A stretch of DNA of 64,000 bases from an uncultured bacterium (GTDB taxonomy: Bacteria > Patescibacteriota > Minisyncoccia > UBA6257 > 2-01-FULL-56-20). Within the stretch, counting starts at the first letter, position 1; the number at the start of each line of letters is the position of its first letter. This document shows, piece by piece, positions 1-64,000 of this stretch. The translations under genes and the position numbers were made by a program. Location of the stretch: positions 1 through 64,000 of the forward strand of contig CAWJQC010000004.1 of the NCBI GenBank assembly GCA_963844965.1. The letters are read 5' to 3'. The notes beneath the pieces were generated by a model that was not told where the DNA came from, ran no database searches, and saw nothing but the letters and a program-made list of their open reading frames with translations.

Positions 1-3000
1 TATAGGCGGCGGCAGCAAAAGCTGCCAGTCCGCTCGGCAGTGAATTCGGATTTGTCGTCCACGCGCCGGTGCTGGAGGTGTTGATTTGGGCATAGAGAAC
101 CGTATGGTGCCTCCGTTACCGTTGCCTGTATTTGCGGTGCCGCCGAGATTGTAGATATAGCCATTCCAGACGACAGCCGAGTTGTACTCCAGCGCCGTAG
201 GCAGGAATTGGGATTTTTATACCACGTGCCGGTGCTTGAAGCGTTTATCTGAGCATAAAACACTGGAGGTGTTAACGCCGACTCCATTATCCTCGCCTCC
301 GATTGAATATATGTATCCGTTATAGGCAACGGCAGCCGTGTTATAAATAAGTGAAGCGGGCATATTGTTCGGATTCGTTTTCCACACGCCTATGGTGCCA
401 TTGGAGTTTATCGGAGCATAGTAAACATTATTGGTGTCCCCACCTAACGTATAAATATATCCGTTGTAAACGACGGCGGAGTAATGATTAAGCGCAACGG
501 GCAGCGAATTTGGTCGTCTGCCACGCCTGCACGATTGGCGACGCGTTGATGTGCGACGGAATCGTATTGAAACCGCTCACGGTCGCCGAGGAATCACTCA
601 ACTGCTGTTCCGCTCCGCCGAATGTGAAGGAAGAAGTCGCGTAATGCTGGGAACTCGTTGCCAGGAAATGTCCCAAACCGTCACTGAAGGCGGTACCGGA
701 TATGGCGAGGGTTGTTGAGGAATTGCCGGCGTTGCTCACATAGTGGATTTGGTTCGTGGAGCTGGTGTTCTGGCCGACGAGGAGCGTGCCGTAGGTTGAG
801 GACGCGGGCGAAACGTTAAAGCCCGTGAGGACGACAACGTCCACGTTGGAGGAAGTTGAGTTAGTGACACTGGATGTCGCACCCTCCTTGTCCACCGCCA
901 CGGCGTAAGCCACCCAATCCTGCGTGGGATAACTTGAGGTCGGCGATTGGCTGCCCGTGGAATCGGCGAAGTAGTAAAGTGCAACGGTATCGGTTTCGTT
1001 GTAATTCGTGCCGCTCACACAGGAACCAGTGGAAGAGACGACTCCGAGGTAGCACCAGCGGTTGTCGGTCGTGGGATTGGCTGTTTCACAAGTGGAAGAA
1101 GCGCCGGTGCGGAAAGCGGTGGAAGTAACGTGATAAATGTCCGTGTAGCCGTTCAGGTCCTGCACTGTGTAGTTTATCGTGAAGGTCGTCGTGGCGTTCA
1201 CGGTCAAGTTCAGATTGCTGTTGTTGTTAAGTTTCACAGCGGAGATAGTCGGTGTGTAATTGTGGTAAACATTCAACGCGATGCATGAAGTATATAGTCC
1301 GATGTCCTCTACGGTTGAAGTAGCGTGCCTCCGGTGCTCTTGCCGCCGACCATGTAGAGATAACCGTTCGCGATAGCAACCCTGCTGGTAGAGAGGAAGA
1401 GGCGTTGACGAGGCGGTGAGCCAGCTTGAGAGAGTGCCCGTGCCCTGATACCAGTACGTGCCCGTGGGAGTAGTTAATTGTTGGGCATAAAGAACGGTCG
1501 TGGTCACCCCTCCGTAGGCGGCGGTTGACGAACCGCCGGTAACGTAAATGAAGTTGTTGTAGCCCTCAACGTCCGGCTGGATGATGGGGGCGGGAAGTGC
1601 CGTGGCGGTCGTCCAGGAAGCGACCGAGCCGTCGGAGTTGAGATAGGCCATGTTCACGGTGGTCGTAATCGAGGAAAGCGAAGTGCCGGTGCTGCCTCCT
1701 ATGTTATAGATGACGTTATTGAGGATGGTTCCGTTCTGTTTTGTCATGGCAGCCGGAAGGCCTGGGTTGAGCTCCAGTTGGCTATGGTTCCCGTGGAACT
1801 TATGAGACCGTAGAGAACGGAAGTTGTGGCATTGCTCGTGTCATCGCCGCCTACGACATAGACATAGCCGGTATTAGGGTTAACTCCCGCGAAAGCGTTG
1901 TTGCGGTTTGCGGGAAGCTGGGCGGAGACGCTCGTGCTCCAGGAGCGAGAGTGCCGTTTGAGGCGATGGTTGACTGCGCGACCTGCGTGCTCGCCGCGCT
2001 TACCGTAGTTCCGCCGCCCACGACGTACATTATGGTAGTGCCGCCGGAGTTCGTGTAAGCGAAGGCCTGGTGCTGGACGCTGGCGGAGGGAAGCGCGGTC
2101 GTATTCCCTGAGCCGGTAGTTGTCCCGTTTGAGCCGACCGAGAAGTAACTCACTGTCGTCGTGCCGTTCGTACCGTCCGATGTTCCGCCTATGGAATAAA
2201 GATAGTTGTTGGAGAAGACGGCCTGGTTCAGGGAAATGGAGGTTGAAACCGCTCCCTGGGTCACCCAGCCCTCGGCGGCGGTCATACCCTGCTGGTTTAT
2301 CTGGGAGTAGAAAACTGTGGTCGTGGCGACGCTTATAGTACTCGTTCCTCCGGTCGTGTATATATAACCATTGGAGACAACCGCGGAGAGTTCGTCAAGT
2401 GGGCTCGGAAGAGCGGTGGCGGCGGTGCTCCAGGAGCCGACCGTGCCACTCGCCTGAAGCGGGGCATAGAAAATTGTGGTAGTAGCGCTGGAAATTGTGC
2501 TGCTTCCTCCCACCGTGTAGATGTATCCGTTATAGGCGACCGCGGAGTGCAGCATAAGCGGGCTCGGCAAGGAATTGGAGTTCAAGCTCCATGTTCCCAC
2601 CGTGCCGCTCTGATTTATCTTGGCGAAGAAAACGGAAGTGGTGGGGACGCCGGAAGTGGTCGTGGCTCGCCAGTCGTATAGATGTATCCGTTATAGGCGA
2701 CGGCGGAATGGAACATAAGCGGGCTCGGCAAGGAATTGGAATTCAGTGTCCACGTTCCTACGGTGCCACTGGAGTTTATCTGGGCGTAGAAAACAGAGGT
2801 GGTGGCGGGAGCGCCGGCGGCCGTGTTCGTGGCACCGCCGATCGCATAAAGATAACCGTTATAGGCGACAGCGGAAAGTTCGTTAAGAGGGCTAGACAAG
2901 GAACTGGAATTCAGGGTCCACGTTCCCACGGTGCCGTCCTGATTTATCTTGGCGAAGAAAACGGAAGTGGTGGCAGGAACGTTGGCGGCCGTGGTCGTGG

Positions 3001-6000
3001 CGCCGCCAATCGTATAGATGTATCCGTTATAGGCGACCGCGGAATGGTTGGCGATACCGCTCAGAAGTTTATTGGAGTTCGTAGACCACGCTCCCACCGC
3101 GCCGTTGGAACTTATCTGTGCATAGAAAACGGAGGAAGTAGCCGGAGTTGTGGCGGGAGCGCCGGTGGTTGATGTGGCTCCTCCCGTCGTGTAGATGTAG
3201 CCGTTGTAGACGACGGCGGAATGCCCGTAAAGAGCCGCAGTTGCGGGCAGGGAGGCCGCGTTCGTCGCCCACGTGTTGTCCACGCGCGTGAGGGTGCTTG
3301 AGCCATATAGGCCCGAGTTGTCGGGGTCATAGGCCTGCGCGCCCCACCAGTATGTGCCGGCTGTCAAGGTGTACTGAAAAATGCCGCTTGTTCCCGTCGC
3401 CGAAGTGGCGGAATAGGCCGTGCTGTTACTGGAACCGGAGGAAGCGTTCTGCCCGCTCCAGTTGGTCTGGCTTGAGGGCTCGGTGCTTGAAGTTACAACA
3501 TCCGTACACGCCTCGTTCTGGTAGAGAACCCACTTGTACTGCACGTACTGGTTAGAGGTTGATGTCAAAGTCGCCGTCATTTTGAATGTCGTGGAAGCGG
3601 TGTCAACTGTCGTCGTCGCGGCCACCGGAAAATTCAGTATCGGCCGCCGCGGCTGCGGCAGGGAAAGCGAAAGCGCGGGGTAGACGTTGTAAGAGTCAAA
3701 CGCAACAAAGCTCGCGCTCGTTGCCTCCTGAAGCCGGAAGTAGTAGGTTCCGTTGTTACCGTAGACATCCTGCGGACCAGCGCGGATGGCGTATTCCACT
3801 TCCGTCCAGGTAGAGGTCGGACTGCTGTAGGAAAAACCTATATTGACGAGTCCCGTCGTGCTTGAGGACTGCTTTATTTGGCCGGAAGTGGAAGCATTGG
3901 CGTCCGCGGTAAGCTGGGCGGTCGTGGAAGCGCCATCCGTAAAATTCGTTGAGGAGGCGATAAGGAAAAGTTGGCTGGAAAAAGTGGAGGTTGTGGGGAC
4001 CAGTGTCCAGGAACCGGAAGTCGCGTTGTATTGGTACTGAAGCTGGAGTTTGGGCTGGGTCGTTGTGGCGCGGGTGTTCGTAACCTCAATGCGCAGACGG
4101 TAAACGTTGGCCGTTGAGGTTGCGCTGCCCGTAGCGTTCTCCGCCGCCGTCTGCCAGACGGAGCTGGTTTCCGAGCCGGTATCGTTCCGCCAGCGGTAGC
4201 GCGTCTGCGTAAGATTGGGGGCGGCAGTGTAGGTAATGACGATGATACCCTTTGTGCCGTTGCCGCCGGCATTGGCTCTTCCTCCTCCTCCTCCGGCGGC
4301 GCCGGTAGGCGCCGCCGTTACTACCTGCCACGTTGCTGTTCGCTCCTCCTCCTCCTCCTCCGGCGCCGCCCGTCTCGTTGTTATTGGGAGAGGTTGCCGT
4401 CCAGTCCGTGTGCGTGCCGCCGACGCTTCCCGCCGCTCCTCCGAGCGCGCCGCAACCGCCGTTTCCGCCACGGCTGCTGGGGGTTGAACTCCCGACGCCG
4501 CAGTAGCTGGCAGCGCCTCCGCCCCCGCCGCCGACTGAAGTGGCGTTTGATCCGGCGCCACCGCCGTATAATATACTTCCGATGGAGCTTATTGTCGCTC
4601 CTCCCGCGCCTCCGGCTCTTTTGCTGTCGGTAGTGCTTGCCGCGCCGAATCCTCCCGCAGCGCACATCGAGGCACCGGTGCCTCCGCATGTCGTAGTGCT
4701 TACAGAAGCGCCGAACATCGTAGCGGTGCCGGTAGTCGCTGGCGTGGTGGAAGCGCCCAAGCCAACGTCGCCTACCTTAATACTTACGGAGGAACCGGCG
4801 ACGAGAGAGGTGCTGCCGTTTGCTATTTCAGCGTAGGCGGCGCCGCCTCCTCCTGCGCCGTAGCGGCCGCTACTAGCGCTTGTTGCTTTGGAGGCGCCGC
4901 CGCCGCCGCCGATGCCCTCAATCGTGTTTGAAGCAAGGTTCCAGTCGGCGGGCACTATCCAGCTCGTAACGGCGGTAGAGGTCACAAAAACGACCGTGTT
5001 CGCCGTGCCGGCGTCCGCCGCTATCTGCCACTGCCTCGTTTCTATAGGACTTATAAGACCTATAGGACTTATAGGAGCCGCGGTGAGCGGGCCCAGGAGA
5101 TAGAACTCCGGGCTCACGTTCGGCGCCTGGAATTCGTACCAAAGCGTGTGACTCTCGCCGGCCCGCCAGTTGACCTGCCAGGAAATATTTTGCGTGTCCG
5201 AACCGCAATTCACGAGACAAGTACTGCCGGACACGAGTACCCGTGACCTGCGACAGAAAACCGTTATCCTGCGATGCGTTGCCCGTTCCTTGCGTAGTGC
5301 CATCCATTCCCTGTTCCGCAACCTGGAAACCTTTCGGGACGGTTTCCGTGACCGTTCCGGAGAAATCCGACTGCGCGGCCGCCTTGATCTCCATCCTGTA
5401 GAACGCGGGCGGGTAAATTCTCGTGCGACCGATACGCTCCACGTTCCACAGCGGCGAATCCTCAACCGTGAAGCTGTCGCTCGTCGTTCGTTCGCCGTTC
5501 GCCGTCGTCGCCGTGAGCGTTACATTATAAGTGCCGGTCGCGTCCGGCTTGAAGGTCGCGTAGTAGTCGGGGGCGTTGGTGACGGTGGACGCGCCGCACT
5601 CGGAACTGCGCGTGATGGTGCCGTCTTCGGTGCTCATGACCGCGACGCCTCCGCTTGGCAGACCTGCCTGCGCAGGCAGGCTTATCGTGATATCGGCCTC
5701 GGCGTCGCAAATCGTGTGCCCCATGTCGTCCAAAACCGAAAATCCGATTCCCGCCTCGTCGCCGTCGCTCAAACTGTAAACCGTTTTATTGAAATTCAGA
5801 GCGATGACGCCCCAACTGAAGTCGCTCTGCGAGACATATACAGTGCCGTCCTTGACTATGAAAACCTTCACGGTGTAGCGGCCGGGGCGGAAGGAACTCC
5901 TTTTCGGGAAAGTGAACGTCAAACTGCTTCCGTTTTCCGTTGCCGAAGGCGAAATGTCCGGCATGAAATTCCCGTCCGGGCCGAAAACCTGAATGGCGTA

Positions 6001-6213
6001 GGGCGGAGCGGCACGGGCATGGGACACACCACACGCAACATGTAGCATGCAACATGTAACACCAGATAAAAAGAGGAAGGCAAAAAAGGCAGCAGCAAAA
6101 AATAACAAGAAATATGGGTGATACCGCCGGCTATTTTGAAGTTGAGAGGGAGTCATTTTGCCATATACCGCAAAACCAGCGGGACGAACAACCGCTTGTT
6201 CTAATTTTAACAC
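1..6213 (-). CDS. Giant secreted or cell-surface protein (about 2000 aa if contiguous) with N-terminal signal/TM, Ig/fibronectin-like beta domains, a Gly-rich segment and many Kelch-like beta-propeller repeats (motif AVAYNGYIYTxGG); broken into five or more frames (ORFs 4918..6213, 4086..5465, 2615..4561, 1851..2600, 488..1747, unlisted repeats in 1..487); runs off the left edge
   Basis: Consecutive minus-strand ORFs whose real parts abut; frame switches near 5230, 4330, 2670, 1800, 1350 and 480; repeats YNGYIYTIGG/SAVAYNGY in every piece; at 2670 one repeat unit is 1 nt shorter than its neighbours. Confidence 0.6.
2450..3250 (-). repeat. About 160-bp tandem coding repeats (5 units) encoding Kelch-like blades inside the giant surface-protein gene
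   Basis: Near-identical DNA units ...gtatagatgtatccgttataggcgac... recurring every ~160 bp. Confidence 0.8.
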
Positions 6214-6285
6214 ATATAAAACTGACCGACTTATTAACAGAGGCCGTTCGCGAGTTAACGAGTTGCGAGTTAACGAGTTGGCCGG

Positions 6286-6675
6286 CTACTTTTTTAAAAA
6301 TTGCCTGCTTATTCTTTTCCCCTCCAGATAAACTATAAAACTGCCTGTTTGATTGGCTAAATCCTCAAGTTTGCCGTTAATCCGGCTGAATTGCGCGCCG
6401 GAAATATAACCGACGGCTAACGCAACGTGAAGTTGGTTCCTTGTTTCGCCCACAGAACCCTTGGCGATTTTTAGGTAACGGATAAATTCATTGTTGTTGT
6501 TCTTTTCAAAACCCTCGGCAATATTGGAACTGATGGAGATAACGGCTCTTCTTATCTGATCGCGCAGACAAAAATCCCTGGAAAATTCTTTCTGGCTGGT
6601 CAAATCGTAAATTTCCTTCGTTATTTCCAAACTCAACTTCCAAATATTCAAATCCTCAAATTTAGTTATTCTCAT
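6286..6675 (-). CDS. Four-helix bundle protein (PF05635/TIGR02436, the 23S rRNA intervening-sequence protein family)
   Basis: 129 aa; typical ...ISISSNIAEGF..., ...KGSVGETRNQL... motifs; flanked by inverted CGAGTTAACGAG repeats (6251-6278 and 6688-6711). Confidence 0.8.
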   Translation of the reverse strand: MRITKFEDLNIWKLSLEITKEIYDLTSQKEFSRDFCLRDQIRRAVISISSNIAEGFEKNNNNEFIRYLKIAKGSVGETRNQLHVALAVGYISGAQFSRINGKLEDLANQTGSFIVYLEGKRISRQFLKK

Positions 6676-6725
6676 GAGTTGAATTAAACTCGTTAACCCG
6701 TTAACTCGTTAATTTATTAATGCAC

Positions 6726-6980
6726 CTATGGTAACTTATTCAAATCAATCTTAATGACCGGCTCCTCGTTTGACCTGTAGTCGGTTTTCGTTGGCGCCAT
6801 CGCACCGCTTGATGAAGAAACCTGGACCTGCGGCAGGTTGGGGAAGGGGTTGGGAGCGGAATACGGTGCCGTGGTCCCACCCGCCCCGCCGGATCTCTGC
6901 TCACTCACCATCGCCAAGTGGATGAGCACAAGCAGGATTATCACGGCGGCGAAAATCAAAATTATTTCTTTTGTCCGCAT
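6726..6980 (-). CDS. Small membrane-anchored protein (85 aa); its C-terminus is paralogous to a segment of the upstream 664-aa surface protein
   Basis: Internal Met of ORF 6726..7169; TM IILIFAAVIILLVLI; APNPFPNLPQ...EEPVIKIDLNKLP resembles NAPNPFPGLPQ...EEPTINIDIGDLP in ORF 7039..9033. Confidence 0.4.
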   Translation of the reverse strand: MRTKEIILIFAAVIILLVLIHLAMVSEQRSGGAGGTTAPYSAPNPFPNLPQVQVSSSSGAMAPTKTDYRSNEEPVIKIDLNKLP

Positions 6981-7038
6981 TGCTAAATTAGATCGATGAA
7001 CGAGAGGCAAAAAATGCCAATTGCCGATTCCCAATAAT

Positions 7039-9033
7039 CTATGGCGACGTTGACGATGCGCCGGCCGCTGAAGATGTATCTGTTGTTGAGGGTACGTCTG
7101 TCGTTGATGATACGTCTGTTGTTGGAGATGCGTCCCCCGTTGAAGACGCAGGTGTCGCAGAAGATACATCTGAAGAACTCGCCGACTCCCCAGTTGAAGA
7201 CACGACGGAAGAACTTGCCGGTTCCTCCGTCGAAGACGCGACGGAGGAACTTGCCGGTTCGGCGGCTTGGGCTTCGTCGTTCACGAAGACGGCCGGTTCG
7301 TTTGACGTTGACGATCCCGACCCGCTCGGCGTTGACGACTCGTTTGATGTTTGCTGCGCCGCGGAAATGCCGGCTGTTGACGTTTGCGTTTCGTAATCCG
7401 TAGACGACTGCTGCCCGGCGTAGGGTCCGGTCCCGCTTCCGCTAACGTTACCCAAGATGCTGCTCGCGACGGATATCGCGGACGGCAACAACGAGTCCCA
7501 AGTCGTTGACGGCAGATCGCCTATGTCTATGTTAATCGTCGGCTCTTCCCCGCCGCCCCAGTACTTTTTCTGGACATTGAGGCCGCTGCCCTCGGGCAAA
7601 GCCGACTGGGGCAGACCGGGAAAAGGATTGGGAGCGTTATTAAAGGACGGCTCGGCTGACCCGGCGGCGGGCGTGGAACTCCCGTTACTTATGGGATACA
7701 GAAATTGCAAATCCGGAGATGCCGTCGCCTCATAGTGGACCTCCATAAGTATTCCGTCCAGATACACGCGCGGCGGCTGTATGGTCGTCGGGATTGACTC
7801 TACCCTTACCTGAATTTTTTCAAGATCGTCCCAGTCCCCCACGGGCAACGAAACGGTAAGATTTCTCCAGTTATCTTCGTTCACCATCGCGAGTTCCGCC
7901 CATGTTTGGCCGTCGGTGCTGTAACTTATTTTCAGAAAATTTTCGTCCGGTGGTGCCGGCTCCACCACGGGCAAGGTGCTTGTAACCAAGGTACCGCTCG
8001 CGATCTCGGGCGTGCCGCTCGCCTCCTCGGTCCCCGTCGCAACCGGTCCGAGTTCAGCACTGAGCGGCGGGCCGATAATCACGGTCTCCGAGGCCTCTGT
8101 TGTTGAAGTCGTCTCTTGCGCCGCTTCCGTGCTTGAAGGATTCGCTCCCGAAACGGAGTTTACGGGTGATTCCGTTCCGCTTCCGGCTGTGCTGCTTGAG
8201 ATATCTTCCGACGAGGCGGGCGCCGCTTGCGATCCGGAATCTCCGTTAGAGCCAGCGGACGCTGAATCCGGCGCTGCTTCCGAGGCAGAAGAATTATCCG
8301 AAGATGCGTCGGAAGATTCTTGGGCGAAAGCGGGACTGATAAAAACGTAGCGCAGGTTCCCGAACCAAAAGGATTGCGTCGTTGATTGTCCCTCTGTGCC
8401 GCTCGGGGCAGGCATGACCGGCACGGTTTGTTCGGTTGACGACGCACCTCCGCCGGCAGGCGAAACAGGTTCTGGCGTGGTTGAAGATGGTACTATCGGA
8501 TTCACGGTCGGAGCCGCAGCGGGCACTTGTCCCTCGGCGCCGCTCGGGGCAGGCGCCACTTCCGCAGCGCTAAACTCCATCTGCCAGACAAAAGTTAGTC
8601 CGACGCCATTTATTTCCCCGCCGGCTTTATAATCCGGCGGGACAAAACCGCCGCAATATATCTGACCGCTCACGGACGGCGCGAGGATCGCGGAGTTGCT
8701 AGCATCAAAAACCGCCGGAGCGCCGACCGAAACCAGATTCTCCGGTTCATCCTGGGCATTTGACGGATTTTGCCATATGCCAAGACAGGTTGAAGGATAA
8801 AAATCGGCTACCTCGGCGCGCGTGGAAATATTCCGCACAAAGAAAAGTAAAGCAACGGCAAATATCACAAGGACAGCCGCCCAAAAAGGGTATCGTTTAT
8901 AAAAGGCCGGCTTCAGATTCACCGTCTGACCGTGATTTCCCAACCATCCGAGCGGCTTCAATCCTTCGCCGTGCGGCGTTGATTTAACATCCAAAAACCG
9001 CCTCTCGTGTTTTTTCCCGTTTGAGGCATTCAT
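7039..9033 (-). CDS. Ser/Thr/Ala/Pro-rich low-complexity surface protein with N-terminal TM anchor
   Basis: 664-aa ORF; TM FWAAVLVIFAVALLFFV near the N-terminus; long S/T/P/A-rich tracts. Confidence 0.55.
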   Translation of the reverse strand: MNASNGKKHERRFLDVKSTPHGEGLKPLGWLGNHGQTVNLKPAFYKRYPFWAAVLVIFAVALLFFVRNISTRAEVADFYPSTCLGIWQNPSNAQDEPENLVSVGAPAVFDASNSAILAPSVSGQIYCGGFVPPDYKAGGEINGVGLTFVWQMEFSAAEVAPAPSGAEGQVPAAAPTVNPIVPSSTTPEPVSPAGGGASSTEQTVPVMPAPSGTEGQSTTQSFWFGNLRYVFISPAFAQESSDASSDNSSASEAAPDSASAGSNGDSGSQAAPASSEDISSSTAGSGTESPVNSVSGANPSSTEAAQETTSTTEASETVIIGPPLSAELGPVATGTEEASGTPEIASGTLVTSTLPVVEPAPPDENFLKISYSTDGQTWAELAMVNEDNWRNLTVSLPVGDWDDLEKIQVRVESIPTTIQPPRVYLDGILMEVHYEATASPDLQFLYPISNGSSTPAAGSAEPSFNNAPNPFPGLPQSALPEGSGLNVQKKYWGGGEEPTINIDIGDLPSTTWDSLLPSAISVASSILGNVSGSGTGPYAGQQSSTDYETQTSTAGISAAQQTSNESSTPSGSGSSTSNEPAVFVNDEAQAAEPASSSVASSTEEPASSSVVSSTGESASSSDVSSATPASSTGDASPTTDVSSTTDVPSTTDTSSAAGASSTSP

Positions 9034-9146
9034 CCCGTTAGAAGCAGGTCGCTGTCAACGCCTGCATCATTATATTTATATTTAAAGTTAATTTTTCTGT
9101 CCCGTCATGTGCCGTACCGTAACGCGACCGCGGCTTCTAACGGGAT
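9032..9146. repeat. Inverted-repeat element of the ATCCCGTTAGA(A/G)(G/A)C family (copy A); about 115 bp, no ORF; right arm abuts the ATG of gene 7039..9033
   Basis: atcccgttagaagc at 9032-9045 and gcttctaacgggat at 9133-9146, with an extended imperfect stem (aggtcgc/gcgacc). Confidence 0.7.
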
Positions 9147-9312
9147 TCATCACCCTTATTTTAACATTATTGCCGCAAAAAATTGTCCCCTCCTCTGGGG
9201 ATTAACGAAAACGGCCGGTTAGCGAATTGGTGTATTAACGAATTAACGTATTAACGAATTGTTTTTAATGCGTTAATTCGTTAATCCGTTAATTAACAAT
9301 AATCCGATAAAA

Positions 9313-9881
9313 CTAGAGTTTTTTGTACTCAATAATTATCTCCTGTTTATCTTTCAGGACCAGATTCTCATATTCGGTGCTAGGTTTGCCGTCAACGGTC
9401 ATCGTGAGTTCATGATCGGCGTCGCGATAATAATCCATTATCCAGTCCTTGGAAAATCTCTCGCCCCAGACGGCGAAGAAATCCCCCAACGTGAACGGCG
9501 TATTATCATAGGGCTCTACGTCAATCGTTCCGCTCGCGTCGTCCGTGTGGATTATCCGCTCGCAATCCGCGGTGAGGCCAATGCCGGCCGGTATCGTGAC
9601 GCTCTTGCCGTTAACGATGATCGCGAGATGCGGATAGATGCGGTATTGCTGCGGAGGCGGATTCAAGAAACTCGCGCATGGCACTTCGTGGATGGCAGAG
9701 ACAGCCGTATTAGAGCTTGAAGCGGCGTTCGGCGTGCTGCTTTCTTCGGTCTCTACGGAAGGAGCCGTGCCGAAACTGGCATGCGCGAAAGTCCGCCCAA
9801 CCCCATGACCACGGTGAGACCCATGATGACCACGAGAACTATTGTGAGCGTTCTTTTGCCGCTGCCGCTTTTCTTTTTCAT
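9313..9881 (-). CDS. Hypothetical protein with N-terminal TM segment (MKKKSGSGKRTLTIVLVVIMGLTVV...); frame-shifted about 80 codons in
   Basis: ATG at 9881 overlaps the GIY-YIG stop as ATGA; downstream ORF 9313..9684 is in another frame. Confidence 0.4.
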
Positions 9882-10135
9882 CCCGTTAGAGACAGGAAAC
9901 GCTTTAACCTATTCTTGAGGTAGCGCTTACCCATGCCAGACTTTAAATATTTTTCTCTCGACTTTGCATCTTCCTCATTAAGACATGCTTCGTAATATAT
10001 CAGACGATACGGTCCATTATAGCTGGTATATTTCGATTTCCTTGCATTGTGGTCATTAAAGCGTTTCCGTAAATCCGAGGTATATCCTGTGTACCAACGT
10101 CTATTCTTATTTTCTAATACGTATACGTAGTACAT
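9878..10135 (-). CDS. GIY-YIG nuclease family protein (85 aa)
   Basis: N-terminal YYVYVLEN...RWYTGYTSDLRKRFNDHN is a GIY-YIG motif; gene lies between inverted repeats atcccgttagagac (9880-9893) and gtctctaacgggat (10146-10159). Confidence 0.8.
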   Translation of the reverse strand: MYYVYVLENKNRRWYTGYTSDLRKRFNDHNARKSKYTSYNGPYRLIYYEACLNEEDAKSREKYLKSGMGKRYLKNRLKRFLSLTG

Positions 10136-10199
10136 GAAATGGGTGGTCTCTAACGGGATTCATTGCAAATAAAAAAACTGACCATTATAATTATTTCGT

Positions 10200-10640
10200 A
10201 TTCTATAACATAATCGCAAGCGGGTCTAATAACACCTTGCCAGGTCGCCTGCCTGCCGGTTTACCCGCCGAAGGAGGACAGGCAGGTCTAACGGCCCACG
10301 CACCAAAACAAAGTTTGGTACGGGGTAAATAGGACATCGGCCGGCGCGAAGTCCCGCATAAAGCTGCGGGGTCGTCTAACTTGCCCCGCCGCACTTTAAA
10401 AAATCAAAAATAAATTTCTTGCCAGTGCTGCCGGGTCGTCTAATGGTAGGACATCGGCCTTTGGAGCCGAGTATCTTGGTCCGACTCCAAGCCCGGCAGC
10501 ACTGGCCGGAAAAGTGCGGCGGGGTGAAGTAGGACACGGGCCTTTGGAGCCCGGTATGAAGGTTCGATTCCTTCCCCCTCAGCACGAGCCACCGCAGTAT
10601 AATCCGACCCTACTCGCCATAGGTCGAGGAAGGCCGGATA
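10200..10640 (+). repeat. Cluster of tRNA-like repeats and pseudo-tRNAs; GTAGGACA(T/C)(C/G)GGCC occurs three times, gtcgtctaa twice, plus a P1/P2 palindrome
   Basis: Recurrent tRNA D-arm and anticodon-arm-like segments; only one unit folds into a complete cloverleaf. Confidence 0.5.
10429..10499 (+). tRNA. tRNA-Gln (anticodon TTG), no encoded CCA
   Basis: Acceptor tgccggg/cccggca, 3-bp D stem gtc/gac, anticodon stem tcggc/gccga with loop ctttgga, T arm cttgg-tccgact-ccaag; unusual C55 in the T loop. Confidence 0.5.
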
Positions 10641-10648
10641 GAAAAATT

Positions 10649-11176
10649 TCAAAATTCTAACGTGAACTTCGCCCGTTCCCCTTTCTTGAACGGGTGTTTT
10701 ATTTCTTTCATTTCGGTCACCAAATCGGCCGCGCCAATAAATTCACGCGGCGCGTTGCGGCCGGTCAAAATCAAAATTTTACCTTCCGGAAAACTTTTTA
10801 TGGCGCGCAATACCCGCTCCGCGGAAAGCAACCCCAATTTCACCGCAACATTTATTTCGTCCAGGACCATCAAATGCCACTTGCCGCTTTTCAATTCCTT
10901 CGCAAAATATTTGAGCGCTTTCTCCGCGGCTTCAGCGTGTTTCTTCTTCGGCAGTTTATCGCCAAGTATTCCCACGAACCCCAAACCCATTTTCTTGATT
11001 GAAAATTGAAAATTGAAAATTGAAAATTTTTCCGCGAATTCATCTTCGCCCGACCGCCACGGCCCCTTGATGAATTGGATCATGAGCGCCGATTTTCCGC
11101 GCCCCAAAACCCGCACCATCTGCCCCAAAGCCGCGGTCGTTTTCCCTTTTCCGTTTCCCGTGAAAACTATTATCAT
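10649..11176 (-). CDS. btuR: Cob(I)yrinic acid a,c-diamide / cob(I)alamin adenosyltransferase (CobO/BtuR family)
   Basis: MIIVFTGNGKGKTTAALG...IQFIKG P-loop typical of CobA/BtuR; the CDS contains a gaaaatt x4 microsatellite (FSIFNFQFS). Confidence 0.7.
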   Translation of the reverse strand: MIIVFTGNGKGKTTAALGQMVRVLGRGKSALMIQFIKGPWRSGEDEFAEKFSIFNFQFSIKKMGLGFVGILGDKLPKKKHAEAAEKALKYFAKELKSGKWHLMVLDEINVAVKLGLLSAERVLRAIKSFPEGKILILTGRNAPREFIGAADLVTEMKEIKHPFKKGERAKFTLEF

Positions 11177-11185
11177 TTCTGTCGG

Positions 11186-11258
11186 GCCGCTGGGAATCGA
11201 ACCCAGTCTTTATCCGCCAAAGGCGGACAGGCGCACCCTCACCCCCACACCGATTGTA
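11186..11258 (-). ncRNA. tRNA-like 3' portion (anticodon arm with TTT, T arm ctggg-ttcgatt-cccag, acceptor 3' strand cggcccg) directly downstream of tRNA-Pro
   Basis: Lacks its own 5' acceptor; the complementary cgggccg lies at 11399-11405 on the far side of tRNA-Pro. Confidence 0.5.
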
Positions 11259-11263
11259 ATTTG

Positions 11264-11334
11264 TCGGGGAGCCGGGAATCGAACCCGGTCTTCACGCACC
11301 CGAAGCGCGCGTACTGCCGGTATACTACTCCCCG
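11264..11334 (-). tRNA. tRNA-Pro (anticodon CGG)
   Basis: Acceptor cggggag/ctccccg, D arm gtat-accggca-gtac, anticodon stem cgcgc/gcgtg with loop ttcgggt, T arm ccggg-ttcgatt-cccgg. Confidence 0.75.
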
Positions 11335-11405
11335 GTAAATTGGTGTGGGGGCGTGGCGCACGCCTGTCCGCCTCCGGCGGATACTACCGGTATACTACGG
11401 CCCGT
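11335..11405 (-). ncRNA. tRNA-like 5' fragment (acceptor cgggccg plus D arm tagtataccggtagta, nearly identical to the tRNA-Pro 5' half), followed by a tccgcc-ggag-ggcgga hairpin and an inverted-repeat arm caggcg...cccccacacc
   Basis: No T arm; its 3' tail is complementary to the head of the 11186-11258 fragment (ggtgtggggg...cgcctg). Confidence 0.5.
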
Positions 11406-11457
11406 TGTGTCTTTAGCTTACAGTAAACGACTTATCTGGTAAAGAATGCGGAAGGGA

Positions 11458-11889
11458 CTATGCCGTCCCCGTACTGCCGAACCCCCCGCGGGTTTTCTTG
11501 CCCATTTTTTCCACTTCTTTCCAGTCGGCTCTCGCGAATTGCACGAACATCCCCTGCGTTACGCGTTCGCCTTTTTCTATTACCACCGGCTTGTCCGTGA
11601 AATTGTAGTATGCCGACCTGAACTCATCCTCGTCGCCGCAAAAGTCGGGGTCAACGATGCCTACGCCATTCGCGAGCATCAGTCCCTTTTTATAAGTTGA
11701 GCTCCGTGCAGCCAAAAGTATAAAATGTCCGGCGGGCGCCTCTATCGCGACGTTCAGCGGCACAAAACGGATTTCCTTCGGCGGAATTTCCACGGCCTCG
11801 CGCGCGCACAGATCAAAGCAAGCCGCGCCATCCGTCTTATGCGCCGGCAGAGGCAAATCTTTATTAAACCGCCTTATTTTGACCAGCAT
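11458..11889 (-). CDS. dut: dUTP diphosphatase
   Basis: 143 aa; C-terminal GGFGSTG; dUTPase motifs. Confidence 0.85.
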   Translation of the reverse strand: MLVKIRRFNKDLPLPAHKTDGAACFDLCAREAVEIPPKEIRFVPLNVAIEAPAGHFILLAARSSTYKKGLMLANGVGIVDPDFCGDEDEFRSAYYNFTDKPVVIEKGERVTQGMFVQFARADWKEVEKMGKKTRGGFGSTGTA

Positions 11890-11892
11890 TTT

Positions 11893-12294
11893 TTAGCCGA
11901 TTTTTCTCTTCGTTTTTTCCCGATGCAAACGCTTTGACTTTTGCGTCAAAGCGAAAACGGACAAAACCATAATGTAATCGGCTACGACTTCCGAAGAAAC
12001 CTTGTAAGCCGAACCCAGAAAAAATGAGGCGATGATGAGCGCGAAGATGACGACGGTCCAAAGAAGCACAAAAACTTCGCCGGGATGGCGGCTTTCGTGA
12101 ATATCGTACCACCTGTCAAATTCCTTTGTTCCGGCGTAGAGGCCCAAGACGCCCACATAAACCACGCTAAAAGGCGCGATGAGATACCCATAGGCATCAG
12201 CCGCGAAAAAATTTATCACTACGAAAACAATAAAAACCATCGTCCAAAAATTCACGATGTTGCGCAAAATTTTTTCGTTATGAAACAGGTCCAT
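11893..12294 (-). CDS. Hypothetical integral membrane protein (3-4 TM)
   Basis: 133-aa ORF with hydrophobic helices. Confidence 0.45.
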   Translation of the reverse strand: MDLFHNEKILRNIVNFWTMVFIVFVVINFFAADAYGYLIAPFSVVYVGVLGLYAGTKEFDRWYDIHESRHPGEVFVLLWTVVIFALIIASFFLGSAYKVSSEVVADYIMVLSVFALTQKSKRLHREKTKRKIG

Positions 12295-12486
12295 TACTTT
12301 ATATGATACTTTTCTTTCATCTCCTCTTCAACAACCACGCCCTCCCGCTCGGCAAATGCCGAGCGAGGCTCGCCCACTATCGTGGGCGGCAAACTCCATT
12401 ACTGAACATGATACTTATCTTTTATTTCTTGCTCAATCCCTGTTTCAAACTCCTCTTTGGCTCCCTTGGCTTTTTCGGAAAGTTTT

Positions 12487-14040
12487 TTAAGCTCCGCGTC
12501 CGGCATTTTCCCTAACTCCTTGATCCTTTTCTTCCAGCTTCTCTTTTATGTTTCGCTTCGGGTCGTCCAGAACTTCTTCAAGTAAAACCGACAAGATGAA
12601 CCCCACTCGCGGGCCGGGCGGAATGTCCAAAATCTTCATCACGTCGTCGCCTTTAACTTTGAGCATCTTCGGCGAGATCGGGTCGTGCTTCACTTTTTCT
12701 ATCATGAACAAAAGATGGCGCAGCTTATATGGGAAAGCTTTCGGGACGCCGGAACCGATGCGGTCGGCCTCGCGCACTTTGAGCAAGTCGGGAACGTTCT
12801 CCGGGCCGACGCGCGCCAAAAACCTCCGTACGCCTGCTTCCGTCACTTCTCCCACGTTGTAGTAGAAAAGATGGTAGCGCACGAGGTGCACGACTTTTTC
12901 CGCGAAATCCTTTGAGAAACGCAGGCGGTCCAGAGCTTTCGCCGCCATTTTCGCGCCGATATATTCATGCTGATAAAAAGTTGAGTCGGGCCCCTCGCCT
13001 CTTTTTGACTTGGGCTTGCCGAGGTCGTGCAAAAGCGAAGCCAGCCGCACTTCAAGCGAATAATTTTGCTTTACGGCGTAATCAAGCGCGCGGATGTTGT
13101 GCTCAAAAACCGAATAGATGTGATGCTTGTTCTGGCCGACGCCGAGCCCCTCCCGCAGTTCCGGCAGGACATACTGGAGCAAATTCAATTCTTCCAAAAG
13201 CAGAATTCCCTGCGCGGCGCGCGGCGCCATTATTATCTTCTCAAACTCGTCGCGGATCCGCTCTTTGGCGACGGCGTCCAGCAGCGGGCTCAGTTTTTCT
13301 ATCGCGCGGCGCGTTCCCAAATCGATCTGCCAGCCAGAGGCTGGTCCGCCTCCGGCGGAAAAATCAACCCCTCGACTTTGCTCGGGGTTGGCTCGTTCAT
13401 CGAACGAGCCAAGTTCCACGGCGAACCGCACGGCGCGCATGAGACGGAGCGCGTCTTCGTTGAATCGCTCTTCCGGCAGGCCCACGGTGCGGATAATTTT
13501 ATCTTTCAAATCTTTCCGGCCGTCGTACGGATCAATGATTCCCCCAGCTGTCCACCTGACAAGACCCATTGCGATCGCGTTTATCGTAAAATCGCGCCGC
13601 GACAGGTCTTCGTCAATCGTTTTCGCGAAGGTGATGTAATCGGGATGCCGCTTGTCGGTATATTTCCCCTCTTCCCGGAAGGTCGTCACCTCTACCACTC
13701 TTGTGGTCGCAGATACTCGCGGACTTAACGCCGAATCACGCTGAAAACTTTCTGCGTTATTCTGCGTACTGTCTGCGTCCTTCCGCGGTGCGAGTTTAAC
13801 GAGCACAGTGCCGAAATCGTTCTCGTAAACCGTTGACGGATTTTCCGGCGTGCCGCCGTGGAAATTCAGAAACAATTCCTGCACTTTATCGGGCGTCGCG
13901 TTAGTCGCCACATCCCAATCTTTCGGTTCCCGCCCGAGCAAAAGGTCACGCACGCAGCCGCCGACAAGATAGGCCTCGTAACCCTTTTCGCCAAGCAACG
14001 CGCCGATTCTCTTTTACTTCTCCGGGAATGTCGTGTTTCG
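12487..14040 (-). CDS. cca: CCA-adding tRNA nucleotidyltransferase with C-terminal HD domain; N-terminus disrupted by a 1-nt indel in an AAAA run near 13995
   Basis: GYEAYLVGGCVRDLLLGREPKDWDVAT; upstream frame MERKTKHDIPGEVK continues the canonical N-terminus; carries an in-frame palindromic insertion (FSAGGGPASGWQ) at 13331-13368. Confidence 0.85.
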
Positions 14041-14158
14041 TTTTCCTTTCCATTACCCATACTTTACCGGAAAATTTTAAATTGGACAAACTCCCCCCAA
14101 TATACTATATTGTGGCTAGCAACATCTGCGTAGTTTAACGCCAACAAAAGGAGGACGT

Positions 14159-14485
14159 ATGGCAGTAACTTATATGAAAGTAGACGACGGCTTTTATGTA
14201 AGGGTGGATGGCCAGCTTTTTACCCACCTGCGAAAAGGCGATGGATTCGTAGATGACCCCAACGTCAAGTTCAGAGAAACGGTCCTTGTAGTTTCTGCCG
14301 CGGATCTCATTGAAATCGCCATAAAGGCGGACGAAGTGAAGCAATATGGCGCGGAAATACCGACATGCCAATCCTGCAAGGGAACGCCGAATTTTCCAGG
14401 GGAAGTCTGTAATCCAAATGAGGGCATGCAGCAATGCTGTAGTCCTTTCCATCCATTCAATATCAGGAACTTCGGCCGGCCGTAG
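14159..14485 (+). CDS. Hypothetical protein with Cys-rich C-terminus (CQSCKG...CNPNEGMQQCC)
   Basis: 108-aa ORF with strong RBS aaaaggaggacgtATG. Confidence 0.5.
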   Translation: MAVTYMKVDDGFYVRVDGQLFTHLRKGDGFVDDPNVKFRETVLVVSAADLIEIAIKADEVKQYGAEIPTCQSCKGTPNFPGEVCNPNEGMQQCCSPFHPFNIRNFGRP

Positions 14486-14580
14486 ACCATAAACGACAAG
14501 TTCAATCCCCCGCCACCGGCAGCGCGCCACGCTCGCCGGCTTTTGTTTTTTTGCTTGATCTGCAAACCAAACCTCAACTC

Positions 14581-15267
14581 TCAGCGGGATTCCGTGTGAT
14601 CGCGGACCTTGTTAATGAGATGCGCCGCGTATTCACGCCCGCCCAAACCGAAGGCCAGTCCGCCGGCAATCGCCACCATGGCAATGAAGCCGGTGATAAC
14701 GGTATTAATGACGCTCGCGGCGATATTCAACTGCACGAGAGCCGTCAAAAATCCGAACACAACCACAGACCACCACGTAAGCGTCCCCAAGAGATGCGCG
14801 GCGTGCAGGCGGGCGCTCATCACGGATGCCATCACGAGCTTCCTCAAGAAACCGGCTACGACGAGCGACGCAAGTATAACGATGACCGCCACTATCACGT
14901 TGGGTATGTACGCCAGCACGCTTTCTCTCAGAAACGTGGAGAGAGCGGTGAGCTGCAGAATATCTGACGCGGCAAGAAGAAAAGCCACAACGATAAACCA
15001 GTAAACCAGCTTGCCGAGGAAGTGAGCGCCGCGCAAGCGAAGGCCGGCTCTCTCAAAATAAGGAGCAAGTCCCAGCTTCGCCAAAGCGGCGTCCAGCTTT
15101 ATCGCGTCAAACAATTTCTCAACGAGCGTGCCCAAACCGGCGGCGACCACCAAGCCGATTATAAGAACGATCAGAGCTCCGATAAGATTGGGAACAAAAC
15201 CTATAAAACCATACCAGAGGTTCTGCAAAGAAGTTGCAACCACGTCCGTCCAACTTTGAACAACCAT
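14581..15267 (-). CDS. Membrane protein with repeated TM-helix modules (PF05552-like, as in MscS-associated proteins)
   Basis: 228 aa; four similar hydrophobic segments (LIGALIVLIIGLVVA..., FIVVAFLLAAS..., IVAVIVILASLVVAG..., VVVFGFLTALVQL...). Confidence 0.5.
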   Translation of the reverse strand: MVVQSWTDVVATSLQNLWYGFIGFVPNLIGALIVLIIGLVVAAGLGTLVEKLFDAIKLDAALAKLGLAPYFERAGLRLRGAHFLGKLVYWFIVVAFLLAASDILQLTALSTFLRESVLAYIPNVIVAVIVILASLVVAGFLRKLVMASVMSARLHAAHLLGTLTWWSVVVFGFLTALVQLNIAASVINTVITGFIAMVAIAGGLAFGLGGREYAAHLINKVRDHTESR

Positions 15268-15279
15268 GTGTTAAGGGAA

Positions 15280-15545
15280 AATTTATGGAACGTACTTCGA
15301 CCTTTGCCCGGTAGTAGAACTTCGAACAGGACAGTTCTGCCGCCAATGTGTAGTTATAAAACAAAGCGTCACCAGTGCAATTGCCAGCAAAACAACCGCA
15401 CAACCCCCATTCGAAGTCTTCACTACCGGGTTTGCTGTCGTGTCTCGCTCTTGCGAGCCACGATTCGTACCTCACAAAAGTGAGGCACGAGGAACTTTTA
15501 TTAATTATAGCAAGGCTTATTAACTTTTGCACAACCCCCCCTCCA
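15280..15545 (-). promoter_or_regulatory. Structured 250-nt leader upstream of the TM-helix protein gene with a candidate sigma70 promoter (TTGTGC-17-TATAAT, read on the minus strand at about 15510-15540); possible riboswitch or ncRNA
   Basis: Several hairpins (cctcac-tttt-gtgagg, ctcgc-aaga-gcgag); no credible ORF. Confidence 0.3.
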
Positions 15546-15600
15546 TCACGCTCCAGGGCTGGTTAAAACCGCATCTGCACAATATCCTCATTTTTTACTG

Positions 15601-15680
15601 TGGACCCGCCGGGAATTGAACCGGGACCACTGCCTACCGGCAGGCAGGTCAGCAACTCCGCACATAAACTTGTCATAACC
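15601..15680 (-). ncRNA. Non-canonical tRNA-like element: encoded CCA and a T-arm-like segment joined to a P1 palindrome (ctgcctaccggcaggcag) in place of a normal D/anticodon region
   Basis: tggacccgccgggaattgaaccggg is the reverse complement of a tRNA 3' end; no full cloverleaf can be drawn. Confidence 0.35.
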
Positions 15681-15694
15681 CGGTCGCTTAAAAA

Positions 15695-16123
15695 TCACTT
15701 AATTAAAGCGAGGGAGAGCAATACTGCCGCTAAGGAAAGAATGATTAACCCGGAAAAAAATATATAATCAGCAACGTTCTCATAAAGATTAGATCTGCGT
15801 TCAGAAGCCGCGCGCATTGACATGAAGGAGAACAGGCTGCTTACGCAGAATAAAAGAATCTCCGCAGTTGCAATTTTGTCAATTATAGTTATGTTCGGCA
15901 GACCAAGAACCCTGACGGTGGTAAGTACTATGAACGAAAAACCTACCAGGTTTGATGAGGCATTCAATATGTGGGGTGAATTATTATTGTTGTCGTTGTT
16001 GGTAGACATGAGTAGATATAAATAGTTTATAGTGGATTTTGGTGGACCTAGGCGGAATCTCCCGATATTTCTCCCGACTTTAGTCGCGGATGAAATATCG
16101 CGGATACTCGATTTTGTAATCAA
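15695..16123 (-). CDS. Hypothetical small membrane protein (likely start at the internal Met, MSTNNDNNNN)
   Basis: ORF with two or three TM helices. Confidence 0.4.
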   Translation of the reverse strand: MITKSSIRDISSATKVGRNIGRFRLGPPKSTINYLYLLMSTNNDNNNNSPHILNASSNLVGFSFIVLTTVRVLGLPNITIIDKIATAEILLFCVSSLFSFMSMRAASERRSNLYENVADYIFFSGLIILSLAAVLLSLALIK

Positions 16124-16180
16124 ATCGGAGATTTGAACAAAATCGGGAGAACCGCCGCCTCGTCAATGTCCCGATAGCTG

Positions 16181-16254
16181 TGGTGGACCCACCGGGAATT
16201 GAACCCGGACCTCGGCAATGCGAATGCCGCGTAATGCCGTTTTACTATGGGCCC
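16181..16254 (-). tRNA. tRNA-Ala (anticodon CGC), CCA encoded
   Basis: Acceptor gggccca/tgggtcc (one G-U pair), D arm gtaa-aacggca-ttac, anticodon cggca-ttcgcat-tgccg, T arm ccggg-ttcaatt-cccgg. Confidence 0.8.
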
Positions 16255-16299
16255 GTCTCGTGAAAAATTGTAGAACGTTTGAGAATAAACCGCAAACAA

Positions 16300-17115
16300 C
16301 TACTTCTTCAAGATATCCCAGATAAAGATCACGATTTCAATAACAATCAATATGATAACAACCCACTCAAGGAAGTGCGCTTTTTGCGCGGTGATAAAGT
16401 TCAAAAGTGTGGTATTGTTCTCCGACAAGAAATCTATTTTCTCGTTCAGGATGTCAAAGCGGTCGCGGAGCTCGTACTCGTCACGCAATCTGTCGTAAAG
16501 TTTTTCTATCTCTTCGCGCTCCCACGTTTCGTTGGGCTTATCAAATAAGGACAGGCTGGACACCGCGTTCTGCTTAACCGACAGAACATTTCCAACTTGT
16601 TTGAGAAGGTTTGATTGCGTAGTGCGCGTGCGGCCGGAACTTTTCAGATTTTCCACGATCTTGCCAAGCTCATCAAGCCGCTCGTCTATCTCGTTTTCAT
16701 ATCTGTCCAACGCCACTGACTGCGCCGAGACATAAGAAATGATCTTTATCTTTTCCAGATCCAGACCTCTGATGTAAAGTTCTTCAAACGTGGCTTTCTC
16801 ATTGTAGGAAGTTCCGACATGGACAACAAGCGTGTCCGCGTAATCGTACCTTTCCCGCCGGCTTTTCACGAACGGCATTATTTCCCTCGCGAACTCGCTC
16901 GCCAAATTTTTCTTTACGTTCCAAAAAGTAACCGTGCCGAATTTCGTGAGCACGGCGTACTCGCCCTCCAGAAGCTGGACCACAAGCGGGTGGTCGCGGT
17001 TCATAAAATGGTACTTCTTCACGCCCTCCTGCAGATGCTTCAGATCCAACTGCTCGCCAAGGTAGCGGGTCTCAACAAAATACTTTGAAGTTTTTTCTTT
17101 GCGTCTGCTGGGCAT
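16300..17115 (-). CDS. DUF155 / RMD1-family protein with C-terminal TM helix
   Basis: 271 aa; family-like architecture with terminal TM VVIILIVIEIVIFIW. Confidence 0.55.
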   Translation of the reverse strand: MPSRRKEKTSKYFVETRYLGEQLDLKHLQEGVKKYHFMNRDHPLVVQLLEGEYAVLTKFGTVTFWNVKKNLASEFAREIMPFVKSRRERYDYADTLVVHVGTSYNEKATFEELYIRGLDLEKIKIISYVSAQSVALDRYENEIDERLDELGKIVENLKSSGRTRTTQSNLLKQVGNVLSVKQNAVSSLSLFDKPNETWEREEIEKLYDRLRDEYELRDRFDILNEKIDFLSENNTTLLNFITAQKAHFLEWVVIILIVIEIVIFIWDILKK

Positions 17116-17181
17116 TTTACCGGTTACTTACTTTCCCACCCTAACATAAAATTGCCTTGCCGGCAAAGTCAGAATCAGCAA

Positions 17182-19416
17182 CTACTTCTCCAATTTCAGC
17201 GATAAAATTTTGGACGTCCCGTCCTCATTCAATGTCACACCATAGAGTATGTCCGCGACTTCCATCGTGGCGCGGTTGTGCGTCACGATGACGAACTGCG
17301 TGCGTTTGGCAAACTCCTTGAGCATTTCGGCGAACCGCCTCGCGTTCCGTTCGTCAAGCGCGGCGTCAATCTCATCCAAAACCAGGAACGGCGGCGGGCT
17401 CACGGAGATCAAGGCAAAGAGCGCGGCGATTCCCACCAAACTTCTCTCGCCGCCGGAGAGCATCTCCAGGGAATTCACCTTCTTTCTCGGCAGGCGCAAT
17501 TCAATCTCCACGCCGCCTTCTTCCTCCGGCTCTTCTTCCGCTCCTCCTGCGGTTTTGTTCTCGTCGGGAACTTCCTGCGCCTCTTCATCCGTCCCCTCTT
17601 GACTCGTGACGCTTGACGCCTGACGCTTCTCTATCTTCAACTTCGCGTGCCCGCCGCCGAACATCACTTCAAAAAACTTGCCGAACTCCTCGTTTATACG
17701 GACGAGCGCTCCGCCAAATTCTTCCTTTATCTTTTCGCTTAGGTCCTTGATTAATTTCCTCAAATCAACGACCGCTTCCTCCAAATCCGCGGATTCTTTT
17801 TTCAGGAATTCGTACCGGGTTTCCGTATCGTGGGCTTCCCTCATCAGCGCTTCGTCTATTTCACCGATGCTCGCCAGGTCGCCACGTAATTTGAAAATTC
17901 TGCGCTCAATCTCTGGTAAATCTGTCTGAGCAACTATTTCTCCGCCAGAGGCGGATCCGCCTTCGGCGGAAAATTCGCGCGAATTACGCCCGGCTTGCGT
18001 TATCTGCCTCTCCAACTCCTCGCGCCTCAGCTCCAGACGTTCCTTTTCAAACAGAATTTCGCGATTTCGCGCCTCCCACTTCTCTATCTTATCCTTTACG
18101 GCCTCCACTCCCGAAACCGCCGTTTTAAAGGCGTGATAAAATTCCTCCTGATTTTTCTCCAACGCTTTCTCCTTATTTTTGAGATCAATCAATTCTTTCT
18201 CAAGCGCTTCCAGGTCGCGGTTAACTTTTTCAAATTGCGATTCTAAAGCGGGATTCGGCTCGGGCTTCGCCTTTGCCGCGCCGCTTTCTTTTATCTTTCC
18301 GCCTAAAATCTCTTCAATTTCCTCTATTGCGCTCCGTATCGCTTCCTGCATCTCAATCATGTCGCCGCGGAGGCCGTTCTCAAGCGTGCTCTTTATCCTT
18401 TTCACGAGTTCAAGTAATTTCGCGGAACTTGCGGCCTGCCCCGAATCGCCGCGGGGAGCGGCCGCCTGCGACATTTCTATCTGCGCCTCGATCCGTCCGA
18501 GTTCCTTCTGCAGCTGGCCCTTTTTGCCGAGCAGCTCCTGCGTCTGCTCTTTTATCTTTTCAATATCCCTTCTTCCTTCGGGCTGGCTCGCTTCCACTTT
18601 CGCCTGTTCCGCCTCCGCGGCTTTTTTCTCTCTTTCAAGAACCGCGAGCTCGCCGCGGTTCGCACCCGACTTTTTCTCCACATCGGCAAGACCCGTTCTG
18701 ATATCTTTAAGCTGGCTGCCGAAAAATTGATTCTCCAGATTTAGCAATTCTTCCGCGTACTCGCCTCGTTTTTCCCAGCGCGAGGTCTGGCGTTTCAACG
18801 ACCGGAGATGCGGCAGAATTTCCTCAACCAACGCTTTAACTTTATCCAAATTTATCTGGCTGTTTTTGAGCCGCCGCTCGGCGTCCGTTTTTTTAAGCTG
18901 ATATTCCCGAAGCCCGAGCACCTCTTCTATCATTTCCCGCCTCTCTTTCGGCGAAACGCGGATAAAAACGTCGCTGTTGCCTTGCGTCACGACAACAAGC
19001 CCGCGCGAGCCGAGCCGCGCTTTGGCGAAGAAATCAACGAGGTCGCGGAGTAGAATTTCCGACTTGTTCAAAAAGTAGCGGCTCGTGCCGTCGCGCCGGA
19101 TTTCGCGCATGACGGAAACCTCGGCAAAATCCACCGGGAAAAAATTATTGGCATTCTCAAAGTGCAAACTCGCCTGCGCCTGTCCCAGGCGCGGGCGCTT
19201 CGCCGTGCCCGCGAAAATCAAGTCGTCAATTCTGCCGCCGCGCAAACTTTTTGCGTCGCGCTCGCCGAGTAACCAGCGAATGGCGTCAACGACATTGGAC
19301 TTGCCGGAACCATTCGGCCCGACTATCGCCGTAATCCCTCCCGGAAACTCCAAAACCGTCTTCCCGGCGAAGGACTTGAAACCGTTTAATTCTAAGCGTT
19401 TGAGAAAGTGGGGCAT
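17182..19416 (-). CDS. smc: Chromosome segregation protein SMC (short form, 744 aa)
   Basis: Walker A GPNGSGKSN, coiled coils, signature LSGGERSLVGIAALFAL, Walker B VLDEIDAALDE; in-frame palindromic insertion FSAEGGSASGGE at 17942-17973. Confidence 0.85.
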   Translation of the reverse strand: MPHFLKRLELNGFKSFAGKTVLEFPGGITAIVGPNGSGKSNVVDAIRWLLGERDAKSLRGGRIDDLIFAGTAKRPRLGQAQASLHFENANNFFPVDFAEVSVMREIRRDGTSRYFLNKSEILLRDLVDFFAKARLGSRGLVVVTQGNSDVFIRVSPKERREMIEEVLGLREYQLKKTDAERRLKNSQINLDKVKALVEEILPHLRSLKRQTSRWEKRGEYAEELLNLENQFFGSQLKDIRTGLADVEKKSGANRGELAVLEREKKAAEAEQAKVEASQPEGRRDIEKIKEQTQELLGKKGQLQKELGRIEAQIEMSQAAAPRGDSGQAASSAKLLELVKRIKSTLENGLRGDMIEMQEAIRSAIEEIEEILGGKIKESGAAKAKPEPNPALESQFEKVNRDLEALEKELIDLKNKEKALEKNQEEFYHAFKTAVSGVEAVKDKIEKWEARNREILFEKERLELRREELERQITQAGRNSREFSAEGGSASGGEIVAQTDLPEIERRIFKLRGDLASIGEIDEALMREAHDTETRYEFLKKESADLEEAVVDLRKLIKDLSEKIKEEFGGALVRINEEFGKFFEVMFGGGHAKLKIEKRQASSVTSQEGTDEEAQEVPDENKTAGGAEEEPEEEGGVEIELRLPRKKVNSLEMLSGGERSLVGIAALFALISVSPPPFLVLDEIDAALDERNARRFAEMLKEFAKRTQFVIVTHNRATMEVADILYGVTLNEDGTSKILSLKLEK

Positions 19417-19418
19417 TC

Positions 19419-20108
19419 TTATTTATATCTTTTCAGCGCTTCTTTCGCCGCCTCCAACTCCCCTTCCTGTTTTGAGGCGCCGACGCCTTCGGCGATGAAT
19501 TCATCGCCGAAAAAGACGCCGATTCTGAAAATCCGCTTGTGCGCCGGGCCGGACTCGTCCAGAACCTTATATGTCGGCGTCACCTTGAGTTTTTCCTGCA
19601 CAATTTCCTGAAGTTCGCTCTTTGAATCCTTATAGCTCTTCGTTTTCATAATCGTGCCGAGGTTTGTCATCACGAATTTGCCGACGAAATTGCGGACGAC
19701 CTCCGTTCCTTGGTCAAGATAAATCGCGCCGATCACGGCCTCAATGGCGTTCGCGAGAATTACCTCGCGCGCCTTGCCCGTATCTTTTTTCTCGCCCCGA
19801 GAAAGCAAAATGAAATCGTCCAAGTCGATTCCCTCGGCGACTTTTGCCAGCGTCTGGTAATTCACGAGCGCCGCGCGCAAAACTGTCATCTGACCCTCCG
19901 GATAATTTGGGAACCTACTAAAAAGCTCCTCGGAAACTATAAGTTCCAGAACAGCGTCGCCCAAAAACTCCAGCCGCTCGTTGTGCGGCAGGCGCCAGTT
20001 CGGAAATTCGTTCAGATAGGAACGATGCGTCAGCGCCTCCGTTGGTAAATCCTTGTTTTTAAATTGTATTCCGATCTTTTGCTCAAATTTATCTAATTTC
20101 GGCGGCAT
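19419..20108 (-). CDS. rnc: Ribonuclease III
   Basis: ERLEFLGDAVLELIVSEELF RNase III signature plus C-terminal dsRBD. Confidence 0.9.
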   Translation of the reverse strand: MPPKLDKFEQKIGIQFKNKDLPTEALTHRSYLNEFPNWRLPHNERLEFLGDAVLELIVSEELFSRFPNYPEGQMTVLRAALVNYQTLAKVAEGIDLDDFILLSRGEKKDTGKAREVILANAIEAVIGAIYLDQGTEVVRNFVGKFVMTNLGTIMKTKSYKDSKSELQEIVQEKLKVTPTYKVLDESGPAHKRIFRIGVFFGDEFIAEGVGASKQEGELEAAKEALKRYK

Positions 20109-20203
20109 TCACATGCGCAAATTTCTAATTTCTAATATCTAATTTCTAAACCGCGAACGGTATCCGAAATTGGAAATTAGGAATCAGGAATTTACAAGAT
20201 TTT

Positions 20204-20692
20204 TTATTGCTGTTTATTTTTGTCCACCGCCACTTTTTCGTCCTTCTCCTCCGGCGGTTTCGCATTATTATTTTTTTCGCCCAGCTCACGGTAAATCGTG
20301 CCTAGGACACCGTTTATAAACCGCGCGGCGTTCGGCCCGCCGTAATTTTTAGCGATCTCAATCGCTTCGTTGATAGCCACCTTCGGCGGAACCTCATTCG
20401 GATCGGCGTACAAAAGTTCGTAAATGCCGATGCGCAAAATATTGCGGTCAATGATGGCTATCTTTGAAAGCGGCCATTCTGGTGCGGCTTTCGTGATGAC
20501 GTTGTCAATTTCTTTAATGTGTTCGGCAATGCCTTTCATTATCTTCCAGGCGAACTCCGGCTCGTCTATTCCAGGCGCGAATTCGGTGAGGTTTCTGTCC
20601 AGGATCGCCACCAAGTCCTTTTTCTGGTTATAAAAATCCCACTCGTAGAGGGATTGCAGTATTACCGTTCTTACAAGGTGCCGCGTGGCCAT
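20204..20692 (-). CDS. nusB: Transcription antitermination factor NusB
   Basis: 162 aa; NusB-like helical fold with [12 protein letters not shown]. Confidence 0.8.
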
Positions 20693-20743
20693 AATGAAAG
20701 TTTAAAGTTCAAAAATCAAAGTGCAGAATCGTAAAACCAAAGA

Positions 20744-20998
20744 TTACGAAACGTTTTCTTCATCTTCGTCTTTGTTGGATTCTCCGCCGTCCATTTCCTC
20801 CGCGGACAGCTCAATCTCCTCCTGCGGTTCAACGTCGTAACCGCTGCTTCCCCTTTTCGCCAGCGCCTCCTTTCCCGCAGCGGTGTCCATCCAAGCCCGC
20901 GCGTCTTCCTCCGAGGCAAATCCGCCTTTCACAACCTCACCGTCTGAATCCACAACCGCCCAAAGGCTTTCCTCTTGCGCCAGTATATCATCGTCCAT
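20744..20998 (-). CDS. Hypothetical acidic protein
   Basis: 84-aa ORF rich in D/E. Confidence 0.35.
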   Translation of the reverse strand: MDDDILAQEESLWAVVDSDGEVVKGGFASEEDARAWMDTAAGKEALAKRGSSGYDVEPQEEIELSAEEMDGGESNKDEDEENVS

Positions 20999-21050
20999 GG
21001 TAGTTGCTACTTATAAAGGTTCTACGTTGCTGTTTTCTGCTTTTTAATTC

Positions 21051-21203
21051 CTATTTTTTCCCGCACTGCCGGCAAACGCGGTGCGCCTCTTTGGGTCCGC
21101 CGCAACCCACGCAAACCAAAAGCCGCGTCCGCTTCAAAGCCAGATGCGACCGCCTGCGGCCGACCTTCCCGTGACTATGATGTTTTACCGGTACGCCGCC
21201 CAT
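21051..21203 (-). CDS. rpmF: 50S ribosomal protein L32 (not in the supplied ORF track)
   Basis: Translates to MGGVPVKHHSHGKVGRRRSHLALKRTRLLVCVGCGGPKEAHRVCRQCGKK: RRSHxAL motif plus a Cys4 zinc ribbon. Confidence 0.7.
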   Translation of the reverse strand: MGGVPVKHHSHGKVGRRRSHLALKRTRLLVCVGCGGPKEAHRVCRQCGKK

Positions 21204-21317
21204 TTGTTTCCATTTTATTGCACTATCCAAGAAACGTCAACCTGCGAAGGCAACTCCAATTATATCGTTGTATAAAACAAAAAAGCGGCGGAATTCGTGT
21301 CCTCGCCGCATGAACCC

Positions 21318-21345
21318 CCACACCTATGCATAGGTGTGGGGGTGA
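21318..21345. repeat. Perfect 28-bp palindrome cccccacacctatgcataggtgtggggg after gene 21348..21758
   Basis: Self-complementary; the cccccacacc motif recurs in the tRNA-Pro locus inverted repeats. Confidence 0.7.
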
Positions 21346-21347
21346 AA

Positions 21348-21758
21348 TTATCGCTTCCGCTTCTTCGGAAACCGCTGATTCTTTAACAGTTTTTCAGTAG
21401 GAAATACCACCAAATCGTCACCAATCATTCTCTCGCGAAGGTATTCTCCGCGCAGAAGCTCATCTATGTAATTAATATGCCCACCGGCTTGTGCCAGCTC
21501 GGATTTTTTGACACCCACGAAACAATCACAGTCGGTAACCTTCCCCAAAGCAAGAAGCAGAGCCGCAACAACTTCCAGTTCCGCTTTGCCCAAGCTACGA
21601 AGCCTCTGCTTACCATTGCACCGGCGAACATCATATACCACACCCAGTTTCTCCAACTCCTCATCGGAATAATACCCGCTGAAAAGCGTCTTGATTTCAA
21701 CCTTCCTGCCGCGCGCGTCGGTAAAGTTCGTAACATTACTCTTTCTTCTCGTCTCCAC
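21348..21758 (-). CDS. Hypothetical protein
   Basis: 136-aa ORF. Confidence 0.4.
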   Translation of the reverse strand: METRRKSNVTNFTDARGRKVEIKTLFSGYYSDEELEKLGVVYDVRRCNGKQRLRSLGKAELEVVAALLLALGKVTDCDCFVGVKKSELAQAGGHINYIDELLRGEYLRERMIGDDLVVFPTEKLLKNQRFPKKRKR

Positions 21759-21892
21759 AAGCTCCTCCTGTAACAGTTAGTATAATTGCTGCCCCCAGTA
21801 TAAAGGAATATTGCGGCAGATGTCAACCTACGACCTCCGTTTCATATGTATAACAACAAAAAGGCGGGCGCGAAGCACCCGCAGGAAAACCG

Positions 21893-22090
21893 CTAGAACT
21901 TTGGGAGGTTAATGGGCTTGGCGTCGCGCATGCACGACGCCTTGACCATTACGCCGGGGCCGTTGTCATCGAAAAGTTCGCGCTCCGCGGGACAGCTTAT
22001 AGTCCCCGCGTTCGCGGCTTTGGTTTCAGAATCAAATTCCTTAATGAACAGATGGCCATTGGAACATCTGTACACACGCTCTGTCTTCAT
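21893..22090 (-). CDS. Small zinc-ribbon protein
   Basis: 65 aa; CxxGH...C...CP cysteine pairs. Confidence 0.4.
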   Translation of the reverse strand: MKTERVYRCSNGHLFIKEFDSETKAANAGTISCPAERELFDDNGPGVMVKASCMRDAKPINLPKF

Positions 22091-22139
22091 GTGGCCTCCT
22101 CGGGCTGTGAATTGCCGAATTAAAGATATGGCCTATCTG

Positions 22140-22943
22140 CTACAAAGTCAAGTGCTCGCAGAATGTCCGCCTGTGAACCGGGGAAATCCCCAATCGTCTT
22201 ATCGCTCTCCGGTGAGCACTCGTTCCGTACCCCTTGTGGACCTCAAAACCATACCGCGGATATTTTTTCGCCAGGCGGACCATCGCGCGGTCGCGCGAGA
22301 CCTTGGCAACTATGGAAGCCGCGGCGACCGCCTTTATTTTTTCGTCGCCCCGCACGACCGTGCGCGCTGATAAACGCAGATTTCTACGCGGATGTACGCG
22401 GATGTTCACGAAGCCATCGTTGTCGTTTTTCATATTACCCAGGTAAAGTCCGCCGTCCAAACAAACGCGACAAGCGACAAGCGACAAGTGACAAGTTACT
22501 ATGAGCCGACGGAATGCTCGCAATGCCGCCAAATTAGCGGCGCGCGAGATGTTCATCTTTTCTATTTGCCGTGGATAAACCCACGCGACCTCATAGGCAA
22601 CTGCCGGATGCTTTCTGAAATATTCAAACCACCTCTCCCGCTGTCTCGGGGTTAACCTCTTAGAATCCCGAATTTTTGTTTGAAAATTAGAAATTGCTTG
22701 CCCCGTACCGACCTGCCTGGCAGGCAGGGCTTTGCTCTGGTACGGGGAAAATTGAAAATTCCGTGGCGCCGCCACGGCCGCGACAACTACCGGTCCAGCC
22801 AAAGAACCCCGCCCCACCTCGTCAATACCAATTACAAATCGAGTGGGCGAGGCTCCCGGCCTCGTCCTCGACTGGATGAGTCGAGGCAGGCGCCTCTTGG
22901 CGGCGCGACCGACTTCGTCTATGCCGATGATATAATGCATCAA
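22140..22943 (-). CDS. rnhB: Ribonuclease HII with an in-frame N-terminal insertion/duplication
   Basis: IIGIDEVGRA...(30 aa)...VIGIDEVGRGSLAGPVVVAAV duplicated catalytic motif; a P1 palindrome lies in frame at 22712-22728. Confidence 0.8.
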   Translation of the reverse strand: MMHYIIGIDEVGRAAKRRLPRLIQSRTRPGASPTRFVIGIDEVGRGSLAGPVVVAAVAAPRNFQFSPYQSKALPARQVGTGQAISNFQTKIRDSKRLTPRQRERWFEYFRKHPAVAYEVAWVYPRQIEKMNISRAANLAALRAFRRLIVTCHLSLVACRVCLDGGLYLGNMKNDNDGFVNIRVHPRRNLRLSARTVVRGDEKIKAVAAASIVAKVSRDRAMVRLAKKYPRYGFEVHKGYGTSAHRRAIRRLGISPVHRRTFCEHLTL

Positions 22944-23004
22944 TTAATTTTAGCCACACCTTGCGGAAAAACAAAATGGGCTGCTCGAACAGCCCACTAA
23001 AGTT

Positions 23005-23403
23005 TCAGTCAAAAAATCCCAGTTCTAACGCTTGAACGAGTTTTTCAAGTTCCGCCGGCTGCGCTTTGTGGTCGTCGTGAAGAATTTCGCGACACAGATC
23101 AAGGGCTGGTTCGGAAAGATCCAGCGGCTCCTCTGTCGCAAGCCCAAAAAGAATGAAGTGGCCGATAAAACTTTCTATGTCGTCGGACGTATATCCGCCG
23201 ATTCCCCAATCAATGGAGAAATCTTTTGTATCAAGGTCGATCTTCCCTTTGAGTTCAATGACTTTATCGGTCATCGCGTAAATCTCGCGATCCGACTCCG
23301 GGCAACTCTCGCGAAATTTTATGCTGTCCTGATTTTTCACGAACCAGAGAACAACCGCAGCACAAATGGAACGTTTCGGCACCGTAAGTTTTTCCATACC
23401 CAC
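23005..23403 (-). CDS. Hypothetical protein
   Basis: 132-aa ORF. Confidence 0.4.
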   Translation of the reverse strand: MGMEKLTVPKRSICAAVVLWFVKNQDSIKFRESCPESDREIYAMTDKVIELKGKIDLDTKDFSIDWGIGGYTSDDIESFIGHFILFGLATEEPLDLSEPALDLCREILHDDHKAQPAELEKLVQALELGFFD

Positions 23404-23460
23404 TCCTTTTCGTAAATGAAAATACCGATTTCAGAATAAGCCCACTCAAACGCAAAGTCA

Positions 23461-24622
23461 ATGTTTGTATGCTTGCGGAATTTTCCGGTACCTGCTATAA
23501 GATTCTTAATGAAAAAATCATTGTTTGGGATTATACTTGGGTGTTTACTTGTTTTCGCGCCGGAGTATTTGGTGAGCGCGACTTATCACTTTTCAAATTA
23601 CCAGGGCAAGCCGCCGCTGCACATTTACCGCTACGCAGAGAAAGCGCCTTCGGGCGTCACGCCGAGCGAAATAAAAGCAGTTTACAATCTGCCGAGCCGG
23701 GGCGGGCATGGAACAATCGCGCTAATCGGCGCCTACGACGACCCGACAATAGAGAAAGATTCTGAATACTTTCAGTAGCGCCTTCGGCCTGCCAACGTGT
23801 ACGACAAAGAATGGCTGTTTTGAAAAACATAAGATGGTGTCGTCGGTCGCGGCTAATTCCGGCTGGTCCCTAGAAACATCGCTTGATGTGGAATGGACTC
23901 ACGCCATCGCGCCGGACGCGAAAATTCTTTTAGTGGAAGCGAAAACTCCGAGCGGCGCGAATTTATTGAAAGCGGTTGATTATGCCGCGTCGCGTGCCAA
24001 TGTCGTTTCCATCTCCATGAGCTGGGGCGGCGCGGAATTCCCGGAAGAAACAGGCATGGACAGCCACTTTACGAGCAAAGCCAGCGCGGTTTTCTTCGCG
24101 TCTTCCGGCGACGACGGCTGGGGCGCGAGCTGGCCCGCTTCCTCGCCCAATGTTGTTGGCGTCGGCGGCACAACTCTCAATCTTTCCGCTACTGGGAAAT
24201 TGGTTTCCGAGACCGCGTGGTCGGGAAGCGGCGGCGGAGTGAGTTCCTACGAATCCCAGCCCAATTACCAGAAATCCTACGATATTCCCAAAGCGAACGG
24301 AAAGCGCGCGATACCGGATGTTTCTTACGACGCCGACCCGCAATCGGGATTTCCAGTTTACCGCACGACGGGCTCCTCAAAGAACGGCTGGTTCACTTTG
24401 GGCGGCACGAGCGCCGGCTCCCCGCAGTGGGCGGCAATCCACTCGCTCGGCCTTTCCGTTTCGCTCCAGAAACTTTACGACGACAAATCGTCCGCCGACA
24501 ACGCGAAATATCTCCGCGACATCGTAAGCGGCGCGAACGGCACGTGCAAATATTATTGCGAAGCGAGAAAGAGATACGACTATGTCACCGGCCTCGGCAG
24601 TCCGCAGACGACTAAGTTCTAA
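23461..24622 (+). CDS. Secreted S8/S53 (sedolisin/kumamolisin-like) serine peptidase; +1 frame shift near 23750
   Basis: Signal peptide; ...IEKD|NTFSSAFGLPTCTT continues in the next frame (extra t in gattctg); C-terminal GTSAGSPQWAA catalytic Ser motif. Confidence 0.7.
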
Positions 24623-24660
24623 CTTAACAGGAGTGGACGATCTTCGAACGATGCTATCCC

Positions 24661-24993
24661 GTGAATCAATCTTGGGATAACAAGGCCTTGACTCAAGCTG
24701 GTCCCAGCGATAAGGTGTATGCAGATACTGTTAATATTTTTTTGAAGAAGGAGCGCACAATGGCGGGAACGAAGGATGATTCACCGGTAATGGTCCGCAC
24801 AGATGAAGGCTATAAACCAGTGACGGTCGAAATGGTTCGCAGGGCCGTTGAGGAATACGACAAGCACGAGAACGACCCTTATGCATATTACCAAGAAGAA
24901 ATTGACGCCGTCCGAAACCTGCGTCTCAATGCCCGAGAGTTTATCGGCTTCTTACTGAAACAGCTGGACGAAGGCGTGACTCCCCAAAAGTAA
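24661..24993 (+). CDS. Hypothetical protein
   Basis: 110-aa ORF followed by intrinsic terminator ggccctgtgtatgcgggcc-T run (25008-25045). Confidence 0.4.
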   Translation: MNQSWDNKALTQAGPSDKVYADTVNIFLKKERTMAGTKDDSPVMVRTDEGYKPVTVEMVRRAVEEYDKHENDPYAYYQEEIDAVRNLRLNAREFIGFLLKQLDEGVTPQK

Positions 24994-25099
24994 CTAACCG
25001 AAGCAAGCAAGGCCCTGTGTATGCGGGCCTCTTTTATTTCGTTTTTGTGCGGGGTATTGGACCAGGTTCGAACCTATTTTAAGTCCATAGTTTGACAGG

Positions 25100-25273
25100 G
25101 TCGGTCATTATTTCAACTTCTTTGCGTAATACCAGTTGTGCACACGCGCGGCGACATATCCAATCCAGATACCGCAGATAACTGAGAAAATATCGTGGAA
25201 TGTGGCGGCGGAGGCAAGGAAGTAACCGACAGCCAATATAACAAGGGTTACGGCGATAGTCCCAATATAATAT
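25100..25273 (-). CDS. Small hydrophobic protein (57 aa, one or two TM)
   Basis: MKKYYIGTIAVTLVILAVGYFLASAATFHDIFSVICGIWIGYVAARVHNWYYAKKLK; not in the ORF track. Confidence 0.3.
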
Positions 25274-25369
25274 TTTTTCATATTTTGTATTTAGGTCTTT
25301 ATGGCCCTTAGAATCAAATCAAATTTGAAACTATTTCGTGCGGAAAATACGTTTTATAGATGCCCTAGG

Positions 25370-25522
25370 AATCTCGAGTAGAATGCTATAAATATTAGGA
25401 CAATTCCCACATTCACAGCTAGCCGTTCCCAAAAGAGGTTCCTGAAGAATAGGATATCCACGCCGATTATGATGGCTACCATCAGCACAACGAAGACCGC
25501 TGCGACATATGAGGAGTTCATG
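25370..25522 (-). CDS. Small hydrophobic protein (about 50 aa)
   Basis: MNSSYVAAVFVVLMVAIIIGVDILFFRNLFWERLAVNVGIVLIFIAFYSRFLGHL; not in the ORF track. Confidence 0.3.
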
Positions 25523-25607
25523 ACTTAATTATACTCCTATTTAAATAGATTCGCTCTAAGGTTCGAACCTATTTTACCCAATTAAAATCTATACTTTTTG
25601 TCTTTGT

Positions 25608-25688
25608 GCGCGGGAGAGGAGTCGAACCTCCATGCCTTGCGGCGCTACCACCTCAAGGTAGTGCGTCTGCCAATTTCGCCACCCGCGC
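25608..25688 (-). tRNA. tRNA-Leu (anticodon GAG), long variable arm
   Basis: Acceptor gcgcggg/cccgcgc, D arm gcg-aaattggcaga-cgc, anticodon ctacc-ttgaggt-ggtag, T arm ggagg-ttcgact-cctct. Confidence 0.75.
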
Positions 25689-25829
25689 AGATACTAACAA
25701 TTATCCTAAATTTATAAAAAAATGCAACAAACAAATCTGTAATCCGTCGCATGCGTTTTTGACTTTATAGGCCGATATTTATAAAATTACATCAGCCATC
25801 CACCATGGACGTTTGAAGGATGCCAAAAC

Positions 25830-26468
25830 ATGAACAAGAAAAATGAAATCCGGGGAATCGTGTTTGATCTTGGCGGTGTTTTGGTCCGGAGCTTCGAGTT
25901 TAATTTCTATAAAGTCGCCGGACGAAAAATTGGGCTGTCTCCTTCTACAATTGCAAAGATAGCGGAAAGCGAATGGGCAACGCTTGAGGTGGGAAAAGAA
26001 ACAAACAGCGAGCTGTGGCATCGGATCGCAAAAAAGCTTGGGAATCCAGGCCTCGGCAACGTACTGGCCTCGTTGTGGCTCAGACACTATAAACGCGATG
26101 CGAAGATCAAAAAAGCAGTCCTCGAAATAGTGAAGCGTCTACACCATAAGTACAAAATGGGCGTGATCTCAAACACACAAAGAGAGCACAGTATTGTCGA
26201 CAGGAAAAGGGGGCTTTTTAAACATTTCGATGTCGTACTCCTCTCGAACGAAATCGGCTTAAGAAAACCGCAGCATGAAATTTTCGCGCTCGCATCTGAG
26301 AAGTTGCGGGTTCCGCCTCAAAATCTGCTTTTTATCGATGACGATAGCCGATGGACGACGACCGCAAAACGATACGGGTGGAAGGCTTTGCGATTCATTT
26401 CCGCCCGCCAACTCAAAAAATCGCTCAAACGACTGGGAATCCGAACGAATCGTCGGTCGAAATCCTAA
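25830..26468 (+). CDS. HAD-superfamily hydrolase (subfamily IA-like)
   Basis: IRGIVFDLGGVLV motif I with downstream HAD motifs. Confidence 0.8.
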   Translation: MNKKNEIRGIVFDLGGVLVRSFEFNFYKVAGRKIGLSPSTIAKIAESEWATLEVGKETNSELWHRIAKKLGNPGLGNVLASLWLRHYKRDAKIKKAVLEIVKRLHHKYKMGVISNTQREHSIVDRKRGLFKHFDVVLLSNEIGLRKPQHEIFALASEKLRVPPQNLLFIDDDSRWTTTAKRYGWKALRFISARQLKKSLKRLGIRTNRRSKS

Positions 26469-26576
26469 TCCTGAAAACTAATGGCGCTTCCAACAGAGCG
26501 CCGTTTTTATTTGCAATTTAAAAATTATAATTATAAGTGAGCTTTTCACTGGCTTTGCGCCTGCCTACCGACAGGC

Positions 26577-26601
26577 AGGTCTGCCAATTTCGCCACCCGC
26601 G
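26577..26601 (-). repeat. Duplicated 5' end of tRNA-Leu (gcgcgggtggcgaaattggcagac) fused to a P1 palindrome (cctgcctaccgacaggcagg, 26560-26579); no T arm, so a tRNA fragment
   Basis: 25/25-nt identity with 25664-25688. Confidence 0.75.
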
Positions 26602-26701
26602 CGGGCACAGATAGAATTATAAACAAATTTCTCGTCATTTTCAAACCACCGAAGCTCATCGGGACTTTATTTGCTTACGCAAAGTATGCTAACATGTAGT
26701 C

Positions 26702-28145
26702 ATGTCCCCGAAGAAATTCTCCAGAACTAAAATAATAATCATTGTAGTTGTCGTCGCGCTCGCGGCCTGGCTCATTTATAAAATCGCAAATCCTAAACCG
26801 CCGGCAGTGAACGAGGTCACGGCAACGCGCGGAAACATAACGCAGAATCGTAAGCGTCACGGGAAACGTGGAACCGGCCGAAAACGTTGATCTCGCTTTT
26901 GAAAAATCCGGCACGGTAACCGGCGTCTACACGGATGTCGGCGAAATCGTGTCCGCCAGCCAGAAATTGGCCGAACTTGACACGTCGGAGCTCGCGGCGA
27001 GTCTGGCCAAAGCGCAAGCGGATGTGGCAACGCAACAGTCGGACCTGAACAAAACCGAGGTCATCCTCGCCAATTATTATGCTAGCGCTCCCGACATCCT
27101 GAACGATGCCTACACAAAAAGCAACGATGCGGTTAAAACACAGATTGACCCGATGTTCACAGACACGGACATAAATAATCCGCAGCTGACTTTTTCGGTT
27201 CTCAATTCGCAGGAAGTGACCGACGCCCAATCCCAGCGCCTGCAAATGAACAATATCCTGAGCGATCTCTTGACCGAAATAAATCAGCTGATTCCGAGCT
27301 CGTCAAGCATGGTTGAAGCGACGCTCGCCGACACCCAGTCAAAACTTACGACAACTCGCACTTTCCTTGACTTGCTCGCGAAGGTAGTTGACGACTCAAA
27401 CAATCTTACCGCTTCCACCGCGAGCACCTACAAGACGTCGCTTACCACGGCGCGAAACGAAGTAAACACGGCGCTCACCAACATCAATGACGAGGAACAG
27501 AACGTCGCCGTGGAGAAAGCGACCGCCTCCTCGGACCAGGCCGCGATAGAAAGTTCGCAAGCGGACATACAAAACATACAGGCGCAGATAAGCAAGGCCA
27601 CCCTCTACTCCCCGATTGACGGCACGGTAACGCGCGAAGACGCCAAAGTCGGCGAGATCGCGCCCGCCAACACGACGTTAATTTCGGTGATTACCGCTTC
27701 CAACCTAGAGGTTGACGCGGACATTCCCGAAGCCGACATCGCAAAAGTCAAAATCGGCAATCCCGCGGCGATAACGCTTGACGCCTACGGCAGCGATGTC
27801 GTCTTTGACGCCAAAGTCATCTCCATTGACCCGGCAGAAACGATGATTGAGGGCGTCGCAACATACAAAACCAAATTTCAGTTCGTTAAAAATGACAGTC
27901 GTCCCAAATCCGGCATGACCGCGAACATTGACGTCATGACTGACAAGCACGAGAACGTGGTCCTAATTCCCCAGCGGGCTGTGACAGCTCAAACCGACGG
28001 CAAATACGTGCTCGTGGATAATGGCAATCCGCAAAAACCGGAAGAACGTCTGGTGCAGACCGGACTCCGCGGCACCGACGGGAATGTGGAAATCACGGAC
28101 GGGCTCAGAGAAGGAGAAAAGGTGATAATTCCGACGCTGGAATAG
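26702..28145 (+). CDS. Efflux-pump periplasmic adaptor (HlyD/MacA family), frame-shifted near 26850
   Basis: N-terminal TM then ...VTATRGNITQN|(frame change)...GNVEPAENVDLAFEKSGTVTGV, a typical MacA lead-in; coiled-coil and beta-barrel regions. Confidence 0.7.
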
Positions 28146-28222
28146 GAGTATAACTTAGCAAAAGCGCAAAGCGCGTAGCGCAAATCGATCAGCGCTCCGC
28201 GATTAGCGATTCGCGACGCATT

Positions 28223-28939
28223 GTGCCTCTAATCGAAGTCCAAAATCTTGAAAAGACCTACGATAGCGACGGCGTCCAGACGCCCGCCTTGCGCGGCGTT
28301 TCTTTTTCCATGGAAAGCGGCGAATTTCTCGCCATCATGGGCCCGTCCGGTTCCGGCAAGTCCACGCTTCTCCACGTCCTTGGATTTTTGGACAGAAACA
28401 GCGGCGGCGCGTATCGCTTTGACGGCAAAGCGATGGACGACTACACCGACGACGAACTCGCGCACGTACGCAATAAAAAAATGGGATTTGTTTTTCAGTC
28501 CTTCAATCTCCTGCCGCGGGCATCGGTCCTGGAAAACGTGAAGCTTCCTCTGTATTATTCCGGCATAAAAGAATCGTTCTGGGACGAAATGGCCAGGAAA
28601 GCGGTTGATGAGGTCGGGCTCTCGCACCGCGCAAACTACGAAACCGCGCGGCTCTCGGGCGGCGAGAAACAACGCGTGGCAATAGCGCGGGCGCTCGTGA
28701 ACCACCCTCAGGTGATTTTCGCCGATGAACCGACGGGAAATCTGGACTCAAAATCCGGTGGCGTCATCATGGAAATCCTGCAAAAACTCAACGACGAGGA
28801 TGGCCATACGATAGTGCTCATCACGCACGAAACCTACACAGCCGAACACGCTAAACGAATAATTCATCTCTTGGACGGCAAAATAGACAGCGATAAAACT
28901 GTCGCGCACCGCCTCTCCAGCGACAGCTTTATCAAATAA
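28223..28939 (+). CDS. ABC transporter ATP-binding protein (MacB/LolD type)
   Basis: Walker A GPSGSGKST, signature LSGGEKQRVAIARA, Walker B IFADEPTGNLD. Confidence 0.9.
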   Translation: MPLIEVQNLEKTYDSDGVQTPALRGVSFSMESGEFLAIMGPSGSGKSTLLHVLGFLDRNSGGAYRFDGKAMDDYTDDELAHVRNKKMGFVFQSFNLLPRASVLENVKLPLYYSGIKESFWDEMARKAVDEVGLSHRANYETARLSGGEKQRVAIARALVNHPQVIFADEPTGNLDSKSGGVIMEILQKLNDEDGHTIVLITHETYTAEHAKRIIHLLDGKIDSDKTVAHRLSSDSFIK

Positions 28940-28941
28940 TC

Positions 28942-30180
28942 ATGACACTAAAATACAGTTTCAAAACTGCGGCCACGGGACTCAAAACCCACATGTCCCG
29001 CTCGCTTCTCACAATATTGGGAATTGTCATCGGCATCGCCGCCATAATTCTCGTCGTCTCGCTCGGACAAGGCGCGCAAAATTTGATTTTGAGCCAGGTG
29101 CAAAGCATCGGCTCAAAGACAATCGCCGTCGTACCCGGCAGACAACCGAAGGGACCGACGGACATAGCGGCGTCGCTCACCAGCTCCCTGAAAGAACAGG
29201 ATGTAACCGCGCTCCTGAACAAAAACAATGTGCCGCACCTTGCGAAACTTATGCCGGTTATTTTCGGAAGCACTGTTGCGATTTACGGTTCAAATTCTTA
29301 CAGACCGACGATTTTCGGAGTGACGGATTATTTCGCGGAGATTTATAATTCGTATCCAGCCGAAGGACGCATCTTTGACGAAGACGACATCAAAAGCTAC
29401 GCAAGCGTGGTGGTCATAGGCTCGAAGGTCAAAGACGAACTTTTCGGCAACGACGAAGCCCTGAACCAGAAAATAAAGCTGAACGGCAGAAATTTTACGG
29501 TCATCGGAATTCTGTCGAGCAAGGGCCAGTCGTCGTTCGTTGACTTCGACGAGGCCGCCATTGTCCCCTACACCACCGCGCAGGAATATATTTTCGGCAT
29601 CAAATACTACAACCGCCTCGTTGTTGAAGCAGACAGCGAAGCCAACGTGGCGCAAACCGTTCAGGACATAACAACGACTCTCCGCAATTTACACAATATA
29701 ACCGACCCGTCAAAAGACGATTTCTACATAGAAACGCAGGCGAGCGCCATGCAAATGGTGAGCACCATCACGAATGTTCTCACGCTCTTCCTTGCCGCCA
29801 TTGCCGCGATATCTCTCATTGTCGGCGGCATCGGCATCATGAACATCATGCTCGTTTCTGTAACGGAACGAACCCGCGAGATCGGCCTCCGTAAAGCCGT
29901 CGGCGCGACCGAAAGAGATATACTTTCCCAATTCCTTCTTGAAGCCACGATTTTAACGGCAACGGGCGGCGTAGTGGGCATCACCATCGGCGCCGGATTT
30001 TCTTTTCTCATCGCTCTCCTCTTGAGTAAATTTTACGCGCTCGCGTGGATATTCAGCTTCCCGGTAAATGCCGCTCTTCTGGGATTGGGCGTAGCCGCCG
30101 CCGTCGGTCTTGTTTTCGGAATTTATCCGGCGTGGAGAGCTTCGCGCTTGAGTCCGACGGAAGCGCTACGTTACGAATAA
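28942..30180 (+). CDS. ABC transporter permease (FtsX/MacB family)
   Basis: 412 aa; N-terminal TM, periplasmic domain, then three C-terminal TM helices. Confidence 0.85.
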   Translation: MTLKYSFKTAATGLKTHMSRSLLTILGIVIGIAAIILVVSLGQGAQNLILSQVQSIGSKTIAVVPGRQPKGPTDIAASLTSSLKEQDVTALLNKNNVPHLAKLMPVIFGSTVAIYGSNSYRPTIFGVTDYFAEIYNSYPAEGRIFDEDDIKSYASVVVIGSKVKDELFGNDEALNQKIKLNGRNFTVIGILSSKGQSSFVDFDEAAIVPYTTAQEYIFGIKYYNRLVVEADSEANVAQTVQDITTTLRNLHNITDPSKDDFYIETQASAMQMVSTITNVLTLFLAAIAAISLIVGGIGIMNIMLVSVTERTREIGLRKAVGATERDILSQFLLEATILTATGGVVGITIGAGFSFLIALLLSKFYALAWIFSFPVNAALLGLGVAAAVGLVFGIYPAWRASRLSPTEALRYE

Positions 30181-30216
30181 AAAGCGATTGATTTGCCCGG
30201 ATTTTTGGAGCTTGAC

Positions 30217-30245
30217 AAATCTTACCAATTTGCTATAATATACAC
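30217..30245 (+). promoter_or_regulatory. Near-consensus sigma70 promoter TTGACA-16-TATAAT
   Basis: cttgacaaatcttaccaatttgctataat. Confidence 0.5.
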
Positions 30246-30283
30246 AGTAAAAGTGGGGCACATCCGGGCGGAGGTTGAAGGTT

Positions 30284-30439
30284 ATATGAGTTTAATATCC
30301 AGAGTTTACAGTTCCACTTTCGGCTATTCCGAAAAGAAGCGGCGACGGTTAAAAGAAAAAAACCGCCAGAGGAAGCGTCGGGGACAGAAACCACTCAAAG
30401 AGCCGAAGCCTCAAATAGTAAAAATCGGCCGTTTTCTTT
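30284..30439 (+). CDS. Small highly basic protein (51 aa; MSLISRVYSSTFGYSEKKRRRLKEKNRQRKRRGQKPLKEPKPQIVKIGRFLS), followed by terminator at 30470-30500
   Basis: RBS ggaggttgaaggttatATG; hairpin cggctcggctattagccgagc plus T run downstream; ORF 30193..30444 in the track spans the promoter and is probably spurious. Confidence 0.35.
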
Positions 30440-30570
30440 CCTGACTTTCACGCAAGCAGAACACTACCGGCTCGGCTATTAGCCGAGCTTTCTTTTTCTC
30501 CAAAAACCTGCCTACCGGCCCGCTTCGCCATAGCTTTAACGAGGCGAGCAGGCAGGTTTGGGCGGGTAAC

Positions 30571-30600
30571 TTGCAAATATTTACTATCCGCGCTATAATG
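30571..30600 (+). promoter_or_regulatory. Near-consensus sigma70 promoter TTGCAA-17-TATAAT
   Basis: cttgcaaatatttactatccgcgctataat. Confidence 0.5.
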
Positions 30601-30649
30601 ATGCCAGCGTTTCAGTGGTTCAATTACTTCCGGAGCGTTGGAGGGTGAG

Positions 30650-30847
30650 ATGAGCAGAAGTATGTACGATTTTGACTTTCGACACTGTGAGGGCAAACCG
30701 TGCGGCAAAGAACCGCTCGGGATAGAACCGGAACCTAAAAAGAAATGTGTCGGCGCTGAATGCCACTTATATAGCTTGTGCGGCCTCGATAAGAAAACGC
30801 CCTGGGCCGAGCCGCTCGCGACAGGACCAGTCAGGTTGGCCGCATAA
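30650..30847 (+). CDS. Small Cys-rich protein (about 65 aa), followed by terminator at 30880-30905
   Basis: RBS ggagggtgagATG; CEGKPCG...CVGAECHLYSLCG; terminator gaccgccctcccggcggc plus T run. Confidence 0.4.
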   Translation: MSRSMYDFDFRHCEGKPCGKEPLGIEPEPKKKCVGAECHLYSLCGLDKKTPWAEPLATGPVRLAA

Positions 30848-30984
30848 ACACGAATGAATGGATAAAAAATAAAAAAGACCGCCCTCCCGGCGGCTTTGTT
30901 TTTTTGCTACACGTTACATGTTTCGTGTTACATGCCTACACCGATACACCGAGTTCACACCTCATCGGCGGGCAAGTCCGCCAA

Positions 30985-31284
30985 CTAAACCGATACACCT
31001 AATTTTTGGCGAATGCGCGCGCCGGATTCCTTGCGCACCCAATATAATTTAGCCCGGTGAACTTTTTTCGGTGAACTAACGACTGTAACCTTGTTAATAG
31101 CCGGTGAGTGTATAGGATAAACTTTCTCCACGCCGACGCCCGCGACAATCGCGCGCACCGTAAAGGTCGCGCCGGCCTCCGTTCCGTGCTTGCGCGCGAT
31201 GACCAATCCCCCGAACGGGACTTTACCTTCGTAAACCTTCACCCGCGCGCCGGGCTTTATTTTCTTCAGAAGTCTCCAGGTCAA
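30985..31284 (-). CDS. rplS: 50S ribosomal protein L19
   Basis: 99 aa; FTVRAIVAGVGVEKVYPIHSPAI...RRAKLYWVR. Confidence 0.85.
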   Translation of the reverse strand: MTWRLLKKIKPGARVKVYEGKVPFGGLVIARKHGTEAGATFTVRAIVAGVGVEKVYPIHSPAINKVTVVSSPKKVHRAKLYWVRKESGARIRQKLGVSV

Positions 31285-31369
31285 TCATAGTAAAAGGGTT
31301 TAGCCAATAGGATACAGCCAATGGAACTTTAATTCAAGTAGCTTAACTCTATGCCCTAGACCCTGTTGG

Positions 31370-31762
31370 CTACTTAAGGACGCTCTTGATTTTATTCACC
31401 AACTGATCAATGGAAACTTTTACCTTGACGAAGTATTCCGTCGCGCCGAATTGTTTGGCCTTGAGGACATCGCTTTCCTGCGCCAGGTTACTCAAAACTA
31501 TGACCGGGATCCGATTCATTAACGGATTCATGGAAATCGTCTCCAGCACCTCAAATCCCGACGCCTTCGGCAAGATCAAATCCAAAACAATAAGGTCGGG
31601 CTTCGCCTGTTTTAAAACATTCAACGCATCTGCCCCATCAAAGACCTGAACAACCGCAAAACCGTCTTTCTCAAGACGCGCTTTCAGGAGCGAAGAAAGA
31701 AATCGGTCGTCTTCAATGACGAAAACTGTCTTCTTGGTTGCCATGACATTATTATACCACAA
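31370..31762 (-). CDS. Response regulator, receiver domain only (CheY-like)
   Basis: VFVIEDDRFL...DLIVLDLILP...; conserved D/D/K positions. Confidence 0.8.
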   Translation of the reverse strand: MWYNNVMATKKTVFVIEDDRFLSSLLKARLEKDGFAVVQVFDGADALNVLKQAKPDLIVLDLILPKASGFEVLETISMNPLMNRIPVIVLSNLAQESDVLKAKQFGATEYFVKVKVSIDQLVNKIKSVLK

Positions 31763-32340
31763 TTGCGTGGGCAGTCGTGAATTTTACGCGGAAATGAACT
31801 TCCGCGCCGATCTGCGTTATGTCTGCGCTTGTCTGCGGTTGAACTTCGCCCGATATCTGAAAAAGAGCTTTTTAGTTGTCCCAACCTATCATGAAACACG
31901 CAACCTGAAACATGGAACATTACAAAATGTTTCATGCTTCATGTTTTATACTTCGTGCTTCACGTCGACTAACTATTTGTTAATAGTTTAATTGATCCAC
32001 GGGCAGCTTCCGCTACTCGTGCCTTGTTACGACTTATCCCATGTCACCGAGCTTAAGCTAAATCGCCTGAGGCGATCTTCACCTACTCCCGGCTCCCTTG
32101 GATTGACGGGCAGTGAGTACAGGACTCGAGAACGTATTCACCGCAACATAGCTGATTTGCGATTACTAGCGATTCCAGCTTCATGAGGGCAGGTTGCAGC
32201 CCTCAATCCGAACTGAGACCGGGTTTGATGGGATTAGCTCCGCCTTGCGACTTCGCAACCCATTGTCCCGGCCATTGTAGCACGAGTGTAGCCCAGGGCA
32301 TCAGAGGGCCATGCTGATTTGACGTCATCCCCTCCTTCCT

Positions 32341-32439
32341 CCCCGCTCAGAAACCACGAGACATGAGACACACGTCACGACTCACAAATTTATTGTGCAT
32401 CGTGCTACGTGTATCGTGCATCATGAACTCTGAGCGGGG
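32341..32439 (-). other. 16S intervening sequence 1: about 100-nt hairpin insertion closed by an 11-bp stem (ccccgctcaga/tctgagcgggg) in the helix 39/40 region
   Basis: Sequence between the conserved 1100 and 1190 blocks replaced by a self-complementary insert. Confidence 0.7.
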
Positions 32440-32511
32440 CAGTTTCGCGTGACACTTGTAACACACGATAGGGGTTGCGCTCGTTACCCCACTTAAGGGA
32501 ACACTTCAAAG

Positions 32512-32542
<31 letters not shown>

Positions 32543-32669
32543 ACGTGACGTCCTTGAGAGAGGGCCCGCCTTTCGGCAAGCTTTCGTCACGAATTTCAAG
32601 CCCTGGTAAGGTTCCTCGCTTACTGTCGAATTAAACCTCATGCTCCACCGCTTGTGCGAGTCCCCGTCT

Positions 32670-32701
<32 letters not shown>

Positions 32702-33161
32702 TCCCAGGCGGCCGACTTAACGCGTTAGCTCCGCCACTCCGAGGGTCGATACTCGAAACAGCAAGTCGGCATCGTTTAGGGCGTGGACTACAAGGGTATC
32801 TAATCCTTTTTGCTCCCCACGCTTTCGCGTCTCAGAGTCAGGAAGGTCCCAGTGCCATGCCTTCGCCTTTGGTGTTCCGCACGATATCAACGGATTTCAC
32901 CCCTACACCGTGCGTTCCAGGCACCTCTAACCTCCTCTAGTTTCGCCGTATCTCCTGCACTTCCACCGTTAGGCGGTGGGATTTAACAGAAGACGCACGA
33001 AACCTCCTACACGCTCTTTACGCCCAATAAATCCGGATAACGCTCGAGGTCTACGTATTACCGCGGGTGCTGGCACGTAGTTACCAACCTCTTTCCGTAT
33101 GGTACGGTCACCCAGCACTTTTGGAACGAACTTTTCTAATTTGCTCAAATTTTTGGAGGTA

Positions 33162-33190
33162 TTGACAACAGCAATCACTTCTGCTATAAT
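33162..33190 (+). promoter_or_regulatory. Perfect consensus sigma70 promoter (TTGACA-17-TATAAT) inside IVS-2, oriented antisense to the rRNA
   Basis: ttgacaacagcaatcacttctgctataat. Confidence 0.6.
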
Positions 33191-33269
33191 GCCCATAGCA
33201 CATTGGGAGACCAACGTGCCGCACGTCGGGCCTCAGCCCTTGTGCAATTCCCAAAAGGAGAATTGATTT

Positions 33270-33461
33270 ATGCGTGCCAAATTCCCGTCACAAGTCACGG
33301 ATCGAATACTGGAAGCAGCCAAGAAAGAGTACTCCTTCCAGATCAATCATGCGGAATTAGGGCGGCGGCTGTTTACGCGCAAGCACTGTGGCACGAGAAT
33401 GGTTCAGGTAAAAGTCTTTCTGCAAGGAAGACAACAACCTGCCATACTCGGAAAACAATAA
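33270..33461 (+). CDS. 63-aa ORF inside 16S IVS-2, antisense to the rRNA (MRAKFPSQVTDRILEAAKKEYSFQINHAELGRRLFTRKHCGTRMVQVKVFLQGRQQPAILGKQ); has its own promoter, SD and terminator
   Basis: SD aaaaggagaa 6 nt before ATG; intrinsic terminator ctgccaccagaagctttccggtggcag plus TTTTTT at 33543-33575. Confidence 0.45.
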   Translation: MRAKFPSQVTDRILEAAKKEYSFQINHAELGRRLFTRKHCGTRMVQVKVFLQGRQQPAILGKQ

Positions 33462-33542
33462 CCACAGATGCACGGACGCCGCAGTATGCCCCGTTTGTTT
33501 GCTGGCATATGTCATGACTAACGACTAGCTGCCACCTTTCTA

Positions 33543-33575
33543 CTGCCACCAGAAGCTTTCCGGTGGCAGTTTTTT
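33543..33575 (+). terminator. Rho-independent terminator of the IVS-2 mini-gene
   Basis: 11-bp GC-rich stem followed by a T6 run. Confidence 0.6.
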
Positions 33576-34434
33576 AAATCCAAAAATTTGAGCAAATTAG
33601 TTTTCCCGCCAAAAGTGCTGGGTTCTTCCCATACTACCGCAGTTTACAACCCGAAGGCCTTCTTCCTGCACGCGGCGTCGCTCGATCAGGCTTTCGCCCA
33701 TTGTCGAATATTCTCGGCTACTGCCACCCGTAGGTGTACGAACCGTTTCTCAGTTTCGTCGTTGGGGGTCAGGCTCTCACCTCCCCTACCGGTCATAGCC
33801 TTGGTAGGCCGTTACCCTGCCAACTAGCTGATCGGACCTAGGCCGCTCTTGGAGCGTCTTGCGACTTTGGATGCGAATGGCTTTCGCCCCCGCATCATCA
33901 TCAGGAATTACCCCGCCTTTCGGCGAGCTGTGCCCGTCTCCAAGGTACGTTACCAAGGTGTTACTAACTCGTTCGCCGCTCACTATTTTCCTTGCGGAAA
34001 ATAGTTCGCTCAACTTGCATGCCTTATCCACGCCGCCAGCGTTCATCCTGGACCAGGATCAAATCCTCAGTAAAAATCGCGCATTTATTCAATACGCGAG
34101 ATTGTGCGCCATGCATGACGCCCAAACTCGCGCATCTCACTCGTGCGTGAGTTCATACCGCGATTGATTTATTGATCTCGGTTTATTTCAATTCCAAACC
34201 GAAAAATGAATCTTATTGGGACAACTAAAAAACTCTTTTTTATTTACTTTTCTCATATTAATTTTTCAATCTGCAGTCGGCGCAGTCCTTTACCCCGCAC
34301 ATTACCTTCGGTAATAACGGGGCGAGCAACAAAACATCCCCCCTACACATTCTAAACCTCAGAAGAATGTGTAGGGCGGATGTCTTTAGACACACCATAA
34401 TATTGAGATATCAAACCTATCCGTTTTCCATATT

Positions 34435-34467
34435 GATAATTATATTCTACCCACAACCCTTGTCAAG
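34435..34467 (-). promoter_or_regulatory. Candidate rRNA promoter (TTGACA-16-TATAAT on the minus strand), about 370 nt upstream of the 16S 5' end
   Basis: Reverse complement reads cttgacaagggttgtgggtagaatataat. Confidence 0.4.
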
Positions 34468-34497
34468 CACCTATGATTGTGTATAATCTATAGCATT

Positions 34498-34770
34498 ATG
34501 GCCAAGAAAGACCTGCATCCCCAATATTATCCCGCCGCCAAGGTGCACTGCGCCTGCGGAAACACTTTCACAGTTGGCTCAACCAAACCCGAGATTCAGG
34601 TTGAAATCTGCCACAAGTGCCACCCGTTCTATACCGGCGAAGAAAAACTGATAGATACCGCTGGACGCGTGGAGAAGTTTAAGATACGACGGGCCAAAGC
34701 AGTCACGGCTCCCAAGAAAAAGCCCCGACGCGCCCGAGCAACGGAGGACAAGAAGGAACATCGGAAATAA
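34498..34770 (+). CDS. rpmE: 50S ribosomal protein L31
   Basis: [24 protein letters not shown]...[13 protein letters not shown]. Confidence 0.85.
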
Positions 34771-34955
34771 TCCCCCTACACATTGTTTGAATTTTGACAA
34801 TGTGTAGGGAAAACCAAGGAAACAAGGAAGCGGCCTCTACGTGAGGCCGCTTCGCGTTCTTGCTCGGATAAAAATCGGTCGTATTGCAAACTGTCCGATA
34901 TTTGTAAATCGGCTGCCCGCCACAATCGGCTGACCTCAAAAACGCGAAACTATTT

Positions 34956-35717
34956 CTAACCGACCTTCGGCAACGAGAAACGGAATGTTGAACCTTTACC
35001 TTCCCCCTCGCTTTCGGCCGAAATCTTCCCGCCATGCGCCTCAATAATGCTCTTAGTTATATGGGGCCCGATGCCCGAACCCATGATTTCGTTCCTCACG
35101 CGCTTATCGCGGACATATTCTCTGAAGTTCAGCGGATTCACGCCCGGATCAAAGCCAATGCCGGAATCTTTAACCATGAAGACCGCCTCGCCGTCCTTTT
35201 CTTCCACTCTCACGCCTACGAATCCCTCGGGGGTGTATTTGATAGCGTTGTCAATGAGATTTCTGATGGCGTGCTTCAGCTCCCGCGGGTCAGCGTTCAC
35301 GAAAATATCCCTCGCCGACGCGCTGAACGTCAGATCAATTTCTTGAACGTCGGCGAGCGGTCGCAAACCTTCAACCACGTCTTTTGCCAAACCCACCAGA
35401 TCGGTTTTTGAAAATTCGTACTCCATTTTTCCCTCTTCAACTTTTCTCAAATCAACCATGTTGGTTACGGTTTCAACGAGGTCGTCGGTCGTGGTTTCAA
35501 TTTTCCCGAGAGTTTCTTTCGCTTTCTCGTCTATAACTCCGCACAAGCCCTCACGCAGCAAGGTTGCATAACCTTTTATGACCGCGAGGGGAGTTTTCAT
35601 TTCGTGGGAAGCAATCGCAATAAGCCGGGTGCCGAAGCGATTGGCCTCTTCAAGTTTGCGCCGCATTTGTTCAAGTTCATCCGCAAGTTCCTGCAAGCGG
35701 GTATTAATGTCAGCCAT
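34956..35717 (-). CDS. Cytoplasmic sensor histidine kinase (HisKA plus HATPase_c)
   Basis: H-box IASHEMKTPL; N, G1 and G2 boxes (NLIDNAIKYT, VKDSGIGF, GSGIG). Confidence 0.8.
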   Translation of the reverse strand: MADINTRLQELADELEQMRRKLEEANRFGTRLIAIASHEMKTPLAVIKGYATLLREGLCGVIDEKAKETLGKIETTTDDLVETVTNMVDLRKVEEGKMEYEFSKTDLVGLAKDVVEGLRPLADVQEIDLTFSASARDIFVNADPRELKHAIRNLIDNAIKYTPEGFVGVRVEEKDGEAVFMVKDSGIGFDPGVNPLNFREYVRDKRVRNEIMGSGIGPHITKSIIEAHGGKISAESEGEGKGSTFRFSLPKVG

Positions 35718-35822
35718 ATTAAAATTCTAACATTGCGCCCAGAAATTTTGTAGATGCACTTGAAAAGCATGCCGCTTCCGTGTTATATTCGGATAAGCTA
35801 ATTTACATCTCTGTGAGGCGCG

Positions 35823-36665
35823 ATGAATTTTATGTATCGGATGGGGTTTTCGGCAATTCTGAAAGTGCGGAATGTCTACCTTGCCTTCCCAAGATGCTAT
35901 AAAGCGGCTGCCGAATGCTACGAAAAAATCGTTTGGTGGCACCTGCTCGTGGCGCCTATCATTCTCATAATCGGCGGCTTCGTGTGGGGCATCGTGACCG
36001 GCGGCCTTTTGTGGGGTCTGAAATGCGGCTCCGGCGTTTTCTTCCTGTTCTTCGAAGCCGAGGGCGTAATCGGATTCTGGGCAAAAGTCATCGGCATCTC
36101 GTTACGTGGGGCGGTGGTCCTCTCCATATTGTGCAGTTCTTACGATATCTTCTGTTTGTTCATACTATCAAACAAAGCGGTGGCTGGCCTAAGGCGTTCG
36201 GTAAAAGCCAACCCGGAAAAGGCCGGCGACTCCTGGACTGACAAATTTTTCTTTCTTGTGCGGGCATTTGAATCCCGCGCTCACGTGGCGGCCGCTGAGG
36301 TTGAAGACAAGGTAAAAAATCTGGAAACTGAATCGGACAACTCGCGGTTCGCCAGAGCATACCGTTGGTTCAAAAGACGCAAGTTACTTTACGCGACGCT
36401 TCCGATCTTCGGATTCGTAGTCGGCGCCCTTTTCATCGGCGTCCCCCTGTCCGTTGTCTGTGGGCTGAATCAGTTGCTTTCCTTTGTCCTAATCGTATCC
36501 GGCAATGCACTGAAGATGATCGCGGCCGGCTATACCGTCTTAAAGATAGGAATGTTCGGCGTCATTCTTTCAGTTGTAGCTGTGGCGTTCGCCGAAAAGG
36601 CAATCAAGTTCTGCATTAGAAAATGGCGGCATCGCCATCTGCAACATAAGAAGGGCCTCGCTTAG
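35823..36665 (+). CDS. Hypothetical polytopic membrane protein
   Basis: 280 aa with more than six hydrophobic helices. Confidence 0.45.
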   Translation: MNFMYRMGFSAILKVRNVYLAFPRCYKAAAECYEKIVWWHLLVAPIILIIGGFVWGIVTGGLLWGLKCGSGVFFLFFEAEGVIGFWAKVIGISLRGAVVLSILCSSYDIFCLFILSNKAVAGLRRSVKANPEKAGDSWTDKFFFLVRAFESRAHVAAAEVEDKVKNLETESDNSRFARAYRWFKRRKLLYATLPIFGFVVGALFIGVPLSVVCGLNQLLSFVLIVSGNALKMIAAGYTVLKIGMFGVILSVVAVAFAEKAIKFCIRKWRHRHLQHKKGLA

Positions 36666-36724
36666 CGGGGCCTTATTTAATCAATGGCAAAATCCGAGTA
36701 GGCGACAATTTCCCCCGACCATAA

Positions 36725-37126
36725 TCAGGGCGCAACATTCAACAATGTCTTGATTTGATCGACCGTCTTGTTCAGATCGTCGGATTTTTTGATGTACCCA
36801 TCGGCGCCCAATTCCCCGGCAAAGCGACGGTCAATTTCCTGTATTTCCCGCCGCGGATCGCCCAAACTTGATAGAAAAACCACTTTTATATTTTTGGTTT
36901 CGGGGTCACTCTTCAACCGCAATACTGCGTCGGCGCCGCTTACTCCCGGCATCTTCACGTCCATTAAAATTAAATCCGGCTTCAATTCTTTAGCCATTTT
37001 TATCCCGCTCTCACCGTCCCCAGCCGTTTCCACTCTAAATCCAGCACTGGTCAACTTCATGCCAAAAATCTCCAGAAAGTCCGGCTCATCGTCAACAATC
37101 AATATCAAGGGTTGTTTATCTGTCAT
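36725..37126 (-). CDS. Response regulator, receiver domain only
   Basis: LILIVDDEPDFLEIF...DLILMDVKMPGVSG. Confidence 0.8.
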   Translation of the reverse strand: MTDKQPLILIVDDEPDFLEIFGMKLTSAGFRVETAGDGESGIKMAKELKPDLILMDVKMPGVSGADAVLRLKSDPETKNIKVVFLSSLGDPRREIQEIDRRFAGELGADGYIKKSDDLNKTVDQIKTLLNVAP

Positions 37127-37337
37127 ATTACCTGCTTTAATTATACAATATCATTATATCATAATTGGCACTAAACACGGGAAGCGTGCCGAAACGCGTA
37201 GAGCGACAGCCGCGCCGGCACAATCCCCATTTACGAAACCATGAACAAAATAATCCTAGAAATCCGGGCTGGAACGGGCTTGCCCGCCATAGCCAAATTT
37301 TATAAATAATTCAAGTACGAAGTGGTGCAACAAAAGC

Positions 37338-38057
37338 ATGACAAATAAAGTTATTTTGGAAATAAGGGCGGGGGCGGGAGGTGACGAAGCCGCTATCTTT
37401 GCGGGCGATCTCGCGCGAATGTACCAACGCTACGCCGCAAGGCGCGGCTGGGGATTCGCGACGCTTGACTCAAACGAAACATCGCTCGGCGGCTATAAAA
37501 CATTTATCGCCGAGATAAAAGGAGAAAATGTTTATGACGCGCTGAAAAACGAATCTGGCGTCCATCGCGTCCAGCGCGTGCCGAAAACCGAGAAATCGGG
37601 ACGTGTACACACCTCAACCGCTTCAGTGGCTGTGATTCCCGAAGTGGAAGCAAAACTGGTTGATGTCAACCCGAACGACTTGGAAGTGACATTTTCTCGC
37701 GCCGGCGGCCCCGGCGGCCAGAACGTCAACAAGGTTGAAACGGCCGTAAGGATCTTGCACAAACCGACCGGCATCGTCGTTTCCTGCCGTGAAGAACGCT
37801 CACAGAACGCCAACCGCGAAAAAGCTCTGGAAATTCTGCGCGCGAAATTATTCGAACTTCAGCGCGAACAAGCAGCCGGCAAAGTAAGCGAAATCCGCCG
37901 CGAACAAATCGGCTCCGCCGAACGCGCGGAAAAGATACGCACATATAATTTCCCAGAAGACAGAATCACCGACCACCGCCTCGGAAAGAAGTTTCACAAC
38001 ATAGAGAAAATTCTTGACGGGGATTTGGAACCGATAGTCAAGGCTTTCCAAAAATAA
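37338..38057 (+). CDS. prfA: Class I peptide chain release factor, RF1-like, lacking the N-terminal domain; PKT in place of PAT
   Basis: GGQ motif ([10 protein letters not shown]), [14 protein letters not shown]; only 239 aa and only 207 nt of upstream space; a pseudo-start duplicate MNKIILEIRAGTG lies at 37241. Confidence 0.7.
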
Positions 38058-38067
38058 AACGAGGCGG

Positions 38068-38406
38068 TTATTTCCGCCTCTTGACCTTCTTGGTTTTGGA
38101 ATCCCGCCTTCCCGCGGGCTCCGGCTCCGTCCTACCGCCAAAATACATCCGGCTGTCAATTTCAATCCTGGTGCCGCATCCCGGGCAGGGAACATAATGA
38201 ACAATAAAATCCTGTGTGCCGACAGCGCCTCCGTCAACTGTCTGGATTTGCGCGACCACCTTTTTTCCATCATTTTTCTCAAGTTGGAATTGGCATGCGC
38301 AAATACTGTTGTTGCATACCCAAACTTTTTCCAGCCAATCAGGCCAAACGCTCTTAGATTTCCATTCTCTTACTACGTGCACGCGCCGACTAACCAGTAT
38401 TTTCAT
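38068..38406 (-). CDS. Hypothetical zinc-ribbon protein
   Basis: CPGCGTRIEID plus CNNSICAC cysteine pairs. Confidence 0.4.
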   Translation of the reverse strand: MKILVSRRVHVVREWKSKSVWPDWLEKVWVCNNSICACQFQLEKNDGKKVVAQIQTVDGGAVGTQDFIVHYVPCPGCGTRIEIDSRMYFGGRTEPEPAGRRDSKTKKVKRRK

Positions 38407-38500
38407 TGCTAACCTCCTTCCTTCTTGTGAAATATCACTCAACCACATGACAAGGCAACTGAGAATACAATATTGCACAATTATTAAAAAGTCAAATGAG

Positions 38501-38998
38501 CTACCGCGCCTTGCTGATTAATCCGTCCACATCTTTCAATTCTTCCCAAATGCCGTCAATCAAATCATATTTCTTAGCCTCTTCAAGCGTTACCCAGACG
38601 TGATCGGTCAGGTCCTTGCACAATTTTACTTCACCGCTTTTGTAAAACGTCCAGTATGACAGCGTGACCACGGGGAAACCATCAGGGCGGATGAAAACCA
38701 AATCCGTCAAATATTGCGGCTTCTCTATTTCCAGACCGACCTCCTCGCGCACCTCCTTGCGCACGAGCCAATCCATAATGCCGTAGTATTGAAAATATTC
38801 CGTCTCGTGCGGCAGTTTCTCGTATTCATGAACCACAAGTTTCCCGCCCGGCACGGTCCATTTATTCGGGAACGCTTTCTCGTGCGGCGCGCGCTTGGCG
38901 ATCAAAAACCGCGCAACGTCCTGAGCCGAAGGCGAAGGATCTCTTTTGACGATAATCGCTGTCGCGGTTACGAAATGCAGGCGAGGGTCAGTGTCCAT
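38501..38998 (-). CDS. NUDIX hydrolase
   Basis: Nudix box G.....E.....REVREEVGLEI. Confidence 0.8.
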   Translation of the reverse strand: MDTDPRLHFVTATAIIVKRDPSPSAQDVARFLIAKRAPHEKAFPNKWTVPGGKLVVHEYEKLPHETEYFQYYGIMDWLVRKEVREEVGLEIEKPQYLTDLVFIRPDGFPVVTLSYWTFYKSGEVKLCKDLTDHVWVTLEEAKKYDLIDGIWEELKDVDGLISKAR

Positions 38999-39115
38999 TT
39001 CAATTTAATTCCCGACATTTACGAAAGCTCAAAGGGGTAAATTATTCTTCTTCCCTGTGTTCTAAAACTTTCTCGCGCGCCGCTGCAAGTCTACTCGCCT
39101 CTTCGGTTTGGCGAA

Positions 39116-39514
39116 TCACATCTTTCCGACGATCTCTTCGATTTTCACTAAACCCTTCCCAACCATTTCCAGTCTATTCGCCAAAGCACCGACATTCTTC
39201 ATCTCTGCCTCGATTCTCTCAGTTTCTTCTCCTTTTTCCGCATTTTTATATTTCCCCTTAAGCCCCTCTTCCAACTTACGAAGTCCTTCACAAATCGTAT
39301 GCATGTCATGCTCAGTAAAATATTTACCAAGATCTTTTGACATCGAATCTGTTTTTATCATCTCTCTCTTAGCCTCTGCTTTCTGGTCGCCCGTTGCAAT
39401 AAGTCGTCCTTCTCTGTCAACCTCGGCTCCTCCTTTTACCATCTCGGCCTCTTGTATTCTGGCGCTTGCTATTTCCTCCGGCGTCATTCTTGGGAATTCT
39501 TCTGATTTTGGCAT
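39116..39514 (-). CDS. Hypothetical protein (charged, helical)
   Basis: 132-aa ORF. Confidence 0.4.
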   Translation of the reverse strand: MPKSEEFPRMTPEEIASARIQEAEMVKGGAEVDREGRLIATGDQKAEAKREMIKTDSMSKDLGKYFTEHDMHTICEGLRKLEEGLKGKYKNAEKGEETERIEAEMKNVGALANRLEMVGKGLVKIEEIVGKM

Positions 39515-39666
39515 TGTTTTAACTGTTTAATAATTTTACGGATACGACCTTTTTAGTAAGATACCAATATACAAATGCATGCAAATGATACAAATAATAC
39601 GAATTAATTATTAGTATCCATTCGTATCATTAGTACCATTTGTATATTTGTATCATAGTTTCAAAT

Positions 39667-40749
39667 TTATTCCAGTATTTCTGCAATTTGTTTGATCATC
39701 GCGAGCGCTACCGGTGCCGGCAATAAACTATAGGAATCAACGCCTTCGTCATCTTTCACGACCCACGGACTTTCAACGACTTTTATTTTCCCCGAAGAGT
39801 CGCGCTCGTAACTGTAAGCCGGCGTTATTTCGTAATCATCCACAAACTCCGCGGCCTTCGCGACCGGCACAGAGTTGCGGAGATAAACCTTGGGCACGCC
39901 GTGAAGTTCAAGAAGTTTGTTGAAAACCTTCTCGTCGGTTTCCAAGCGCTCTCTGATGGGCTCAATGCCGAGTTCGTCACCCTCTTTGGGCACCATCCGC
40001 GCGCCGTTGCACGAAGGGTTATCGCATATCAAATAAAATTCTTTTTTATCCCTGTCGTATCCCACCTCCTTCGTGGCAAGGAGTTTCGTGTTGCGCGGCG
40101 TCTTGCAAATCGGGCAGACGACGCGCGTTTTTATCCTTGCGTCAATGATGGAAGTCGGCAAACTTATGAACACAAAAAAGTCCGGGTCATCGCGGTAGCC
40201 CAGAAGCTCGCGCAAAAATATTGAATAATTTATCTGGTCCAAGCCGCGCGGAAAGCCGTCTATGAAAATCGCTTGCCTCGGCCGCTTGGAAATCTCATAT
40301 TTCAAAAGGGCCAAAATAAGTTCGGTGGAAACGAGCGAGGACTGACTCCGCCCCTCTATCAATCCGTCTATTTCTTCCAAACTGTGAAAGCCGCGGTAGT
40401 TCTTTTTGAAAAATTCGCTCAATTCTTTTTTCTTCGCCGAATCGGAAAGCCCGGCATGCACGTCACGGACGATGTCCCCCACCGCCACGTGGCCGACATG
40501 GCCTGCCTCGCCGGCAGGCAAACCGCCGCCGATGGTCTCCATGAAAAGCTTGGAGTAAGTGCCCTTGCCAGAATTCTTTTTGCCCAAAAGGTAGCCGACG
40601 AACGTTTTGCCGCTCGCTAAATATTTCCTTATTTTTTCAATTTCCTTGCCGGCCTTCAATTTAAAATACTCCCGGCGCTCGTCCGGGTCGTTCAGGTTGA
40701 ACTTTCGGTCAACTCCCTTTACTTTTGTTTTGAATATAGGGAAATCCAC
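39667..40749 (-). CDS. Atypical long adenylate/nucleoside-monophosphate kinase family protein with a zinc-ribbon LID
   Basis: P-loop GKKNSGKGTYSKLF, FIDGFPRGLDQ, CPICK...CDNPSCNG; in-frame P1 palindrome encodes GGGLPAGEAGHVGH at 40502-40520. Confidence 0.55.
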   Translation of the reverse strand: MDFPIFKTKVKGVDRKFNLNDPDERREYFKLKAGKEIEKIRKYLASGKTFVGYLLGKKNSGKGTYSKLFMETIGGGLPAGEAGHVGHVAVGDIVRDVHAGLSDSAKKKELSEFFKKNYRGFHSLEEIDGLIEGRSQSSLVSTELILALLKYEISKRPRQAIFIDGFPRGLDQINYSIFLRELLGYRDDPDFFVFISLPTSIIDARIKTRVVCPICKTPRNTKLLATKEVGYDRDKKEFYLICDNPSCNGARMVPKEGDELGIEPIRERLETDEKVFNKLLELHGVPKVYLRNSVPVAKAAEFVDDYEITPAYSYERDSSGKIKVVESPWVVKDDEGVDSYSLLPAPVALAMIKQIAEILE

Positions 40750-40794
40750 GCGTTTTTTTGTTTTTTTCCCCGACGCTACGGTCGGGGTCTTCGG

Positions 40795-42252
40795 CTATGC
40801 CTTTGACTTTTTAATTCCCAATCCTAACTCATTCAATTGTTTTTTGTCCACATCGCTCGGCGAACCCATCATCGGGTCATAGCCCTCGCCAGTTTTCGGG
40901 AATGCAATAACTTCGCGGATGTTCGGCTCGTTTTGCAAAACAGTAACCAGGCGGTCAAGTCCCCAGGCGATGCCGCCATGCGGCGGCGCGCCGAAACTCA
41001 GCGCCTCAAGCATGTGCCCGAACTTCGCCTGTATCTCCGTGTCACTGTAGCCCATAATACTAAACACTGCCTTGAGTGCTTCGGGCCTGTGATTGCGCAT
41101 ACTGCCGCCGCCGATCTCCAGTCCGTTCAAAACAACATCGTATTGGCTTGTCAAAATTCCGGCAATATTTTTCTGCGCCAGCAAATCATCCATAAACTCC
41201 GGCTTCGGCGCGGAAAATGGGTTGTGCGTAAAAGTCCATTTGGTTTTCTCTCCGCCAGAGGCGGATCCCTGCCCGCCGGCAGGCGCGGCGCCTTCGGCGG
41301 AAAAAAACGGAAAATCAATTATCCAGCAAAAAGCCAAAAGGTTCGGGTCGTTCTTATCCTTCCGTAAATCCGGCCGGTCGGTTTTATATTTTTCAGCAAC
41401 ATCTTTATAGCTCAGACGCGGGAAAGGAATTTCCTGAATTTTTTTGTCCGGATAGAGGGTCTCCACTATCTTTATCAGAAGTTCTTCGTTTATCGCCATC
41501 ACATCCTCGCGTTCCACGAAGCTCATCTCCAGATCAAGTTGCGTGAATTCCGGCTGCCTGTCTCCTCTTGTGTCCTCGTCGCGGAAACAACGGGCAATCT
41601 GGAAATATTTTTCCAATCCGCCGACCATCAAAAGCTGTTTATACTGCTGCGGCGACTGCGGCAAAGCGTAAAACTGTCCTTTGAAAATGCGTGACGGCAC
41701 AAGATAATCGCGTGCGCCTTCCGGCGTGGATTTTGACAGCACCGGCGTTTCTATTTCCAAAAATCCTTTCCCATCCAGAAAATCTCGTATTAACTTGATT
41801 ATTCTGTGCCGCGAAATCAAGTTTTTCTGCAAGCGCGCGCGCCGCAAATCCAAATATCTGTATTTCAGGCGGGTTTCCTCGTTGATCTCGTAACCGTCGG
41901 CGTCAACGGAAATCGGCGTGGCTTCCGAGCGATTCAGGATTTCCAGTTCGGTCGCGCTGACTTCATAGTGACCGGTCGGCAACTTGTCGTTCACCATCGC
42001 CGGCGGCCGCTTCTTGACCTCGCCTTTCACTCGCACGACATATTCCAGCCGCAGGTCGCCGGCGCCTGATAATGATGGCCCTCCGCCAGAGGCGGATCCG
42101 CCTTCGGCGGAAAAAACGACCTGCGCTAAACCGCTCCGGTCGCGGAGGTCAATAAAAACCAATTTCCCGTGGTCGCGCCGCGCGTGAACCCAACCGCAAA
42201 GCTCAACTTCTTTGCCTTCGTTTTTTATGATTTCTGATACAGATACCCGCAT
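40795..42252 (-). CDS. aspS: Aspartate--tRNA ligase, archaeal/eukaryal-type short form (no GAD domain)
   Basis: Class II aaRS motifs, N-terminal OB fold; 485 aa; two in-frame palindromic insertions (42083-42114 and 41262-41304). Confidence 0.85.
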   Translation of the reverse strand: MRVSVSEIIKNEGKEVELCGWVHARRDHGKLVFIDLRDRSGLAQVVFSAEGGSASGGGPSLSGAGDLRLEYVVRVKGEVKKRPPAMVNDKLPTGHYEVSATELEILNRSEATPISVDADGYEINEETRLKYRYLDLRRARLQKNLISRHRIIKLIRDFLDGKGFLEIETPVLSKSTPEGARDYLVPSRIFKGQFYALPQSPQQYKQLLMVGGLEKYFQIARCFRDEDTRGDRQPEFTQLDLEMSFVEREDVMAINEELLIKIVETLYPDKKIQEIPFPRLSYKDVAEKYKTDRPDLRKDKNDPNLLAFCWIIDFPFFSAEGAAPAGGQGSASGGEKTKWTFTHNPFSAPKPEFMDDLLAQKNIAGILTSQYDVVLNGLEIGGGSMRNHRPEALKAVFSIMGYSDTEIQAKFGHMLEALSFGAPPHGGIAWGLDRLVTVLQNEPNIREVIAFPKTGEGYDPMMGSPSDVDKKQLNELGLGIKKSKA

Positions 42253-42264
42253 GGATTGGCGTCC

Positions 42265-42576
42265 TTATTTAGCTCTTGCCTTATCAACCCTATCTATGGC
42301 GCTCTGATACTGATCGCGTATCTTTTCAAGCTCCTTGCGCTGATCGATCAGTGCATTTGCTGTCGCCTGACCATGCCTGACGCCATATTTTACTTGTTCT
42401 TGAATCTGCTTCTGAAGCTCCGCAATCTCTGCTAACTTCTTCGCAAGTTCTTCCTTGTAAATTTCGTACATTTCCTCGTCTTCTTGCGAAGCTTCGCCGC
42501 TATTTTGAATTATTTCTTTCCCGTCCATATGAGTATGATATAATTTCACTATACACCAATGCTGACTTTTGAACAA
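42265..42576 (-). CDS. Hypothetical coiled-coil protein
   Basis: 103-aa ORF. Confidence 0.4.
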   Translation of the reverse strand: MFKSQHWCIVKLYHTHMDGKEIIQNSGEASQEDEEMYEIYKEELAKKLAEIAELQKQIQEQVKYGVRHGQATANALIDQRKELEKIRDQYQSAIDRVDKARAK

Positions 42577-43047
42577 ATGATCTTGCGACTCATCGTCGCC
42601 CTCGCCCTCGGAGCGCTCATTGGCCTTGAGCGCGAACTCATCGGCAAAGAAGCCGGAATACGCACGACGATGCTTGTTTCAAGCGGAGCGACAATCTTCT
42701 CAATCATCGCGATGACTCTCCCCTACCTTGTCGCGACGGACGCGTCGCAGTTGCCCGACATCCTCGCGCACAACGGCGGCTTCCTCACAATAATAGGAAA
42801 CATCATCGTCGGCATCGGCTTTATCGGCGCAGGCATAATACTCAAGGAAGAAGGGCGCGTGCGCAGCCTGACCACCGCGGCGGATGTCTGGTTCGCCGCC
42901 GCCGTCGGCATTCTTGTCGGTATTGGCCTGCTCAGCTTCGCTGTCGCTTCCGCAATACTCGTTGCCGGCCTTCTCTACTTACTGCGAAAAGTTAGGCTCT
43001 CCGAATACGTGCGGCCGGAAGATAAGGCCGAAAACGTGTCGGACTAA
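42559..43047 (+). CDS. mgtC: MgtC/SapB family membrane protein
   Basis: LIGLERELIGKEAGIRT motif; four TM helices. Confidence 0.75.
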   Translation: MLTFEQMILRLIVALALGALIGLERELIGKEAGIRTTMLVSSGATIFSIIAMTLPYLVATDASQLPDILAHNGGFLTIIGNIIVGIGFIGAGIILKEEGRVRSLTTAADVWFAAAVGILVGIGLLSFAVASAILVAGLLYLLRKVRLSEYVRPEDKAENVSD

Positions 43048-43065
43048 AAAACTTGTACCTTCTAC

Positions 43066-43096
43066 GCAAACAAAAACGCCCCGTTCATCGGGGTAT
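43066..43096 (+). terminator. Intrinsic terminator after mgtC
   Basis: cgccccgttcatcggggta followed by a T run. Confidence 0.6.
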
Positions 43097-43604
43097 TTTT
43101 GTTGCTGGCAATCCGTAAGCCGGATTCTGTCGCGCCTGCCTGTCGGCAGACGATGCGATCATTTATCTGGGCCCTTGATTGCTCGCGGGCTCAAGCGGCA
43201 CTTCCACCTCATCGGCGGACACGGCCTTGCACCCAGTAAGGATTTAGCCGTTTCATCTCCACTTTTTTATCCCTATGGCGGAGCTGGACCGACTAGCTTG
43301 GGATTGGGTCCGTCCGACTTTTTCAAATCGGACCGTTTCTGCTCGCACCTCTATTCTTACGAACGACGGCTGTTAGCCGCTACTATTTTATCCCTCCCCA
43401 GTTTTGCCAGTAATGTCACTGGCAAAACTGGGGAGGGATGGTGTCCGGACTTTCCTCCCTACATTTTCTAGAATTTTAAGAAAATGTAGGGCGATCGCCT
43501 AGATTGCCAGCTAACTACAGTGTAACATTCTATCAAAAAAAATCAAGTCCGGAAGCAGTGTTCGCGACTAGCCGGTGATATTTTAATTCACGGCGGACAT
43601 ACCT

Positions 43605-44699
43605 TCAACTTATATTGAAAAGCAACTTGAATATGATAAAACACAACGCCGCGAGAACCCCACTCGCGATAATATTAACAAAGCAGACAAATCCCGAATC
43701 TTTTACCAGCCGCCAGCAAACCGCTTTAAAGCGGGATGCCACATCCGCTTCAGCTGTTGAGGATGAGATAACCTGCGCCGTGGAAAGCGGGTAACCGAAA
43801 ATTGTAAAAGTATAAATCACGAACGCCGATGCCATTTGCGGCGCGAAGGCGCGCGTCGGTTTAACTTTGCGTGAACGCACCCCCACTGCCTTAATCGCCC
43901 TCCAACCGCCGGCCATCACGCCCGCGGCGATGCCAAGCGAACACAACGCTATCACCCACCACGGAATAACCACCGAATCTCCCGCTCGTAAGACATTAAT
44001 GCCGACTATCACAAGTGTGAAAGCAATGACGCCCATCGCCTTTTGTGCTTCATTCGCGCCACAAGAGAACGTCTGTGCCGCCAAAGACACAGCTTGCATA
44101 TTTTTAAACGATCTATCGGCGCGGTGTCCAAATAGTCCCGAAAAACGGACCGCCACTTTAGCAAAAATACGCGCGACAGCAAACCCGACGAGAGGAGCGA
44201 TAAGCATTATAACTACGATCAAGAGCACTTTCAGCCAATGAATCGGCTGAAATCCCCAAGCGATTAAAAACGCACCGACAAGCCCGCCGATGAGCGCGTA
44301 AGATAAGGAAGACGGGACCCTAAGGCGCCTGGCCAAGAAGTTCCACACTATCGCCCCAAGCAGCGCGGCTATAATTACGAACGCGCCTACGCTCCTTTCT
44401 CCCAAAAAGCTCGGGTCAATAATTCTCTGGCTAATGGTTCTCGCTACCGCCGTTCCCAAAAGAAACGCGCCGGCAAAATTTCCCGCCGCCGCGAGCAAAA
44501 ACGCCCGGGTCGGTGAAACAGAACCAGACATAATCACCGCAGCTGTTCGGTCAGACGAATCGCCAAAACCATTCATGAAGTCAAAAAACAAGCCGAGCGC
44601 TATAGCGATCGCCGCGAGCAAGATTGCCAATCCGGTCACCGGTTCTATGACTTGCATCAATGTAAAAGTTAAATCGTTCGCGAATCGGCGCCCTAACAA
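43605..44699 (-). CDS. pit: Inorganic phosphate transporter, PiT (PHO4) family
   Basis: FDFMNGFGDSSD and GANEAQKAMGVIA signature repeats; about 10 TM helices. Confidence 0.8.
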   Translation of the reverse strand: MLGRRFANDLTFTLMQVIEPVTGLAILLAAIAIALGLFFDFMNGFGDSSDRTAAVIMSGSVSPTRAFLLAAAGNFAGAFLLGTAVARTISQRIIDPSFLGERSVGAFVIIAALLGAIVWNFLARRLRVPSSLSYALIGGLVGAFLIAWGFQPIHWLKVLLIVVIMLIAPLVGFAVARIFAKVAVRFSGLFGHRADRSFKNMQAVSLAAQTFSCGANEAQKAMGVIAFTLVIVGINVLRAGDSVVIPWWVIALCSLGIAAGVMAGGWRAIKAVGVRSRKVKPTRAFAPQMASAFVIYTFTIFGYPLSTAQVISSSTAEADVASRFKAVCWRLVKDSGFVCFVNIIASGVLAALCFIIFKLLFNIS

Positions 44700-44770
44700 G
44701 TTAGTGGGCTCTAGAGTGCTTTGTTTATATTCAGTTAGCCCGCGAACTCGTCAACTGAACAATTTTTCAA

Positions 44771-45205
44771 CTATAACCCATTCTTGTTCAAAACCTCATT
44801 CACGACTCTATCCGCTTTTCTGTTCTCCTCGCGCGGCACGTGGCGGAATTCCACCATTTTAAAGTCAAATTTCAAATTCCATACACCGACGAACAGTGGC
44901 TGCAGGTTTTCTTCCATGATCTTATACTTGCCGTTCAGTTGTTTCACCACGAGTTCGGAATCCATCCTTATTTCAACATCCGACTCCTTCGCTTTCGCTT
45001 TGCCAATGAGCTGTTTTATTTTTTTAAGCGCGAAAATGACCGCTTCGTATTCGGCCTGATTGTTGGTCTTCTCGCCTAGATATTCGCCATATTCTTTATT
45101 ATCAATCACAACCCCGATAGCGGCCGGACCTGGATTTCCCCTGGAACCGCCGTCGGTATAAACGACGTATCTTTGATTCTTTGAATAATTGACCCTTCTT
45201 CATTT
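44771..45205 (-). CDS. rnhA: Ribonuclease HI; N-terminus out of frame (indel in an AAA run near 45120)
   Basis: ...VVYTDGGSRGNPGPAAIGVV (alternate frame) then TNNQAEYEAVIFAL. Confidence 0.7.
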
Positions 45206-46153
45206 TAGCCTTTCAACAACTTCCATAGCGACCCTTCCAGCGTCTTCCTTACTTTTGAAGAAAGCACCCGCGGCGCCCTTGTGGCCGCCGCCGCCGTATT
45301 TTGCCATAAGTTCACCAGCATGAATTTTTGCCTCGCGCATTCGCCAGGGATTCGCTGAAAGCCCTACCTCAAAAAGGTTGTCGCTCCTTTGCAGGCGGAC
45401 GGCATAGATGGTCTTCGGATAAAGATAGTATGGCGCGAACCGCAGCTTGCCGCTACCTGCCAATGTCAGGTCTATAAATGTCGCCTTGCCGCGAACTTTT
45501 ATGTTCTTCCGGTAAAATCTCAATCCCAATCTTATCTTTTTGCGCGCACCGGCTGCGCATTCCTGAACGCGCGGGTCTTTAGCTATTTCCCTGAGCGACT
45601 TCCGGGAAAGAAGGTCTATGAGCGGCCGGCGCGTGCTGTTATCATTGGCGTTCTTTTCAATGAAGGCGTCAATGCGGAGTGCCGGCTCCTTTACTTCAAG
45701 CGTCTGCTTGGCGGATCCATAACCCGCTCCGTCAATAATGTCCAGCCATTTCGTCAACTCCTTGAAGTGCTTGGGTGGTTTCCAGTCGAAACCGACGCGC
45801 AGTGACGCCTCGGTAAAATGGCACGCCGACTTATACGACGGATCGTAACGGCGGAACTTGGATGGTCTGAACTTTTTCCGCCAGCTTTCTTTCTGAAAAG
45901 CGGTCGGATGGTGGTCAAACCAAAAAAAAGCCCCTGGGTGGTATTGGAAATCCAAAACGATGGCCGGATTGCGCCTGCCGCGGAAGAGTTTGTGCTTCAA
46001 AAAGAATTTTTCGTCCCGCCACTGCGGTAAAATATCAAAACCGAGAGGAACATAACGCTCAATATCGTCGCCGCGGTCGCGCAAAAATGCAAGCATCACC
46101 GCCGCTGACGCCCATCCGTCAAAATCGTTGTGAAAATAGACGTCGTAAGTCAT
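45200..46153 (-). CDS. DHH-family phosphoesterase (NrnA-like, DHH plus DHHA1)
   Basis: FHNDFDGWASAAV (DHH motif I) and C-terminal GGGGHKGAAGA (DHHA1). Confidence 0.7.
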   Translation of the reverse strand: MTYDVYFHNDFDGWASAAVMLAFLRDRGDDIERYVPLGFDILPQWRDEKFFLKHKLFRGRRNPAIVLDFQYHPGAFFWFDHHPTAFQKESWRKKFRPSKFRRYDPSYKSACHFTEASLRVGFDWKPPKHFKELTKWLDIIDGAGYGSAKQTLEVKEPALRIDAFIEKNANDNSTRRPLIDLLSRKSLREIAKDPRVQECAAGARKKIRLGLRFYRKNIKVRGKATFIDLTLAGSGKLRFAPYYLYPKTIYAVRLQRSDNLFEVGLSANPWRMREAKIHAGELMAKYGGGGHKGAAGAFFKSKEDAGRVAMEVVERLK

Positions 46154-46340
46154 TCTCTATTATGATAACGCCTGCCGCCCCTCCTCGCCAACTATCTGAA
46201 GTCATCGGCGAAAAATTCATAACCGCAGATTAGCACGGGCGTGGAAAGAAAATACCAGAATACCACGTCGTCTATGGGAAAAATATGGCCGAAAACAAGA
46301 ATTGGAAAGATATATTTTCCGGGTGACCAGGACCCCGTAA

Positions 46341-47460
46341 TTTAGACACAAAGGTCGAAACAAACTACCATTGTGTCATGAGCAACAAAAAAGGGCATCG
46401 GATTGCAAAGGAAGTGAAGGCGGACATCCTCCGCCGCGTGAAGGAAGAAGGCGTTTCGGTGGCCCAAGCCGCGAAGGACCACGGCTTGCACGAGTCCACC
46501 ATCTATAACTGGCTCGGAGCCGGAGCGGCAGGCGCTCCCTCGTGGAGCGAGTTCTCCCGCCTGCAGAAGCAGAACCGCGAGCTCTTTGAGGTGGTGGGCG
46601 AGCTCACCGTGAAGCTCTCTCAGGCCCAAAAAAAGAGTTGACGGAGAAACGGGACAAGTCGGCCCTGGCCAGGGCCATGGGCGTCTCACGGGCATCGCTC
46701 TACTACGTTCCGAAACAGTACGCGAAGGATTGGGCATTCAAGATCCTGATCGAGGAAGAGCTGCGGCGCCATTCCTCGTACGGCTCGCGGCGCCTGGCGC
46801 AAGCCCTCCACGCGAACCGCAAACGGACCAGGCGTGTGATGAAGCTCTTTGGCATCAAGCCATACCGGAGGCGGGGCAAGAAATATCGTAAATCAAAGGC
46901 ATCGCGGGCCTTTCCGAACCTCTTACTTGCCATCATGCCCTCGTACGCGAACCACGTCTGGGCAACCGATTTCACGGAGTTCCTGTATCGCGGCAAGAAA
47001 GTGTACGTGTCCACGATACTCGATCTTTTCACGAGACGATTGATGGGCGTCCATGTGGCGTTGCGGAAAGGATCGCCCCTCACGATACAGACCCTGGCCA
47101 ACGCGCTTTTCCACCATCCGCATCCGGTCATCTTCCATTCGGACAACGGCAGCGAGTACAAGGCACGAGCGTTCACCGATACACTGGGGGACTGTGGCAT
47201 CACGATCTCGCGGTCGCGGCCCGGTGCCCCATGGGAAAACGGCTACCAGGAATCGTTCTATGACAAGTTCAAGATTGACCTCGGTGATCCCAACCGGTTC
47301 GGGACCTTCGGCGAGCTCGTGGCGGAGATCTACAGCACCTTGTGGCAGTACAACCACACGCGGATCCACTCCGCCCTCAAGATGCCGCCGTCCGTGTTTG
47401 CCGAGAAGATTGCGGCTTAACGAAAAAAAACGGCAAAAAGCCGTCGAATCACTGTCTAAA
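46341..47460 (+). mobile_element. IS3-family insertion sequence (about 1.1 kb); orfA 46378..46641 (HTH) and orfB 46638..47420 (rve integrase/DDE) joined by a programmed -1 frameshift at A AAA AAG (46626-46632); terminal inverted repeats tttagacacaaaggtcgaaac / ccgtcgaatcactgtctaaa
   Basis: OrfB DFTEFLY...HSDNGSEYKARAF...ENGYQESF; slippery heptamer at the orfA end; GC content clearly above the flanks; exact ends uncertain by about 20 bp. Confidence 0.8.
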
Positions 47461-47472
47461 GAAACCTATCCT

Positions 47473-47736
47473 TTACAGGTGTTTATAGCTGCCATCTTCT
47501 GGTGCCCAAGACTCAAACAATTTCTTTAAGTCCTCTATGATTCCCACCTCCCACTCCATAATAACAAGCGCTGCAGTCGTTCCAAAAACGAATATGTGCG
47601 CGATTCCGTCCGAGAGGCCGGATTGCTTGACCACCGCAGCAACCCGATCGGTGATGTTTATAAAATCGTAGTGACCTTTTGTTTTGACGGAAAGGATCAT
47701 CGCCATATTATCTCGAAAGTTGCGGGTGGGGTGCAA
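47473..47736 (-). pseudogene. YjbQ/UPF0047 family gene lacking its C-terminal half, ending 13 nt from the IS3 right end
   Basis: HIFVFGTTAALVIMEWE...EDGSYKHL stops mid-family at the conserved Y.H; the expected remainder is absent on the other side of the IS. Confidence 0.55.
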
Positions 47737-48050
47737 ACGATTCTACCGCAAACTGGTTTTTTTTGCGGTTTTGACATGTCCATGTTTCCCAACTCTATCA
47801 CTTTAATTCTATCAGAACAGAGAAAATTATATGCATCTCGGTCTGTCCGATACTAAAACTAGGTGCGGGGAGTAGTGGACGACGTTAGAACCTGTTTGAT
47901 GGAAAATGCCAGCAAATTCAGTATCCCGAGTCTTGTGAGTTAGGTTCCCCCACCCTATCACCCACCATATCTACTCCGGTGGTTGGACGACATAAGGGCC
48001 TGTAAAAAAACCGAACATTCTTATCGCGATCAGCTTTGAGAAATTAACTT

Positions 48051-49106
48051 CTAGTTCCCCATCTTCGGCCCGCTTACGTCGCCATTGTTATTATATCCAG
48101 ACTTTTCCCACGTGCCTTTGTAATTAATATCATCGGACAACTCAATTTTGGTTATCCATTTTATCCATTTGTATCCCCATTTTTGTTCCGCAACAAGCTG
48201 AAACGGGAAGCCTTTTTCTGCCGGAATGACAACGTTATTCATTTTATAGGCCAAGAGAATATTATTATTTTCAATATAATCCAGGGGCAGTGAGGTGGTA
48301 TAACCATCGCTCGCATAAAATATGACAACTTTTGCTTGTGCTTTAATACCGGCCGATTCCAAAAGGTCTTTGACCAAGACCCCTTCCCATAAAATTTTTG
48401 CAGTCCAGCCCTCGACACAATCAAGCTCCACAACCTTAGAATATTTCTGAAAATTTAGAACTTGATCGTAGGTATAACTTTTTGGAGTCTGGACCAAGCC
48501 AGAGATTTCCAATGAGTAATTATCAATGTCTATATATTGAGTTCCTTTAATCGCGTTATCCTGAATATCGGCAATTGATGATAATTTTTCTCCCTGGTAC
48601 TCCTTAACCTGACTATCTGTTAATTGTTTTGTTGCGTAATCAGACGATAATTTAATTCTGATAAAAGAAATGCTTGCGATTCCGGCCAGCACCAAAAAAA
48701 TTATTAAAAACCAAATTTTGGTTCTCAAACCTAAAAATTTATTTTCAGGAGTTGCGTTGAGTGTTTTTTCGGAAACTTTAATTCGGCCCAAGACGATATT
48801 CATCAATGCCAAAACTACTATAATAATACCCGACCAATCATGTGCAAAATTTATCCAAAATAACGGCAAAGGCGCATAGCCAATTACATGATACAATTCC
48901 AAAAACTTAAAAACGCCCGTAATAACCAGTATTGGAACAAAAAATATCAAAACCAGTCGAACAATTTTTCTTAATGCAATCACGCTTTTATTATATCGTT
49001 TCCATCCGAAGTCAACAAAAGCGAAGAGCGTCAAAAAACCACCCCGTGTGCGGAGCGGCGGAAATTTACTCCAACGGGTGGACGGTGTTAGAATATAAAT
49101 CGCCAA
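48051..49106 (-). CDS. Membrane-anchored molybdopterin-dependent oxidoreductase (sulfite-oxidase fold, MsrP/YedY-like) with N-terminal 4-TM domain; AT-rich relative to neighbours
   Basis: C-terminal SUOX-like domain (...YASDGYTTSLPLDYI..., WGYKWIKW); strong compositional contrast with the flanks. Confidence 0.55.
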   Translation of the reverse strand: MAIYILTPSTRWSKFPPLRTRGGFLTLFAFVDFGWKRYNKSVIALRKIVRLVLIFFVPILVITGVFKFLELYHVIGYAPLPLFWINFAHDWSGIIIVVLALMNIVLGRIKVSEKTLNATPENKFLGLRTKIWFLIIFLVLAGIASISFIRIKLSSDYATKQLTDSQVKEYQGEKLSSIADIQDNAIKGTQYIDIDNYSLEISGLVQTPKSYTYDQVLNFQKYSKVVELDCVEGWTAKILWEGVLVKDLLESAGIKAQAKVVIFYASDGYTTSLPLDYIENNNILLAYKMNNVVIPAEKGFPFQLVAEQKWGYKWIKWITKIELSDDINYKGTWEKSGYNNNGDVSGPKMGN

Positions 49107-49163
49107 AAGTTAGAACCTCAAATTGCTTACCGGATAAGCGTTAACCGAGAAAAATTATCGTAG

Positions 49164-49234
49164 CGGGGGCAGTAGGAATCGAACCCACGTTAGCGGTTTT
49201 GGAGACCGCTGTCCTGCCACTGAACGATGCCCCC
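49164..49234 (-). tRNA. tRNA-Trp (anticodon CCA)
   Basis: Acceptor gggggca/tgccccc, anticodon gcggt-ctccaaa-accgc, T loop ttcgatt. Confidence 0.75.
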
Positions 49235-49332
49235 TTGCGCTCCGACCATGGTCGGAGCGCAATTTTCAAATCACAATTTCCAATTTTCAAACCATTACTG
49301 AATTACCACTAATTACAACTGAATTACATCTA

Positions 49333-49515
49333 TTACTTCCCTCCTATCTTAACCTCCTTGTGTGCCGTATGTTTTCGGCACCACTTGCAGAATTTTTTAT
49401 ATTCCAGTTTCCGCTCAACTTTCTTCTTGTTCTTGGTCGTATAATAATTCCGCCGTTTGCAGACGGAACAACGCAGGGCTATTAAATTCTCGGAATGCTT
49501 GGATTTAGCTGCCAT
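49333..49515 (-). CDS. rpmG: 50S ribosomal protein L33
   Basis: MAAKSKHSENLIALRCSVCKRRNYYTTKNKKKVERKLEYKKFCKWCRKHTAHKE. Confidence 0.8.
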   Translation of the reverse strand: MAAKSKHSENLIALRCSVCKRRNYYTTKNKKKVERKLEYKKFCKWCRKHTAHKEVKIGGK

Positions 49516-49635
49516 GGAATCAGAAAGTAGAAGGTAGAAAATAGAATTTAGAACATAGAACTGAGGGCGCGGAGAGAACAATCCTCAAAATTCCACACAG
49601 GAAATCTTAGCAGAAAACCGGTTTTCGCGCAAATC

Positions 49636-51424
49636 TTAAACGGTCCCTCGGGGTGACGCGCGGAACGCAGCCTCAACATCCAGGTCCTCCCAGCCGGCTT
49701 TCTTCAATTCGCCGCGAATCACGTCGTCCACAAACGCGGCGGCGCGGGCGGCCCTGATATATTCCACGAGCTCCGGATTCTGGGAACCGGCTTGGGTTGA
49801 TTTCACTTCCGCGGCCGGAGAAGCGGCGGTTGCGGCGTCCGCGCTAACTTGCCGCGCGGCTTCAGGGTTCGCCGCTGAAGCCGCTGAATTGTTTTTCTCC
49901 GCTTCTTCCCGCGTCGCCTCATGTTTTATAAGTTCTTTCTCTTCCGTCTCCAGCTTCACTATTTCCTCCTCCTCTTTTTTCATCCGCTTGCGAAGCATGA
50001 CTACGACAAACGCCGCTATTATCAGAACCAACACTCCGCCGCCCGCGATAAGCCACGCGGTGAGTCCGACTCCGCTCAGCCGCTCCTTTATGACATCCCA
50101 TGGCGTATCAAGCGACCCGCCCGCGGCGATAAGCGCCGCGCACTGCTCTATATACGGGTCAGCGTATTTGTTTACGGAGAATTTCGCGTCGGAATTCTCG
50201 GCTATCTTGAATTGCTCCGTCGCTTTCTTGCACTGCTTGGCGTGCAGAAGCGCGAGACCCTGTTCCATTGAATCGGTGAAGCCGCTTGTATCGTTTTTCA
50301 GCGACTGTGCGTCAAGCGCGGCTTTCGCCAGTTCAACCGGAACGGCGGATGCGAAATTATCCCCTAAAATGTCGCTGAGCCCCGATTCAAATGTCACCAA
50401 ACCAATGACCTCTCCGTCAGCTCCGAAGAGCGGCCCTCCGCTTGAACCTTCGGAGATCTTCGCGTCCGATTGCAATATTTTGAAATCCTTATTTTGGGAA
50501 TCTTTGATGGCGGTTATCACTCCCTGTGTGAACGTCGGCTCAAGATAATCTTGCGACCCGATACTGGGCCGTACCCGGAAAGCCAAACACGTAAATTTTC
50601 TGGCCGACAGCGGCCAACGCCGAAGCGCCGAGCTTCATGGCCGCGAGGTTACTTTCGCCAATCTTAAGAATAGCGACGTCCTTGTCGTCAAGGTTGTAGT
50701 TATCATTCACGCTCAAAACCGTTGCCGGAAACGAATCTTTGATAAGTTCGGTGAGTTTTTGTTTCGTTGATGTCGGATTCAGCACGACGACCTCCCGCAA
50801 GATGTCAAAGCGGCTGTTGGCTTCCAGGGCGGATAAAATTTTCTTTCCATATTCTTCTCCCATGCTTTCCGCATCCAGCGAGTCAATCCCTTTATCTTTA
50901 TAATACTTTTCCAAGTCCTGTATTTCATTCGGTTTCAAGGAGAACATTTCTTTGAATATCACCGACGTCATAGCCGCGCCGAGTATCGCCTGCCGCATGG
51001 TCTCTTCCGAAACAACATGGGAGTTTGTGAGGACCAGGCCGGATGGATTCACGACGAAACCGCTGCCCGCGAGATACTGCTCCGTGGAAGTGCCGTTAAC
51101 GGCGCCTGATTTCGGAAACGACACGGCAAACGTTCGGAGGTCAATGCTAAAATCGGGCACCGTTGAGGTTACCAGGAAATGCGTGAGCACCCGAACAATG
51201 GACGGCTTCGTTATGTCCGCCAATTCCTCTTCGCTCATCGCGAGCGGCTGCGGCGTGGGCATGCTCCAAAGATCGGAGAGCGACGCCGTCCCCGATCTCC
51301 CACCGCCGGGCAAACTGCGGAGAGCAACGGCGCCCAAAAACGCCGTGCTCACAAAAAGCGCGACCAAAAACAAAAAGAGCGGTAGCCATATCCGTCCACC
51401 TTCCCTACCGTTGCCGATAAATGG
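49636..51424 (-). CDS. Trypsin-like (S1) serine protease with N-terminal TM anchor, C-terminal TM plus coiled-coil/charged tail; frame-shifted near 50560
   Basis: GSGFVVNPSGLVLTNSHVV (His region) in ORF 50540..51514; GSSGGPLFGADGEVIGLV (Ser region) in ORF 49636..50586. Confidence 0.7.
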
Positions 51425-51562
51425 CATGTATAAATTATAACAAACCCGGAATGAGCCTGGCACTTCACGACAACTTAAACGTGGGTCTGAATTAACTCGT
51501 TCAAATCCAGCCAAAACTTAACCCGTTGCCCTAAACACTTCGTGTCGGGCAGCTAAAACAAA

Positions 51563-51596
51563 AAAGCAGGCGATTCACCTGCTTTTTTGTTTTAGG
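51563..51596. terminator. Bidirectional intrinsic terminator (aaaaaagcaggcgattcacctgcttttttgtttt) just 3' of tRNA-Thr(GGT)
   Basis: GC-rich hairpin flanked by an A run and a T run. Confidence 0.6.
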
Positions 51597-51599
51597 CTG

Positions 51600-51672
51600 A
51601 GCCGATGGCCGGATTTGAACCGGCGACCTACTCCTTACCATGGAGTTGCTCTACCAGCTGAGCTACATCGGC
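51600..51672 (-). tRNA. tRNA-Thr (anticodon GGT)
   Basis: Acceptor gccgatg/catcggc, D arm tagctcagctggtagagca, anticodon actcc-atggtaa-ggagt, T arm gccgg-ttcaaat-ccggc. Confidence 0.8.
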
Positions 51673-51808
51673 GAACTTAGTCCCGACGCGCTTCGGGCAT
51701 CGGTTTAAGTTTACTATTACGAAAACGCACAGTCAAAACACCGTGTTTTTATCCCGTCACACGGTCCTCATTTCTGGCGTGCCGGTGATTCTTCAAAAAT
51801 AGCCCGGA

Positions 51809-52060
51809 CTAGGCGGCACCGGCCGTGTCGGATTTGTCCTTGCTTATGCCGAGCTTGTTCATTAAACCCTTTCTCGTTTTCTCCAGCTCGGGCAACAGCA
51901 CTCGGTCCTCTACCGTAGAATTACCGGCTCCCATCCACATGTTCAATTCTGCAATCCGCTTCTCAAGATTCTTAAGCTCGGCTATATCGGCCTCGCGCCT
52001 TGCCATTTTTGCCTCATCCTCTAACCTTTTTTCTTTTCGTTCAAACCATCCCATAAACAA
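51809..52060 (-). CDS. Hypothetical coiled-coil protein
   Basis: 83-aa ORF. Confidence 0.4.
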   Translation of the reverse strand: MFMGWFERKEKRLEDEAKMARREADIAELKNLEKRIAELNMWMGAGNSTVEDRVLLPELEKTRKGLMNKLGISKDKSDTAGAA

Positions 52061-52142
52061 ATGTTAGCAAGCAAACGCCACAATATCAATATTTATGCCT
52101 ACGCGTCTTATTTAAACCGAACTGTTTTACCCCACACTTTCC

Positions 52143-52180
52143 GCCGAATGAGCCGAGGAGAGGAGTCGAACCTCCAACCT
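52143..52180 (-). ncRNA. tRNA 3' fragment (T arm ggagg-ttcgact-cctct, identical to that of tRNA-Leu, plus acceptor 3' strand cctcggc) directly downstream of tRNA-Thr(TGT)
   Basis: No room for a 5' half before the adjacent tRNA; a complementary acceptor strand gtcgagg lies at about 52402-52408. Confidence 0.5.
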
Positions 52181-52212
52181 ACGGTTTATCCCGATTTTGC
52201 AAAATTTGCCTT

Positions 52213-52284
52213 GAGCCGGCGGTCGGATTTGAACCGACGACCTGCTGTTTACAAAACAGCTGCTCTGCCGCTGAGCTACGCCGG
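52213..52284 (-). tRNA. tRNA-Thr (anticodon TGT)
   Basis: Acceptor gccggcg/cgccggc, D arm tagctcagcggcagagca, anticodon gctgt-tttgtaa-acagc, T arm gtcgg-ttcaaat-ccgac; flanked by direct repeats ttttgcaaaat (52187-52199 and 52289-52300). Confidence 0.8.
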
Positions 52285-52329
52285 CAATTTTTTTGCAAAA
52301 TCGCGGACTCGCGATATTGTAAGCAAATC

Positions 52330-52408
52330 GTAGATTTGCACAATATCGGAGCAAAACCGTTGCTCCCTGCCCCGCACCGAGCTTTGCTCTGGTGCGCGGG
52401 TGCCATTG
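52330..52408 (-). ncRNA. tRNA-like 5' fragment (acceptor gtcgagg plus D-loop-like tagttcaatggca) followed by two hairpins
   Basis: Hairpins ccgcgcacc...ggtgcggg and ggagcaa-cggtt-ttgctcc; acceptor complementary to the 52143-52180 3' fragment, with one G-U pair. Confidence 0.4.
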
Positions 52409-52520
52409 AACTACCTCGACAAATATGCCTGAACCCAAAAATTATTCTAACAGAAAATTGAAAAATCGGCAATTTTCATCAAAAAAGCCCCGCGCTCGAA
52501 GCACGGGGCTACTCAAAATA

Positions 52521-52784
52521 TCATTGCGCCAATACCTTGTTAGGTTGAGCAACTTGCCGTCTCCCGGTGTATCCCCTGATCTCACTCAGCCCGGCATAAA
52601 TGACGTGACCAACCATCAATTCCGGACGATCTTCGTCCATACCCCCTACAAACTCACAGGGAAAACCGGCTCCCATAACAAGCTGGCAAGCATCCCTTGA
52701 TTCGTTTGACACTCCAAAGATCAGAAGGGCTTCATCTCTGATGGGGATTTCTGTTGCCATTACAAGTCTCCTTTCGTAATTCAT
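52521..52784 (-). CDS. Hypothetical protein
   Basis: 87-aa ORF. Confidence 0.35.
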   Translation of the reverse strand: MNYERRLVMATEIPIRDEALLIFGVSNESRDACQLVMGAGFPCEFVGGMDEDRPELMVGHVIYAGLSEIRGYTGRRQVAQPNKVLAQ

Positions 52785-52919
52785 AATAAACTACTTTCAT
52801 AATAAGTCGCGGCGCAAATTTTGTCAAATTTTCACGCATATGTGCATAAATCCTCTTTCGCGGACGCGAGAATTTCTCTATGATTAAGGAAACAACAACC
52901 GAGACCGTCAAAATTTTTT

Positions 52920-55900
52920 ATGTCCAAGTTCACGCATCTCCATATCCACTCCCACTATTCTCTGCTTGACGGCCTCACAAAAATTGACGACCTTGTCGCG
53001 CGGGTAAAGGAACTCGGAATGGATTCGGTAGCGCTCACCGACCACGGCGTTCTCTACGGCGCCGTTGAATTTTACAAAAAGGCGCGGGCCGCCGGCATAA
53101 AACCGATCCTCGGCCTCGAAACCTACGTCGCGCCGAGGGACAGGTTCAGTAAAGAAACGAGTGAGCGGTATTATCACCTCATACTCCTCGCGGAAAGCAA
53201 CACCGGCTGGAAAAATCTCATAAAACTTTCCACCAAAGCGCACCTGGAAGGGTTTTATTACAAACCCCGCGTTGACAAAGACCTTCTGCGGGAATGCCAC
53301 GAGGGACTCATCGCGCTCTCGGCATGCCTAGGCAGCGAGATCGGCCAGGCGCTCCTTGAAGGCAACACGGAAAAAGCTGAGCGCATCGCTCGGGAGTATG
53401 AAGAAATATTCGGCAAAGGAAATTATTTTCTGGAGATCCAAAAACATCCGCGCATTGCCGATTCAGAAAAGATAGAGACGGGACTCATAGACCTGTCGCG
53501 CGCTACCGGCATCCCTCTCGTCGCCACGCAGGACAGCCACTACCTCCGCTCAGAGGATGCGGAATACCACGACGTGCTTCTCGCTGTGCAGACCGGCAAT
53601 CAACTCGCCGACCAGGACCGCCTGACGATGAAAGACGATGACTTCTCCCTCCTTTCTCCGGAAGCAATGGCGGAAAAATTCGTGCGCGTTCCCGAAGCCA
53701 TCGCCCAGACTTCCGTTATCGCCGAGCGCTGCAATGTTGAACTGCAACTCGGAAAAGTTATCCTGCCGAATTTTCCCAAGCCGGAGGATAAAACCGCGAA
53801 CGAATACCTGAGCGACTTGATAAACGAAAAGATCGGTAATCGCTTCACAAAAGAAAAACAAACTCCTGAACTTTTGAAGCGATTGGAATACGAGCTCACT
53901 ACGATCGAGAAGACCGGATTCGCCGATTACTTTTTGATAGTCGCGGACATGATCAACTGGGCCAAAACCCACGGCATAGCCGTAGGCCCTGGCCGCGGTT
54001 CCGCCGCCGGAAGCCTGGCTTCGTATATCCTCGGCATAACGGACATCAATCCGCTTGAATACAACCTCCTTTTTGAGAGATTCCTGAACCCCGACAGGGT
54101 TCAAATGCCGGACGTTGACATGGATTTCGCCGACACGCGGCGCGATGAGGTCCTGGCATATCTGCGCGAAAAGTACGGCACCGACCATGTGGCGCAGATA
54201 ATAACTTTCGGAACGATGATGGCGAGAGCGGCGTTGCGGGACGCGGGCCGCGCGATGGGATTTAGCTATAATTTCTGCGACCAAATCGCCAAGCTGATCC
54301 CGTTCAATCCGACACAAGGAATGAAAGAAGGATGGCTGGACAGGTGTCTCGCCATGGTGCCGGAACTTAAATCCACCTACGAAGGCAATGTGGACGCCAA
54401 GCGCCTCATTGACACCGCACGGCATCTTGAAGGAGTGGCGCGCCACGCGTCGGTCCACGCCTGCGGTACGGTGATCTCCAAAGAGCCGCTCGTGAATTAC
54501 CTGCCGTTGCAGCTCGCGCCACAGGACAAAAACAATGTCATCACACAATTTGAGATGCACAGCGTGGAAGACCTGGGACTCCTCAAAATGGATCTCTTGG
54601 GACTCAGGAACCTCACCGTAATAGAGGAAACCGTACGCCTCGTGAAAGACACGCGCGGCGAGGAGTTGAAAATTTCCGAACTGCCGCTCAACGACAAAAA
54701 AACATTTGAACTTCTGCGGGCGGCGAACACCACGGGCGTCTTCCAGTTCGAAAGTTCCGGCATGAAACGCTATATGAAGGAAATTGAACCGACAAGCATT
54801 GAAGACCTAATCGCCCTCGTCGCTCTTTTCCGCCCCGGCCCGATGGAACTTATTCCGTCCTTTATCAATCGCAAGCATGGGCGGGAAAAAATCACATATC
54901 TTCATCCCCTGCTTGAACCAATCCTAAAAAACACCTACGGCATCGGCGTTTATCAGGAACAAATGATGCAAATCGCCCGCGACCTCGGCGGCTACACGCT
55001 CGCGGAAGCCGACACCCTGCGGAAAGCGATCGGCAAGAAAATAAAAAAACTTCTGGACGAACAGAAAGAAAAACTCATAAGCGGCATGCGCAAAAAAGGC
55101 ATACCGCAAAAGACGGCGCAAGCTATCTGGGAACTCTTCCCACCTTTTGCGCGCTACGGTTTCAACAAATCGCACGCCGCCTGCTACGCCCTGATCGGCT
55201 ACCGGACTGCATATCTCAAAGCGCACTATCCGGAGGAATTCATGGCGGGACTCCTCAATTCCGAGCTGAGCGATATTGACCGCATCTCGGTTCTCATAGA
55301 AGAAGCGAAGCAGTCCAACATCGGGATACTGCCGCCGGACATTAATAAAAGTTTCGTAAATTTCACACCAGAGGGAGAAAAAATCAGGTTCGGTCTGGTA
55401 GCTGTGAAAAATGTCGGCGAAGAGATAGCGAAGAACATCATAGAAGAACGGATCCGCGGCGGCCCGTTCAAGAATTTTGAGGATTTCCTCTCGCGGGTTC
55501 AGCACAAAGACCTGAACAAAAAATCCCTGGAGTCGCTCATAAAAGGCGGCGCGTTTGACTCGCTTGGCGTGGAGCGCAATCAGGCCCTCCAAGGAATGGA
55601 GGATGTGCTCAGGTTCGCGAACGTTTTCCGCAAAGGCGCAGCATCCATGAATGGCAGAAGTACTTCCCTCTTCGGTGTGAGCACGCCCAAAGCTTCGTTA
55701 AAATTGAAAATTGTTCCGCCGGCGACAAACGAGGAAAAGCTTGCCTGGGAAAAGGAACTCCTCGGATTCTACCTGTCCGAGCATCCTCTGAAGGCCTACG
55801 AGAAAAAAATAAACGGCTACAACGCGAAGCCGATATCCGAAGTGCGGAAGATAACGAACGGCCAGCTTACGGTGCGGACCGCGGGCCTTGTCTCACAAAT

Positions 55901-56117
55901 CAAAAAAATTCTCACGAAGAACGGCCAGCCGATGCTCTTCGCGAAAATTGAGGACCTCTCCTCGCAGCCTATTGAGGTTGTCGTATTCAACAGCACTTTA
56001 GAAAAAACGGCGAAGGCCTGGGTTCTAAACAACGTCGTCCTGCTTGAAGGCCGCGTCAACTGGCGCGACAACGAACCCAAAATCATCTGCGAGCGAGCGG
56101 CGAAGCTGGAAGCGTAA
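52920..56117 (+). CDS. dnaE: DNA polymerase III alpha subunit (short 1065-aa form)
   Basis: N-terminal PHP domain HLHIHSHYSLLDG, polymerase core, OB fold. Confidence 0.9.
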   Translation: MSKFTHLHIHSHYSLLDGLTKIDDLVARVKELGMDSVALTDHGVLYGAVEFYKKARAAGIKPILGLETYVAPRDRFSKETSERYYHLILLAESNTGWKNLIKLSTKAHLEGFYYKPRVDKDLLRECHEGLIALSACLGSEIGQALLEGNTEKAERIAREYEEIFGKGNYFLEIQKHPRIADSEKIETGLIDLSRATGIPLVATQDSHYLRSEDAEYHDVLLAVQTGNQLADQDRLTMKDDDFSLLSPEAMAEKFVRVPEAIAQTSVIAERCNVELQLGKVILPNFPKPEDKTANEYLSDLINEKIGNRFTKEKQTPELLKRLEYELTTIEKTGFADYFLIVADMINWAKTHGIAVGPGRGSAAGSLASYILGITDINPLEYNLLFERFLNPDRVQMPDVDMDFADTRRDEVLAYLREKYGTDHVAQIITFGTMMARAALRDAGRAMGFSYNFCDQIAKLIPFNPTQGMKEGWLDRCLAMVPELKSTYEGNVDAKRLIDTARHLEGVARHASVHACGTVISKEPLVNYLPLQLAPQDKNNVITQFEMHSVEDLGLLKMDLLGLRNLTVIEETVRLVKDTRGEELKISELPLNDKKTFELLRAANTTGVFQFESSGMKRYMKEIEPTSIEDLIALVALFRPGPMELIPSFINRKHGREKITYLHPLLEPILKNTYGIGVYQEQMMQIARDLGGYTLAEADTLRKAIGKKIKKLLDEQKEKLISGMRKKGIPQKTAQAIWELFPPFARYGFNKSHAACYALIGYRTAYLKAHYPEEFMAGLLNSELSDIDRISVLIEEAKQSNIGILPPDINKSFVNFTPEGEKIRFGLVAVKNVGEEIAKNIIEERIRGGPFKNFEDFLSRVQHKDLNKKSLESLIKGGAFDSLGVERNQALQGMEDVLRFANVFRKGAASMNGRSTSLFGVSTPKASLKLKIVPPATNEEKLAWEKELLGFYLSEHPLKAYEKKINGYNAKPISEVRKITNGQLTVRTAGLVSQIKKILTKNGQPMLFAKIEDLSSQPIEVVVFNSTLEKTAKAWVLNNVVLLEGRVNWRDNEPKIICERAAKLEA

Positions 56118-56206
56118 TTTTAGAAAATAGTAAGTAGAAATTAGAAAATAGAATTTTGTCGGGATTTTCGGCGAAGTTCCGATTTCTATTTTCTATTTAC
56201 TATTTT
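56118..56206. terminator. AT-rich long inverted repeat (tagaaaatagtaagtagaaattagaaaatagaattt / tttctattttctatttactattttctactttcta) between convergent dnaE and the nucleotidyltransferase gene; likely bidirectional terminator
   Basis: Member of a TAGAAA(A)TAGAA family also at 20110-20190, 49500-49560 and 59750-59840. Confidence 0.5.
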
Positions 56207-56614
56207 CTACTTTCTATCTACGATATTGCTTTTATATCTATGCGGCTCGTGCGCCCTCAAAACAACCATCTTCGGCCGCCAACGAAATTCCTTGCGGTGA
56301 TTTTTCAGGTCCTCTTTGAGCGCCACCTGGTCGTAACCCAAAGCGATAACGTCGGGCTTGTGCTTTTTCACGACCTCGTAAACGCCGAGTTCAGCGTCGC
56401 CGAGCGCGACCTCGTCAACAAGAGGTTCTTTTCGCAGGTCGTCAATTCTCCGCGCGAGATTTCTCTGCGGCAGACGGCCCTTCAAGTACTCAGCCGTATG
56501 GTCCTGCGCGACTGCGACGAGCAAATAATGGCCGTATTCCCTGGCTTGTTTAAAAAATTGACGGTGACCTTCATGGATGCCGTCAAAAACGCCGAAGACC
56601 AGAACTTTTTTCAT
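56207..56614 (-). CDS. Cytidylyltransferase-family nucleotidyltransferase (HxGH; RibL/TagD-like)
   Basis: VLVFGVFDGIHEGH motif; 135 aa. Confidence 0.65.
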   Translation of the reverse strand: MKKVLVFGVFDGIHEGHRQFFKQAREYGHYLLVAVAQDHTAEYLKGRLPQRNLARRIDDLRKEPLVDEVALGDAELGVYEVVKKHKPDVIALGYDQVALKEDLKNHRKEFRWRPKMVVLRAHEPHRYKSNIVDRK

Positions 56615-56676
56615 GTATCACGCAACATGAAACATGTAGCAGTTAAAACGGTGCTACATGTTTCGTGTTATATGTT

Positions 56677-58125
56677 TCATTTTTTCGGACGCATCAGCGG
56701 GAAAATCACGGTCTCGCGCACGGGCTTGTCCATCAAAATCGCGAATAGGCGCTCTGACATGCCGAAACCGGCGGCGGGCGGCATACCGTACTCCATAGCT
56801 TCCAAGTAATCCTCGTCCAGCCGCTGGGCTTCATTGTCCCCTTCCGCACGCAACTTCATCTGCTCCTCAAACCGCGCGCGCTGGTCAAGGGGGTCATTCA
56901 GTTCCGAAAAACCATTTCCCACTTCCGTGCCACAGGCCACTACCTGAAACCGTTCCGCGACTTTCGGATTTTTCCGACTGCGTTTGGCCAAGGGTACTAA
57001 TTCAACCGGTGGGTCAACCAAAAAGCACGGCTCAATCAGTTTGGGTCGGATGGCTTTCTTATATATCAGATCAATAAGGCGTCCTCTGCCGAGATTTTCC
57101 TCCGGCTGCAGGCCGAAAGAACGTGCCGTGATAAAAAGCTCTTTGCGCGTGGCAACCGTCGGGTCAAGCCCGGCAGCTTTCTTAAATTCCTCCACGTAAT
57201 TCACTTTCGGCCACCTCTTCCCCCAGTTTATTTTTTTGCCGCCGAAGGTCACGGTAAAACCGCCGCAGGTTTTTTTGACAACGGCTTTGTACATTTTTTC
57301 CACGGACGCCATCATGTCGTTGTAATCGGCGTAAGCCCAGTAGTATTCCATGTGCGTGTAGTCCTGCAGATGTTCCTTGTCTATGCCTTCGTTGCGGAAC
57401 ACGCGGCCAATCTCAAAGACCCTTTCAAAACCGGCGACGAGAAGTTTTTTCAAAGACAGTTCCATGGATATGCGCAGGTAGAAGTCAACATCCAGCGCAT
57501 TGTGATGCGTTTTGAACGGCTCGGCGTCCGCGCCTCCGGGAACGCTCTCCAGAACGGGCGTTTCCACTTCCAAAAATCCTTCGCCCTTAAGATAATTGCG
57601 GATAGTTTCCCAAAAAACGGCTTTCTTCTCAAAAAGCACCTTTGCTTCCGGATTCATAAGCAAATCCAGGTATCGTTTCCGCAGGCGCGTTTCAATGTCT
57701 TCCAGCCCGTACCACTCGCTCGGCAACGGACGCAGGGATTTCGCCAGTATTTTAAGCTCTTTAACTTCCAGACTTTCCTCTCCTTTTTTCGTCTTGAACA
57801 ACGAGCCACCCGCGTAAATAAAATCGCCGATGTCCAAAACGGATTTCCAAAATTCAAAATCCGGCAAATTGTCTTTCTTCAAAACCAGCTGCAGCTTGCC
57901 CGTGGCGTCTGCCAGATCAAGAAACACGATATTCCCCTGGTCGCGCGAGCCCAAAATGCGCCCGACCAAAGAAATCTTCTTCCGGGATTTCGCCAGCGCG
58001 TTGAATCTTTTCCGCGCCTCGGCAATCGCAAGCGTCCGCTTCGCCTCCGGCGGATACGGGTCGAGCTTCACTTTCTTTATTTCTTCCAGCTTCTTCAACC
58101 GCTCTTTGATAAGATCGTCAAGCAT
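56677..58125 (-). CDS. lysS: Lysine--tRNA ligase (class II)
   Basis: 482 aa; N-terminal OB fold and class II motifs 1-3. Confidence 0.9.
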   Translation of the reverse strand: MLDDLIKERLKKLEEIKKVKLDPYPPEAKRTLAIAEARKRFNALAKSRKKISLVGRILGSRDQGNIVFLDLADATGKLQLVLKKDNLPDFEFWKSVLDIGDFIYAGGSLFKTKKGEESLEVKELKILAKSLRPLPSEWYGLEDIETRLRKRYLDLLMNPEAKVLFEKKAVFWETIRNYLKGEGFLEVETPVLESVPGGADAEPFKTHHNALDVDFYLRISMELSLKKLLVAGFERVFEIGRVFRNEGIDKEHLQDYTHMEYYWAYADYNDMMASVEKMYKAVVKKTCGGFTVTFGGKKINWGKRWPKVNYVEEFKKAAGLDPTVATRKELFITARSFGLQPEENLGRGRLIDLIYKKAIRPKLIEPCFLVDPPVELVPLAKRSRKNPKVAERFQVVACGTEVGNGFSELNDPLDQRARFEEQMKLRAEGDNEAQRLDEDYLEAMEYGMPPAAGFGMSERLFAILMDKPVRETVIFPLMRPKK

Positions 58126-58356
58126 TAGATTAATTATGCCCCATTATCAATCAAAATTCAAAATCGGGATAACATAAAAAGCTGTTTTTGCCGACAGGCT
58201 AAAACACCTTATATCCAAAAGAATTGAGTGGCGTTTCTTGGGAAACCCGCAGCCGATTTAGCTAGGTCTTTGCCGAAAGGCAAAGTAAATCGGCGAGGAC
58301 AAGTCGAATTTGCCGCCGGAGCAAATTCGACGGGTTCCCAAGAAATCTCGCCGCTC
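58126..58356 (-). promoter_or_regulatory. Structured greA-lysS intergenic leader: about 125-nt multi-stem element (20-bp outer stem ggcgagatttcttgggaacccg/cgggtttcccaagaaacgcc enclosing two hairpins, one with a GAAA tetraloop), then a terminator-like hairpin plus U run about 60 nt before the lysS ATG
   Basis: Begins right after the greA stop; no T-box consensus found; candidate attenuator/riboswitch, or a palindromic repeat element. Confidence 0.4.
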
Positions 58357-58823
58357 GATTCCCTCACTCTATCTTAGTAATCTGGTATACAATCTGTCCC
58401 GCCGGCGCGTTAACGGTCACGCTGTCGCCGACTTTCCTGCCGATGAACGCTCTGCCGAGCGGCGATTCGTCGGAAATCTTTCCTTCCTCCGGCTTCGCTT
58501 CATAAGAACCGACTATCGTGTAACGCGCAATCTGATTCTCCTTTCTTGGCGAAAACCGTGGAGCAGACGCCAACTTTCTCCGCTCCTTCTGTCTTCTTTA
58601 TAATCACCGCTTTTTTCAGAAGTTCCTCCAGATCAAAAATCCGCGTCTCAACGAGCGCCTGCTCTTCCCTCGCCTCCGCGTACTCGGAATTTTCCGAAAG
58701 GTCGCCGTATTCCTTCGCGTGACGCAAACGCTCCGCGATTTCCGCGCGTTTCGTATTTTTCAGAACGTCAAGTTCCTGCTTCAATTCCTCAAGACGTTCT
58801 TTTGTTAAGTAATATCTGTCCAC
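58357..58823 (-). CDS. greA: Transcription elongation factor GreA; frame-shifted near 58540
   Basis: N-terminal coiled coil ...GDLSENSEYAEAREEQ... (ORF 58500..58823); C-terminal FKBP-like ...SPLGRAFIGRKVGDSVTVNAPAG (ORF 58364..58573). Confidence 0.8.
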
Positions 58824-58885
58824 GATAGAAAATTAAAAAATTTAAAAATCAAAATGCAAAATTTGGGTGTCCTACGGACCAGATT

Positions 58886-59749
58886 TTATAATTTGTCAAT
58901 TTTAAATTTTTCATTGTTATTTTGAACTTTGATTTTTACATTTTCAACTTGATACTTGCCGGTCCACAGCCACCAACGAATTTTACACGTTTCCCATAAA
59001 GTTTTCAAGTAGGCGGAAGCCGGAAGCCTTGAGCGGGCATCGTTCACCCAATGAACCGGAATTTCCTTAATTTTGTAGCCGAATTTCTTGGCCAATGCCA
59101 GGATCTCCACGTCAAATCCCCAACCGCTGATTTTTGATAAATTGAAAATTTTTTCCGCTGCCTCATCCGTAAACGCCTTGAAGCCACACTGCGTGTCCCA
59201 AATCTTCGGCAACAGCAGTGCTTGAATGATCAAATTCCCGACCTTTCCCGGGATCTGGCGGTAGAAGGGCTGCGGCGGGTCAAGTTTGCTTCCTTTGAGC
59301 ACGCGGTCACAGATCACGACATCATATCTCTCGCGCGCCGCCACGGTCGGCGCAGAAAGCGTTCCCAGTTTCATATCATCCGAATCCGACTCAACTGGTA
59401 CGCCTCCCGGAGCAAAATACGGCATCATGGCATTGAAGTGATCTATGGACGTAGAATTGTCGGCATCGGTGAAGAGCCGAATCTTCCCCCTTGCGAGAAG
59501 CATTCCCTGCCGGACAACTCCGCCCTTGCCCTTGTTCTCGGAATTATCTATCAGCTTGAGGTTTTTGATAAGCTTCGCCATATTGCTGACGATTTGGGCG
59601 GTGTTGTCCTTTGAGCCGTCGTTCACGACCAAAATTTCGTAGGAATATTCCGCGTCTGCCAGGCGCTTGTCAATATCAACGAGCGTCAAGGGCAGCCGCT
59701 CGGCCTCGTTGTAGGCGGGAATGATGATAGAAAGATAGGGCTGGGCCAT
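58886..59749 (-). CDS. Family 2 glycosyltransferase (polyprenyl-phosphate sugar synthase-like)
   Basis: LSIIIPAYNEAERL...VVNDGSKDNT... Confidence 0.85.
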   Translation of the reverse strand: MAQPYLSIIIPAYNEAERLPLTLVDIDKRLADAEYSYEILVVNDGSKDNTAQIVSNMAKLIKNLKLIDNSENKGKGGVVRQGMLLARGKIRLFTDADNSTSIDHFNAMMPYFAPGGVPVESDSDDMKLGTLSAPTVAARERYDVVICDRVLKGSKLDPPQPFYRQIPGKVGNLIIQALLLPKIWDTQCGFKAFTDEAAEKIFNLSKISGWGFDVEILALAKKFGYKIKEIPVHWVNDARSRLPASAYLKTLWETCKIRWWLWTGKYQVENVKIKVQNNNEKFKIDKL

Positions 59750-59884
59750 TGAAATAGAAAATAGAATTTAGAAAGTAGAAAGTAGTAGGTAGTAGGAAGA
59801 AAAAACTGAAAATTTCTAAATTCTAATTTCTGATTTCTAAACAATTAAAATTATAACACAAAAGAAACAGCTGAAATTCCACGC

Positions 59885-60646
59885 TCAAATCTTGGTTAGT
59901 ATTCTTGTTCCCTGTTCTGTTATAGCAACCGTATGTTCCCAATGAGCGGATGGTGAGCCGTCGGCGGTGATAAAACTATCGTCGGCGAGCTGCTTTGTCG
60001 CCCCGGAGCCCATCGCTACCATCGGCTCAATCGCGAGCACCATTCCTGGCACAAGTTCTTCGCCTTCGCCTTTGCGGCCAAAATTCAGAACTTGCGGCTC
60101 TTCGTGAAGGTCGCGGCCGATACCGTGACCCGTGAGCGAACGAACGACCGAGAAACCATTTTTTGTCACGAACTTTTCAATAGCACAACCGATGTCCCCC
60201 ACCATTTTTCCAGGCCTCGCTTCCGCAATACCAATATTAAGTGCTTCTCTCGTGACGTGAATTAATTTCTGTGCTTCACGGCCGATAGCGCCAACGGGAA
60301 CGGTAATCGCCGAATCGGAATAAAATCCCTTGTATTTTAGTCCCAAATCCAATTTAAGAAGATCGCCGCTCTTCAGCGCGTAATCCGACGGCAACCCGTG
60401 CACGACAACGTCGTTCAGGGATGCGCAAATCGTAAATGGATATGGCTTTTCGGAGCCCGCTGGTCGGTAACCCAAAAACGCCGGCTCGGCTCCAGATTCT
60501 TTTATCAGCTTCTTCGCCAATTTGTCCAAAAAAATTGTGGTGACGCCCGCGCGGACCTCTTTCCTAAGCGCCTCAACAACCGAAGCGAGCCGCTGCCCAG
60601 CCTCGGCCATGATTTCAACCTCAGCGGGAGTTTTTATGGTGGTCAT
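59885..60646 (-). CDS. map: Methionine aminopeptidase, type I
   Basis: 253 aa; pita-bread fold metal ligands. Confidence 0.9.
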   Translation of the reverse strand: MTTIKTPAEVEIMAEAGQRLASVVEALRKEVRAGVTTIFLDKLAKKLIKESGAEPAFLGYRPAGSEKPYPFTICASLNDVVVHGLPSDYALKSGDLLKLDLGLKYKGFYSDSAITVPVGAIGREAQKLIHVTREALNIGIAEARPGKMVGDIGCAIEKFVTKNGFSVVRSLTGHGIGRDLHEEPQVLNFGRKGEGEELVPGMVLAIEPMVAMGSGATKQLADDSFITADGSPSAHWEHTVAITEQGTRILTKI

Positions 60647-61401
60647 TACGAAAACAAAACCCGATAAAAGTCCACTGAGCCGGCGGAGGCCTTCCTCACG
60701 GTGGTTTTTCTGCCGATGCCGCGCGTTCGCAGCATAATCGTACCAATTATCTTGTTGAGCACTTTATATGGCGCGGCTCTGGCGTTAATAACTTCCAGGT
60801 TGTAACCCAATTTATCCAAAATATTGAAAACCGGCTCGGTGCGATTCTTATACTCCTTAAGACGTACCTTGATCACCTCCGGTTTATCCAATGAACGTCT
60901 GTAAAAATTTCCGCCGCACACGGGGCAATACCTCGGCTTAACCTTGGGGTAATATTTCGCAAGCAGCGTGTAGCCGCAGGATTTACACACCATGCGGGCG
61001 CCGTTTCTCTTGATTGAATATTCTGCCGGCAGCCGCAACTCAAAAATAAATATATTCTCCCGGCCATAAAGCCGATCCAAAATCGGCATAAGCCGCTCGC
61101 CTTCGTAAACGGTGCGCGGCGAGCCGCTGAAAGCGACGCCGAATCCCGCCTGCGCGATCTTCGTGACCGCGTTCGCCACCTCGCGCGAAACAAAGCTCGG
61201 TGTCATCAAAATCCCGCCATCAAAAAGTTTCCGCTCGCGCTTTACAATTTTTTCTTTCTGCCGCGCCTGGTCGTGCACAACCGATTCCAAAAATTTTCCC
61301 GTGTCAAAATGAATCAGGTTCAGTTTTTGCGCCAATAAATTCGCCTGTGTTCCCTTACCCGAACCCGGCGGCCCGTAAATTATAATGGCGATTTTTTTCA
61401 T
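60646..61401 (-). CDS. adk: Adenylate kinase (long form with zinc-ribbon LID)
   Basis: IIIYGPPGSGKGTQ P-loop, CKSCG...CPVCGG LID; the adk-map gene order is typical of the end of the ribosomal protein operon. Confidence 0.9.
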   Translation of the reverse strand: MKKIAIIIYGPPGSGKGTQANLLAQKLNLIHFDTGKFLESVVHDQARQKEKIVKRERKLFDGGILMTPSFVSREVANAVTKIAQAGFGVAFSGSPRTVYEGERLMPILDRLYGRENIFIFELRLPAEYSIKRNGARMVCKSCGYTLLAKYYPKVKPRYCPVCGGNFYRRSLDKPEVIKVRLKEYKNRTEPVFNILDKLGYNLEVINARAAPYKVLNKIIGTIMLRTRGIGRKTTVRKASAGSVDFYRVLFS

Positions 61402-61526
61402 CCCGTTAGAGACAGGGAACGCTTCGCCAGTTAGACGAACCGCTATCTGTCATTATTATTTTTGATAAATGAAGTTGGTTTGTGTAAATTAAGCGTCCCC
61501 GTAGCGAAGCGGTCTCTAACGGGATT
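61400..61526. repeat. Inverted-repeat element of the ATCCCGTTAGAGAC family (copy C), about 127 bp, abutting the adk ATG
   Basis: atcccgttagagac at 61400-61413 and gtctctaacgggat at 61513-61526, with extended stem gcttcgc/gcgaagc. Confidence 0.7.
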
Positions 61527-61648
61527 CATGCACTTGAAACAATTCTAACACAAGATGCCCCTGCAATTTAAGGGGGATTTATGCACAGCAAATCGGCACA
61601 CGCCATGTCGCGACAAACAAAAACCCCGATTCTCATCGGGGATGCAAA

Positions 61649-62314
61649 CTATTCCGGCTCAATACCAAGAACATCGCAAACGGCGCAGAAAAGGCGCTCT
61701 TTCTTCTTTTTGAAACCTGTAGAATTATCAATTACCGTCAAATTTCTGTGTGGTCGCCAACCGGCGAGAATGCGCCGATCCAAAGCGCGGGCTTTTTTAG
61801 GGGTCTCGTATCTCACTTCGTTGCTTTTATTCCCATAATGCTTCTCTGCGCCCAACGCGGCCGTCACAAGGTGTATCACGGCGTCGTATCTCGTATAGAT
61901 GTCGTGAAGCAACATTTCCTTGTCTTTCAAAATCTTTTCCAATGAAACTAGACCGTCGTATCCAACCCGATCGACGATTCCACGATCGCACAAGATTACT
62001 ATATTTTCACGGGGCAAGGTTTTTGCCAAAACCTCAGTCCCGTCTTCAAGGGCTAGTTGCAAATCAACAATATATCTCCCCATAAGGAAAGAGGTGTGTG
62101 AATCTTCCGCAACAATTCTCTTTATGTCGTATGCGCCCGTGCCTATACCGAAAAGGATGGTTGCAGCTTCCGGAACGAGCAATGGTTGCCAACCAGCCGC
62201 CTTCAACTTTCTAACGACGTACTTTATTCCCAGCGTTTTTCCCGAACAAGGCCCACCGGTAATGGCAATCTTTATAATCCTTCCCATTTGCGACCTCCCG
62301 GAAGATAATTTCAA
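61649..62314 (-). CDS. P-loop NTPase (AAA_28 / NadR-kinase-like)
   Basis: IAITGGPCSGKTL Walker A. Confidence 0.5.
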   Translation of the reverse strand: MKLSSGRSQMGRIIKIAITGGPCSGKTLGIKYVVRKLKAAGWQPLLVPEAATILFGIGTGAYDIKRIVAEDSHTSFLMGRYIVDLQLALEDGTEVLAKTLPRENIVILCDRGIVDRVGYDGLVSLEKILKDKEMLLHDIYTRYDAVIHLVTAALGAEKHYGNKSNEVRYETPKKARALDRRILAGWRPHRNLTVIDNSTGFKKKKERLFCAVCDVLGIEPE

Positions 62315-62442
62315 TTTCGCTGCCTAAAATATATCAGAACCTTAAAATTTGTGCAACAAAAAGTTTTGTATGGTAGCGGTCAATGGACAACAACGTAGGA
62401 ATGATTTAGAATTTAGTCAGCATCACAAAATACGGGAGGTGG

Positions 62443-62801
62443 CAATGGCTACTAAGAAAAAATTCAGATTGACGAAGAAAGAGCGCACAAAACGGAATCC
62501 GAAAGGAAAAATTTCCCGCCGAATTGCCGAATTGCGCCGGAAATTTAAAAAATTTTCAAAGACGCCTACAGACAACGTGTCTATTCGTTCCTTGGTTCGC
62601 TCTAATATTAAGCGCAAGATTAAGATGCTGAACGACCACCTGAAGGGCAAGATTGATATTTTTGCCGAGATTGCGAACGAAAAACCCAAGACCGAAGTTC
62701 TGCGTTCGGCAGAGCAGCAATTATCTTTAGCTCAAATCAGGGTAGACACGCTCAAGAAAGAATTGCAGAGAATTGTCTGGCTCAAAGATTTGGTCGGTTA
62801 G
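62443..62801 (+). CDS. Hypothetical basic helical protein
   Basis: RBS gggaggtggcaATG; K/R-rich, about 119 aa. Confidence 0.4.
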
Positions 62802-62987
62802 ATGTGGAATTTACCAGACAAAATAACGGCGCCCCCTCGGCGCCGGATTTTTTTCGGCAGTTGCACATGCTTAGTTATCTAAATTTTCCCAATGCGGAGG
62901 CCATTGCCTCTCAAAAAAGAAAGGGCCGGATTATCCATCCGGACCCTGCGGCCTGCCGTGGCCGCTTCAAACCGGTCTCGCCCCGCC

Positions 62988-63422
62988 TCATTTGCCAACT
63001 TTCGGAGTGACGTCAGCCGCCGGAACGGCAAACTTGATCTCTTCTATGTCGCTGCCAAAGTCAGTACCAAGGTTATAGACAAACCTACCAACACATACCT
63101 GCTCTCCGACTACCATCTTCAACCCTGGTTTAACAGGAACAGAACGGATCCTGTCACGCTGACTCTTGATTGCGACCCTGTCGAGGCCGAGGACCCCATC
63201 AGGTATCACCTTCACGACGGTATAACGATAATCGTCAATGCCCTTGACATAGATGCGCAGGGACTCCCGACTGACGAGATCAATGTCTTTTTGTTCGCGC
63301 AACGCTTCTTGCTTGACGACATCGCGGGCGTGATCGTAGGCGGGTTGAGTTGCCCTCCAAACGATTCCCGCCAGAAGCAATACCGCAGAAATTAATAAAG
63401 CGACCGTAAAGTTCTTCCCCAT
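62988..63422 (-). CDS. Hypothetical membrane-anchored protein (N-terminal TM, beta-rich periplasmic domain)
   Basis: 144-aa ORF, TM ALLISAVLLLAGIV. Confidence 0.4.
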   Translation of the reverse strand: MGKNFTVALLISAVLLLAGIVWRATQPAYDHARDVVKQEALREQKDIDLVSRESLRIYVKGIDDYRYTVVKVIPDGVLGLDRVAIKSQRDRIRSVPVKPGLKMVVGEQVCVGRFVYNLGTDFGSDIEEIKFAVPAADVTPKVGK

Positions 63423-64000
63423 GTTTCTTCCCTCCGATTTGAGATACCCAACCAGAAAAAGCTGGGCTATAAGACCGAAAACTAGATTGTGCAGAACTAC
63501 TTATATGTTAGCATATAGTCAATAATAAGTCAAGTGCTTAAAAACGCTTGATTTTGTTGGCTAAAACGTACTTCGCCCTGCTATCAAGAAAGCGCACGGA
63601 GATTCTTCGCATGGCTCAGAATGACACCGGCTCTTTATAAAAAATCCGTTTTGCGCCAGCAAAACTCCTTATTTCCTACAGCATTGAGGGATGTTTCTTT
63701 GGAACCAGAAGCGGAGGCCGCGCAAAAATGAATGAGTGCGGCGAAGATTTTTAAAAGCCGATTTTGCCGTGAGGCAAAATCACCTTAAGCACTCGCAGAA
63801 GTTTTTGTTTCGCGAGGGTGTATCGCAGGAGCGAAGGCGACGAGATGCAGCGCGTTTTCAGCAGAAAACGACGCGACCATCGCGAAATAAAAACTGGAGC
63901 TACTCGATGCCCTCGTATTCGCGAACCGTCAGCTGCGAATCCACCTGCCTCATTGTCTCCAAGCGCTACCGCGACAACGATCAGAAGCGCCGTGCCCGAA

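Follow-up and report, generated by a model that had tools for sequence, protein, structure and literature searches.

A gene of the PF05635 four-helix-bundle family and the inverted TTAACGRG arrays on both sides of it were confirmed in the window (the whole stretch of DNA analyzed, 64,000 nucleotides), where they form a discrete cassette with the open reading frame (ORF) lying inside a long imperfect palindrome. Comparison with other loci showed that this bracketed layout is a signature of the entire PF05635 family, built from lineage-specific units of 7 to 8 nt, and not a local oddity. The layout has the same anatomy as the intervening sequences (IVSs) of 23S rRNA genes that carry a PF05635 ORF, and the arrays also occur devoid of the gene.

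The gene and its arms in the window

The cassette spans approximately 470 bp in an intergenic spacer and has the same orientation as its neighbors. It comprises the following parts.

6713..6722, minus strand: outer AT-rich segment, CATTAATAAA on the gene strand, directly outside the upstream array
6689..6712, minus strand: upstream arm, three tandem 8-nt units TTAACGAG TTAACGGG TTAACGAG, identified by repeat counts and by comparison with homologous loci
6676-6688, minus strand: 13-nt spacer between the upstream arm and the ATG codon, without a Shine-Dalgarno-like motif
6286..6675, minus strand: PF05635 / TIGR02436 four-helix-bundle gene, 129 aa, identified by profile HMM matches
6250..6279, minus strand: downstream arm AACTCGTTAA CTCGCAA CTCGTTAA CTCGC, the inverse of the upstream units, identified by repeat counts and folding

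The order on the gene strand is CATTAATAAA, (TTAACGAG TTAACGGG TTAACGAG), 13 nt, ATG, ORF, TAG, CCGGCC, (AACTCGTTAA CTCGCAA CTCGTTAA CTCGC). The downstream arm starts 6 nt (CCGGCC) after the TAG stop codon, and one of its units is of 7 nt. The other units of the two arms are of 8 nt and are not the tandem 7-nt units that define STRR arrays.

ORFs were called mechanically, and the taxon labels of metagenome-assembled genomes (MAGs) are those deposited. The 129-aa product matched the Pfam family PF05635 (E 1.9e-32, 112.1 bits for a cut-off of 33.8) and TIGR02436 (E 1.3e-30, 105.8 bits for a cut-off of 24) and is a member of both families. The closest solved structures are PDB 2GSC (E 1.2e-13) and 2RLD, with five chains each, and PF05635 proteins have been described as pentamers (PMC4990558). 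Homology to these PDB relatives suggests that the window protein is a ring-shaped homopentamer. More than 1400 relatives were found, the top 120 being 67-77% identical to the window protein and originating mainly from Patescibacteria MAGs. The G+C content of the gene is 0.39 versus 0.53 ± 0.04 for the long ORFs of the window. The PADLOC defence models gave no match.

The initial annotation had proposed that the gene is framed by inverted repeats, and the repeat counts exceeded chance. The motif GAGTTAACGAG, with at most one mismatch, was found four times in the 64 kb, every time in the flanks of the gene (6252 and 6267 on the plus strand, 6689 and 6697 on the minus strand), versus 0.94 expected, and none of 100 shuffled sequences reached four. 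The motif TTAACGRRTTAACG, also with at most one mismatch, was found six times versus 0.14 expected, twice at 6691-6712 and four times at 9235-9292. Occurrence at background frequency applied only to the bare hexamer TTAACG (18 and 17 copies per strand in the window versus approximately 15 expected), which clusters only at the flanks of the gene and at 9235-9292; the two longer motifs were well above expectation. Complementarity between the two arms (6250-6279 and 6689-6712) is 84-93% across 14-19 nt, and the arms were paired in both the MFE and centroid structures upon RNA folding of 6235-6730 on the minus strand (z = -3.0). No consensus promoter or terminator was found at the cassette of the window.

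No LSU rRNA match was detected in the window and the flanks of the cassette are protein-coding ORFs, in agreement with the annotation of the gene as lying outside any rRNA. The 16S gene of the window had been annotated as carrying IVSs. A single insertion of approximately 500 nt was found in place of several, and a link between this insertion and the cassette was rejected because the insert contains neither a PF05635 ORF nor arrays.

Conservation of the layout among PF05635 loci

Seventy homologous loci from species-representative genomes, picked by homology or by array pattern, were compared. Nearly every one of them contains two to four, mostly three, TTAACGNG units ending 2-10 nt before the ATG codon, and the inverse units begin at the stop codon or overlap it. 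The array adjoins the ATG codon in 44 of 67 loci, three units being the commonest count. Certain lineages harbor 7-nt TTACGNA or TTGCGNA units instead. At many loci, a TTATTTATTATTTAG / CTAAATAATAAATAA pair, which is the equivalent of the outer AT-rich segment, lengthens the palindrome.

Flank complementarity of at least 12 was observed for 61% of 59 intact homologous loci versus 5.8% of 381 control ORFs, and the few controls with high scores comprised further PF05635 paralogues, bracketed by different units, as well as RAYT-like genes carrying REP hairpins and a small gene of the GIY-YIG type. The complementarity score was 18.05 for arms of the same locus versus 13.69 ± 0.47 after permutation of the arms. 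The MFE structure contained 15 or more end-to-end pairs for 64% of 58 cassettes (median of 24 pairs) versus 10% if the flanks were displaced. An iterative profile search of all small ORFs of all fetched loci identified 92 PF05635-like ORFs. Complementary flanks (at least 12) were found for 69% of 96 PF05635-like ORFs, a set that includes seven plasmid copies and omits ORFs with too little flank, versus 7% of 1064 other ORFs. The strict tandem-array detector is blind to two-unit or degenerate arrays, and its figures of 61% and 50% are therefore lower bounds. Divergent PF05635 paralogues were each located between inverted arrays of a different unit of 7-8 nt (e.g. GTACAGNG, ACAAGTNG, AAATCCGAA, AAAAGNN, or CACAAAT).

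In cultured organisms, a tblastn search of a plasmid collection retrieved 32 records, mainly from Nostocales. The Nostoc plasmid copies harbor GGGGAAA/TTTCCCC or GAGTCAG/CTGACTC heptamers on both sides, the Picosynechococcus copy is flanked by GGAGATA/TATCTCC, and a Riemerella plasmid copy by GGTTCAAG/CTTGAACC. The Pseudanabaena copy is an exception, as its AAAAGCT and AAAAGCC arrays are direct and not inverted; these direct arrays count against an explanation in which the arms close a hairpin. PF05635 copies were found to interrupt operons, between cas6 and cas4 and between cmr2 and cmr3. The Xanthomonas orthologue of XCC0516 (PDB 2GSC) is located between accB and accC, and the units GGGAATC GGGAGTG GAGAATG GGGAATC on one of its flanks are mirrored by inverse units on the opposite flank.

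The latter units belong to a known type of repeat. Rehm et al. (2015) reported 186 arrays of the GGGAATC heptamer family in X. campestris, most of them containing four units and many forming convergent pairs, and did not find a function for the GGGAATC / GGGGAYT arrays of Xanthomonas and Nostoc (PMC4692102). Neither PF05635 nor S23 or four-helix-bundle proteins are mentioned in that article, and the terms 'S23', 'four helix' and 'intervening' are absent from its text. The arrays of the window resemble cyanobacterial STRR arrays and the Xanthomonas and Nostoc heptamers by their intergenic location, small number of units, conserved core with variable positions, and frequent convergent pairs able to form stem-loops. 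They differ by their 8-nt units and by their host, a Patescibacteria-type genome. In Xanthomonas, the PF05635 gene is bracketed by exactly the GGGAATC family, and the Nostoc copies are bracketed by heptamers.

An unannotated copy of Azospirillum lipoferum 4B is located within a 23S rRNA gene (Rfam LSU positions 868-1655). This copy is a true IVS in which the heptamer arrays, GGACAGA/GGACGGA, are inverted and a long stem closes the structure. The Coxiella IVS contains three tandem heptamers (GACAGAT x3) adjoining the ATG codon, a 28-bp terminal stem, and a poor Shine-Dalgarno sequence, and RNase III cuts were mapped to the stem, at the first repeat (PMC4990558). The window cassette is similar to the 23S IVSs of Leptospira, Coxiella, Brucella, and A. 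lipoferum 4B in three respects. Terminal inverted repeats can pair into a stem with the PF05635 ORF in its loop, the start codon is preceded directly by short tandem repeats (three 8-nt units at a distance of 13 nt in the window), and the Shine-Dalgarno sequence is weak or absent. The differences are that the window copy is located between protein-coding genes and not in helix 45 or 25 of 23S rRNA, that its units are of 8 nt versus 7 nt, and that RNase III cuts were mapped in the studied IVSs and are predicted here. The presence of the layout at most of the 70 loci, around divergent paralogues, in cyanobacteria, Riemerella, and Xanthomonas, and in two IVSs strongly supports the proposal of a single cassette comprising the gene and its palindromes, as do the outer boundaries shared by two copies of one MAG.

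The cassette had also been proposed to be derived from an IVS, and the comparisons did not show such an origin. The Azospirillum IVS copy is only approximately 30% identical to the window protein versus 70-75% for hundreds of free-standing Patescibacteria copies, and none of the 70 homologous loci was in an rRNA gene according to 23S signature motifs. Thus, one type of cassette seems to occupy two habitats, as IVS copies and as free-standing copies, judging from these sequence comparisons.

Proposed RNA processing and constraints on the arms

We favor, with modest confidence, an explanation in which the cassette is of the IVS type, i.e. co-transcribed with host genes, paired through its arms and cut by RNase III, its arrays probably doubling as binding sites of the pentamer. 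As no promoter-like site was found at the cassette, the proposed transcription together with host genes is deduced solely from orientation, which is the same as that of both neighbors (+/+) at 41 loci and antisense (-/-) at 2. In the transcript, the two arms would pair as an RNA duplex of 24-40 bp closing off the ORF. Experimental cleavage by RNase III is known for the Coxiella, Leptospira, and Salmonella IVSs, and the duplex of the cassette would be cut in the same manner. Cleavage would allow an operon or an rRNA to tolerate the insertion. It would also free an ORF RNA that is almost leaderless and devoid of a Shine-Dalgarno sequence. A PF05635 ORF in an RNase III-cut stem-loop is an already known kind of element.

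If the stem were maintained only as sense-strand RNA, G·U should exceed A·C among the mismatches between the arms. No such RNA-specific wobble bias was detected (89 G·U versus 91 A·C), which counts against this possibility. The six core positions of the units are paired in 80-98% of the cases. Position 7 is a purine in both arms and is paired in 39% of the cases, exactly as expected if the arms were independent, indicating that the constraint bears on the sequence of each unit (TTAACGRR) and not on pairing. The absence of G·U bias and the freedom of position 7 both argue against a pure RNA-stem model, and the pattern of the units resembles a recognition motif containing one free position more than it resembles a stem. 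At the RNA level, the pairing at position 7 would be of the Watson-Crick or wobble type or an A·C mismatch, resulting in a duplex with periodic irregularities.

More speculatively, the ring-shaped pentamer encoded by the gene may bind to the arrays. Each subunit would read one unit or one periodic mismatch, in the way that all five protomers of Avd contact an RNA stem-loop. Binding would result in autoregulation and would account for the presence of a distinct unit family around each paralogue. TRAP is a ring-shaped oligomer that reads tandem (G/U)AG units with variable spacers next to a start codon. The likeness to the cassette, a ring-shaped oligomer and short tandem units near a start codon, would be an analogy; the folds are unrelated. 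Avd belongs to the same structural family as PF05635 and forms a pentameric barrel. The Avd pentamer grips an imperfect RNA stem-loop with all five protomers, flipped-out bases being located between the protomers (bioRxiv 10.1101/2023.10.23.563531). Avd binding may be taken as a precedent for the PF05635 protein and not as evidence; the Avd site is a single stem-loop and not a set of tandem units.

PF05635 is a family resembling Avd (PMC10053308), and the window gene might in principle encode a DGR accessory protein of this type. We give this reading almost no credence. A search of the flanking ORFs and of all ORFs of 250 aa or more within 20 kb revealed no reverse transcriptase domain, and no template/variable repeat pair was detected in positions 1-20000 of the window, Kelch repeats and a tRNA-like pair being the sole direct repeats of 50 nt or longer in this region. 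It was rejected at the locus, save for a reverse transcriptase acting from elsewhere.

Gene-less arrays, possible mobility, and proposed recognition of the units

The initial annotation had noted a related repeat cluster near 9215-9300, which was found to correspond to an additional element.

9233..9294, no strand assigned: gene-less hairpin of the TTAACGRG unit family, identified by repeat counts and folding

This hairpin consists of TTAACGAA TTAACGTA TTAACGAA, a 12-nt loop, and GCGTTAAT TCGTTAAT CCGTTAAT, with three units at 9235-9258 and three inverted units at 9271-9292. Folding of the hairpin gave an energy of -30.5 kcal/mol (z = -4.7). The hairpin is located between the stop codon of an ORF (9313-9684, minus strand) and a canonical terminator-like site (9201-9186, minus strand). 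Since this site is separate, the hairpin is 3'-UTR material and not the terminator itself. Three further gene-less hairpins, made of TAGAAAN/NTTTCTA heptamers, are present in the window at 20118-20191, 56121-56216, and 59762-59838.

Hairpins are common after genes and the window contains several of them, so that the arms might be ordinary terminator hairpins or chance palindromes beside a small gene. This is very improbable. The arms are unlike the terminator pattern, and a terminator or promoter reading was rejected because there is no consensus site at the cassette and the gene-less hairpin is followed by a terminator of its own. The repeat counts far exceed shuffled expectation, and the recurrence of the layout across phyla, together with the other comparative data, ruled out chance palindromes and ordinary hairpins.

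Gene-less versions also occur near gene-bearing ones in other genomes; one of the homologous loci (L005) has a bare hairpin as well as a version containing 100 nt of AT-rich filler. Metagenome contigs were scanned without bias for runs of three TTAACGRG units in tandem, which retrieved at least 120 stretches with at least 134 arrays. Among the arrays listed, approximately 13 are located beside a close homologue of the gene, at least 17 correspond to gene-less hairpins or versions with a short filler, and many of the remaining ones abut arrays of other units. Many arrays are present on one side only or are connected to arrays built from different units. Such arrays cannot form a hairpin by themselves and this counts against the IVS-type explanation that we favor. 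Contigs of one metagenome, which presumably represent one population, contain three unit families in many spacers, often as one-sided composite modules, and each of the three families has its own bracketed paralogue.

Two copies present in the same MAG (L005 and L008) were compared with respect to mobility. Their coding sequences are 89% identical (dN 0.055, dS 0.55), with a dN/dS ratio of approximately 0.1 indicating purifying selection on the PF05635 protein, and identity reaches 98-100% in the arms and in the outer AT-rich segments. The homologous region is delimited exactly by the outer palindrome, TTATTTATTATTTAG ... CTAAATAATAA. Terminal inverted repeats, as used to define transposons and MITEs, are present in the form of the arms in the window and at the homologous loci. 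No conserved neighborhood was found among the homologous loci, the adjoining genes being unrelated, and the position of the cassette relative to two syntenic genes, X and Y, varies: it lies upstream of X in L019 and separates the two genes in L049. A possible target-site duplication, AGATAAA, was detected at L005, where the AT-rich flanks make a chance match possible, and nothing was detected at L008. No pair of filled and empty alleles was found among contigs with an identical protein, no transposase or recombinase in or beside the cassette, where the PF05635 gene is the only ORF, and no relative on viral contigs. The occurrence of identical proteins in different contexts was rejected as a sign of recent mobility since the P0051 contigs correspond to one locus with strain variation and are uninformative. 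The description of the cassette as mobile therefore stands in part. Unrelated neighbors, the shifted junction, low G+C content, and gene-less versions speak for it indirectly. No target-site duplication, empty allele or transposase was found, so that mobility is inferred.

Many transposons contain subterminal repeats with several binding sites. By analogy, the cassette could be a mobile element operating at the DNA level, with arrays acting as terminal inverted repeats of several binding sites and the RNA hairpin as a by-product. The cassette and its gene-less, MITE-like derivatives would then be mobilized by a factor acting in trans or by the PF05635 protein itself. The discrete boundaries shared by the two copies of one MAG, the unrelated neighbors, the different junctions in L019 and L049, the interrupted operons (cas6/cas4, cmr2/cmr3, and accB/accC), the low G+C content, and the existence of gene-less versions are consistent with this possibility, as are the constraint on the same unit in both arms regardless of pairing and the lack of G·U bias. 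Against it stand the absence of a transposase or recombinase in or beside the cassette, of a consistent target-site duplication (the possible AGATAAA of L005 having no counterpart at L008), of a filled-versus-empty allele pair, and of copies on viral contigs; moreover, PF05635 is not known to have catalytic activity. On balance, we consider a DNA-level element rather unlikely. The REP/RAYT systems and MITEs such as Correia elements provide a comparable picture of dispersed intergenic palindromes and a gene bracketed by repeats. The differences are that PF05635 is not a transposase, that the arms are tandem arrays and not single palindromes, and that no target-site duplication was seen. The same set of loci included RAYT-like genes with REP-type hairpins (L014 and L020).

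The PF05635 pentamer might alternatively be a non-selfish host regulator or RNA chaperone, with intergenic arrays as its operators and its own gene autoregulated. We regard this as improbable. A regulon of this type would fit with the distinct unit family around each paralogue, including the three families and three paralogues of one metagenome, and with the conserved 6-nt core and free position, which are reminiscent of the sites of ring-shaped RNA binders. It would also fit with the extension of the arrays to the start codon in the absence of a Shine-Dalgarno sequence, with the conservation of the arms, which is better than that of synonymous sites, with the RNA stem-loop bound by all five Avd protomers, and with the PF05635 gene found between two of the approximately 186 GGGAATC arrays of Xanthomonas (PMC4692102). 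However, a match between paralogue and unit is also expected from joint inheritance of gene and arms, without binding, and location in rRNA and essential operons looks selfish.

A broader scheme, which we put forward tentatively, is held to be possible without being probable. PF05635 and the 7-8-nt arrays (STRR-type, GGGAATC, and TTAACGRG) would constitute one widespread two-part system, in which each pentamer recognizes its own units, the gene is always located in a hairpin of these units, and the gene-less arrays of intergenic spacers, 3' UTRs, and rRNA serve as the other targets of the pentamer. Such a partnership would be RAYT/REP-like or TRAP-like and would account both for the 'S23p' IVS proteins, orphan since 1993, and for the heptamer arrays, orphan since 1990. 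The PF05635 genes of IVSs have had no known function since the 1990s, and the STRR/GGGAATC arrays, abundant in cyanobacteria and Xanthomonas, are likewise unexplained. PF05635 genes and arrays go together in at least five phyla, with the gene nearly always enclosed by a hairpin of the array family of its own genome, whether in rRNA, operon or spacer, and the two orphan observations merge into one testable hypothesis, that of an RNase III-processed and possibly self-binding cassette.

Three aspects appear to be new: the free-standing habitat in Patescibacteria-type genomes with 8-nt units, the gene-less hairpins of the TTAACGRG units, and the rule tying the PF05635 family to families of short tandem arrays, including the Xanthomonas and Nostoc heptamers. 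A full-text literature search of incomplete coverage, which leaves a prior description possible, retrieved no paper linking PF05635 to short tandem arrays. The Xanthomonas locus with the gene between accB and accC provides a tractable model, as the structure of the protein has already been solved.

PF05635 genes within operons

In Xanthomonas citri and X. campestris (loci L209 and L211, respectively; positions 1424-1900), the conserved accB-accC pair is split by the orthologue of XCC0516, the PF05635 protein of known crystal structure (PDB 2GSC). The array downstream of this orthologue reaches the start codon of accC directly, and no Shine-Dalgarno sequence is left before the accC start codon at these two loci. 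PF05635 genes also interrupt CRISPR-Cas operons on plasmids of Pseudanabaena galeata (L206) and Picosynechococcus (L207), the gene orders being cas6-[gene]-cas4 and cmr2-[gene]-cmr3. On either side of the Pseudanabaena copy lie long arrays of heptamers, (AAAAGCT)n and (AAAAGCC)n, in direct rather than inverted orientation.

Arrays as parts of larger repeats

At least nine copies of a palindromic composite element, about 270 nt long, were found among the comparison loci (L087, L099, L126, L135, L151, and two copies each in L186 and L194). Its parts occur in the order GACAGCGCCAGTTGAG, (TTAACGNG)3-4, AATTGAAATAACTAACAA..., GGTTTAGGGTT..., CCCTAAACC..., CATTAACGACTGGCGATGTC. Since the TTAACG array is one of these parts, it is a reused module of a bigger non-coding repeat. 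In metagenome Ga0265297, the array families TTAACG, GTACAG, and ACAAGT each bracket a PF05635 paralogue of their own and were found again in many intergenic spacers (L086, L098, L104, L113, L119, L137, and L141), building one-sided composite modules of fixed order, G>T>A> or the inverse.

Other cassettes and repeats in the window

The 11-mer TCTAACGGGAT has six exact occurrences in the window, versus 0.94 expected, and these form three pairs in inverted orientation. A GIY-YIG ORF is bracketed by one of them; in each of the two gene-less pairs the repeats are separated by about 95-105 bp, for a full length of about 115-125 bp:

9878-10135 (-), GIY-YIG ORF, 85 aa, G+C 0.38
9880-9890 and 10149-10159, TCTAACGGGAT pair around the GIY-YIG ORF
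9032-9042 and 9136-9146, gene-less TCTAACGGGAT pair
61400-61410 and 61515-61525, gene-less TCTAACGGGAT pair

The TCTAACGGGAT pairs, one with the GIY-YIG ORF and two without a gene, are a second cassette type in the window. At comparison locus L048, inverted repeats likewise lie on both sides of a GIY-YIG gene (4893-5150).

A different unit family, TAGAAAN / NTTTCTA, supplies the tandem heptamers of three further intergenic hairpins without a gene, whose fold energies are -21 to -50 kcal/mol. The window contains no PF05635 gene cognate to these units.

20118-20191, 56121-56216, and 59762-59838, gene-less intergenic TAGAAAN / NTTTCTA hairpins
49518-49539, further TAGAAAN / NTTTCTA site

Ribosomal and coding-sequence features

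The initial annotation had seen intervening sequences in the 16S rRNA gene. This gene carries one insertion only. It is about 500 nt long, lies near model position 457 (helix 17/18 region), and is devoid of a long conserved ORF and of tandem arrays.

31985-34074 (-), 16S rRNA gene, 2090 nt
2347-3224, unit of about 160 nt in five tandem copies, inside ORF 2615-4561 (-)
10998-11028, array of four ATTTTCA heptamers, as read on the gene strand, inside ORF 10649-11176 (-)

The tandem copies of about 160 nt code for Kelch-type repeats. Gene calls are uncertain between 2.6 and 6.2 kb because of a G+C content of 0.55-0.68 and several long ORFs overlapping on both strands. ORF 10649-11176 encodes a CobA/BtuR-type adenosyltransferase, in which the ATTTTCA array is translated as ...FSIFNFQFSI....

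Follow-up and report, generated by a model that had tools for sequence, protein, structure and literature searches.

Arm pairs and genes in the window

Analysis of the window (the whole stretch of DNA that was analysed, 64 kb in length) revealed three pairs of 14-bp inverted arms (ATCCCGTTAGARRC / GYYTCTAACGGGAT), each adjoining the ATG of a minus-strand gene. One of the three pairs surrounds an intact 85-aa GIY-YIG gene. All six arms that the original prediction had placed at these loci were found at their positions. The motif CCCGTTAGARRC occurred 7 times in the window versus 0.94 expected, a number reached in 0 of 100 shuffles. With up to three mismatches allowed, no extra arm copies were found above chance level in the 64-kb window. 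The features, including the genes at whose starts the copies lie (host genes), are as follows.

7039..9033, minus strand: host gene of copy 1, encoding a 664-aa Ser/Thr/Pro-rich protein with no Pfam match
9029..9150, minus strand: short gene-less copy 1, on the start codon of gene 7039..9033
9032-9045 and 9133-9146: arms of copy 1, in an AGAAGC variant that is compensated in both arms
9029-9033 and 9146-9150: ATGAA repeats of copy 1
9313..9881, minus strand: host gene of the nuclease-bearing copy, for a membrane-anchored protein, frameshifted here
9877..10163, minus strand: nuclease-bearing copy, presumed autonomous, both ATGAA direct repeats included
9877-9881 (host side) and 10159-10163 (duplicated): ATGAA repeats of the nuclease-bearing copy
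9878..10135, minus strand: single-domain GIY-YIG nuclease gene, 85 aa, whose stop codon TGA overlaps the host ATG at 9881..9879
9880..9893: arm beside the host gene, ATCCCGTTAGAGAC on the plus strand
9895..9907: 3' half (minus strand) of the inner helix, TTAAAGCGTTTCC, with codons LKRFL
10056..10068: 5' half (minus strand) of the inner helix, GGAAACGCTTTAA, with codons RKRFN
10146..10159: distal arm, GTCTCTAACGGGAT on the plus strand; on the minus strand ATGAATCCCGTTAGAGAC, coding for MNPVRD
60646..61401, minus strand: adk (adenylate kinase), host gene with copy 3 on its start codon
61397..61529, minus strand: short gene-less copy 3, on the adk start codon
61400-61413 and 61512-61525: arms of copy 3
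61397-61401 and 61525-61529: ATGAA repeats of copy 3

The 5-bp direct repeat ATGAA lies on both sides of each window copy and had been missed before; read on the minus strand, the layout of the copies is ATGAA-T-CCCG...CGGG-ATGAA. The minus strand of the arm at 9880..9893 codes for the nuclease C-terminus (..SLTG*) and gives the A of the host ATG. The earlier claim that the host ATG is inside the right arm is correct for the A only, in each copy: the rest of the ATG is outside, and the start codon is located at the foot of the stem. The ATGA overlap of the nuclease gene with the next gene was seen as predicted. The short copies had been described as free of ORFs, but leader ORFs of 20 and 28 codons were found in them, beginning at the duplicated ATG. 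As single-stranded DNA, copy 1 folds at −22.5 kcal/mol (z −4.0) and copy 3 at −27.5 kcal/mol (z −5.9). Copy 3 still contains AAGCGTTYCCT, a sequence of the nuclease gene's 3' end, and the variant family of copy 1 (AGAAGC) recurs in four other loci (L084, L007, L019, and L042). Two gene-less copies are present in the 64-kb window, while related contigs carry up to four per 12–20 kb.

Among the host genes, the adk product gave a 100% identical entry in the homology search. The gene at 9313..9881 had been taken as one ORF for a TM protein. It is split here into two ORFs in different frames, of 42 aa (9753..9881) and 123 aa (9313..9684), whereas its homologues are single ORFs of 135–205 aa, mostly 160–190. 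The same split sequence was also found in an independent assembly (L001), indicating that this is a frameshifted gene.

The nuclease and its pairing arms

The nuclease matched PF01541 over residues 1–68 (55.5 bits against a cut-off of 22.6, E 7.4e-15), as the GIY-YIG assignment of the original prediction had implied, while a search against the NCBIfam profiles gave no match. It consists of one domain, and neither Pfam nor the structural model revealed a DNA-binding extension or any other extra domain. The putative catalytic residues Y5, Y15, R25, H29, E61, and N75 are invariant among 30 homologues. The AlphaFold model (pLDDT 87.5) has the GIY-YIG fold, with a three-stranded sheet and flanking helices, and its top Foldseek matches were 1zg2, 1ywl, and Slx1 6seh (TM 0.65, rmsd 2.0). 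The best matches are thus UPF0213 proteins by sequence, and UPF0213 and Slx1 by structure. Judged by its sequence and its predicted fold, the 85-aa protein is a member of the GIY-YIG nuclease superfamily. A tblastn search with the nuclease against plasmids gave one weak match, and among 2.9 million viral contigs the gene-bearing form was found at one locus, so phages are not its usual carrier.

Our analysis showed that the same arms, with exact cores, bracket about 60 of 80 homologous nuclease genes at genome loci from many phyla, the hosts being Patescibacteria and other uncultivated phyla. The homologous proteins end in KRFLSLTG*, and longer gene calls start with MNPVRD; these two peptides are the two arms. 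Across 62 homologous elements the arm columns are invariant in the DNA even at synonymous sites, where the proteins themselves are only 64–87% identical. In full copies the arms pair together across the enclosed gene, and at one related locus (L031) complete hairpins are present on either side of the nuclease gene. The GIY-YIG/arm element is family-wide and widespread, and not a local oddity. The arms also explain recurrent annotation artefacts, namely 94-aa 'MNPVRD' extensions and doubtful start codons.

Two helices were found in the full element, an outer one of 14 bp and an inner one of 13 bp within the coding sequence, with compensatory changes in both. The inner helix has 7 of its 13 pairs changed on both sides and 96% of its cells paired; for the two helices together (27 pairs), 97.7% of cells are paired and 11 pairs are changed on both sides. 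In 500 shuffles, the observed values of four of the five measures were never reached, and the fifth, the number of pairs changed on both sides, was reached once. Shifting the partners by 1–3 columns lowered the pairing to 27–48%. The fold z-scores of the elements range from −3.2 to −6.2. Wobble cells were 24 G.T versus 17 A.C among 1674 pair cells, with no bias towards one strand or towards RNA; a gapless wobble count for the stems of short copies was left out, these stems having a bulge that makes it uninformative beyond position 12. Such wobble pairs without strand bias point to DNA rather than RNA as the probable conserved form. A search of the elements against Rfam 15 gave no match at the gathering score or at E <= 1. 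Two chance-level Rfam miRNA matches sit on an unrelated neighbouring hairpin.

Empty sites, duplications, and start codons

The start codon of adk, filled in the window, is empty in relatives of 86, 82, 80, and 71% identity (L082, L083, L086, and L093) and is filled by a different variant in a relative of 83% identity, giving four empty and two filled sites. Similarly, four orthologues (L087–L090) of the gene that hosts the nuclease-bearing copy have an empty site. The empty-site comparison proposed earlier thus gave clean empty sites at both genes. Two sites common to L007 and L063 are filled by different variants. Different variants at orthologous sites could indicate recurrent insertion, or an old insertion followed by turnover through recombination between copies.

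Insertion duplicates 5 bp, ATGNN and usually ATGAA, and also adds one base that lengthens the stem. The direct repeat follows the second codon of the host: ATGAAT/ATGAA was found 71 times, ATGGAT/ATGGA 14 times, and crossed combinations once. The duplication is 5 bp long but sometimes 4, and a few start-codon copies have no left ATG. This variable length, together with the copies lacking a left ATG, is untidy for a classical transposase.

Gene-less copies that are 80–97% identical over their full length were found at unrelated genes with unrelated flanks, which indicates that the short copies spread as units. Short copies retaining the 3' end of the nuclease gene recur at unrelated genes, and one contig has four copies within 12 kb. 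When downstream (host) genes were compared across loci, they differed, and no partner among the known transposases (DDE, serine/tyrosine recombinase, or HUH) was found; apart from the GIY-YIG nuclease, no protein is linked to the arms. The element has features of a MITE or TIR transposon: terminal inverted repeats of 14–16 bp, target-site duplication, and presence or absence at orthologous sites. Of the two readings first offered, the autonomous GIY-YIG element with MITE-like derivatives is supported by these results, with the arms travelling with the gene across phyla, the empty sites in relatives, the target duplication, and the short copies at unrelated genes. The opposite picture, a motif at these three sites only and an ancestral, unflanked gene, is clearly not what was found, the arms being family-wide and the relatives empty.

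GIY-YIG nucleases include homing enzymes, and the filling of orthologous sites in different lineages (adk; L007/L063) would also be expected of a free-standing homing endonuclease gene that spreads between homologous alleles only, through cleavage and recombinational repair, and leaves the short copies as decayed remnants. However, the 85-aa protein has no DNA-binding domain, the short copies stand at unrelated genes with 80–97% full-length identity, homing does not produce target duplications, and there is neither an intron or intein context nor, by Rfam, an intron RNA. We regard this explanation as scarcely credible.

An ORF of at least 50 codons directly follows the arm pair in 58 of 101 pairs at genome loci and in 114 of 139 further short copies at metagenome loci. 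Upstream of the duplicated ATG the frame stays open for a median of 9 codons, which indicates true gene starts. As hosts, 57 housekeeping proteins were found, most of them unrelated and without a functional theme; copies in other phyla were also found at non-genic sites. In the window, ATGAA/ATGGA sites are intergenic in 44 cases versus about 10 at gene starts. A −10-like box was found 5–13 nt upstream of the ATG at 13 of 45 sites, and a Shine-Dalgarno-like motif at few sites. Targeting might occur via single-stranded DNA at the promoters of leaderless or short-leader genes. Our literature search on the arm sequence and on palindromic insertions at start codons in CPR bacteria found nothing relevant, and the targeting of start codons of essential genes by the element appears to be undescribed.

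The second reading first offered was a conserved regulatory hairpin, invaded by the nuclease gene, that hides or gates the start codon in the mRNA, the gene being a secondary passenger. The host ATG is indeed at the foot of a stable stem in every Patescibacteria-type copy, translation of the upstream leader ORF would open this stem, and the rarity of Shine-Dalgarno-like motifs fits as well. But orthologues in close relatives have no hairpin, the hairpin stands at 57 mostly unrelated genes and also, in other phyla, outside genes, and the arms are linked to the nuclease gene family-wide. Neither an Rfam match nor an excess of G.U over A.C was found, and we consider a cis-regulatory role of this kind highly unlikely.

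We suggest, with a probability of roughly 0.7, that small palindromic mobile elements of one widespread family occupy the three loci; the family codes for a nuclease and, in Patescibacteria, inserts at start codons. The modest copy number, three in 64 kb, speaks against this mobile-element reading.

Known systems and a possible mechanism

The closest known system is the Ssn family, of which SsnA of Neisseria meningitidis with its NTS/SRM hairpin repeats has been described (Chenal et al., Nat Commun 2025; PMC11893778). The Ssn enzymes act site-specifically and on ssDNA only, cleaving it a few nucleotides to the 5' side of their cognate hairpins, which are the repeats on either side of their own gene; a stem built from two separate strands is also accepted (PMC11893778). 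The NTS/SsnA pair modulates natural transformation in Neisseria, and the authors remarked that the hairpin-gene-hairpin layout looks like an insertion sequence (PMC11893778). The element resembles Ssn by layout, and its nuclease may belong to the Ssn clade (cd10448); the nearest solved relatives are UPF0213 proteins and Slx1. Both systems have a protein of about 90 aa consisting of one GIY-YIG domain, with catalytic Tyr, Tyr, and Glu at matching distances, a gene between hairpin-forming repeats, gene-less copies elsewhere in the genome, and a similar stem foot, TCAT-(T)CCCG ... CGGGA-(A)T. At the related locus L031 the arrangement is hairpin-gene-hairpin, as published for Ssn.

The two also differ in several respects. 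Each Ssn flank forms its own hairpin of 20–50 nt, whereas here the arms pair across the gene and a second helix is present within the coding sequence. The start-codon position, the 5-bp duplication, and the empty sites found here have not been reported for Ssn, and the hosts, Patescibacteria and other uncultivated phyla, are not mentioned in that work (PMC11893778). Copies number in the tens here and in the hundreds in Ssn. The published SRM pattern HGTCWY..YYVSBRH..WNVSBRG..RNCYNB had 0 matches in the window, with 0.26 expected in shuffles.

A domesticated system of the Ssn type might be considered instead, in which the host keeps the hairpins as marks at gene starts, the nuclease cuts incoming or replicating ssDNA at these marks, for instance to modulate natural transformation, and the element is at present neither selfish nor mobile. 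Patescibacteria generally encode DNA-uptake machinery, which fits this picture, as do the conservation of the structure at the DNA level and the position of copies beside essential genes. Ssn/NTS also provides a precedent (PMC11893778). However, close relatives differ in their sites and have clean empty alleles and target duplications, and the host genes are unrelated and without a functional theme, which makes such domestication an unlikely account. It is compatible with the mobile-element reading, as it concerns present function and not origin.

Under the mobile-element reading, the full form (about 275 bp) would form a hairpin from arms of 14–16 bp around the 85-aa nuclease gene, with the second helix of 13 bp formed from the coding sequence of the nuclease. 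The short forms (30–130 bp) would be non-autonomous internal deletions in which the arms and some of the gene's 3' end are left. By analogy with Ssn, the nuclease would recognise the folded single-stranded palindrome as its substrate and cut next to it, and repair or replication by the host would complete the movement; we infer transposition by a nuclease/hairpin mechanism from this analogy. To our knowledge, hydrolytic GIY-YIG nucleases have no strand-transfer chemistry. Host functions would be needed for movement because such a hydrolase cannot itself join DNA.

The reading frames suggest that translation of the leader and of the host ORF may be coupled. Translation from the duplicated ATG would use the host's own initiation signals, which are retained there, and would either stop at the TGA overlapping the host ATG, stop at a TAA 4 nt upstream of it, or read in frame into the host protein. 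As these are the only three outcomes, the host ORF would be either re-initiated or fused, which may be why essential genes tolerate the insertion. Where a full copy is in frame, this leader translation from the duplicated ATG would also express the nuclease.

This extends the nuclease-plus-hairpin partnership of Ssn, published in 2025, to Patescibacteria and other uncultivated phyla, with a type of repeat that is invisible to the published SRM pattern. Empty sites, target duplications, and dispersed non-autonomous copies, which are missing from the Ssn work, are supplied here, and together they speak for present or recent mobility of such systems. Insertion at the start codons of essential genes raises the question of how target sites are selected and how expression of the host gene is maintained, and the nuclease and hairpin are a candidate new pair for ssDNA tools. 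A stronger version, which we offer tentatively, is that an Ssn-like nuclease powers a true hairpin transposon that integrates specifically at start codons, borrows the initiation signals of the host to express its nuclease, and returns translation to the host gene via the ATGA overlap. If true, this would be the first sequence-level evidence of a hairpin transposon powered by a GIY-YIG nuclease.

The element is also similar to other dispersed palindromes. Like REP/REPIN sequences with their RAYT (IS200/IS605-like Y1), it has a single-copy nuclease gene flanked by presumed palindromic targets, dispersed short palindromic copies that are non-autonomous, and putative recognition of a hairpin in ssDNA. 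Membership of REP/RAYT was rejected, since the enclosed gene codes for a GIY-YIG protein and not an IS200/IS605-type Y1 transposase. A GIY-YIG hydrolase, unlike an HUH/Y1 enzyme, is not expected to carry out covalent strand transfer; moreover, REPs are extragenic, typically downstream of genes and not on start codons, and a target duplication is a feature of the present element. Bacterial MITEs (the Correia elements of Neisseria, RUP, and the Rickettsia palindromic elements) share with it the terminal inverted repeats, a short target duplication, internally deleted non-autonomous copies, and insertion near or within genes that are not destroyed. In contrast to them, no DDE or other known transposase partner is present here, insertion is at the start codon, and the stem has evolved by compensation.

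The nuclease itself is best matched by UPF0213 proteins (BH0048, PDB 1zg2; EF2693, PDB 1ywl) and by the nuclease domain of Slx1, a structure-selective nuclease on branched DNA. Unlike the 85-aa protein, Slx1 has an extra RING domain and a partner, Slx4, and no association with repeats has been described for UPF0213 or Slx1. A GIY-YIG homing endonuclease of the I-TevI / Seg type was rejected, as there is no C-terminal DNA-binding domain, intron RNA, or usual phage context.

The outer core sites of integron attC are RYYYAAC ... GTTRRRY. An attC site or gene cassette was rejected, the order of the core sites being reversed (..GTTAGAG...CTCTAAC..) on either strand. The arm TCTAACGG resembles a tRNA D-arm.

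Elements at three gene starts

Our analysis of the window confirmed the original prediction that three loci share inverted arms at gene starts, with six arms at three minus-strand starts. All three have the minus-strand layout 5'-ATGAA-T-CCCGTTAGARRC ... GYYTCTAACGGG-ATGAA-3', and in each of them a minus-strand gene (the host gene) starts at the second ATGAA.

9029-9150, minus strand: copy 1, short, arm variant AGAAGC/GCTTCT; host gene 7039..9033
9877-10163, minus strand: copy 2, enclosing the GIY-YIG gene; host gene at 9313..9881
9878..10135, minus strand: nuclease ORF of copy 2, 85 aa, GIY-YIG domain
60646..61401, minus strand: adk, host gene of copy 3 (short), starting at the copy's second ATGAA

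These six were the only good arm matches across the 64 kb, the 12-mer arm motif having 7 matches versus 0.94 expected, and a search of the window for further arms at up to 3 mismatches gave chance-level matches only. Copies 2 and 3 have AGAGAC/GTCTCT, and the variant of copy 1 is compensated on both arms. A degenerate additional arm, TTCCCGTTTGAGGC (3 mismatches), is located at 9014-9027 within the first codons of 7039..9033 (MNASNGKK); it may be what is left of an earlier copy that became part of the coding sequence, or a chance match.

The TGA stop of the copy 2 nuclease gene overlaps the ATG of the next gene (9313-9881, minus strand). The latter is broken into ORFs of 42 and 123 aa, whereas its homologues are single ORFs, mostly of 160-190 aa, and the identical split sequence was found in an independent Logan assembly (L001). 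The gene is therefore frameshifted.

The nuclease family and its folded DNA

Database searches found 6417 relatives of the nuclease at E <= 1e-10; its best solved relatives were the UPF0213 proteins BH0048 and EF2693, followed by Slx1. Nearly all relatives sampled end in KRFLSLTG*, and those annotated with an N-terminal extension start with MNPVRD; the two arms, when translated, give these two peptides. Among 80 genome loci, chosen as holding nuclease relatives of 64-82% identity, about 60 had exact arm cores on both sides of the nuclease gene. According to their MAG labels, the loci belong to many Patescibacteria classes, Omnitrophota, Planctomycetota, Desulfobacterota, Nitrospirota and one Woesearchaeote. 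Aligning 62 arm-bracketed elements showed invariant arm bases, also at synonymous positions.

The structure model tested comprised an outer 14-bp helix formed by the arms and an inner 13-bp helix of GGAAACGCTTTAA (codons RKRFN) with TTAAAGCGTTTCC (codons LKRFL); on the 3' side a single base separates the inner helix from the outer one. Standard pairs made up 97.7% of the 1674 pair cells in the 62-element alignment, and 11 pairs had changes in both partners (for example, A-T 37 / G-C 18; C-G 44 / T-A 13; T-A 36 / C-G 11 / G-C 8). For four of five measures the observed values were reached by none of 500 shuffles, while 1 of 500 had as many pairs with changes in both partners; shifting the partner columns by 1-3 lowered pairing to 27-48%. 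RNA structure is expected to tolerate G.U far better than A.C. Here the single-transition intermediates were balanced (24 G.T versus 17 A.C), and the constraint would therefore most simply act on DNA foldable on either strand. Folding of the window copies as ssDNA gave z-scores of -4.0 to -6.2, and the predicted fold of the full copy contains both helices. An Rfam search of the elements matched no family.

A second class, flanked by YTTNAC before and GTNAA after the element, was mostly found outside Patescibacteria, and its location is not at ORF starts. To it belongs L031 (8981-10503), a locus in a MAG labelled Nitrospirota, in which the nuclease gene lies between complete separate hairpins, four in 1.5 kb; in place of its own right arm, the gene has the flank and arm of the hairpin that follows (..TGTCTTTAC joined to CCCGTTAGAG). 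Over all arm pairs, the third flanking base counted outwards from the arms was almost never complementary to its counterpart: 0% in one class and 5% in the other, with 25% expected at random. Such a conserved mismatch at the base of the stem may serve in recognition.

Insertion and start-codon location

Comparison with relatives revealed clean empty sites at two host genes. The adk start is uninterrupted (...ATGAAAAAAAT...) in four loci, L093 (86% identical adk), L083 (82%), L082 (80%, sharing AAA_28-adk-map synteny) and L086 (71%), and four orthologues of the gene downstream of copy 2 (L087-L090) are likewise empty. In L088 the empty site reads ..TAATGCAA followed directly by ATGAAAAAGAAAAGC, versus ..TATTTGCA, ATGAAT, the element and ATGAAAAAGAAAAGC in the window. 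What is inserted is the element, another ATGAA and a single T, which forms a pair with the A of the host's ATG. In an 83% relative (L084/L085) adk is filled at exactly the same point as in the window. The variant there differs from that of the window in interior and arms, as do those at two orthologous starts in L007 and L063; this reflects either repeated insertion or replacement through recombination between copies.

The flank pairs of another 139 short copies, taken from metagenomes, were ATGAAT/ATGAA (71) and ATGGAT/ATGGA (14), with 1 crossed; ATGTA, ATGCG, ATTTA and ATTGA were also repeated on both sides, as were ATGGA and ATGAG in the genome loci. The duplication was only 4 bp in a few cases. 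The duplicated flank is thus host sequence rather than a fixed element end. Short copies retain the 3'-end sequence of the gene beside the right arm (..AAGCGTTYCCTR-TCTCTAACGGG), and several have a small hairpin at the inner-helix position. Pairs of them were 80-97% identical over their full length with unrelated flanks, so the short copies disperse as units. One contig held 4 short copies within 12 kb and another a tandem pair; in tandem arrays of full and short copies, neighbours have a 5-bp repeat in common.

This insertion polymorphism, with target duplication and dispersed short copies, supports the proposal of an autonomous GIY-YIG element with MITE-like derivatives. The alternative, a conserved regulatory hairpin occluding start codons, found no support, since the relatives' orthologues are empty, G.T and A.C are balanced and Rfam gave no match.

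An ORF of at least 50 codons directly follows 58 of 101 arm pairs in the genome loci (44 with the nuclease gene, 14 short) and 114 of the 139 short metagenome copies, for which the scan merely required AT adjoining each arm. Upstream of the duplicated ATG the reading frame stays open for 9 codons at the median, which marks the sites as true gene starts and not internal methionines. Only 3 related pairs were present among 57 host proteins, whose functions are housekeeping (aminoacyl-tRNA synthetases, pilus and secretion proteins, CTP synthase, ATP synthase, topoisomerase, GAPDH, RRF, DnaJ and adk). Target sequence plus loss of intragenic insertions was rejected as the cause of this location: by crude annotation, ATGAA/ATGGA sites in the window number 44 in intergenic DNA and about 10 at the starts of genes, whereas about 81 of 85 short copies of this type sit at ORF starts.

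In its three frames, the right arm gives a TGA overlapping the host ATG, a TAA four bases upstream of it, or a frame open into the host ORF. Of 44 full copies at start codons, 17 have the duplicated ATG in the reading frame of the nuclease, giving a product of 93-95 aa. Among the 45-48 start-codon sites surveyed (loci L002-L084 and the window), Shine-Dalgarno-like motifs were rare, preceding the duplicated ATG at 6-10 of 48, and a TATAAT-like hexamer ended 5-13 nt upstream of it at 13/45 versus 1/45 for a control interval. Many of the host genes may thus have a short leader or none at all. Termination at ATGA followed by reinitiation on the host ORF, a form of translational coupling, is a reasonable reading of how hosts could tolerate the element.

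Comparison with Ssn nucleases and other window features

The Ssn family (cd10448) comprises GIY-YIG proteins of one domain and about 94 aa, which bind their cognate hairpin repeat (NTS/SRM) solely as ssDNA; the cut falls a few nucleotides 5' of the repeat, and cleavage also occurs on a stem built from two strands (Chenal et al. 2025, PMC11893778). Their genes are bounded by these repeats, present in hundreds of copies; the authors liken NTS-ssnA-NTS to an insertion sequence, compare it with RAYT/REP, and mention neither Patescibacteria nor start codons (PMC11893778). Our element resembles Ssn in protein type, gene-between-repeats layout and a similar stem foot, and its catalytic layout (Y5, Y15, E61) is like that of SsnA from Neisseria meningitidis (Y6, Y17, E64). 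It differs in that the arms pair with each other across the gene, an additional helix lies inside the coding sequence, the hosts are others (Patescibacteria and other uncultivated phyla), and empty sites, target duplication and start-codon position are documented; the published SRM pattern had 0 matches. The nuclease would act on the folded ssDNA form of the element, and integration would then have to be completed. We describe here the structure, conservation, insertion polymorphism, target duplication, dispersed short copies and start-codon location of an element for which our literature searches found no description. Its interest lies in the targeting of start codons and in signatures of mobility that are the first clear ones for an Ssn-like system.

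The source belongs to Patescibacteria (CPR), its protein relatives being labelled Patescibacteria or Liptonbacteria. The window also encodes RNase P and tRNAs. Its 16S rRNA gene (31985-34074, minus strand) spans 2090 nt versus a 1533-position model, and therefore carries roughly 550 nt of insertion(s). Fragments like tRNA 5' halves (GGTCTAA.., GTCGTCTAAC..) at 10200-10400 and 10515-10582 adjoin tRNA-Gln (10429-10500); another tRNA-like match, a weak one (Rfam 32.8 bits), had no ARAGORN call. A GC-rich double hairpin, CTCCGCCAGAGGCGGATCCGCCTTCGGCGGAAAA, is repeated at 13329-13362, 17940-17973, 41250-41304 and 42081-42114, two copies being 100% identical though 24 kb apart. Intergenic hairpins from tandem ~7-nt units (TTAACGN; AGAAAGT/AGAAAAT; CATG/AACA types) form a separate repeat class. 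Genes for 23S rRNA intervening-sequence proteins (PF05635) are a small type often suspected to be selfish, and one is present.

9222-9297, 20120-20150, 49522-49563, 56119-56227, 59756-59847: ~7-nt-unit hairpins
6019-6062, 31890-31920, 56605-56680, 32341-32439: ~7-nt-unit hairpins, further sites
6286-6675, minus strand: 23S rRNA intervening-sequence (four-helix-bundle) protein gene, PF05635

What the first reader, a model, noticed from the sequence alone, without database searches (positions are those of the whole stretch)
10248..10286. Pervasive 20-bp palindrome family CCTGCCT(R)CCG(R)CAGGCAGG, intergenic, next to tRNA fragments, and in frame inside CDSs
Copies lie at 5663-5680 (inside the giant surface-protein CDS), 10248-10286 (split by a P2-like ccgccgaagg insert), 15631-15648 (in the tRNA-like element), 22712-22728 (in rnhB), 26560-26579 (fused to the tRNA-Leu 5' fragment), 30507-30556 (split by a nested hairpin), 40502-40520 (in the AK-like CDS as PAGEAG), 43134-43149, and nested inside the aspS P2 copy. 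Nesting of P1 within P2 and the reverse suggests active hairpin mini-elements that colonise both coding and non-coding DNA.
Basis: seen in the sequence. Interest (0 to 1): 0.6.

Follow-up and report, generated by a model that had tools for sequence, protein, structure and literature searches.

The report
Tiny 20-base palindrome insertion element
A 20-base DNA palindrome (CCTGCCTGCCGGCAGGCAGG) has been inserted cleanly about ten times in this small uncultured (Patescibacteria) genome, into protein genes (kept in frame), tRNA-derived fragments, the RNase P RNA gene and other mini-hairpins; the same 20-mer occurs in hundreds of unrelated environmental and viral contigs, so it behaves like one of the smallest mobile DNA elements known, and what moves it is unknown.

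Summary
All listed copies exist at the stated coordinates. Paired CCTGCCT/AGGCAGG arms occur 5 times against 0.06 expected. I add a tenth, degenerate copy in the rnhB 5' extension.

P1 is a discrete 20-nt insertion. Deleting it in silico rejoins three tRNA-derived sequences exactly, with no target duplication or loss. An empty and a filled site sit side by side in a related contig.

In coding sequence the copies are lineage-specific inserts whose net length is a multiple of 3 (18 or 21 nt, or composites). They usually read LPAG(R/K/E)QG. Non-coding copies are 20 nt, so the coding copies are most likely translated rather than spliced.

Nesting goes both ways: P1 inside P2, a P2 half inside P1, and P1 inside P1 elsewhere.

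The identical 20-mer is present in at least 120 metagenome contigs, 53 viral stretches, other Paceibacterota, and a Bacteroidota-type GH115 gene. It is absent from 7.3 Gb of plasmids from cultured bacteria.

"Active" is not shown for P1 here: no two window copies are identical, all but the nested-insert carrier at 10248 deviate from the consensus, and the rnhB insert predates a 69%-identity split.

The mechanism is inferred only. The closest analogues are Rickettsia RPEs and cyanobacterial SDRs. I judge it a new variant of a known kind.

The parts
5663..5680 (.). P1 copy, an 18-nt perfect palindrome (centre CG deleted). It lies in the surface-protein ORF 4918-6213 (-) and is read as LPAQAG. 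Together with the 26560 copy it shares the flank P1+TCTGCCAA.
   Evidence: Homologues show only a variable loop here, so whether it is an insertion is inconclusive.
10238..10294 (+). tRNA-Gln pseudogene 5' fragment (10238-10247 and 10287-10294), interrupted between tRNA nt 10 and 11 by P1 (10248-10286). P1 itself carries a nested 19-nt P2 half (10260-10278) after its nt 12.
15601..15655 (-). tRNA-Ala 3' fragment (32/35 match to nt 37-71 of the tRNA-Ala at 16184-16254). A 20-nt P1 (15629-15648) is inserted in its variable loop.
22701..22747 (-). Composite hairpin inside rnhB. The outer arms are CCCCGTACC/GGTACGGGG (22701-22709 and 22739-22747) and enclose a 17-nt P1 (22712-22728). It is part of a ~20-aa insert, SPYQSKALPARQVGTGQAIS.
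22860..22890 (-). Degenerate P1 (CCTGCCT...AGGACGAGG) with a nested hairpin CGACTCATCCAGTCG. It lies in the duplicated N-terminal extension of rnhB and is read as RLPRL.
26556..26602 (-). tRNA-Leu 5' fragment (27/27 match to nt 1-27 of the tRNA-Leu at 25607-25688). A 20-nt P1 (26560-26579) is inserted at the junction of D-loop and D-stem.
30507..30556 (.). Intergenic P1, split after nt 12 by a 30-nt nested hairpin.
40502..40520 (-). P1 of the 21-nt type in the adenylate-kinase-like CDS (39667-40749). It is a 7-aa insert, GLPAGEA, that two homologues lack.
41250..41304 (-). P2 double hairpin in aspS with a 21-nt degenerate P1 (41268-41287) inserted near its centre. Read as FSAEGAAPAGGQGSASGGE.
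42081..42114 (-). Intact P2 (30-nt core, TCCGCC-GAA-GGCGGA TCCGCC-TCT-GGCGGA) in aspS at the N-terminal site. It adds 10 aa that 22 of 23 aligned orthologues lack. It is identical to the copy in smc.
17940..17973 (-). Intact P2 in smc, read as FSAEGGSASGGE. It is 34/34 identical to the copy at 42081.
13329..13362 (-). Diverged P2 in the CCA-adding enzyme gene. It lies within a ~25-aa segment that a homologue lacks.
43134..43149 (-). Truncated P1 (15/16 nt) forming a small hairpin just 5' of the P4 3' strand, in a variable part of the RNase P RNA gene (43101-43510).

Best explanation
P1 is a non-autonomous palindromic mini-insertion element with a 20-nt unit, CCTGCCTGCCGGCAGGCAGG. As a single strand it folds into an 8-bp stem with a CCGG loop.

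Shown:
- It enters DNA as an exact 20-nt block, without target duplication or target loss.
- A minority of copies, well above control positions, lie at the apex of larger hairpins. Other copies lie in tRNA-gene arms, other mini-palindromes, and the centre of P1 itself.
- In coding DNA the copies are frame-preserving (18 or 21 nt, or composites) and have no stop codons. They add short Pro/Ala/Gly-rich segments, mostly LPAG(R/K/E)QG, at variable positions of otherwise conserved proteins.
- Copies then decay in place.
- The family is shared by distant lineages and viral contigs.

Inferred:
- Spread is by copy-and-paste or cut-and-paste of the folded single strand into single-stranded or loop DNA during replication or repair.
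- The agent acts in trans and is not encoded by the element. Candidates are a Y1/HUH-type single-strand transposase, or nuclease plus ligase handling of extruded hairpins, with template switching as an alternative.
- In this genome, P1 underwent an old burst and P2 a more recent one.
For: Excess over chance.

Exact insertion:
- Joining the flanks rebuilds tRNA-Leu nt 1-27 (27/27), tRNA-Ala nt 37-71 (32/35) and tRNA-Gln nt 1-18 (16/18), with intact paralogous tRNA genes nearby.
- L144 holds TCCCGACGTACG|TCGGGA next to TCCCGACGTACG|P1|TCGGGA.
- In 179 unique copies there is no duplication of 2 nt or more.

Insertions relative to orthologues:
- aspS, both sites.
- Adenylate-kinase-like gene, 7 aa.
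- rnhB, about 20 aa, shared only with the closest orthologue.
- GH115, 6 aa relative to solved structures.
- AtpA, PheS, UvrC, RNase J, PurH, DinB and LigA carry the 20-mer inside Pfam-verified genes. Only LigA has Pfam evidence that the copy is extra sequence (two matched stretches flanking it); for the other six, insertion relative to homologues was not tested.

Frame:
- 12 of 16 verified CDS copies use the LPAG frame (binomial 8e-4).
- Window CDS copies are 17, 18 or 21 nt (17 within a frame-preserving composite), and a 21-nt variant recurs in CDSs elsewhere. Non-coding copies are 20 nt.

Structure preference and nesting:
- Flanks form a stem of 7 bp or more in 13% of copies against 1.4% of control positions.
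- P1 in P1 in five contigs. P1 in P2 and a P2 half in P1.

Real rather than assembly artefact: the three LigA inserts are identical in six assemblies.

Spread:
- At least 120 metagenome contigs, 53 viral stretches, other Paceibacterota, and a SusC/SusD locus.
- No exact copy in 7.3 Gb of plasmids.

Decay pattern: 0 of 25 degenerate copies show compensatory changes.
Against: - No mobilising enzyme was identified. About 45 window ORFs include only an IS3-family DDE transposase (46378-47420) and no Y1/HUH protein. A P1-rich contig (L185) carries only housekeeping genes.
- No presence/absence polymorphism between close strains was seen.
- There is no conserved target motif, only depletion of T at position -1.
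- The copies at 5663 and 26560 share 8 nt of flank (TCTGCCAA, native tRNA-Leu D-loop sequence). This fits imprecise templated copying better than a precise transposase.
- P1-in-P1 could also arise by arm slippage followed by quasipalindrome correction.
- Some high-GC hits may be chance: a composition-matched control palindrome gave 20 viral hits, all in high-GC contigs.
Confidence: 0.65

Rival explanations
1. P1 is a functional cis-element kept by selection, not an inserted parasite. Candidates are a protein-binding or recombinase core site (7-bp inverted arms around a 6-bp GCCGGC spacer), a terminator or RNA-stability hairpin, or a DNA-uptake signal.
For: - The geometry resembles tyrosine-recombinase core sites (my own knowledge).
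- Recombination between P1 copies could contribute to the tRNA half-fragments.
- The three intergenic or tRNA-fragment copies at 15629, 26560 and 30507 have their stem mismatches as G-T on the minus strand.
- Many copies elsewhere sit at the apex of intergenic hairpins.
Against: - Copies lie inside conserved catalytic domains, tRNA arms and RNase P RNA, at non-orthologous positions.
- No T-run follows the hairpin.
- Single arms are not enriched: 7 of 8 CCTGCCT 7-mers lie in full, degenerate or truncated P1 copies.
- Degenerate copies show no compensatory changes.
- Flanks rejoin exactly when P1 is removed, so P1 is not at the fragment boundary as a recombination junction would be.
Confidence: 0.12
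2. The palindromes arise locally by replication errors: slippage in the (CCTG)n-like arms plus template-switch "quasipalindrome correction". They would then be products of a mutational process at hairpins, with the shared sequence due to convergence or occasional gene conversion rather than a mobile unit.
For: - The P1 arm is a short tandem repeat (CCTG CCTG CC).
- Many copies sit between "stutter" arms of tandem 7-nt units. Direct repeats of 8 nt or more occur in the flanks of 11% of copies against 1.5% of controls (LigA).
- P1-in-P1 equals a symmetric arm duplication.
- A tandem array of at least 10 units with a 21-nt period exists in L253.
- The 8-nt flank shared by two window copies suggests templated copying.
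Against: - The identical 20-mer at more than 170 unrelated loci, in contigs of 29-71% GC, cannot be convergent.
- The insertions are exact 20-nt blocks into sequences that have no CCTG repeats, such as the tRNA-Leu D-loop and the L144 hairpin.
- There are no exact copies in 7.3 Gb of plasmids.
Confidence: 0.13
3. The CDS copies are not translated. They would be removed from the RNA as mini-introns or skipped by the ribosome, so their coding frame is irrelevant.
For: - Patescibacteria are rich in introns in rRNA and tRNA genes (PMC13011429).
- The 16S gene here is about 550 nt longer than the model.
- P1 also sits in structural RNA genes.
Against: - The non-coding unit is 20 nt, but every CDS case tested preserves the frame and has no stop codons. 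Sizes are 18, 21 and 33 nt, or composites of 60-72 nt.
- One frame is preferred in 12 of 16 cases.
- The old rnhB insert has diverged as protein-coding sequence in two lineages.
Confidence: 0.04
4. The pattern is an artefact of metagenome assembly or of chance in GC-rich sequence.
For: - The window comes from a metagenome-assembled genome. Palindromic k-mers can mislead assemblers.
- A composition-matched control palindrome also had 20 viral hits.
Against: - Zero hits in shuffles.
- Inserts are in frame and identical across six independent assemblies, and are shared by orthologues from different studies.
- The control hits are all in high-GC coding-like sequence with varied cores. P1 hits are mostly the perfect core, in contigs of 29-71% GC.
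- A second control gave 0 hits.
Confidence: 0.02

Closest known systems
Rickettsia palindromic elements (RPE; Ogata et al. 2000; reviewed in PMC10969869)
   Same: Palindromic repeats inserted in frame into unrelated housekeeping genes, and also found in non-coding DNA. They are read in a preferred frame as an extra peptide, occur in a reduced genome, and have no known transposase.
   Different: RPEs are about 100-150 bp, encode 30-50 aa, and are confined to Rickettsia. P1 is 20 nt (6-7 aa), is self-nesting, and the identical sequence is shared by Paceibacterota, a Bacteroidota-type locus and viral contigs.
Small dispersed repeats SDR4-6 of Nostoc (Elhai et al. [quoted passage not shown]
   Same: Repeats of 21-27 nt with the hallmarks of mobility: near-identical copies, insertion into one another, and a location inside hairpin-forming host sequences. 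The mechanism is unknown.
   Different: SDRs are in cyanobacteria and are unrelated in sequence (not tested here). In-frame colonisation of conserved protein genes and cross-phylum or viral distribution were not features of SDRs, as far as I recall.
REP / REPIN elements mobilised by RAYT (Y1 HUH) transposases (PMC3116915, PMC3733652)
   Same: 20-40-nt GC-rich palindromes, dispersed in high copy, forming single-strand hairpins. They are non-autonomous and leave no target duplication.
   Different: REPs are extragenic, carry a conserved GTAG or CGTC head, work as inverted doublets, and co-occur with a RAYT gene. P1 has no such head, is a single perfect palindrome, enters CDSs and RNA genes, and no RAYT was seen in the window.
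Hairpin elements of organelle genomes: double-hairpin elements of Allomyces mtDNA (my own knowledge) and repetitive hairpin-forming elements of sponge mtDNA (PMC2800124)
   Same: Short GC-rich single or double hairpins that spread into intergenic DNA, rRNA variable regions and coding regions. P2 is literally a double hairpin.
   Different: Those elements are in organelle genomes, their families are lineage-specific, and they are unrelated in sequence.

Membership tests
Rickettsia palindromic elements (RPE) | In-frame insertion into unrelated protein-coding genes, read in a constant frame | tested here: met
   Orthologue alignments. 12 of 16 verified CDS copies use the LPAG frame.
Rickettsia palindromic elements (RPE) | Element of about 100-150 bp belonging to one of the RPE sequence families of Rickettsia | tested here: not met
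   The unit is 20 nt. The host is Patescibacteria. Sequence comparison with RPE consensus sequences was not run.
REP/REPIN-RAYT | Short palindrome with a conserved GTAG or CGTC tetranucleotide at one end | tested here: not met
   Flank composition of 179 copies shows no conserved head, only T depletion at position -1.
REP/REPIN-RAYT | Extragenic location, organised as inverted doublets | tested here: not met
   5 of 10 window copies lie in CDSs and the copies are single palindromes.
REP/REPIN-RAYT | A RAYT (Y1 transposase) gene in the same genome | not testable with these tools
   None among about 45 window ORFs. The rest of the 216-kb contig and of the genome could not be fetched.
MITE | Terminal inverted repeats flanked by a target-site duplication, derived from an IS | tested here: not met
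   No duplication of 2 nt or more. Exact rejoining of flanks. At 20 nt it is far below MITE size.
IS200/IS605-derived palindrome-associated elements | No target duplication | tested here: met
IS200/IS605-derived palindrome-associated elements | Insertion 3' of a fixed tetra- or pentanucleotide, with a TnpA gene present | tested here: not met
   No fixed flank for P1. P2 follows a T-run in the copies seen, which is suggestive only. No TnpA in the window.
Very small mobile repeats (cyanobacterial SDR type) | Unit of about 20-27 nt, near-identical dispersed copies, insertion into one another and into hairpin-forming sequences | tested here: met
   The defining list is recalled from memory because the paper was not readable.
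Intrinsic terminator | GC-rich hairpin followed by a T-run downstream of a gene | tested here: not met
   No T-run after the copies at 15629, 26560 or 30507. Half of the copies lie inside genes.
DNA uptake signal sequence | Over-representation of the single oriented motif, not only of inverted pairs | tested here: not met
   7 of 8 CCTGCCT 7-mers lie in palindromic or degenerate P1 copies.

The most novel reading that the evidence does not exclude
P1 is a genuinely mobile DNA of only 20 nt that recognises DNA structure (hairpin loops and palindrome centres) rather than sequence. It needs no terminal repeats or target duplication. It crosses phylum boundaries (Patescibacteria, Bacteroidota, and hosts of high-GC phages), probably carried by viruses, and is moved by an enzymology not yet described. 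One possibility is excision and re-ligation of extruded hairpins, or a hairpin-specific single-strand integrase. If so, it would be a general source of new surface loops in proteins and of tRNA pseudogenes in uncultured bacteria.
Probability: 0.3. Interest if true: 0.8.

Novelty: new variant of a known kind. Interest (0 to 1): 0.62.

Why it matters
If P1 moves as it appears to, it sits near the lower size limit for mobile DNA. It would also show that a bare perfect palindrome can spread through genomes and between lineages.

- It gives a concrete, datable source of the many small lineage-specific inserts that pepper Patescibacteria proteins, here in AspRS, RNase HII, LigA, PheS and ATP synthase.
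- It explains some of the tRNA-like fragments that confuse annotation.
- It offers clean empty and filled site pairs with which the insertion chemistry could be worked out.
- In practice, the motif is a useful marker for annotation. Masking it helps gene calling, tRNA finding and alignment in these genomes.

Tried and rejected
- **Target-site duplication.** The 9-bp AATTTTCAA repeat flanking the rnhB insert looked like one. Orthologues without the insert carry the same "stutter" sequence (NLEF..NLG), so it is pre-existing hairpin arm, not a duplication. A census of 179 copies found none of 2 nt or more.
- **tRNA association as a general rule.** Rejected: 6 of 191 copies lie within 100 nt of a tRNA gene against 2.6 expected, and only 1 of 194 interrupts an intact tRNA.
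- **Known RNA families at P1 sites.** None found with Rfam at E up to 1 over 10000-31000.
- **Looking for the source record or close strains.**
  - The exact AspRS sequence is not on record in the contig index.
  - Synteny with the closest fetched relative is not kept.
- **Looking for a mobilising enzyme.** Nothing found in the window or in a P1-rich contig.
- **Placing a high-GC viral contig.** No match by similarity to GenBank phages.
- **Literature.**
  - No paper holds the 20-mer or the LPAGRQ string.
  - No report of such elements in Patescibacteria was found.
  - The Elhai 2008 paper is not held.
- **Surface-protein copy.** Homologues are only 30-40% identical and the site is a variable loop, so the result is inconclusive.
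- **AspRS structure model.** It is only of moderate quality (mean pLDDT 64). That both inserts fall in low-confidence coil is weak support.

Full report
**Context**

The window is from a Patescibacteria (CPR) genome of the Paceibacterota/Parcubacteria group.
- The AspRS encoded at 40795-42252 (-) is 100% identical to a protein from a 216-kb NCBI/ENA contig. Its next hits are Patescibacteria, Liptonbacteria and Ryanbacteria proteins at 70-78% identity.
- GC is about 50% and most genes are on the minus strand.
- The window holds seven tRNA genes, an RNase P RNA gene at 43101-43510 (-), and a 16S gene that spans 2090 nt against a 1533-nt model.

**Observation**

- Three are full 20-mers or nearly so: 15629, 26560 and 41268.
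- Two are the 20-mer with a foreign hairpin inserted after nt 12. At 10248 it is a 19-nt degenerate P2 half. At 30507 it is a 30-nt hairpin.
- Three are shortened or lengthened versions inside genes: 18 nt at 5663, 17 nt at 22712, and the 21-nt type at 40502.
- One, at 43134, is a 15/16-nt truncated copy that lies inside the RNase P RNA gene just 5' of the P4 3' strand.
- I found one more degenerate copy with a nested hairpin at 22860-22890.

The excess over chance is large.
- There were no matches in 100 dinucleotide shuffles.
- Five arm pairs occur against 0.06 expected, Poisson 6e-9.
- In an unbiased census of all 7-mer hairpin arms, P1 is the leading dispersed family.

**P1 is an exact 20-nt insertion**

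The three intergenic copies do not merely adjoin tRNA fragments. They interrupt them. With P1 removed in silico, the flanks join as follows:
- GCGCGGGTGGCGAAATTGGCAGA|CGCA, a 27/27 match to nt 1-27 of the tRNA-Leu 900 bp away.
- TTGCTGA|GGTCCCGGTTCAATTCCCGGCGGGTCCA, a 32/35 match to nt 37-71 of the neighbouring tRNA-Ala.
- TGCCAGGTCG|TCTAACGG, a 16/18 match to nt 1-18 of tRNA-Gln.

The insertion points are the D-loop/D-stem junction, the variable loop and the D-arm.

A related contig supplies an empty and a filled site side by side. In L144, two tandem degenerate tRNA-Ala-like units differ by TCCCGACGTACG|TCGGGA against TCCCGACGTACG|CCTGCCTGCCGGTAGGCAGG|TCGGGA. No bases are duplicated or lost in any of these cases.

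Across 179 unique copies from other contigs:
- There is no duplication of 2 nt or more.
- A 1-nt repeat is only mildly enriched (42% against 28%).
- The only flank signal is depletion of T at position -1.

**Coding copies are inserts that keep the frame**
- In AspRS, most orthologues read VVF-GP and FFEKADGGGW. The window reads VVF[SAEGGSASGG]GP and FF[SAEGAAPAGGQGSASGG]EKTKW.
- Other genomes (P0011, P0024, L009, L072) have a clean P2 at the second site. At the DNA level the window differs from L072 by 21 nt of P1 placed 2 nt from the P2 centre.
- The adenylate-kinase-like protein has a 7-aa insert, GLPAGEA, that two homologues lack.
- RNase HII has a ~20-aa composite insert in which P1 sits inside an outer hairpin, CCCCGTACC/GGTACGGGG. 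The insert is absent from 16 orthologues. It is present in diverged form (RLPDGQG) in the closest one, at 69% identity. That insertion is therefore old and has since evolved as coding sequence.
- The surface-protein copy sits in a variable loop and cannot be judged.
- Outside the window, the intact 20-mer lies inside Pfam-verified genes for PheS, UvrC, RNase J, an ATP synthase subunit, PurH, GH115, DinB and LigA. Insertion relative to homologues was checked only for GH115 and, through the split Pfam match, LigA.
- In GH115 it is a 6-aa insert relative to two solved structures.
- The Wolfebacteria LigA carries three P1 inserts, each at the apex of a "stutter" palindrome. They are identical in six independent assemblies.
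- Twelve of 16 verified coding copies use the frame C|CTG|CCT|GCC..., giving LPAG (binomial 8e-4).
- A 21-nt variant, CCTGCCTGCCGGCAAGGCAGG, recurs in coding regions.
- The non-coding unit is 20 nt, while every coding case tested has a net extra length that is a multiple of three, with no stop codons. Translation is therefore the parsimonious reading. A spliced or bypassed element would not need this.
- A moderate-quality AspRS model places both inserts in low-confidence coil between strands. This is weak support for tolerated surface loops.

**Structure preference and nesting**
- P1 flanks form a perfect stem of 7 bp or more within 10 nt in 13% of copies, against 1.4% of control positions.
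- Direct "stutter" repeats in the flanks are also enriched.
- P1 sits at or within 1 nt of the centre of another P1 in five contigs.
- In one viral contig, P1 forms the variable arm of an otherwise canonical tRNA-Met.
- The foreign inserts in the two split window copies are both after nt 12.
- Degenerate copies show no compensatory double changes, 0 of 25. This is the pattern of decaying repeats, not of a conserved RNA structure.

**Distribution**
- The 20-mer, allowing transitions at four central positions, is present in at least 120 metagenome contigs, where the scan stopped at its limit.
- It is also present in 53 viral-contig stretches and in three of 83 other Paceibacterota loci. Flanks are unrelated.
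- Contig GC ranges from 29 to 71%, with modes near 0.40-0.50 and 0.60-0.70.
- Hosts that could be named are Patescibacteria (Wolfebacteria LigA, PheS). One Bacteroidota-type polysaccharide-utilisation locus was identified through its SusC/SusD, GH67 and GH43 genes.
- Controls:
  - One composition-matched palindrome gave 0 viral hits.
  - Another gave 20, all in high-GC coding-like sequence with varied cores. A few high-GC P1 hits may therefore be chance.
  - However, 7.3 Gb of plasmids from cultured bacteria contain no exact copy, and GenBank phages contain none.
- Density:
  - The window has about 10 copies in 64 kb. The other Paceibacterota loci have 3 in 1.28 Mb, so this genome had a burst.
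  - P2 half-hairpins are likewise about 11 times denser here.

**Activity**

No two window P1 copies are identical, and each except the one at 10248 differs from the consensus. The rnhB insert is ancient. Only P2 has two 34/34 identical copies, at 17940 and 42081. "Active" is therefore not shown for P1 in this genome. P2 may be more recent.

**Mechanism**

Shown:
- An exact 20-nt block with no duplication.
- Enrichment at hairpin apices in a minority of copies, insertion into loop positions of tRNA-derived sequence, and nesting at palindrome centres.
- Frame-filtered survival in genes.
- Wide horizontal distribution, including viral contigs.

Inferred: the folded single strand is inserted into single-stranded DNA by something acting in trans. 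The candidates, in my order of preference, are:
- A Y1/HUH single-strand transposase of the IS200/IS605 or RAYT kind. This gives no duplication and recognises hairpins. However, no fixed target motif and no such gene were seen.
- Junction-specific excision of extruded hairpins, followed by their ligation into nicks.
- Template switching during replication. This is favoured by the 8-nt flank TCTGCCAA, native tRNA-Leu D-loop sequence, which is shared by the copies at 5663 and 26560.

None of these could be tested here.

**Comparison and novelty**

The behaviour matches Rickettsia RPEs in its in-frame colonisation of housekeeping genes (PMC10969869). It matches the 21-27-nt nested SDRs of Nostoc (cited in PMC3116915; details from memory). 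P1 fails the defining tests for REP/REPIN (no GTAG/CGTC head, not extragenic), MITEs (no duplication), terminators and uptake signals.

No paper in the library contains the 20-mer or describes such elements in Patescibacteria.

I rate it a new variant of a known kind. What is new is the combination of minimal size, self-nesting, in-frame coding inserts, and one identical sequence shared across distant lineages and viral contigs.

Noticed in passing
window 31985-34074 (-); hairpin arms 32341-32387 / 32393-32439: The 16S rRNA gene spans 2090 nt against a 1533-nt model, so it carries about 550 nt of insertions. One of them is a ~100-nt "stutter" hairpin with 47-nt arms. No P1 or P2 copy lies inside the gene.
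   Followed up: no
window 43390-43439 and 43457-43491 (RNase P RNA); 34341-34376 and 34774-34809 (upstream of 16S): RNase P RNA carries a perfect 22-bp hairpin insert. Its P3 helix is a 13-bp CCCTACA...TGTAGGG hairpin, and two more members of that hairpin family lie in the 16S leader region. The RNase P match barely reaches the Rfam threshold (100.2 against 100 bits).
   Followed up: partly
window 9225-9294, 20119-20192, 31891-31949, 39557-39657, 56121-56217, 56613-56680, 58829-58944, 59756-59841: Long AT-rich intergenic hairpins whose arms are tandem "stutter" repeats of roughly 7-nt units, such as AATTTCT. The same style of arm flanks P1 in other contigs and lies inside LigA and RNase HII coding sequence. 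Their origin and role are unexplained.
   Followed up: partly
window 22791-22943 (-), rnhB 5' end; orthologues in alignment A4: RNase HII starts with a duplicated IGIDEVGR motif separated by a GC-rich hairpin-coding segment (AAKRR...). Several orthologues have two or three tandem copies of this ~20-aa unit. This is partial duplication of the target next to a hairpin insert, the same theme as the tRNA fragments.
   Followed up: no
window 10300-10428 and 10515-10582: Further tRNA-Gln-derived pieces lie upstream of the real tRNA-Gln (10429-10500), for example a 13-nt exact match TAGGACATCGGCC. A degenerate second tRNA-like gene follows it (32.8 bits).
   Followed up: partly
window 46378-47420 (+): An IS3-family insertion sequence, with an 87-aa HTH orfA and a 260-aa rve-domain orfB. 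It is the only transposase seen in the window and has no evident link to P1.
   Followed up: partly
window 12487-13998 (-), CCA-adding enzyme: Besides the P2-containing segment, the protein has two more extra segments that a 57%-identical homologue lacks (LNFHGGTPEN and a ~23-aa stretch). The homologue has a 24-aa insert of its own. Small lineage-specific inserts appear to be common in these proteins.
   Followed up: no
alignment A1 (aspS orthologues), around residues 317-335 of the window protein: The same AspRS loop hosts different inserts in different lineages: AHSEASAQE, PSTGSGQA, and HPELVE...SGSTGSPQTS. These look like translations of other widespread hairpin repeats. The site is an insertion hotspot.
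   Followed up: no
L253 3916-4142 (viral contig IMGVR_UViG_3300025106_000007): A tandem array of at least 10 P1-like units with a 21-nt period (CCATGCCTACCGGCAGGCAGG) runs to the end of the stretch of the contig that was fetched. It is readable as (MACLPVG)n.
   Followed up: no
L144 1060-1360: Tandem degenerate tRNA-Ala-like units, each ending in CCA plus a terminator hairpin. Their T-loop and acceptor regions are riddled with P2-half and other hairpin inserts.
   Followed up: partly
window 4086-6213 (-): The surface-protein gene (MG2-domain homologues) appears frameshifted. Homology to relatives stops at about residue 330 of ORF 4918-6213, and an overlapping ORF (4086-5465) continues. The cause is either a pseudogene or an assembly error in a 61% GC stretch.
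   Followed up: no
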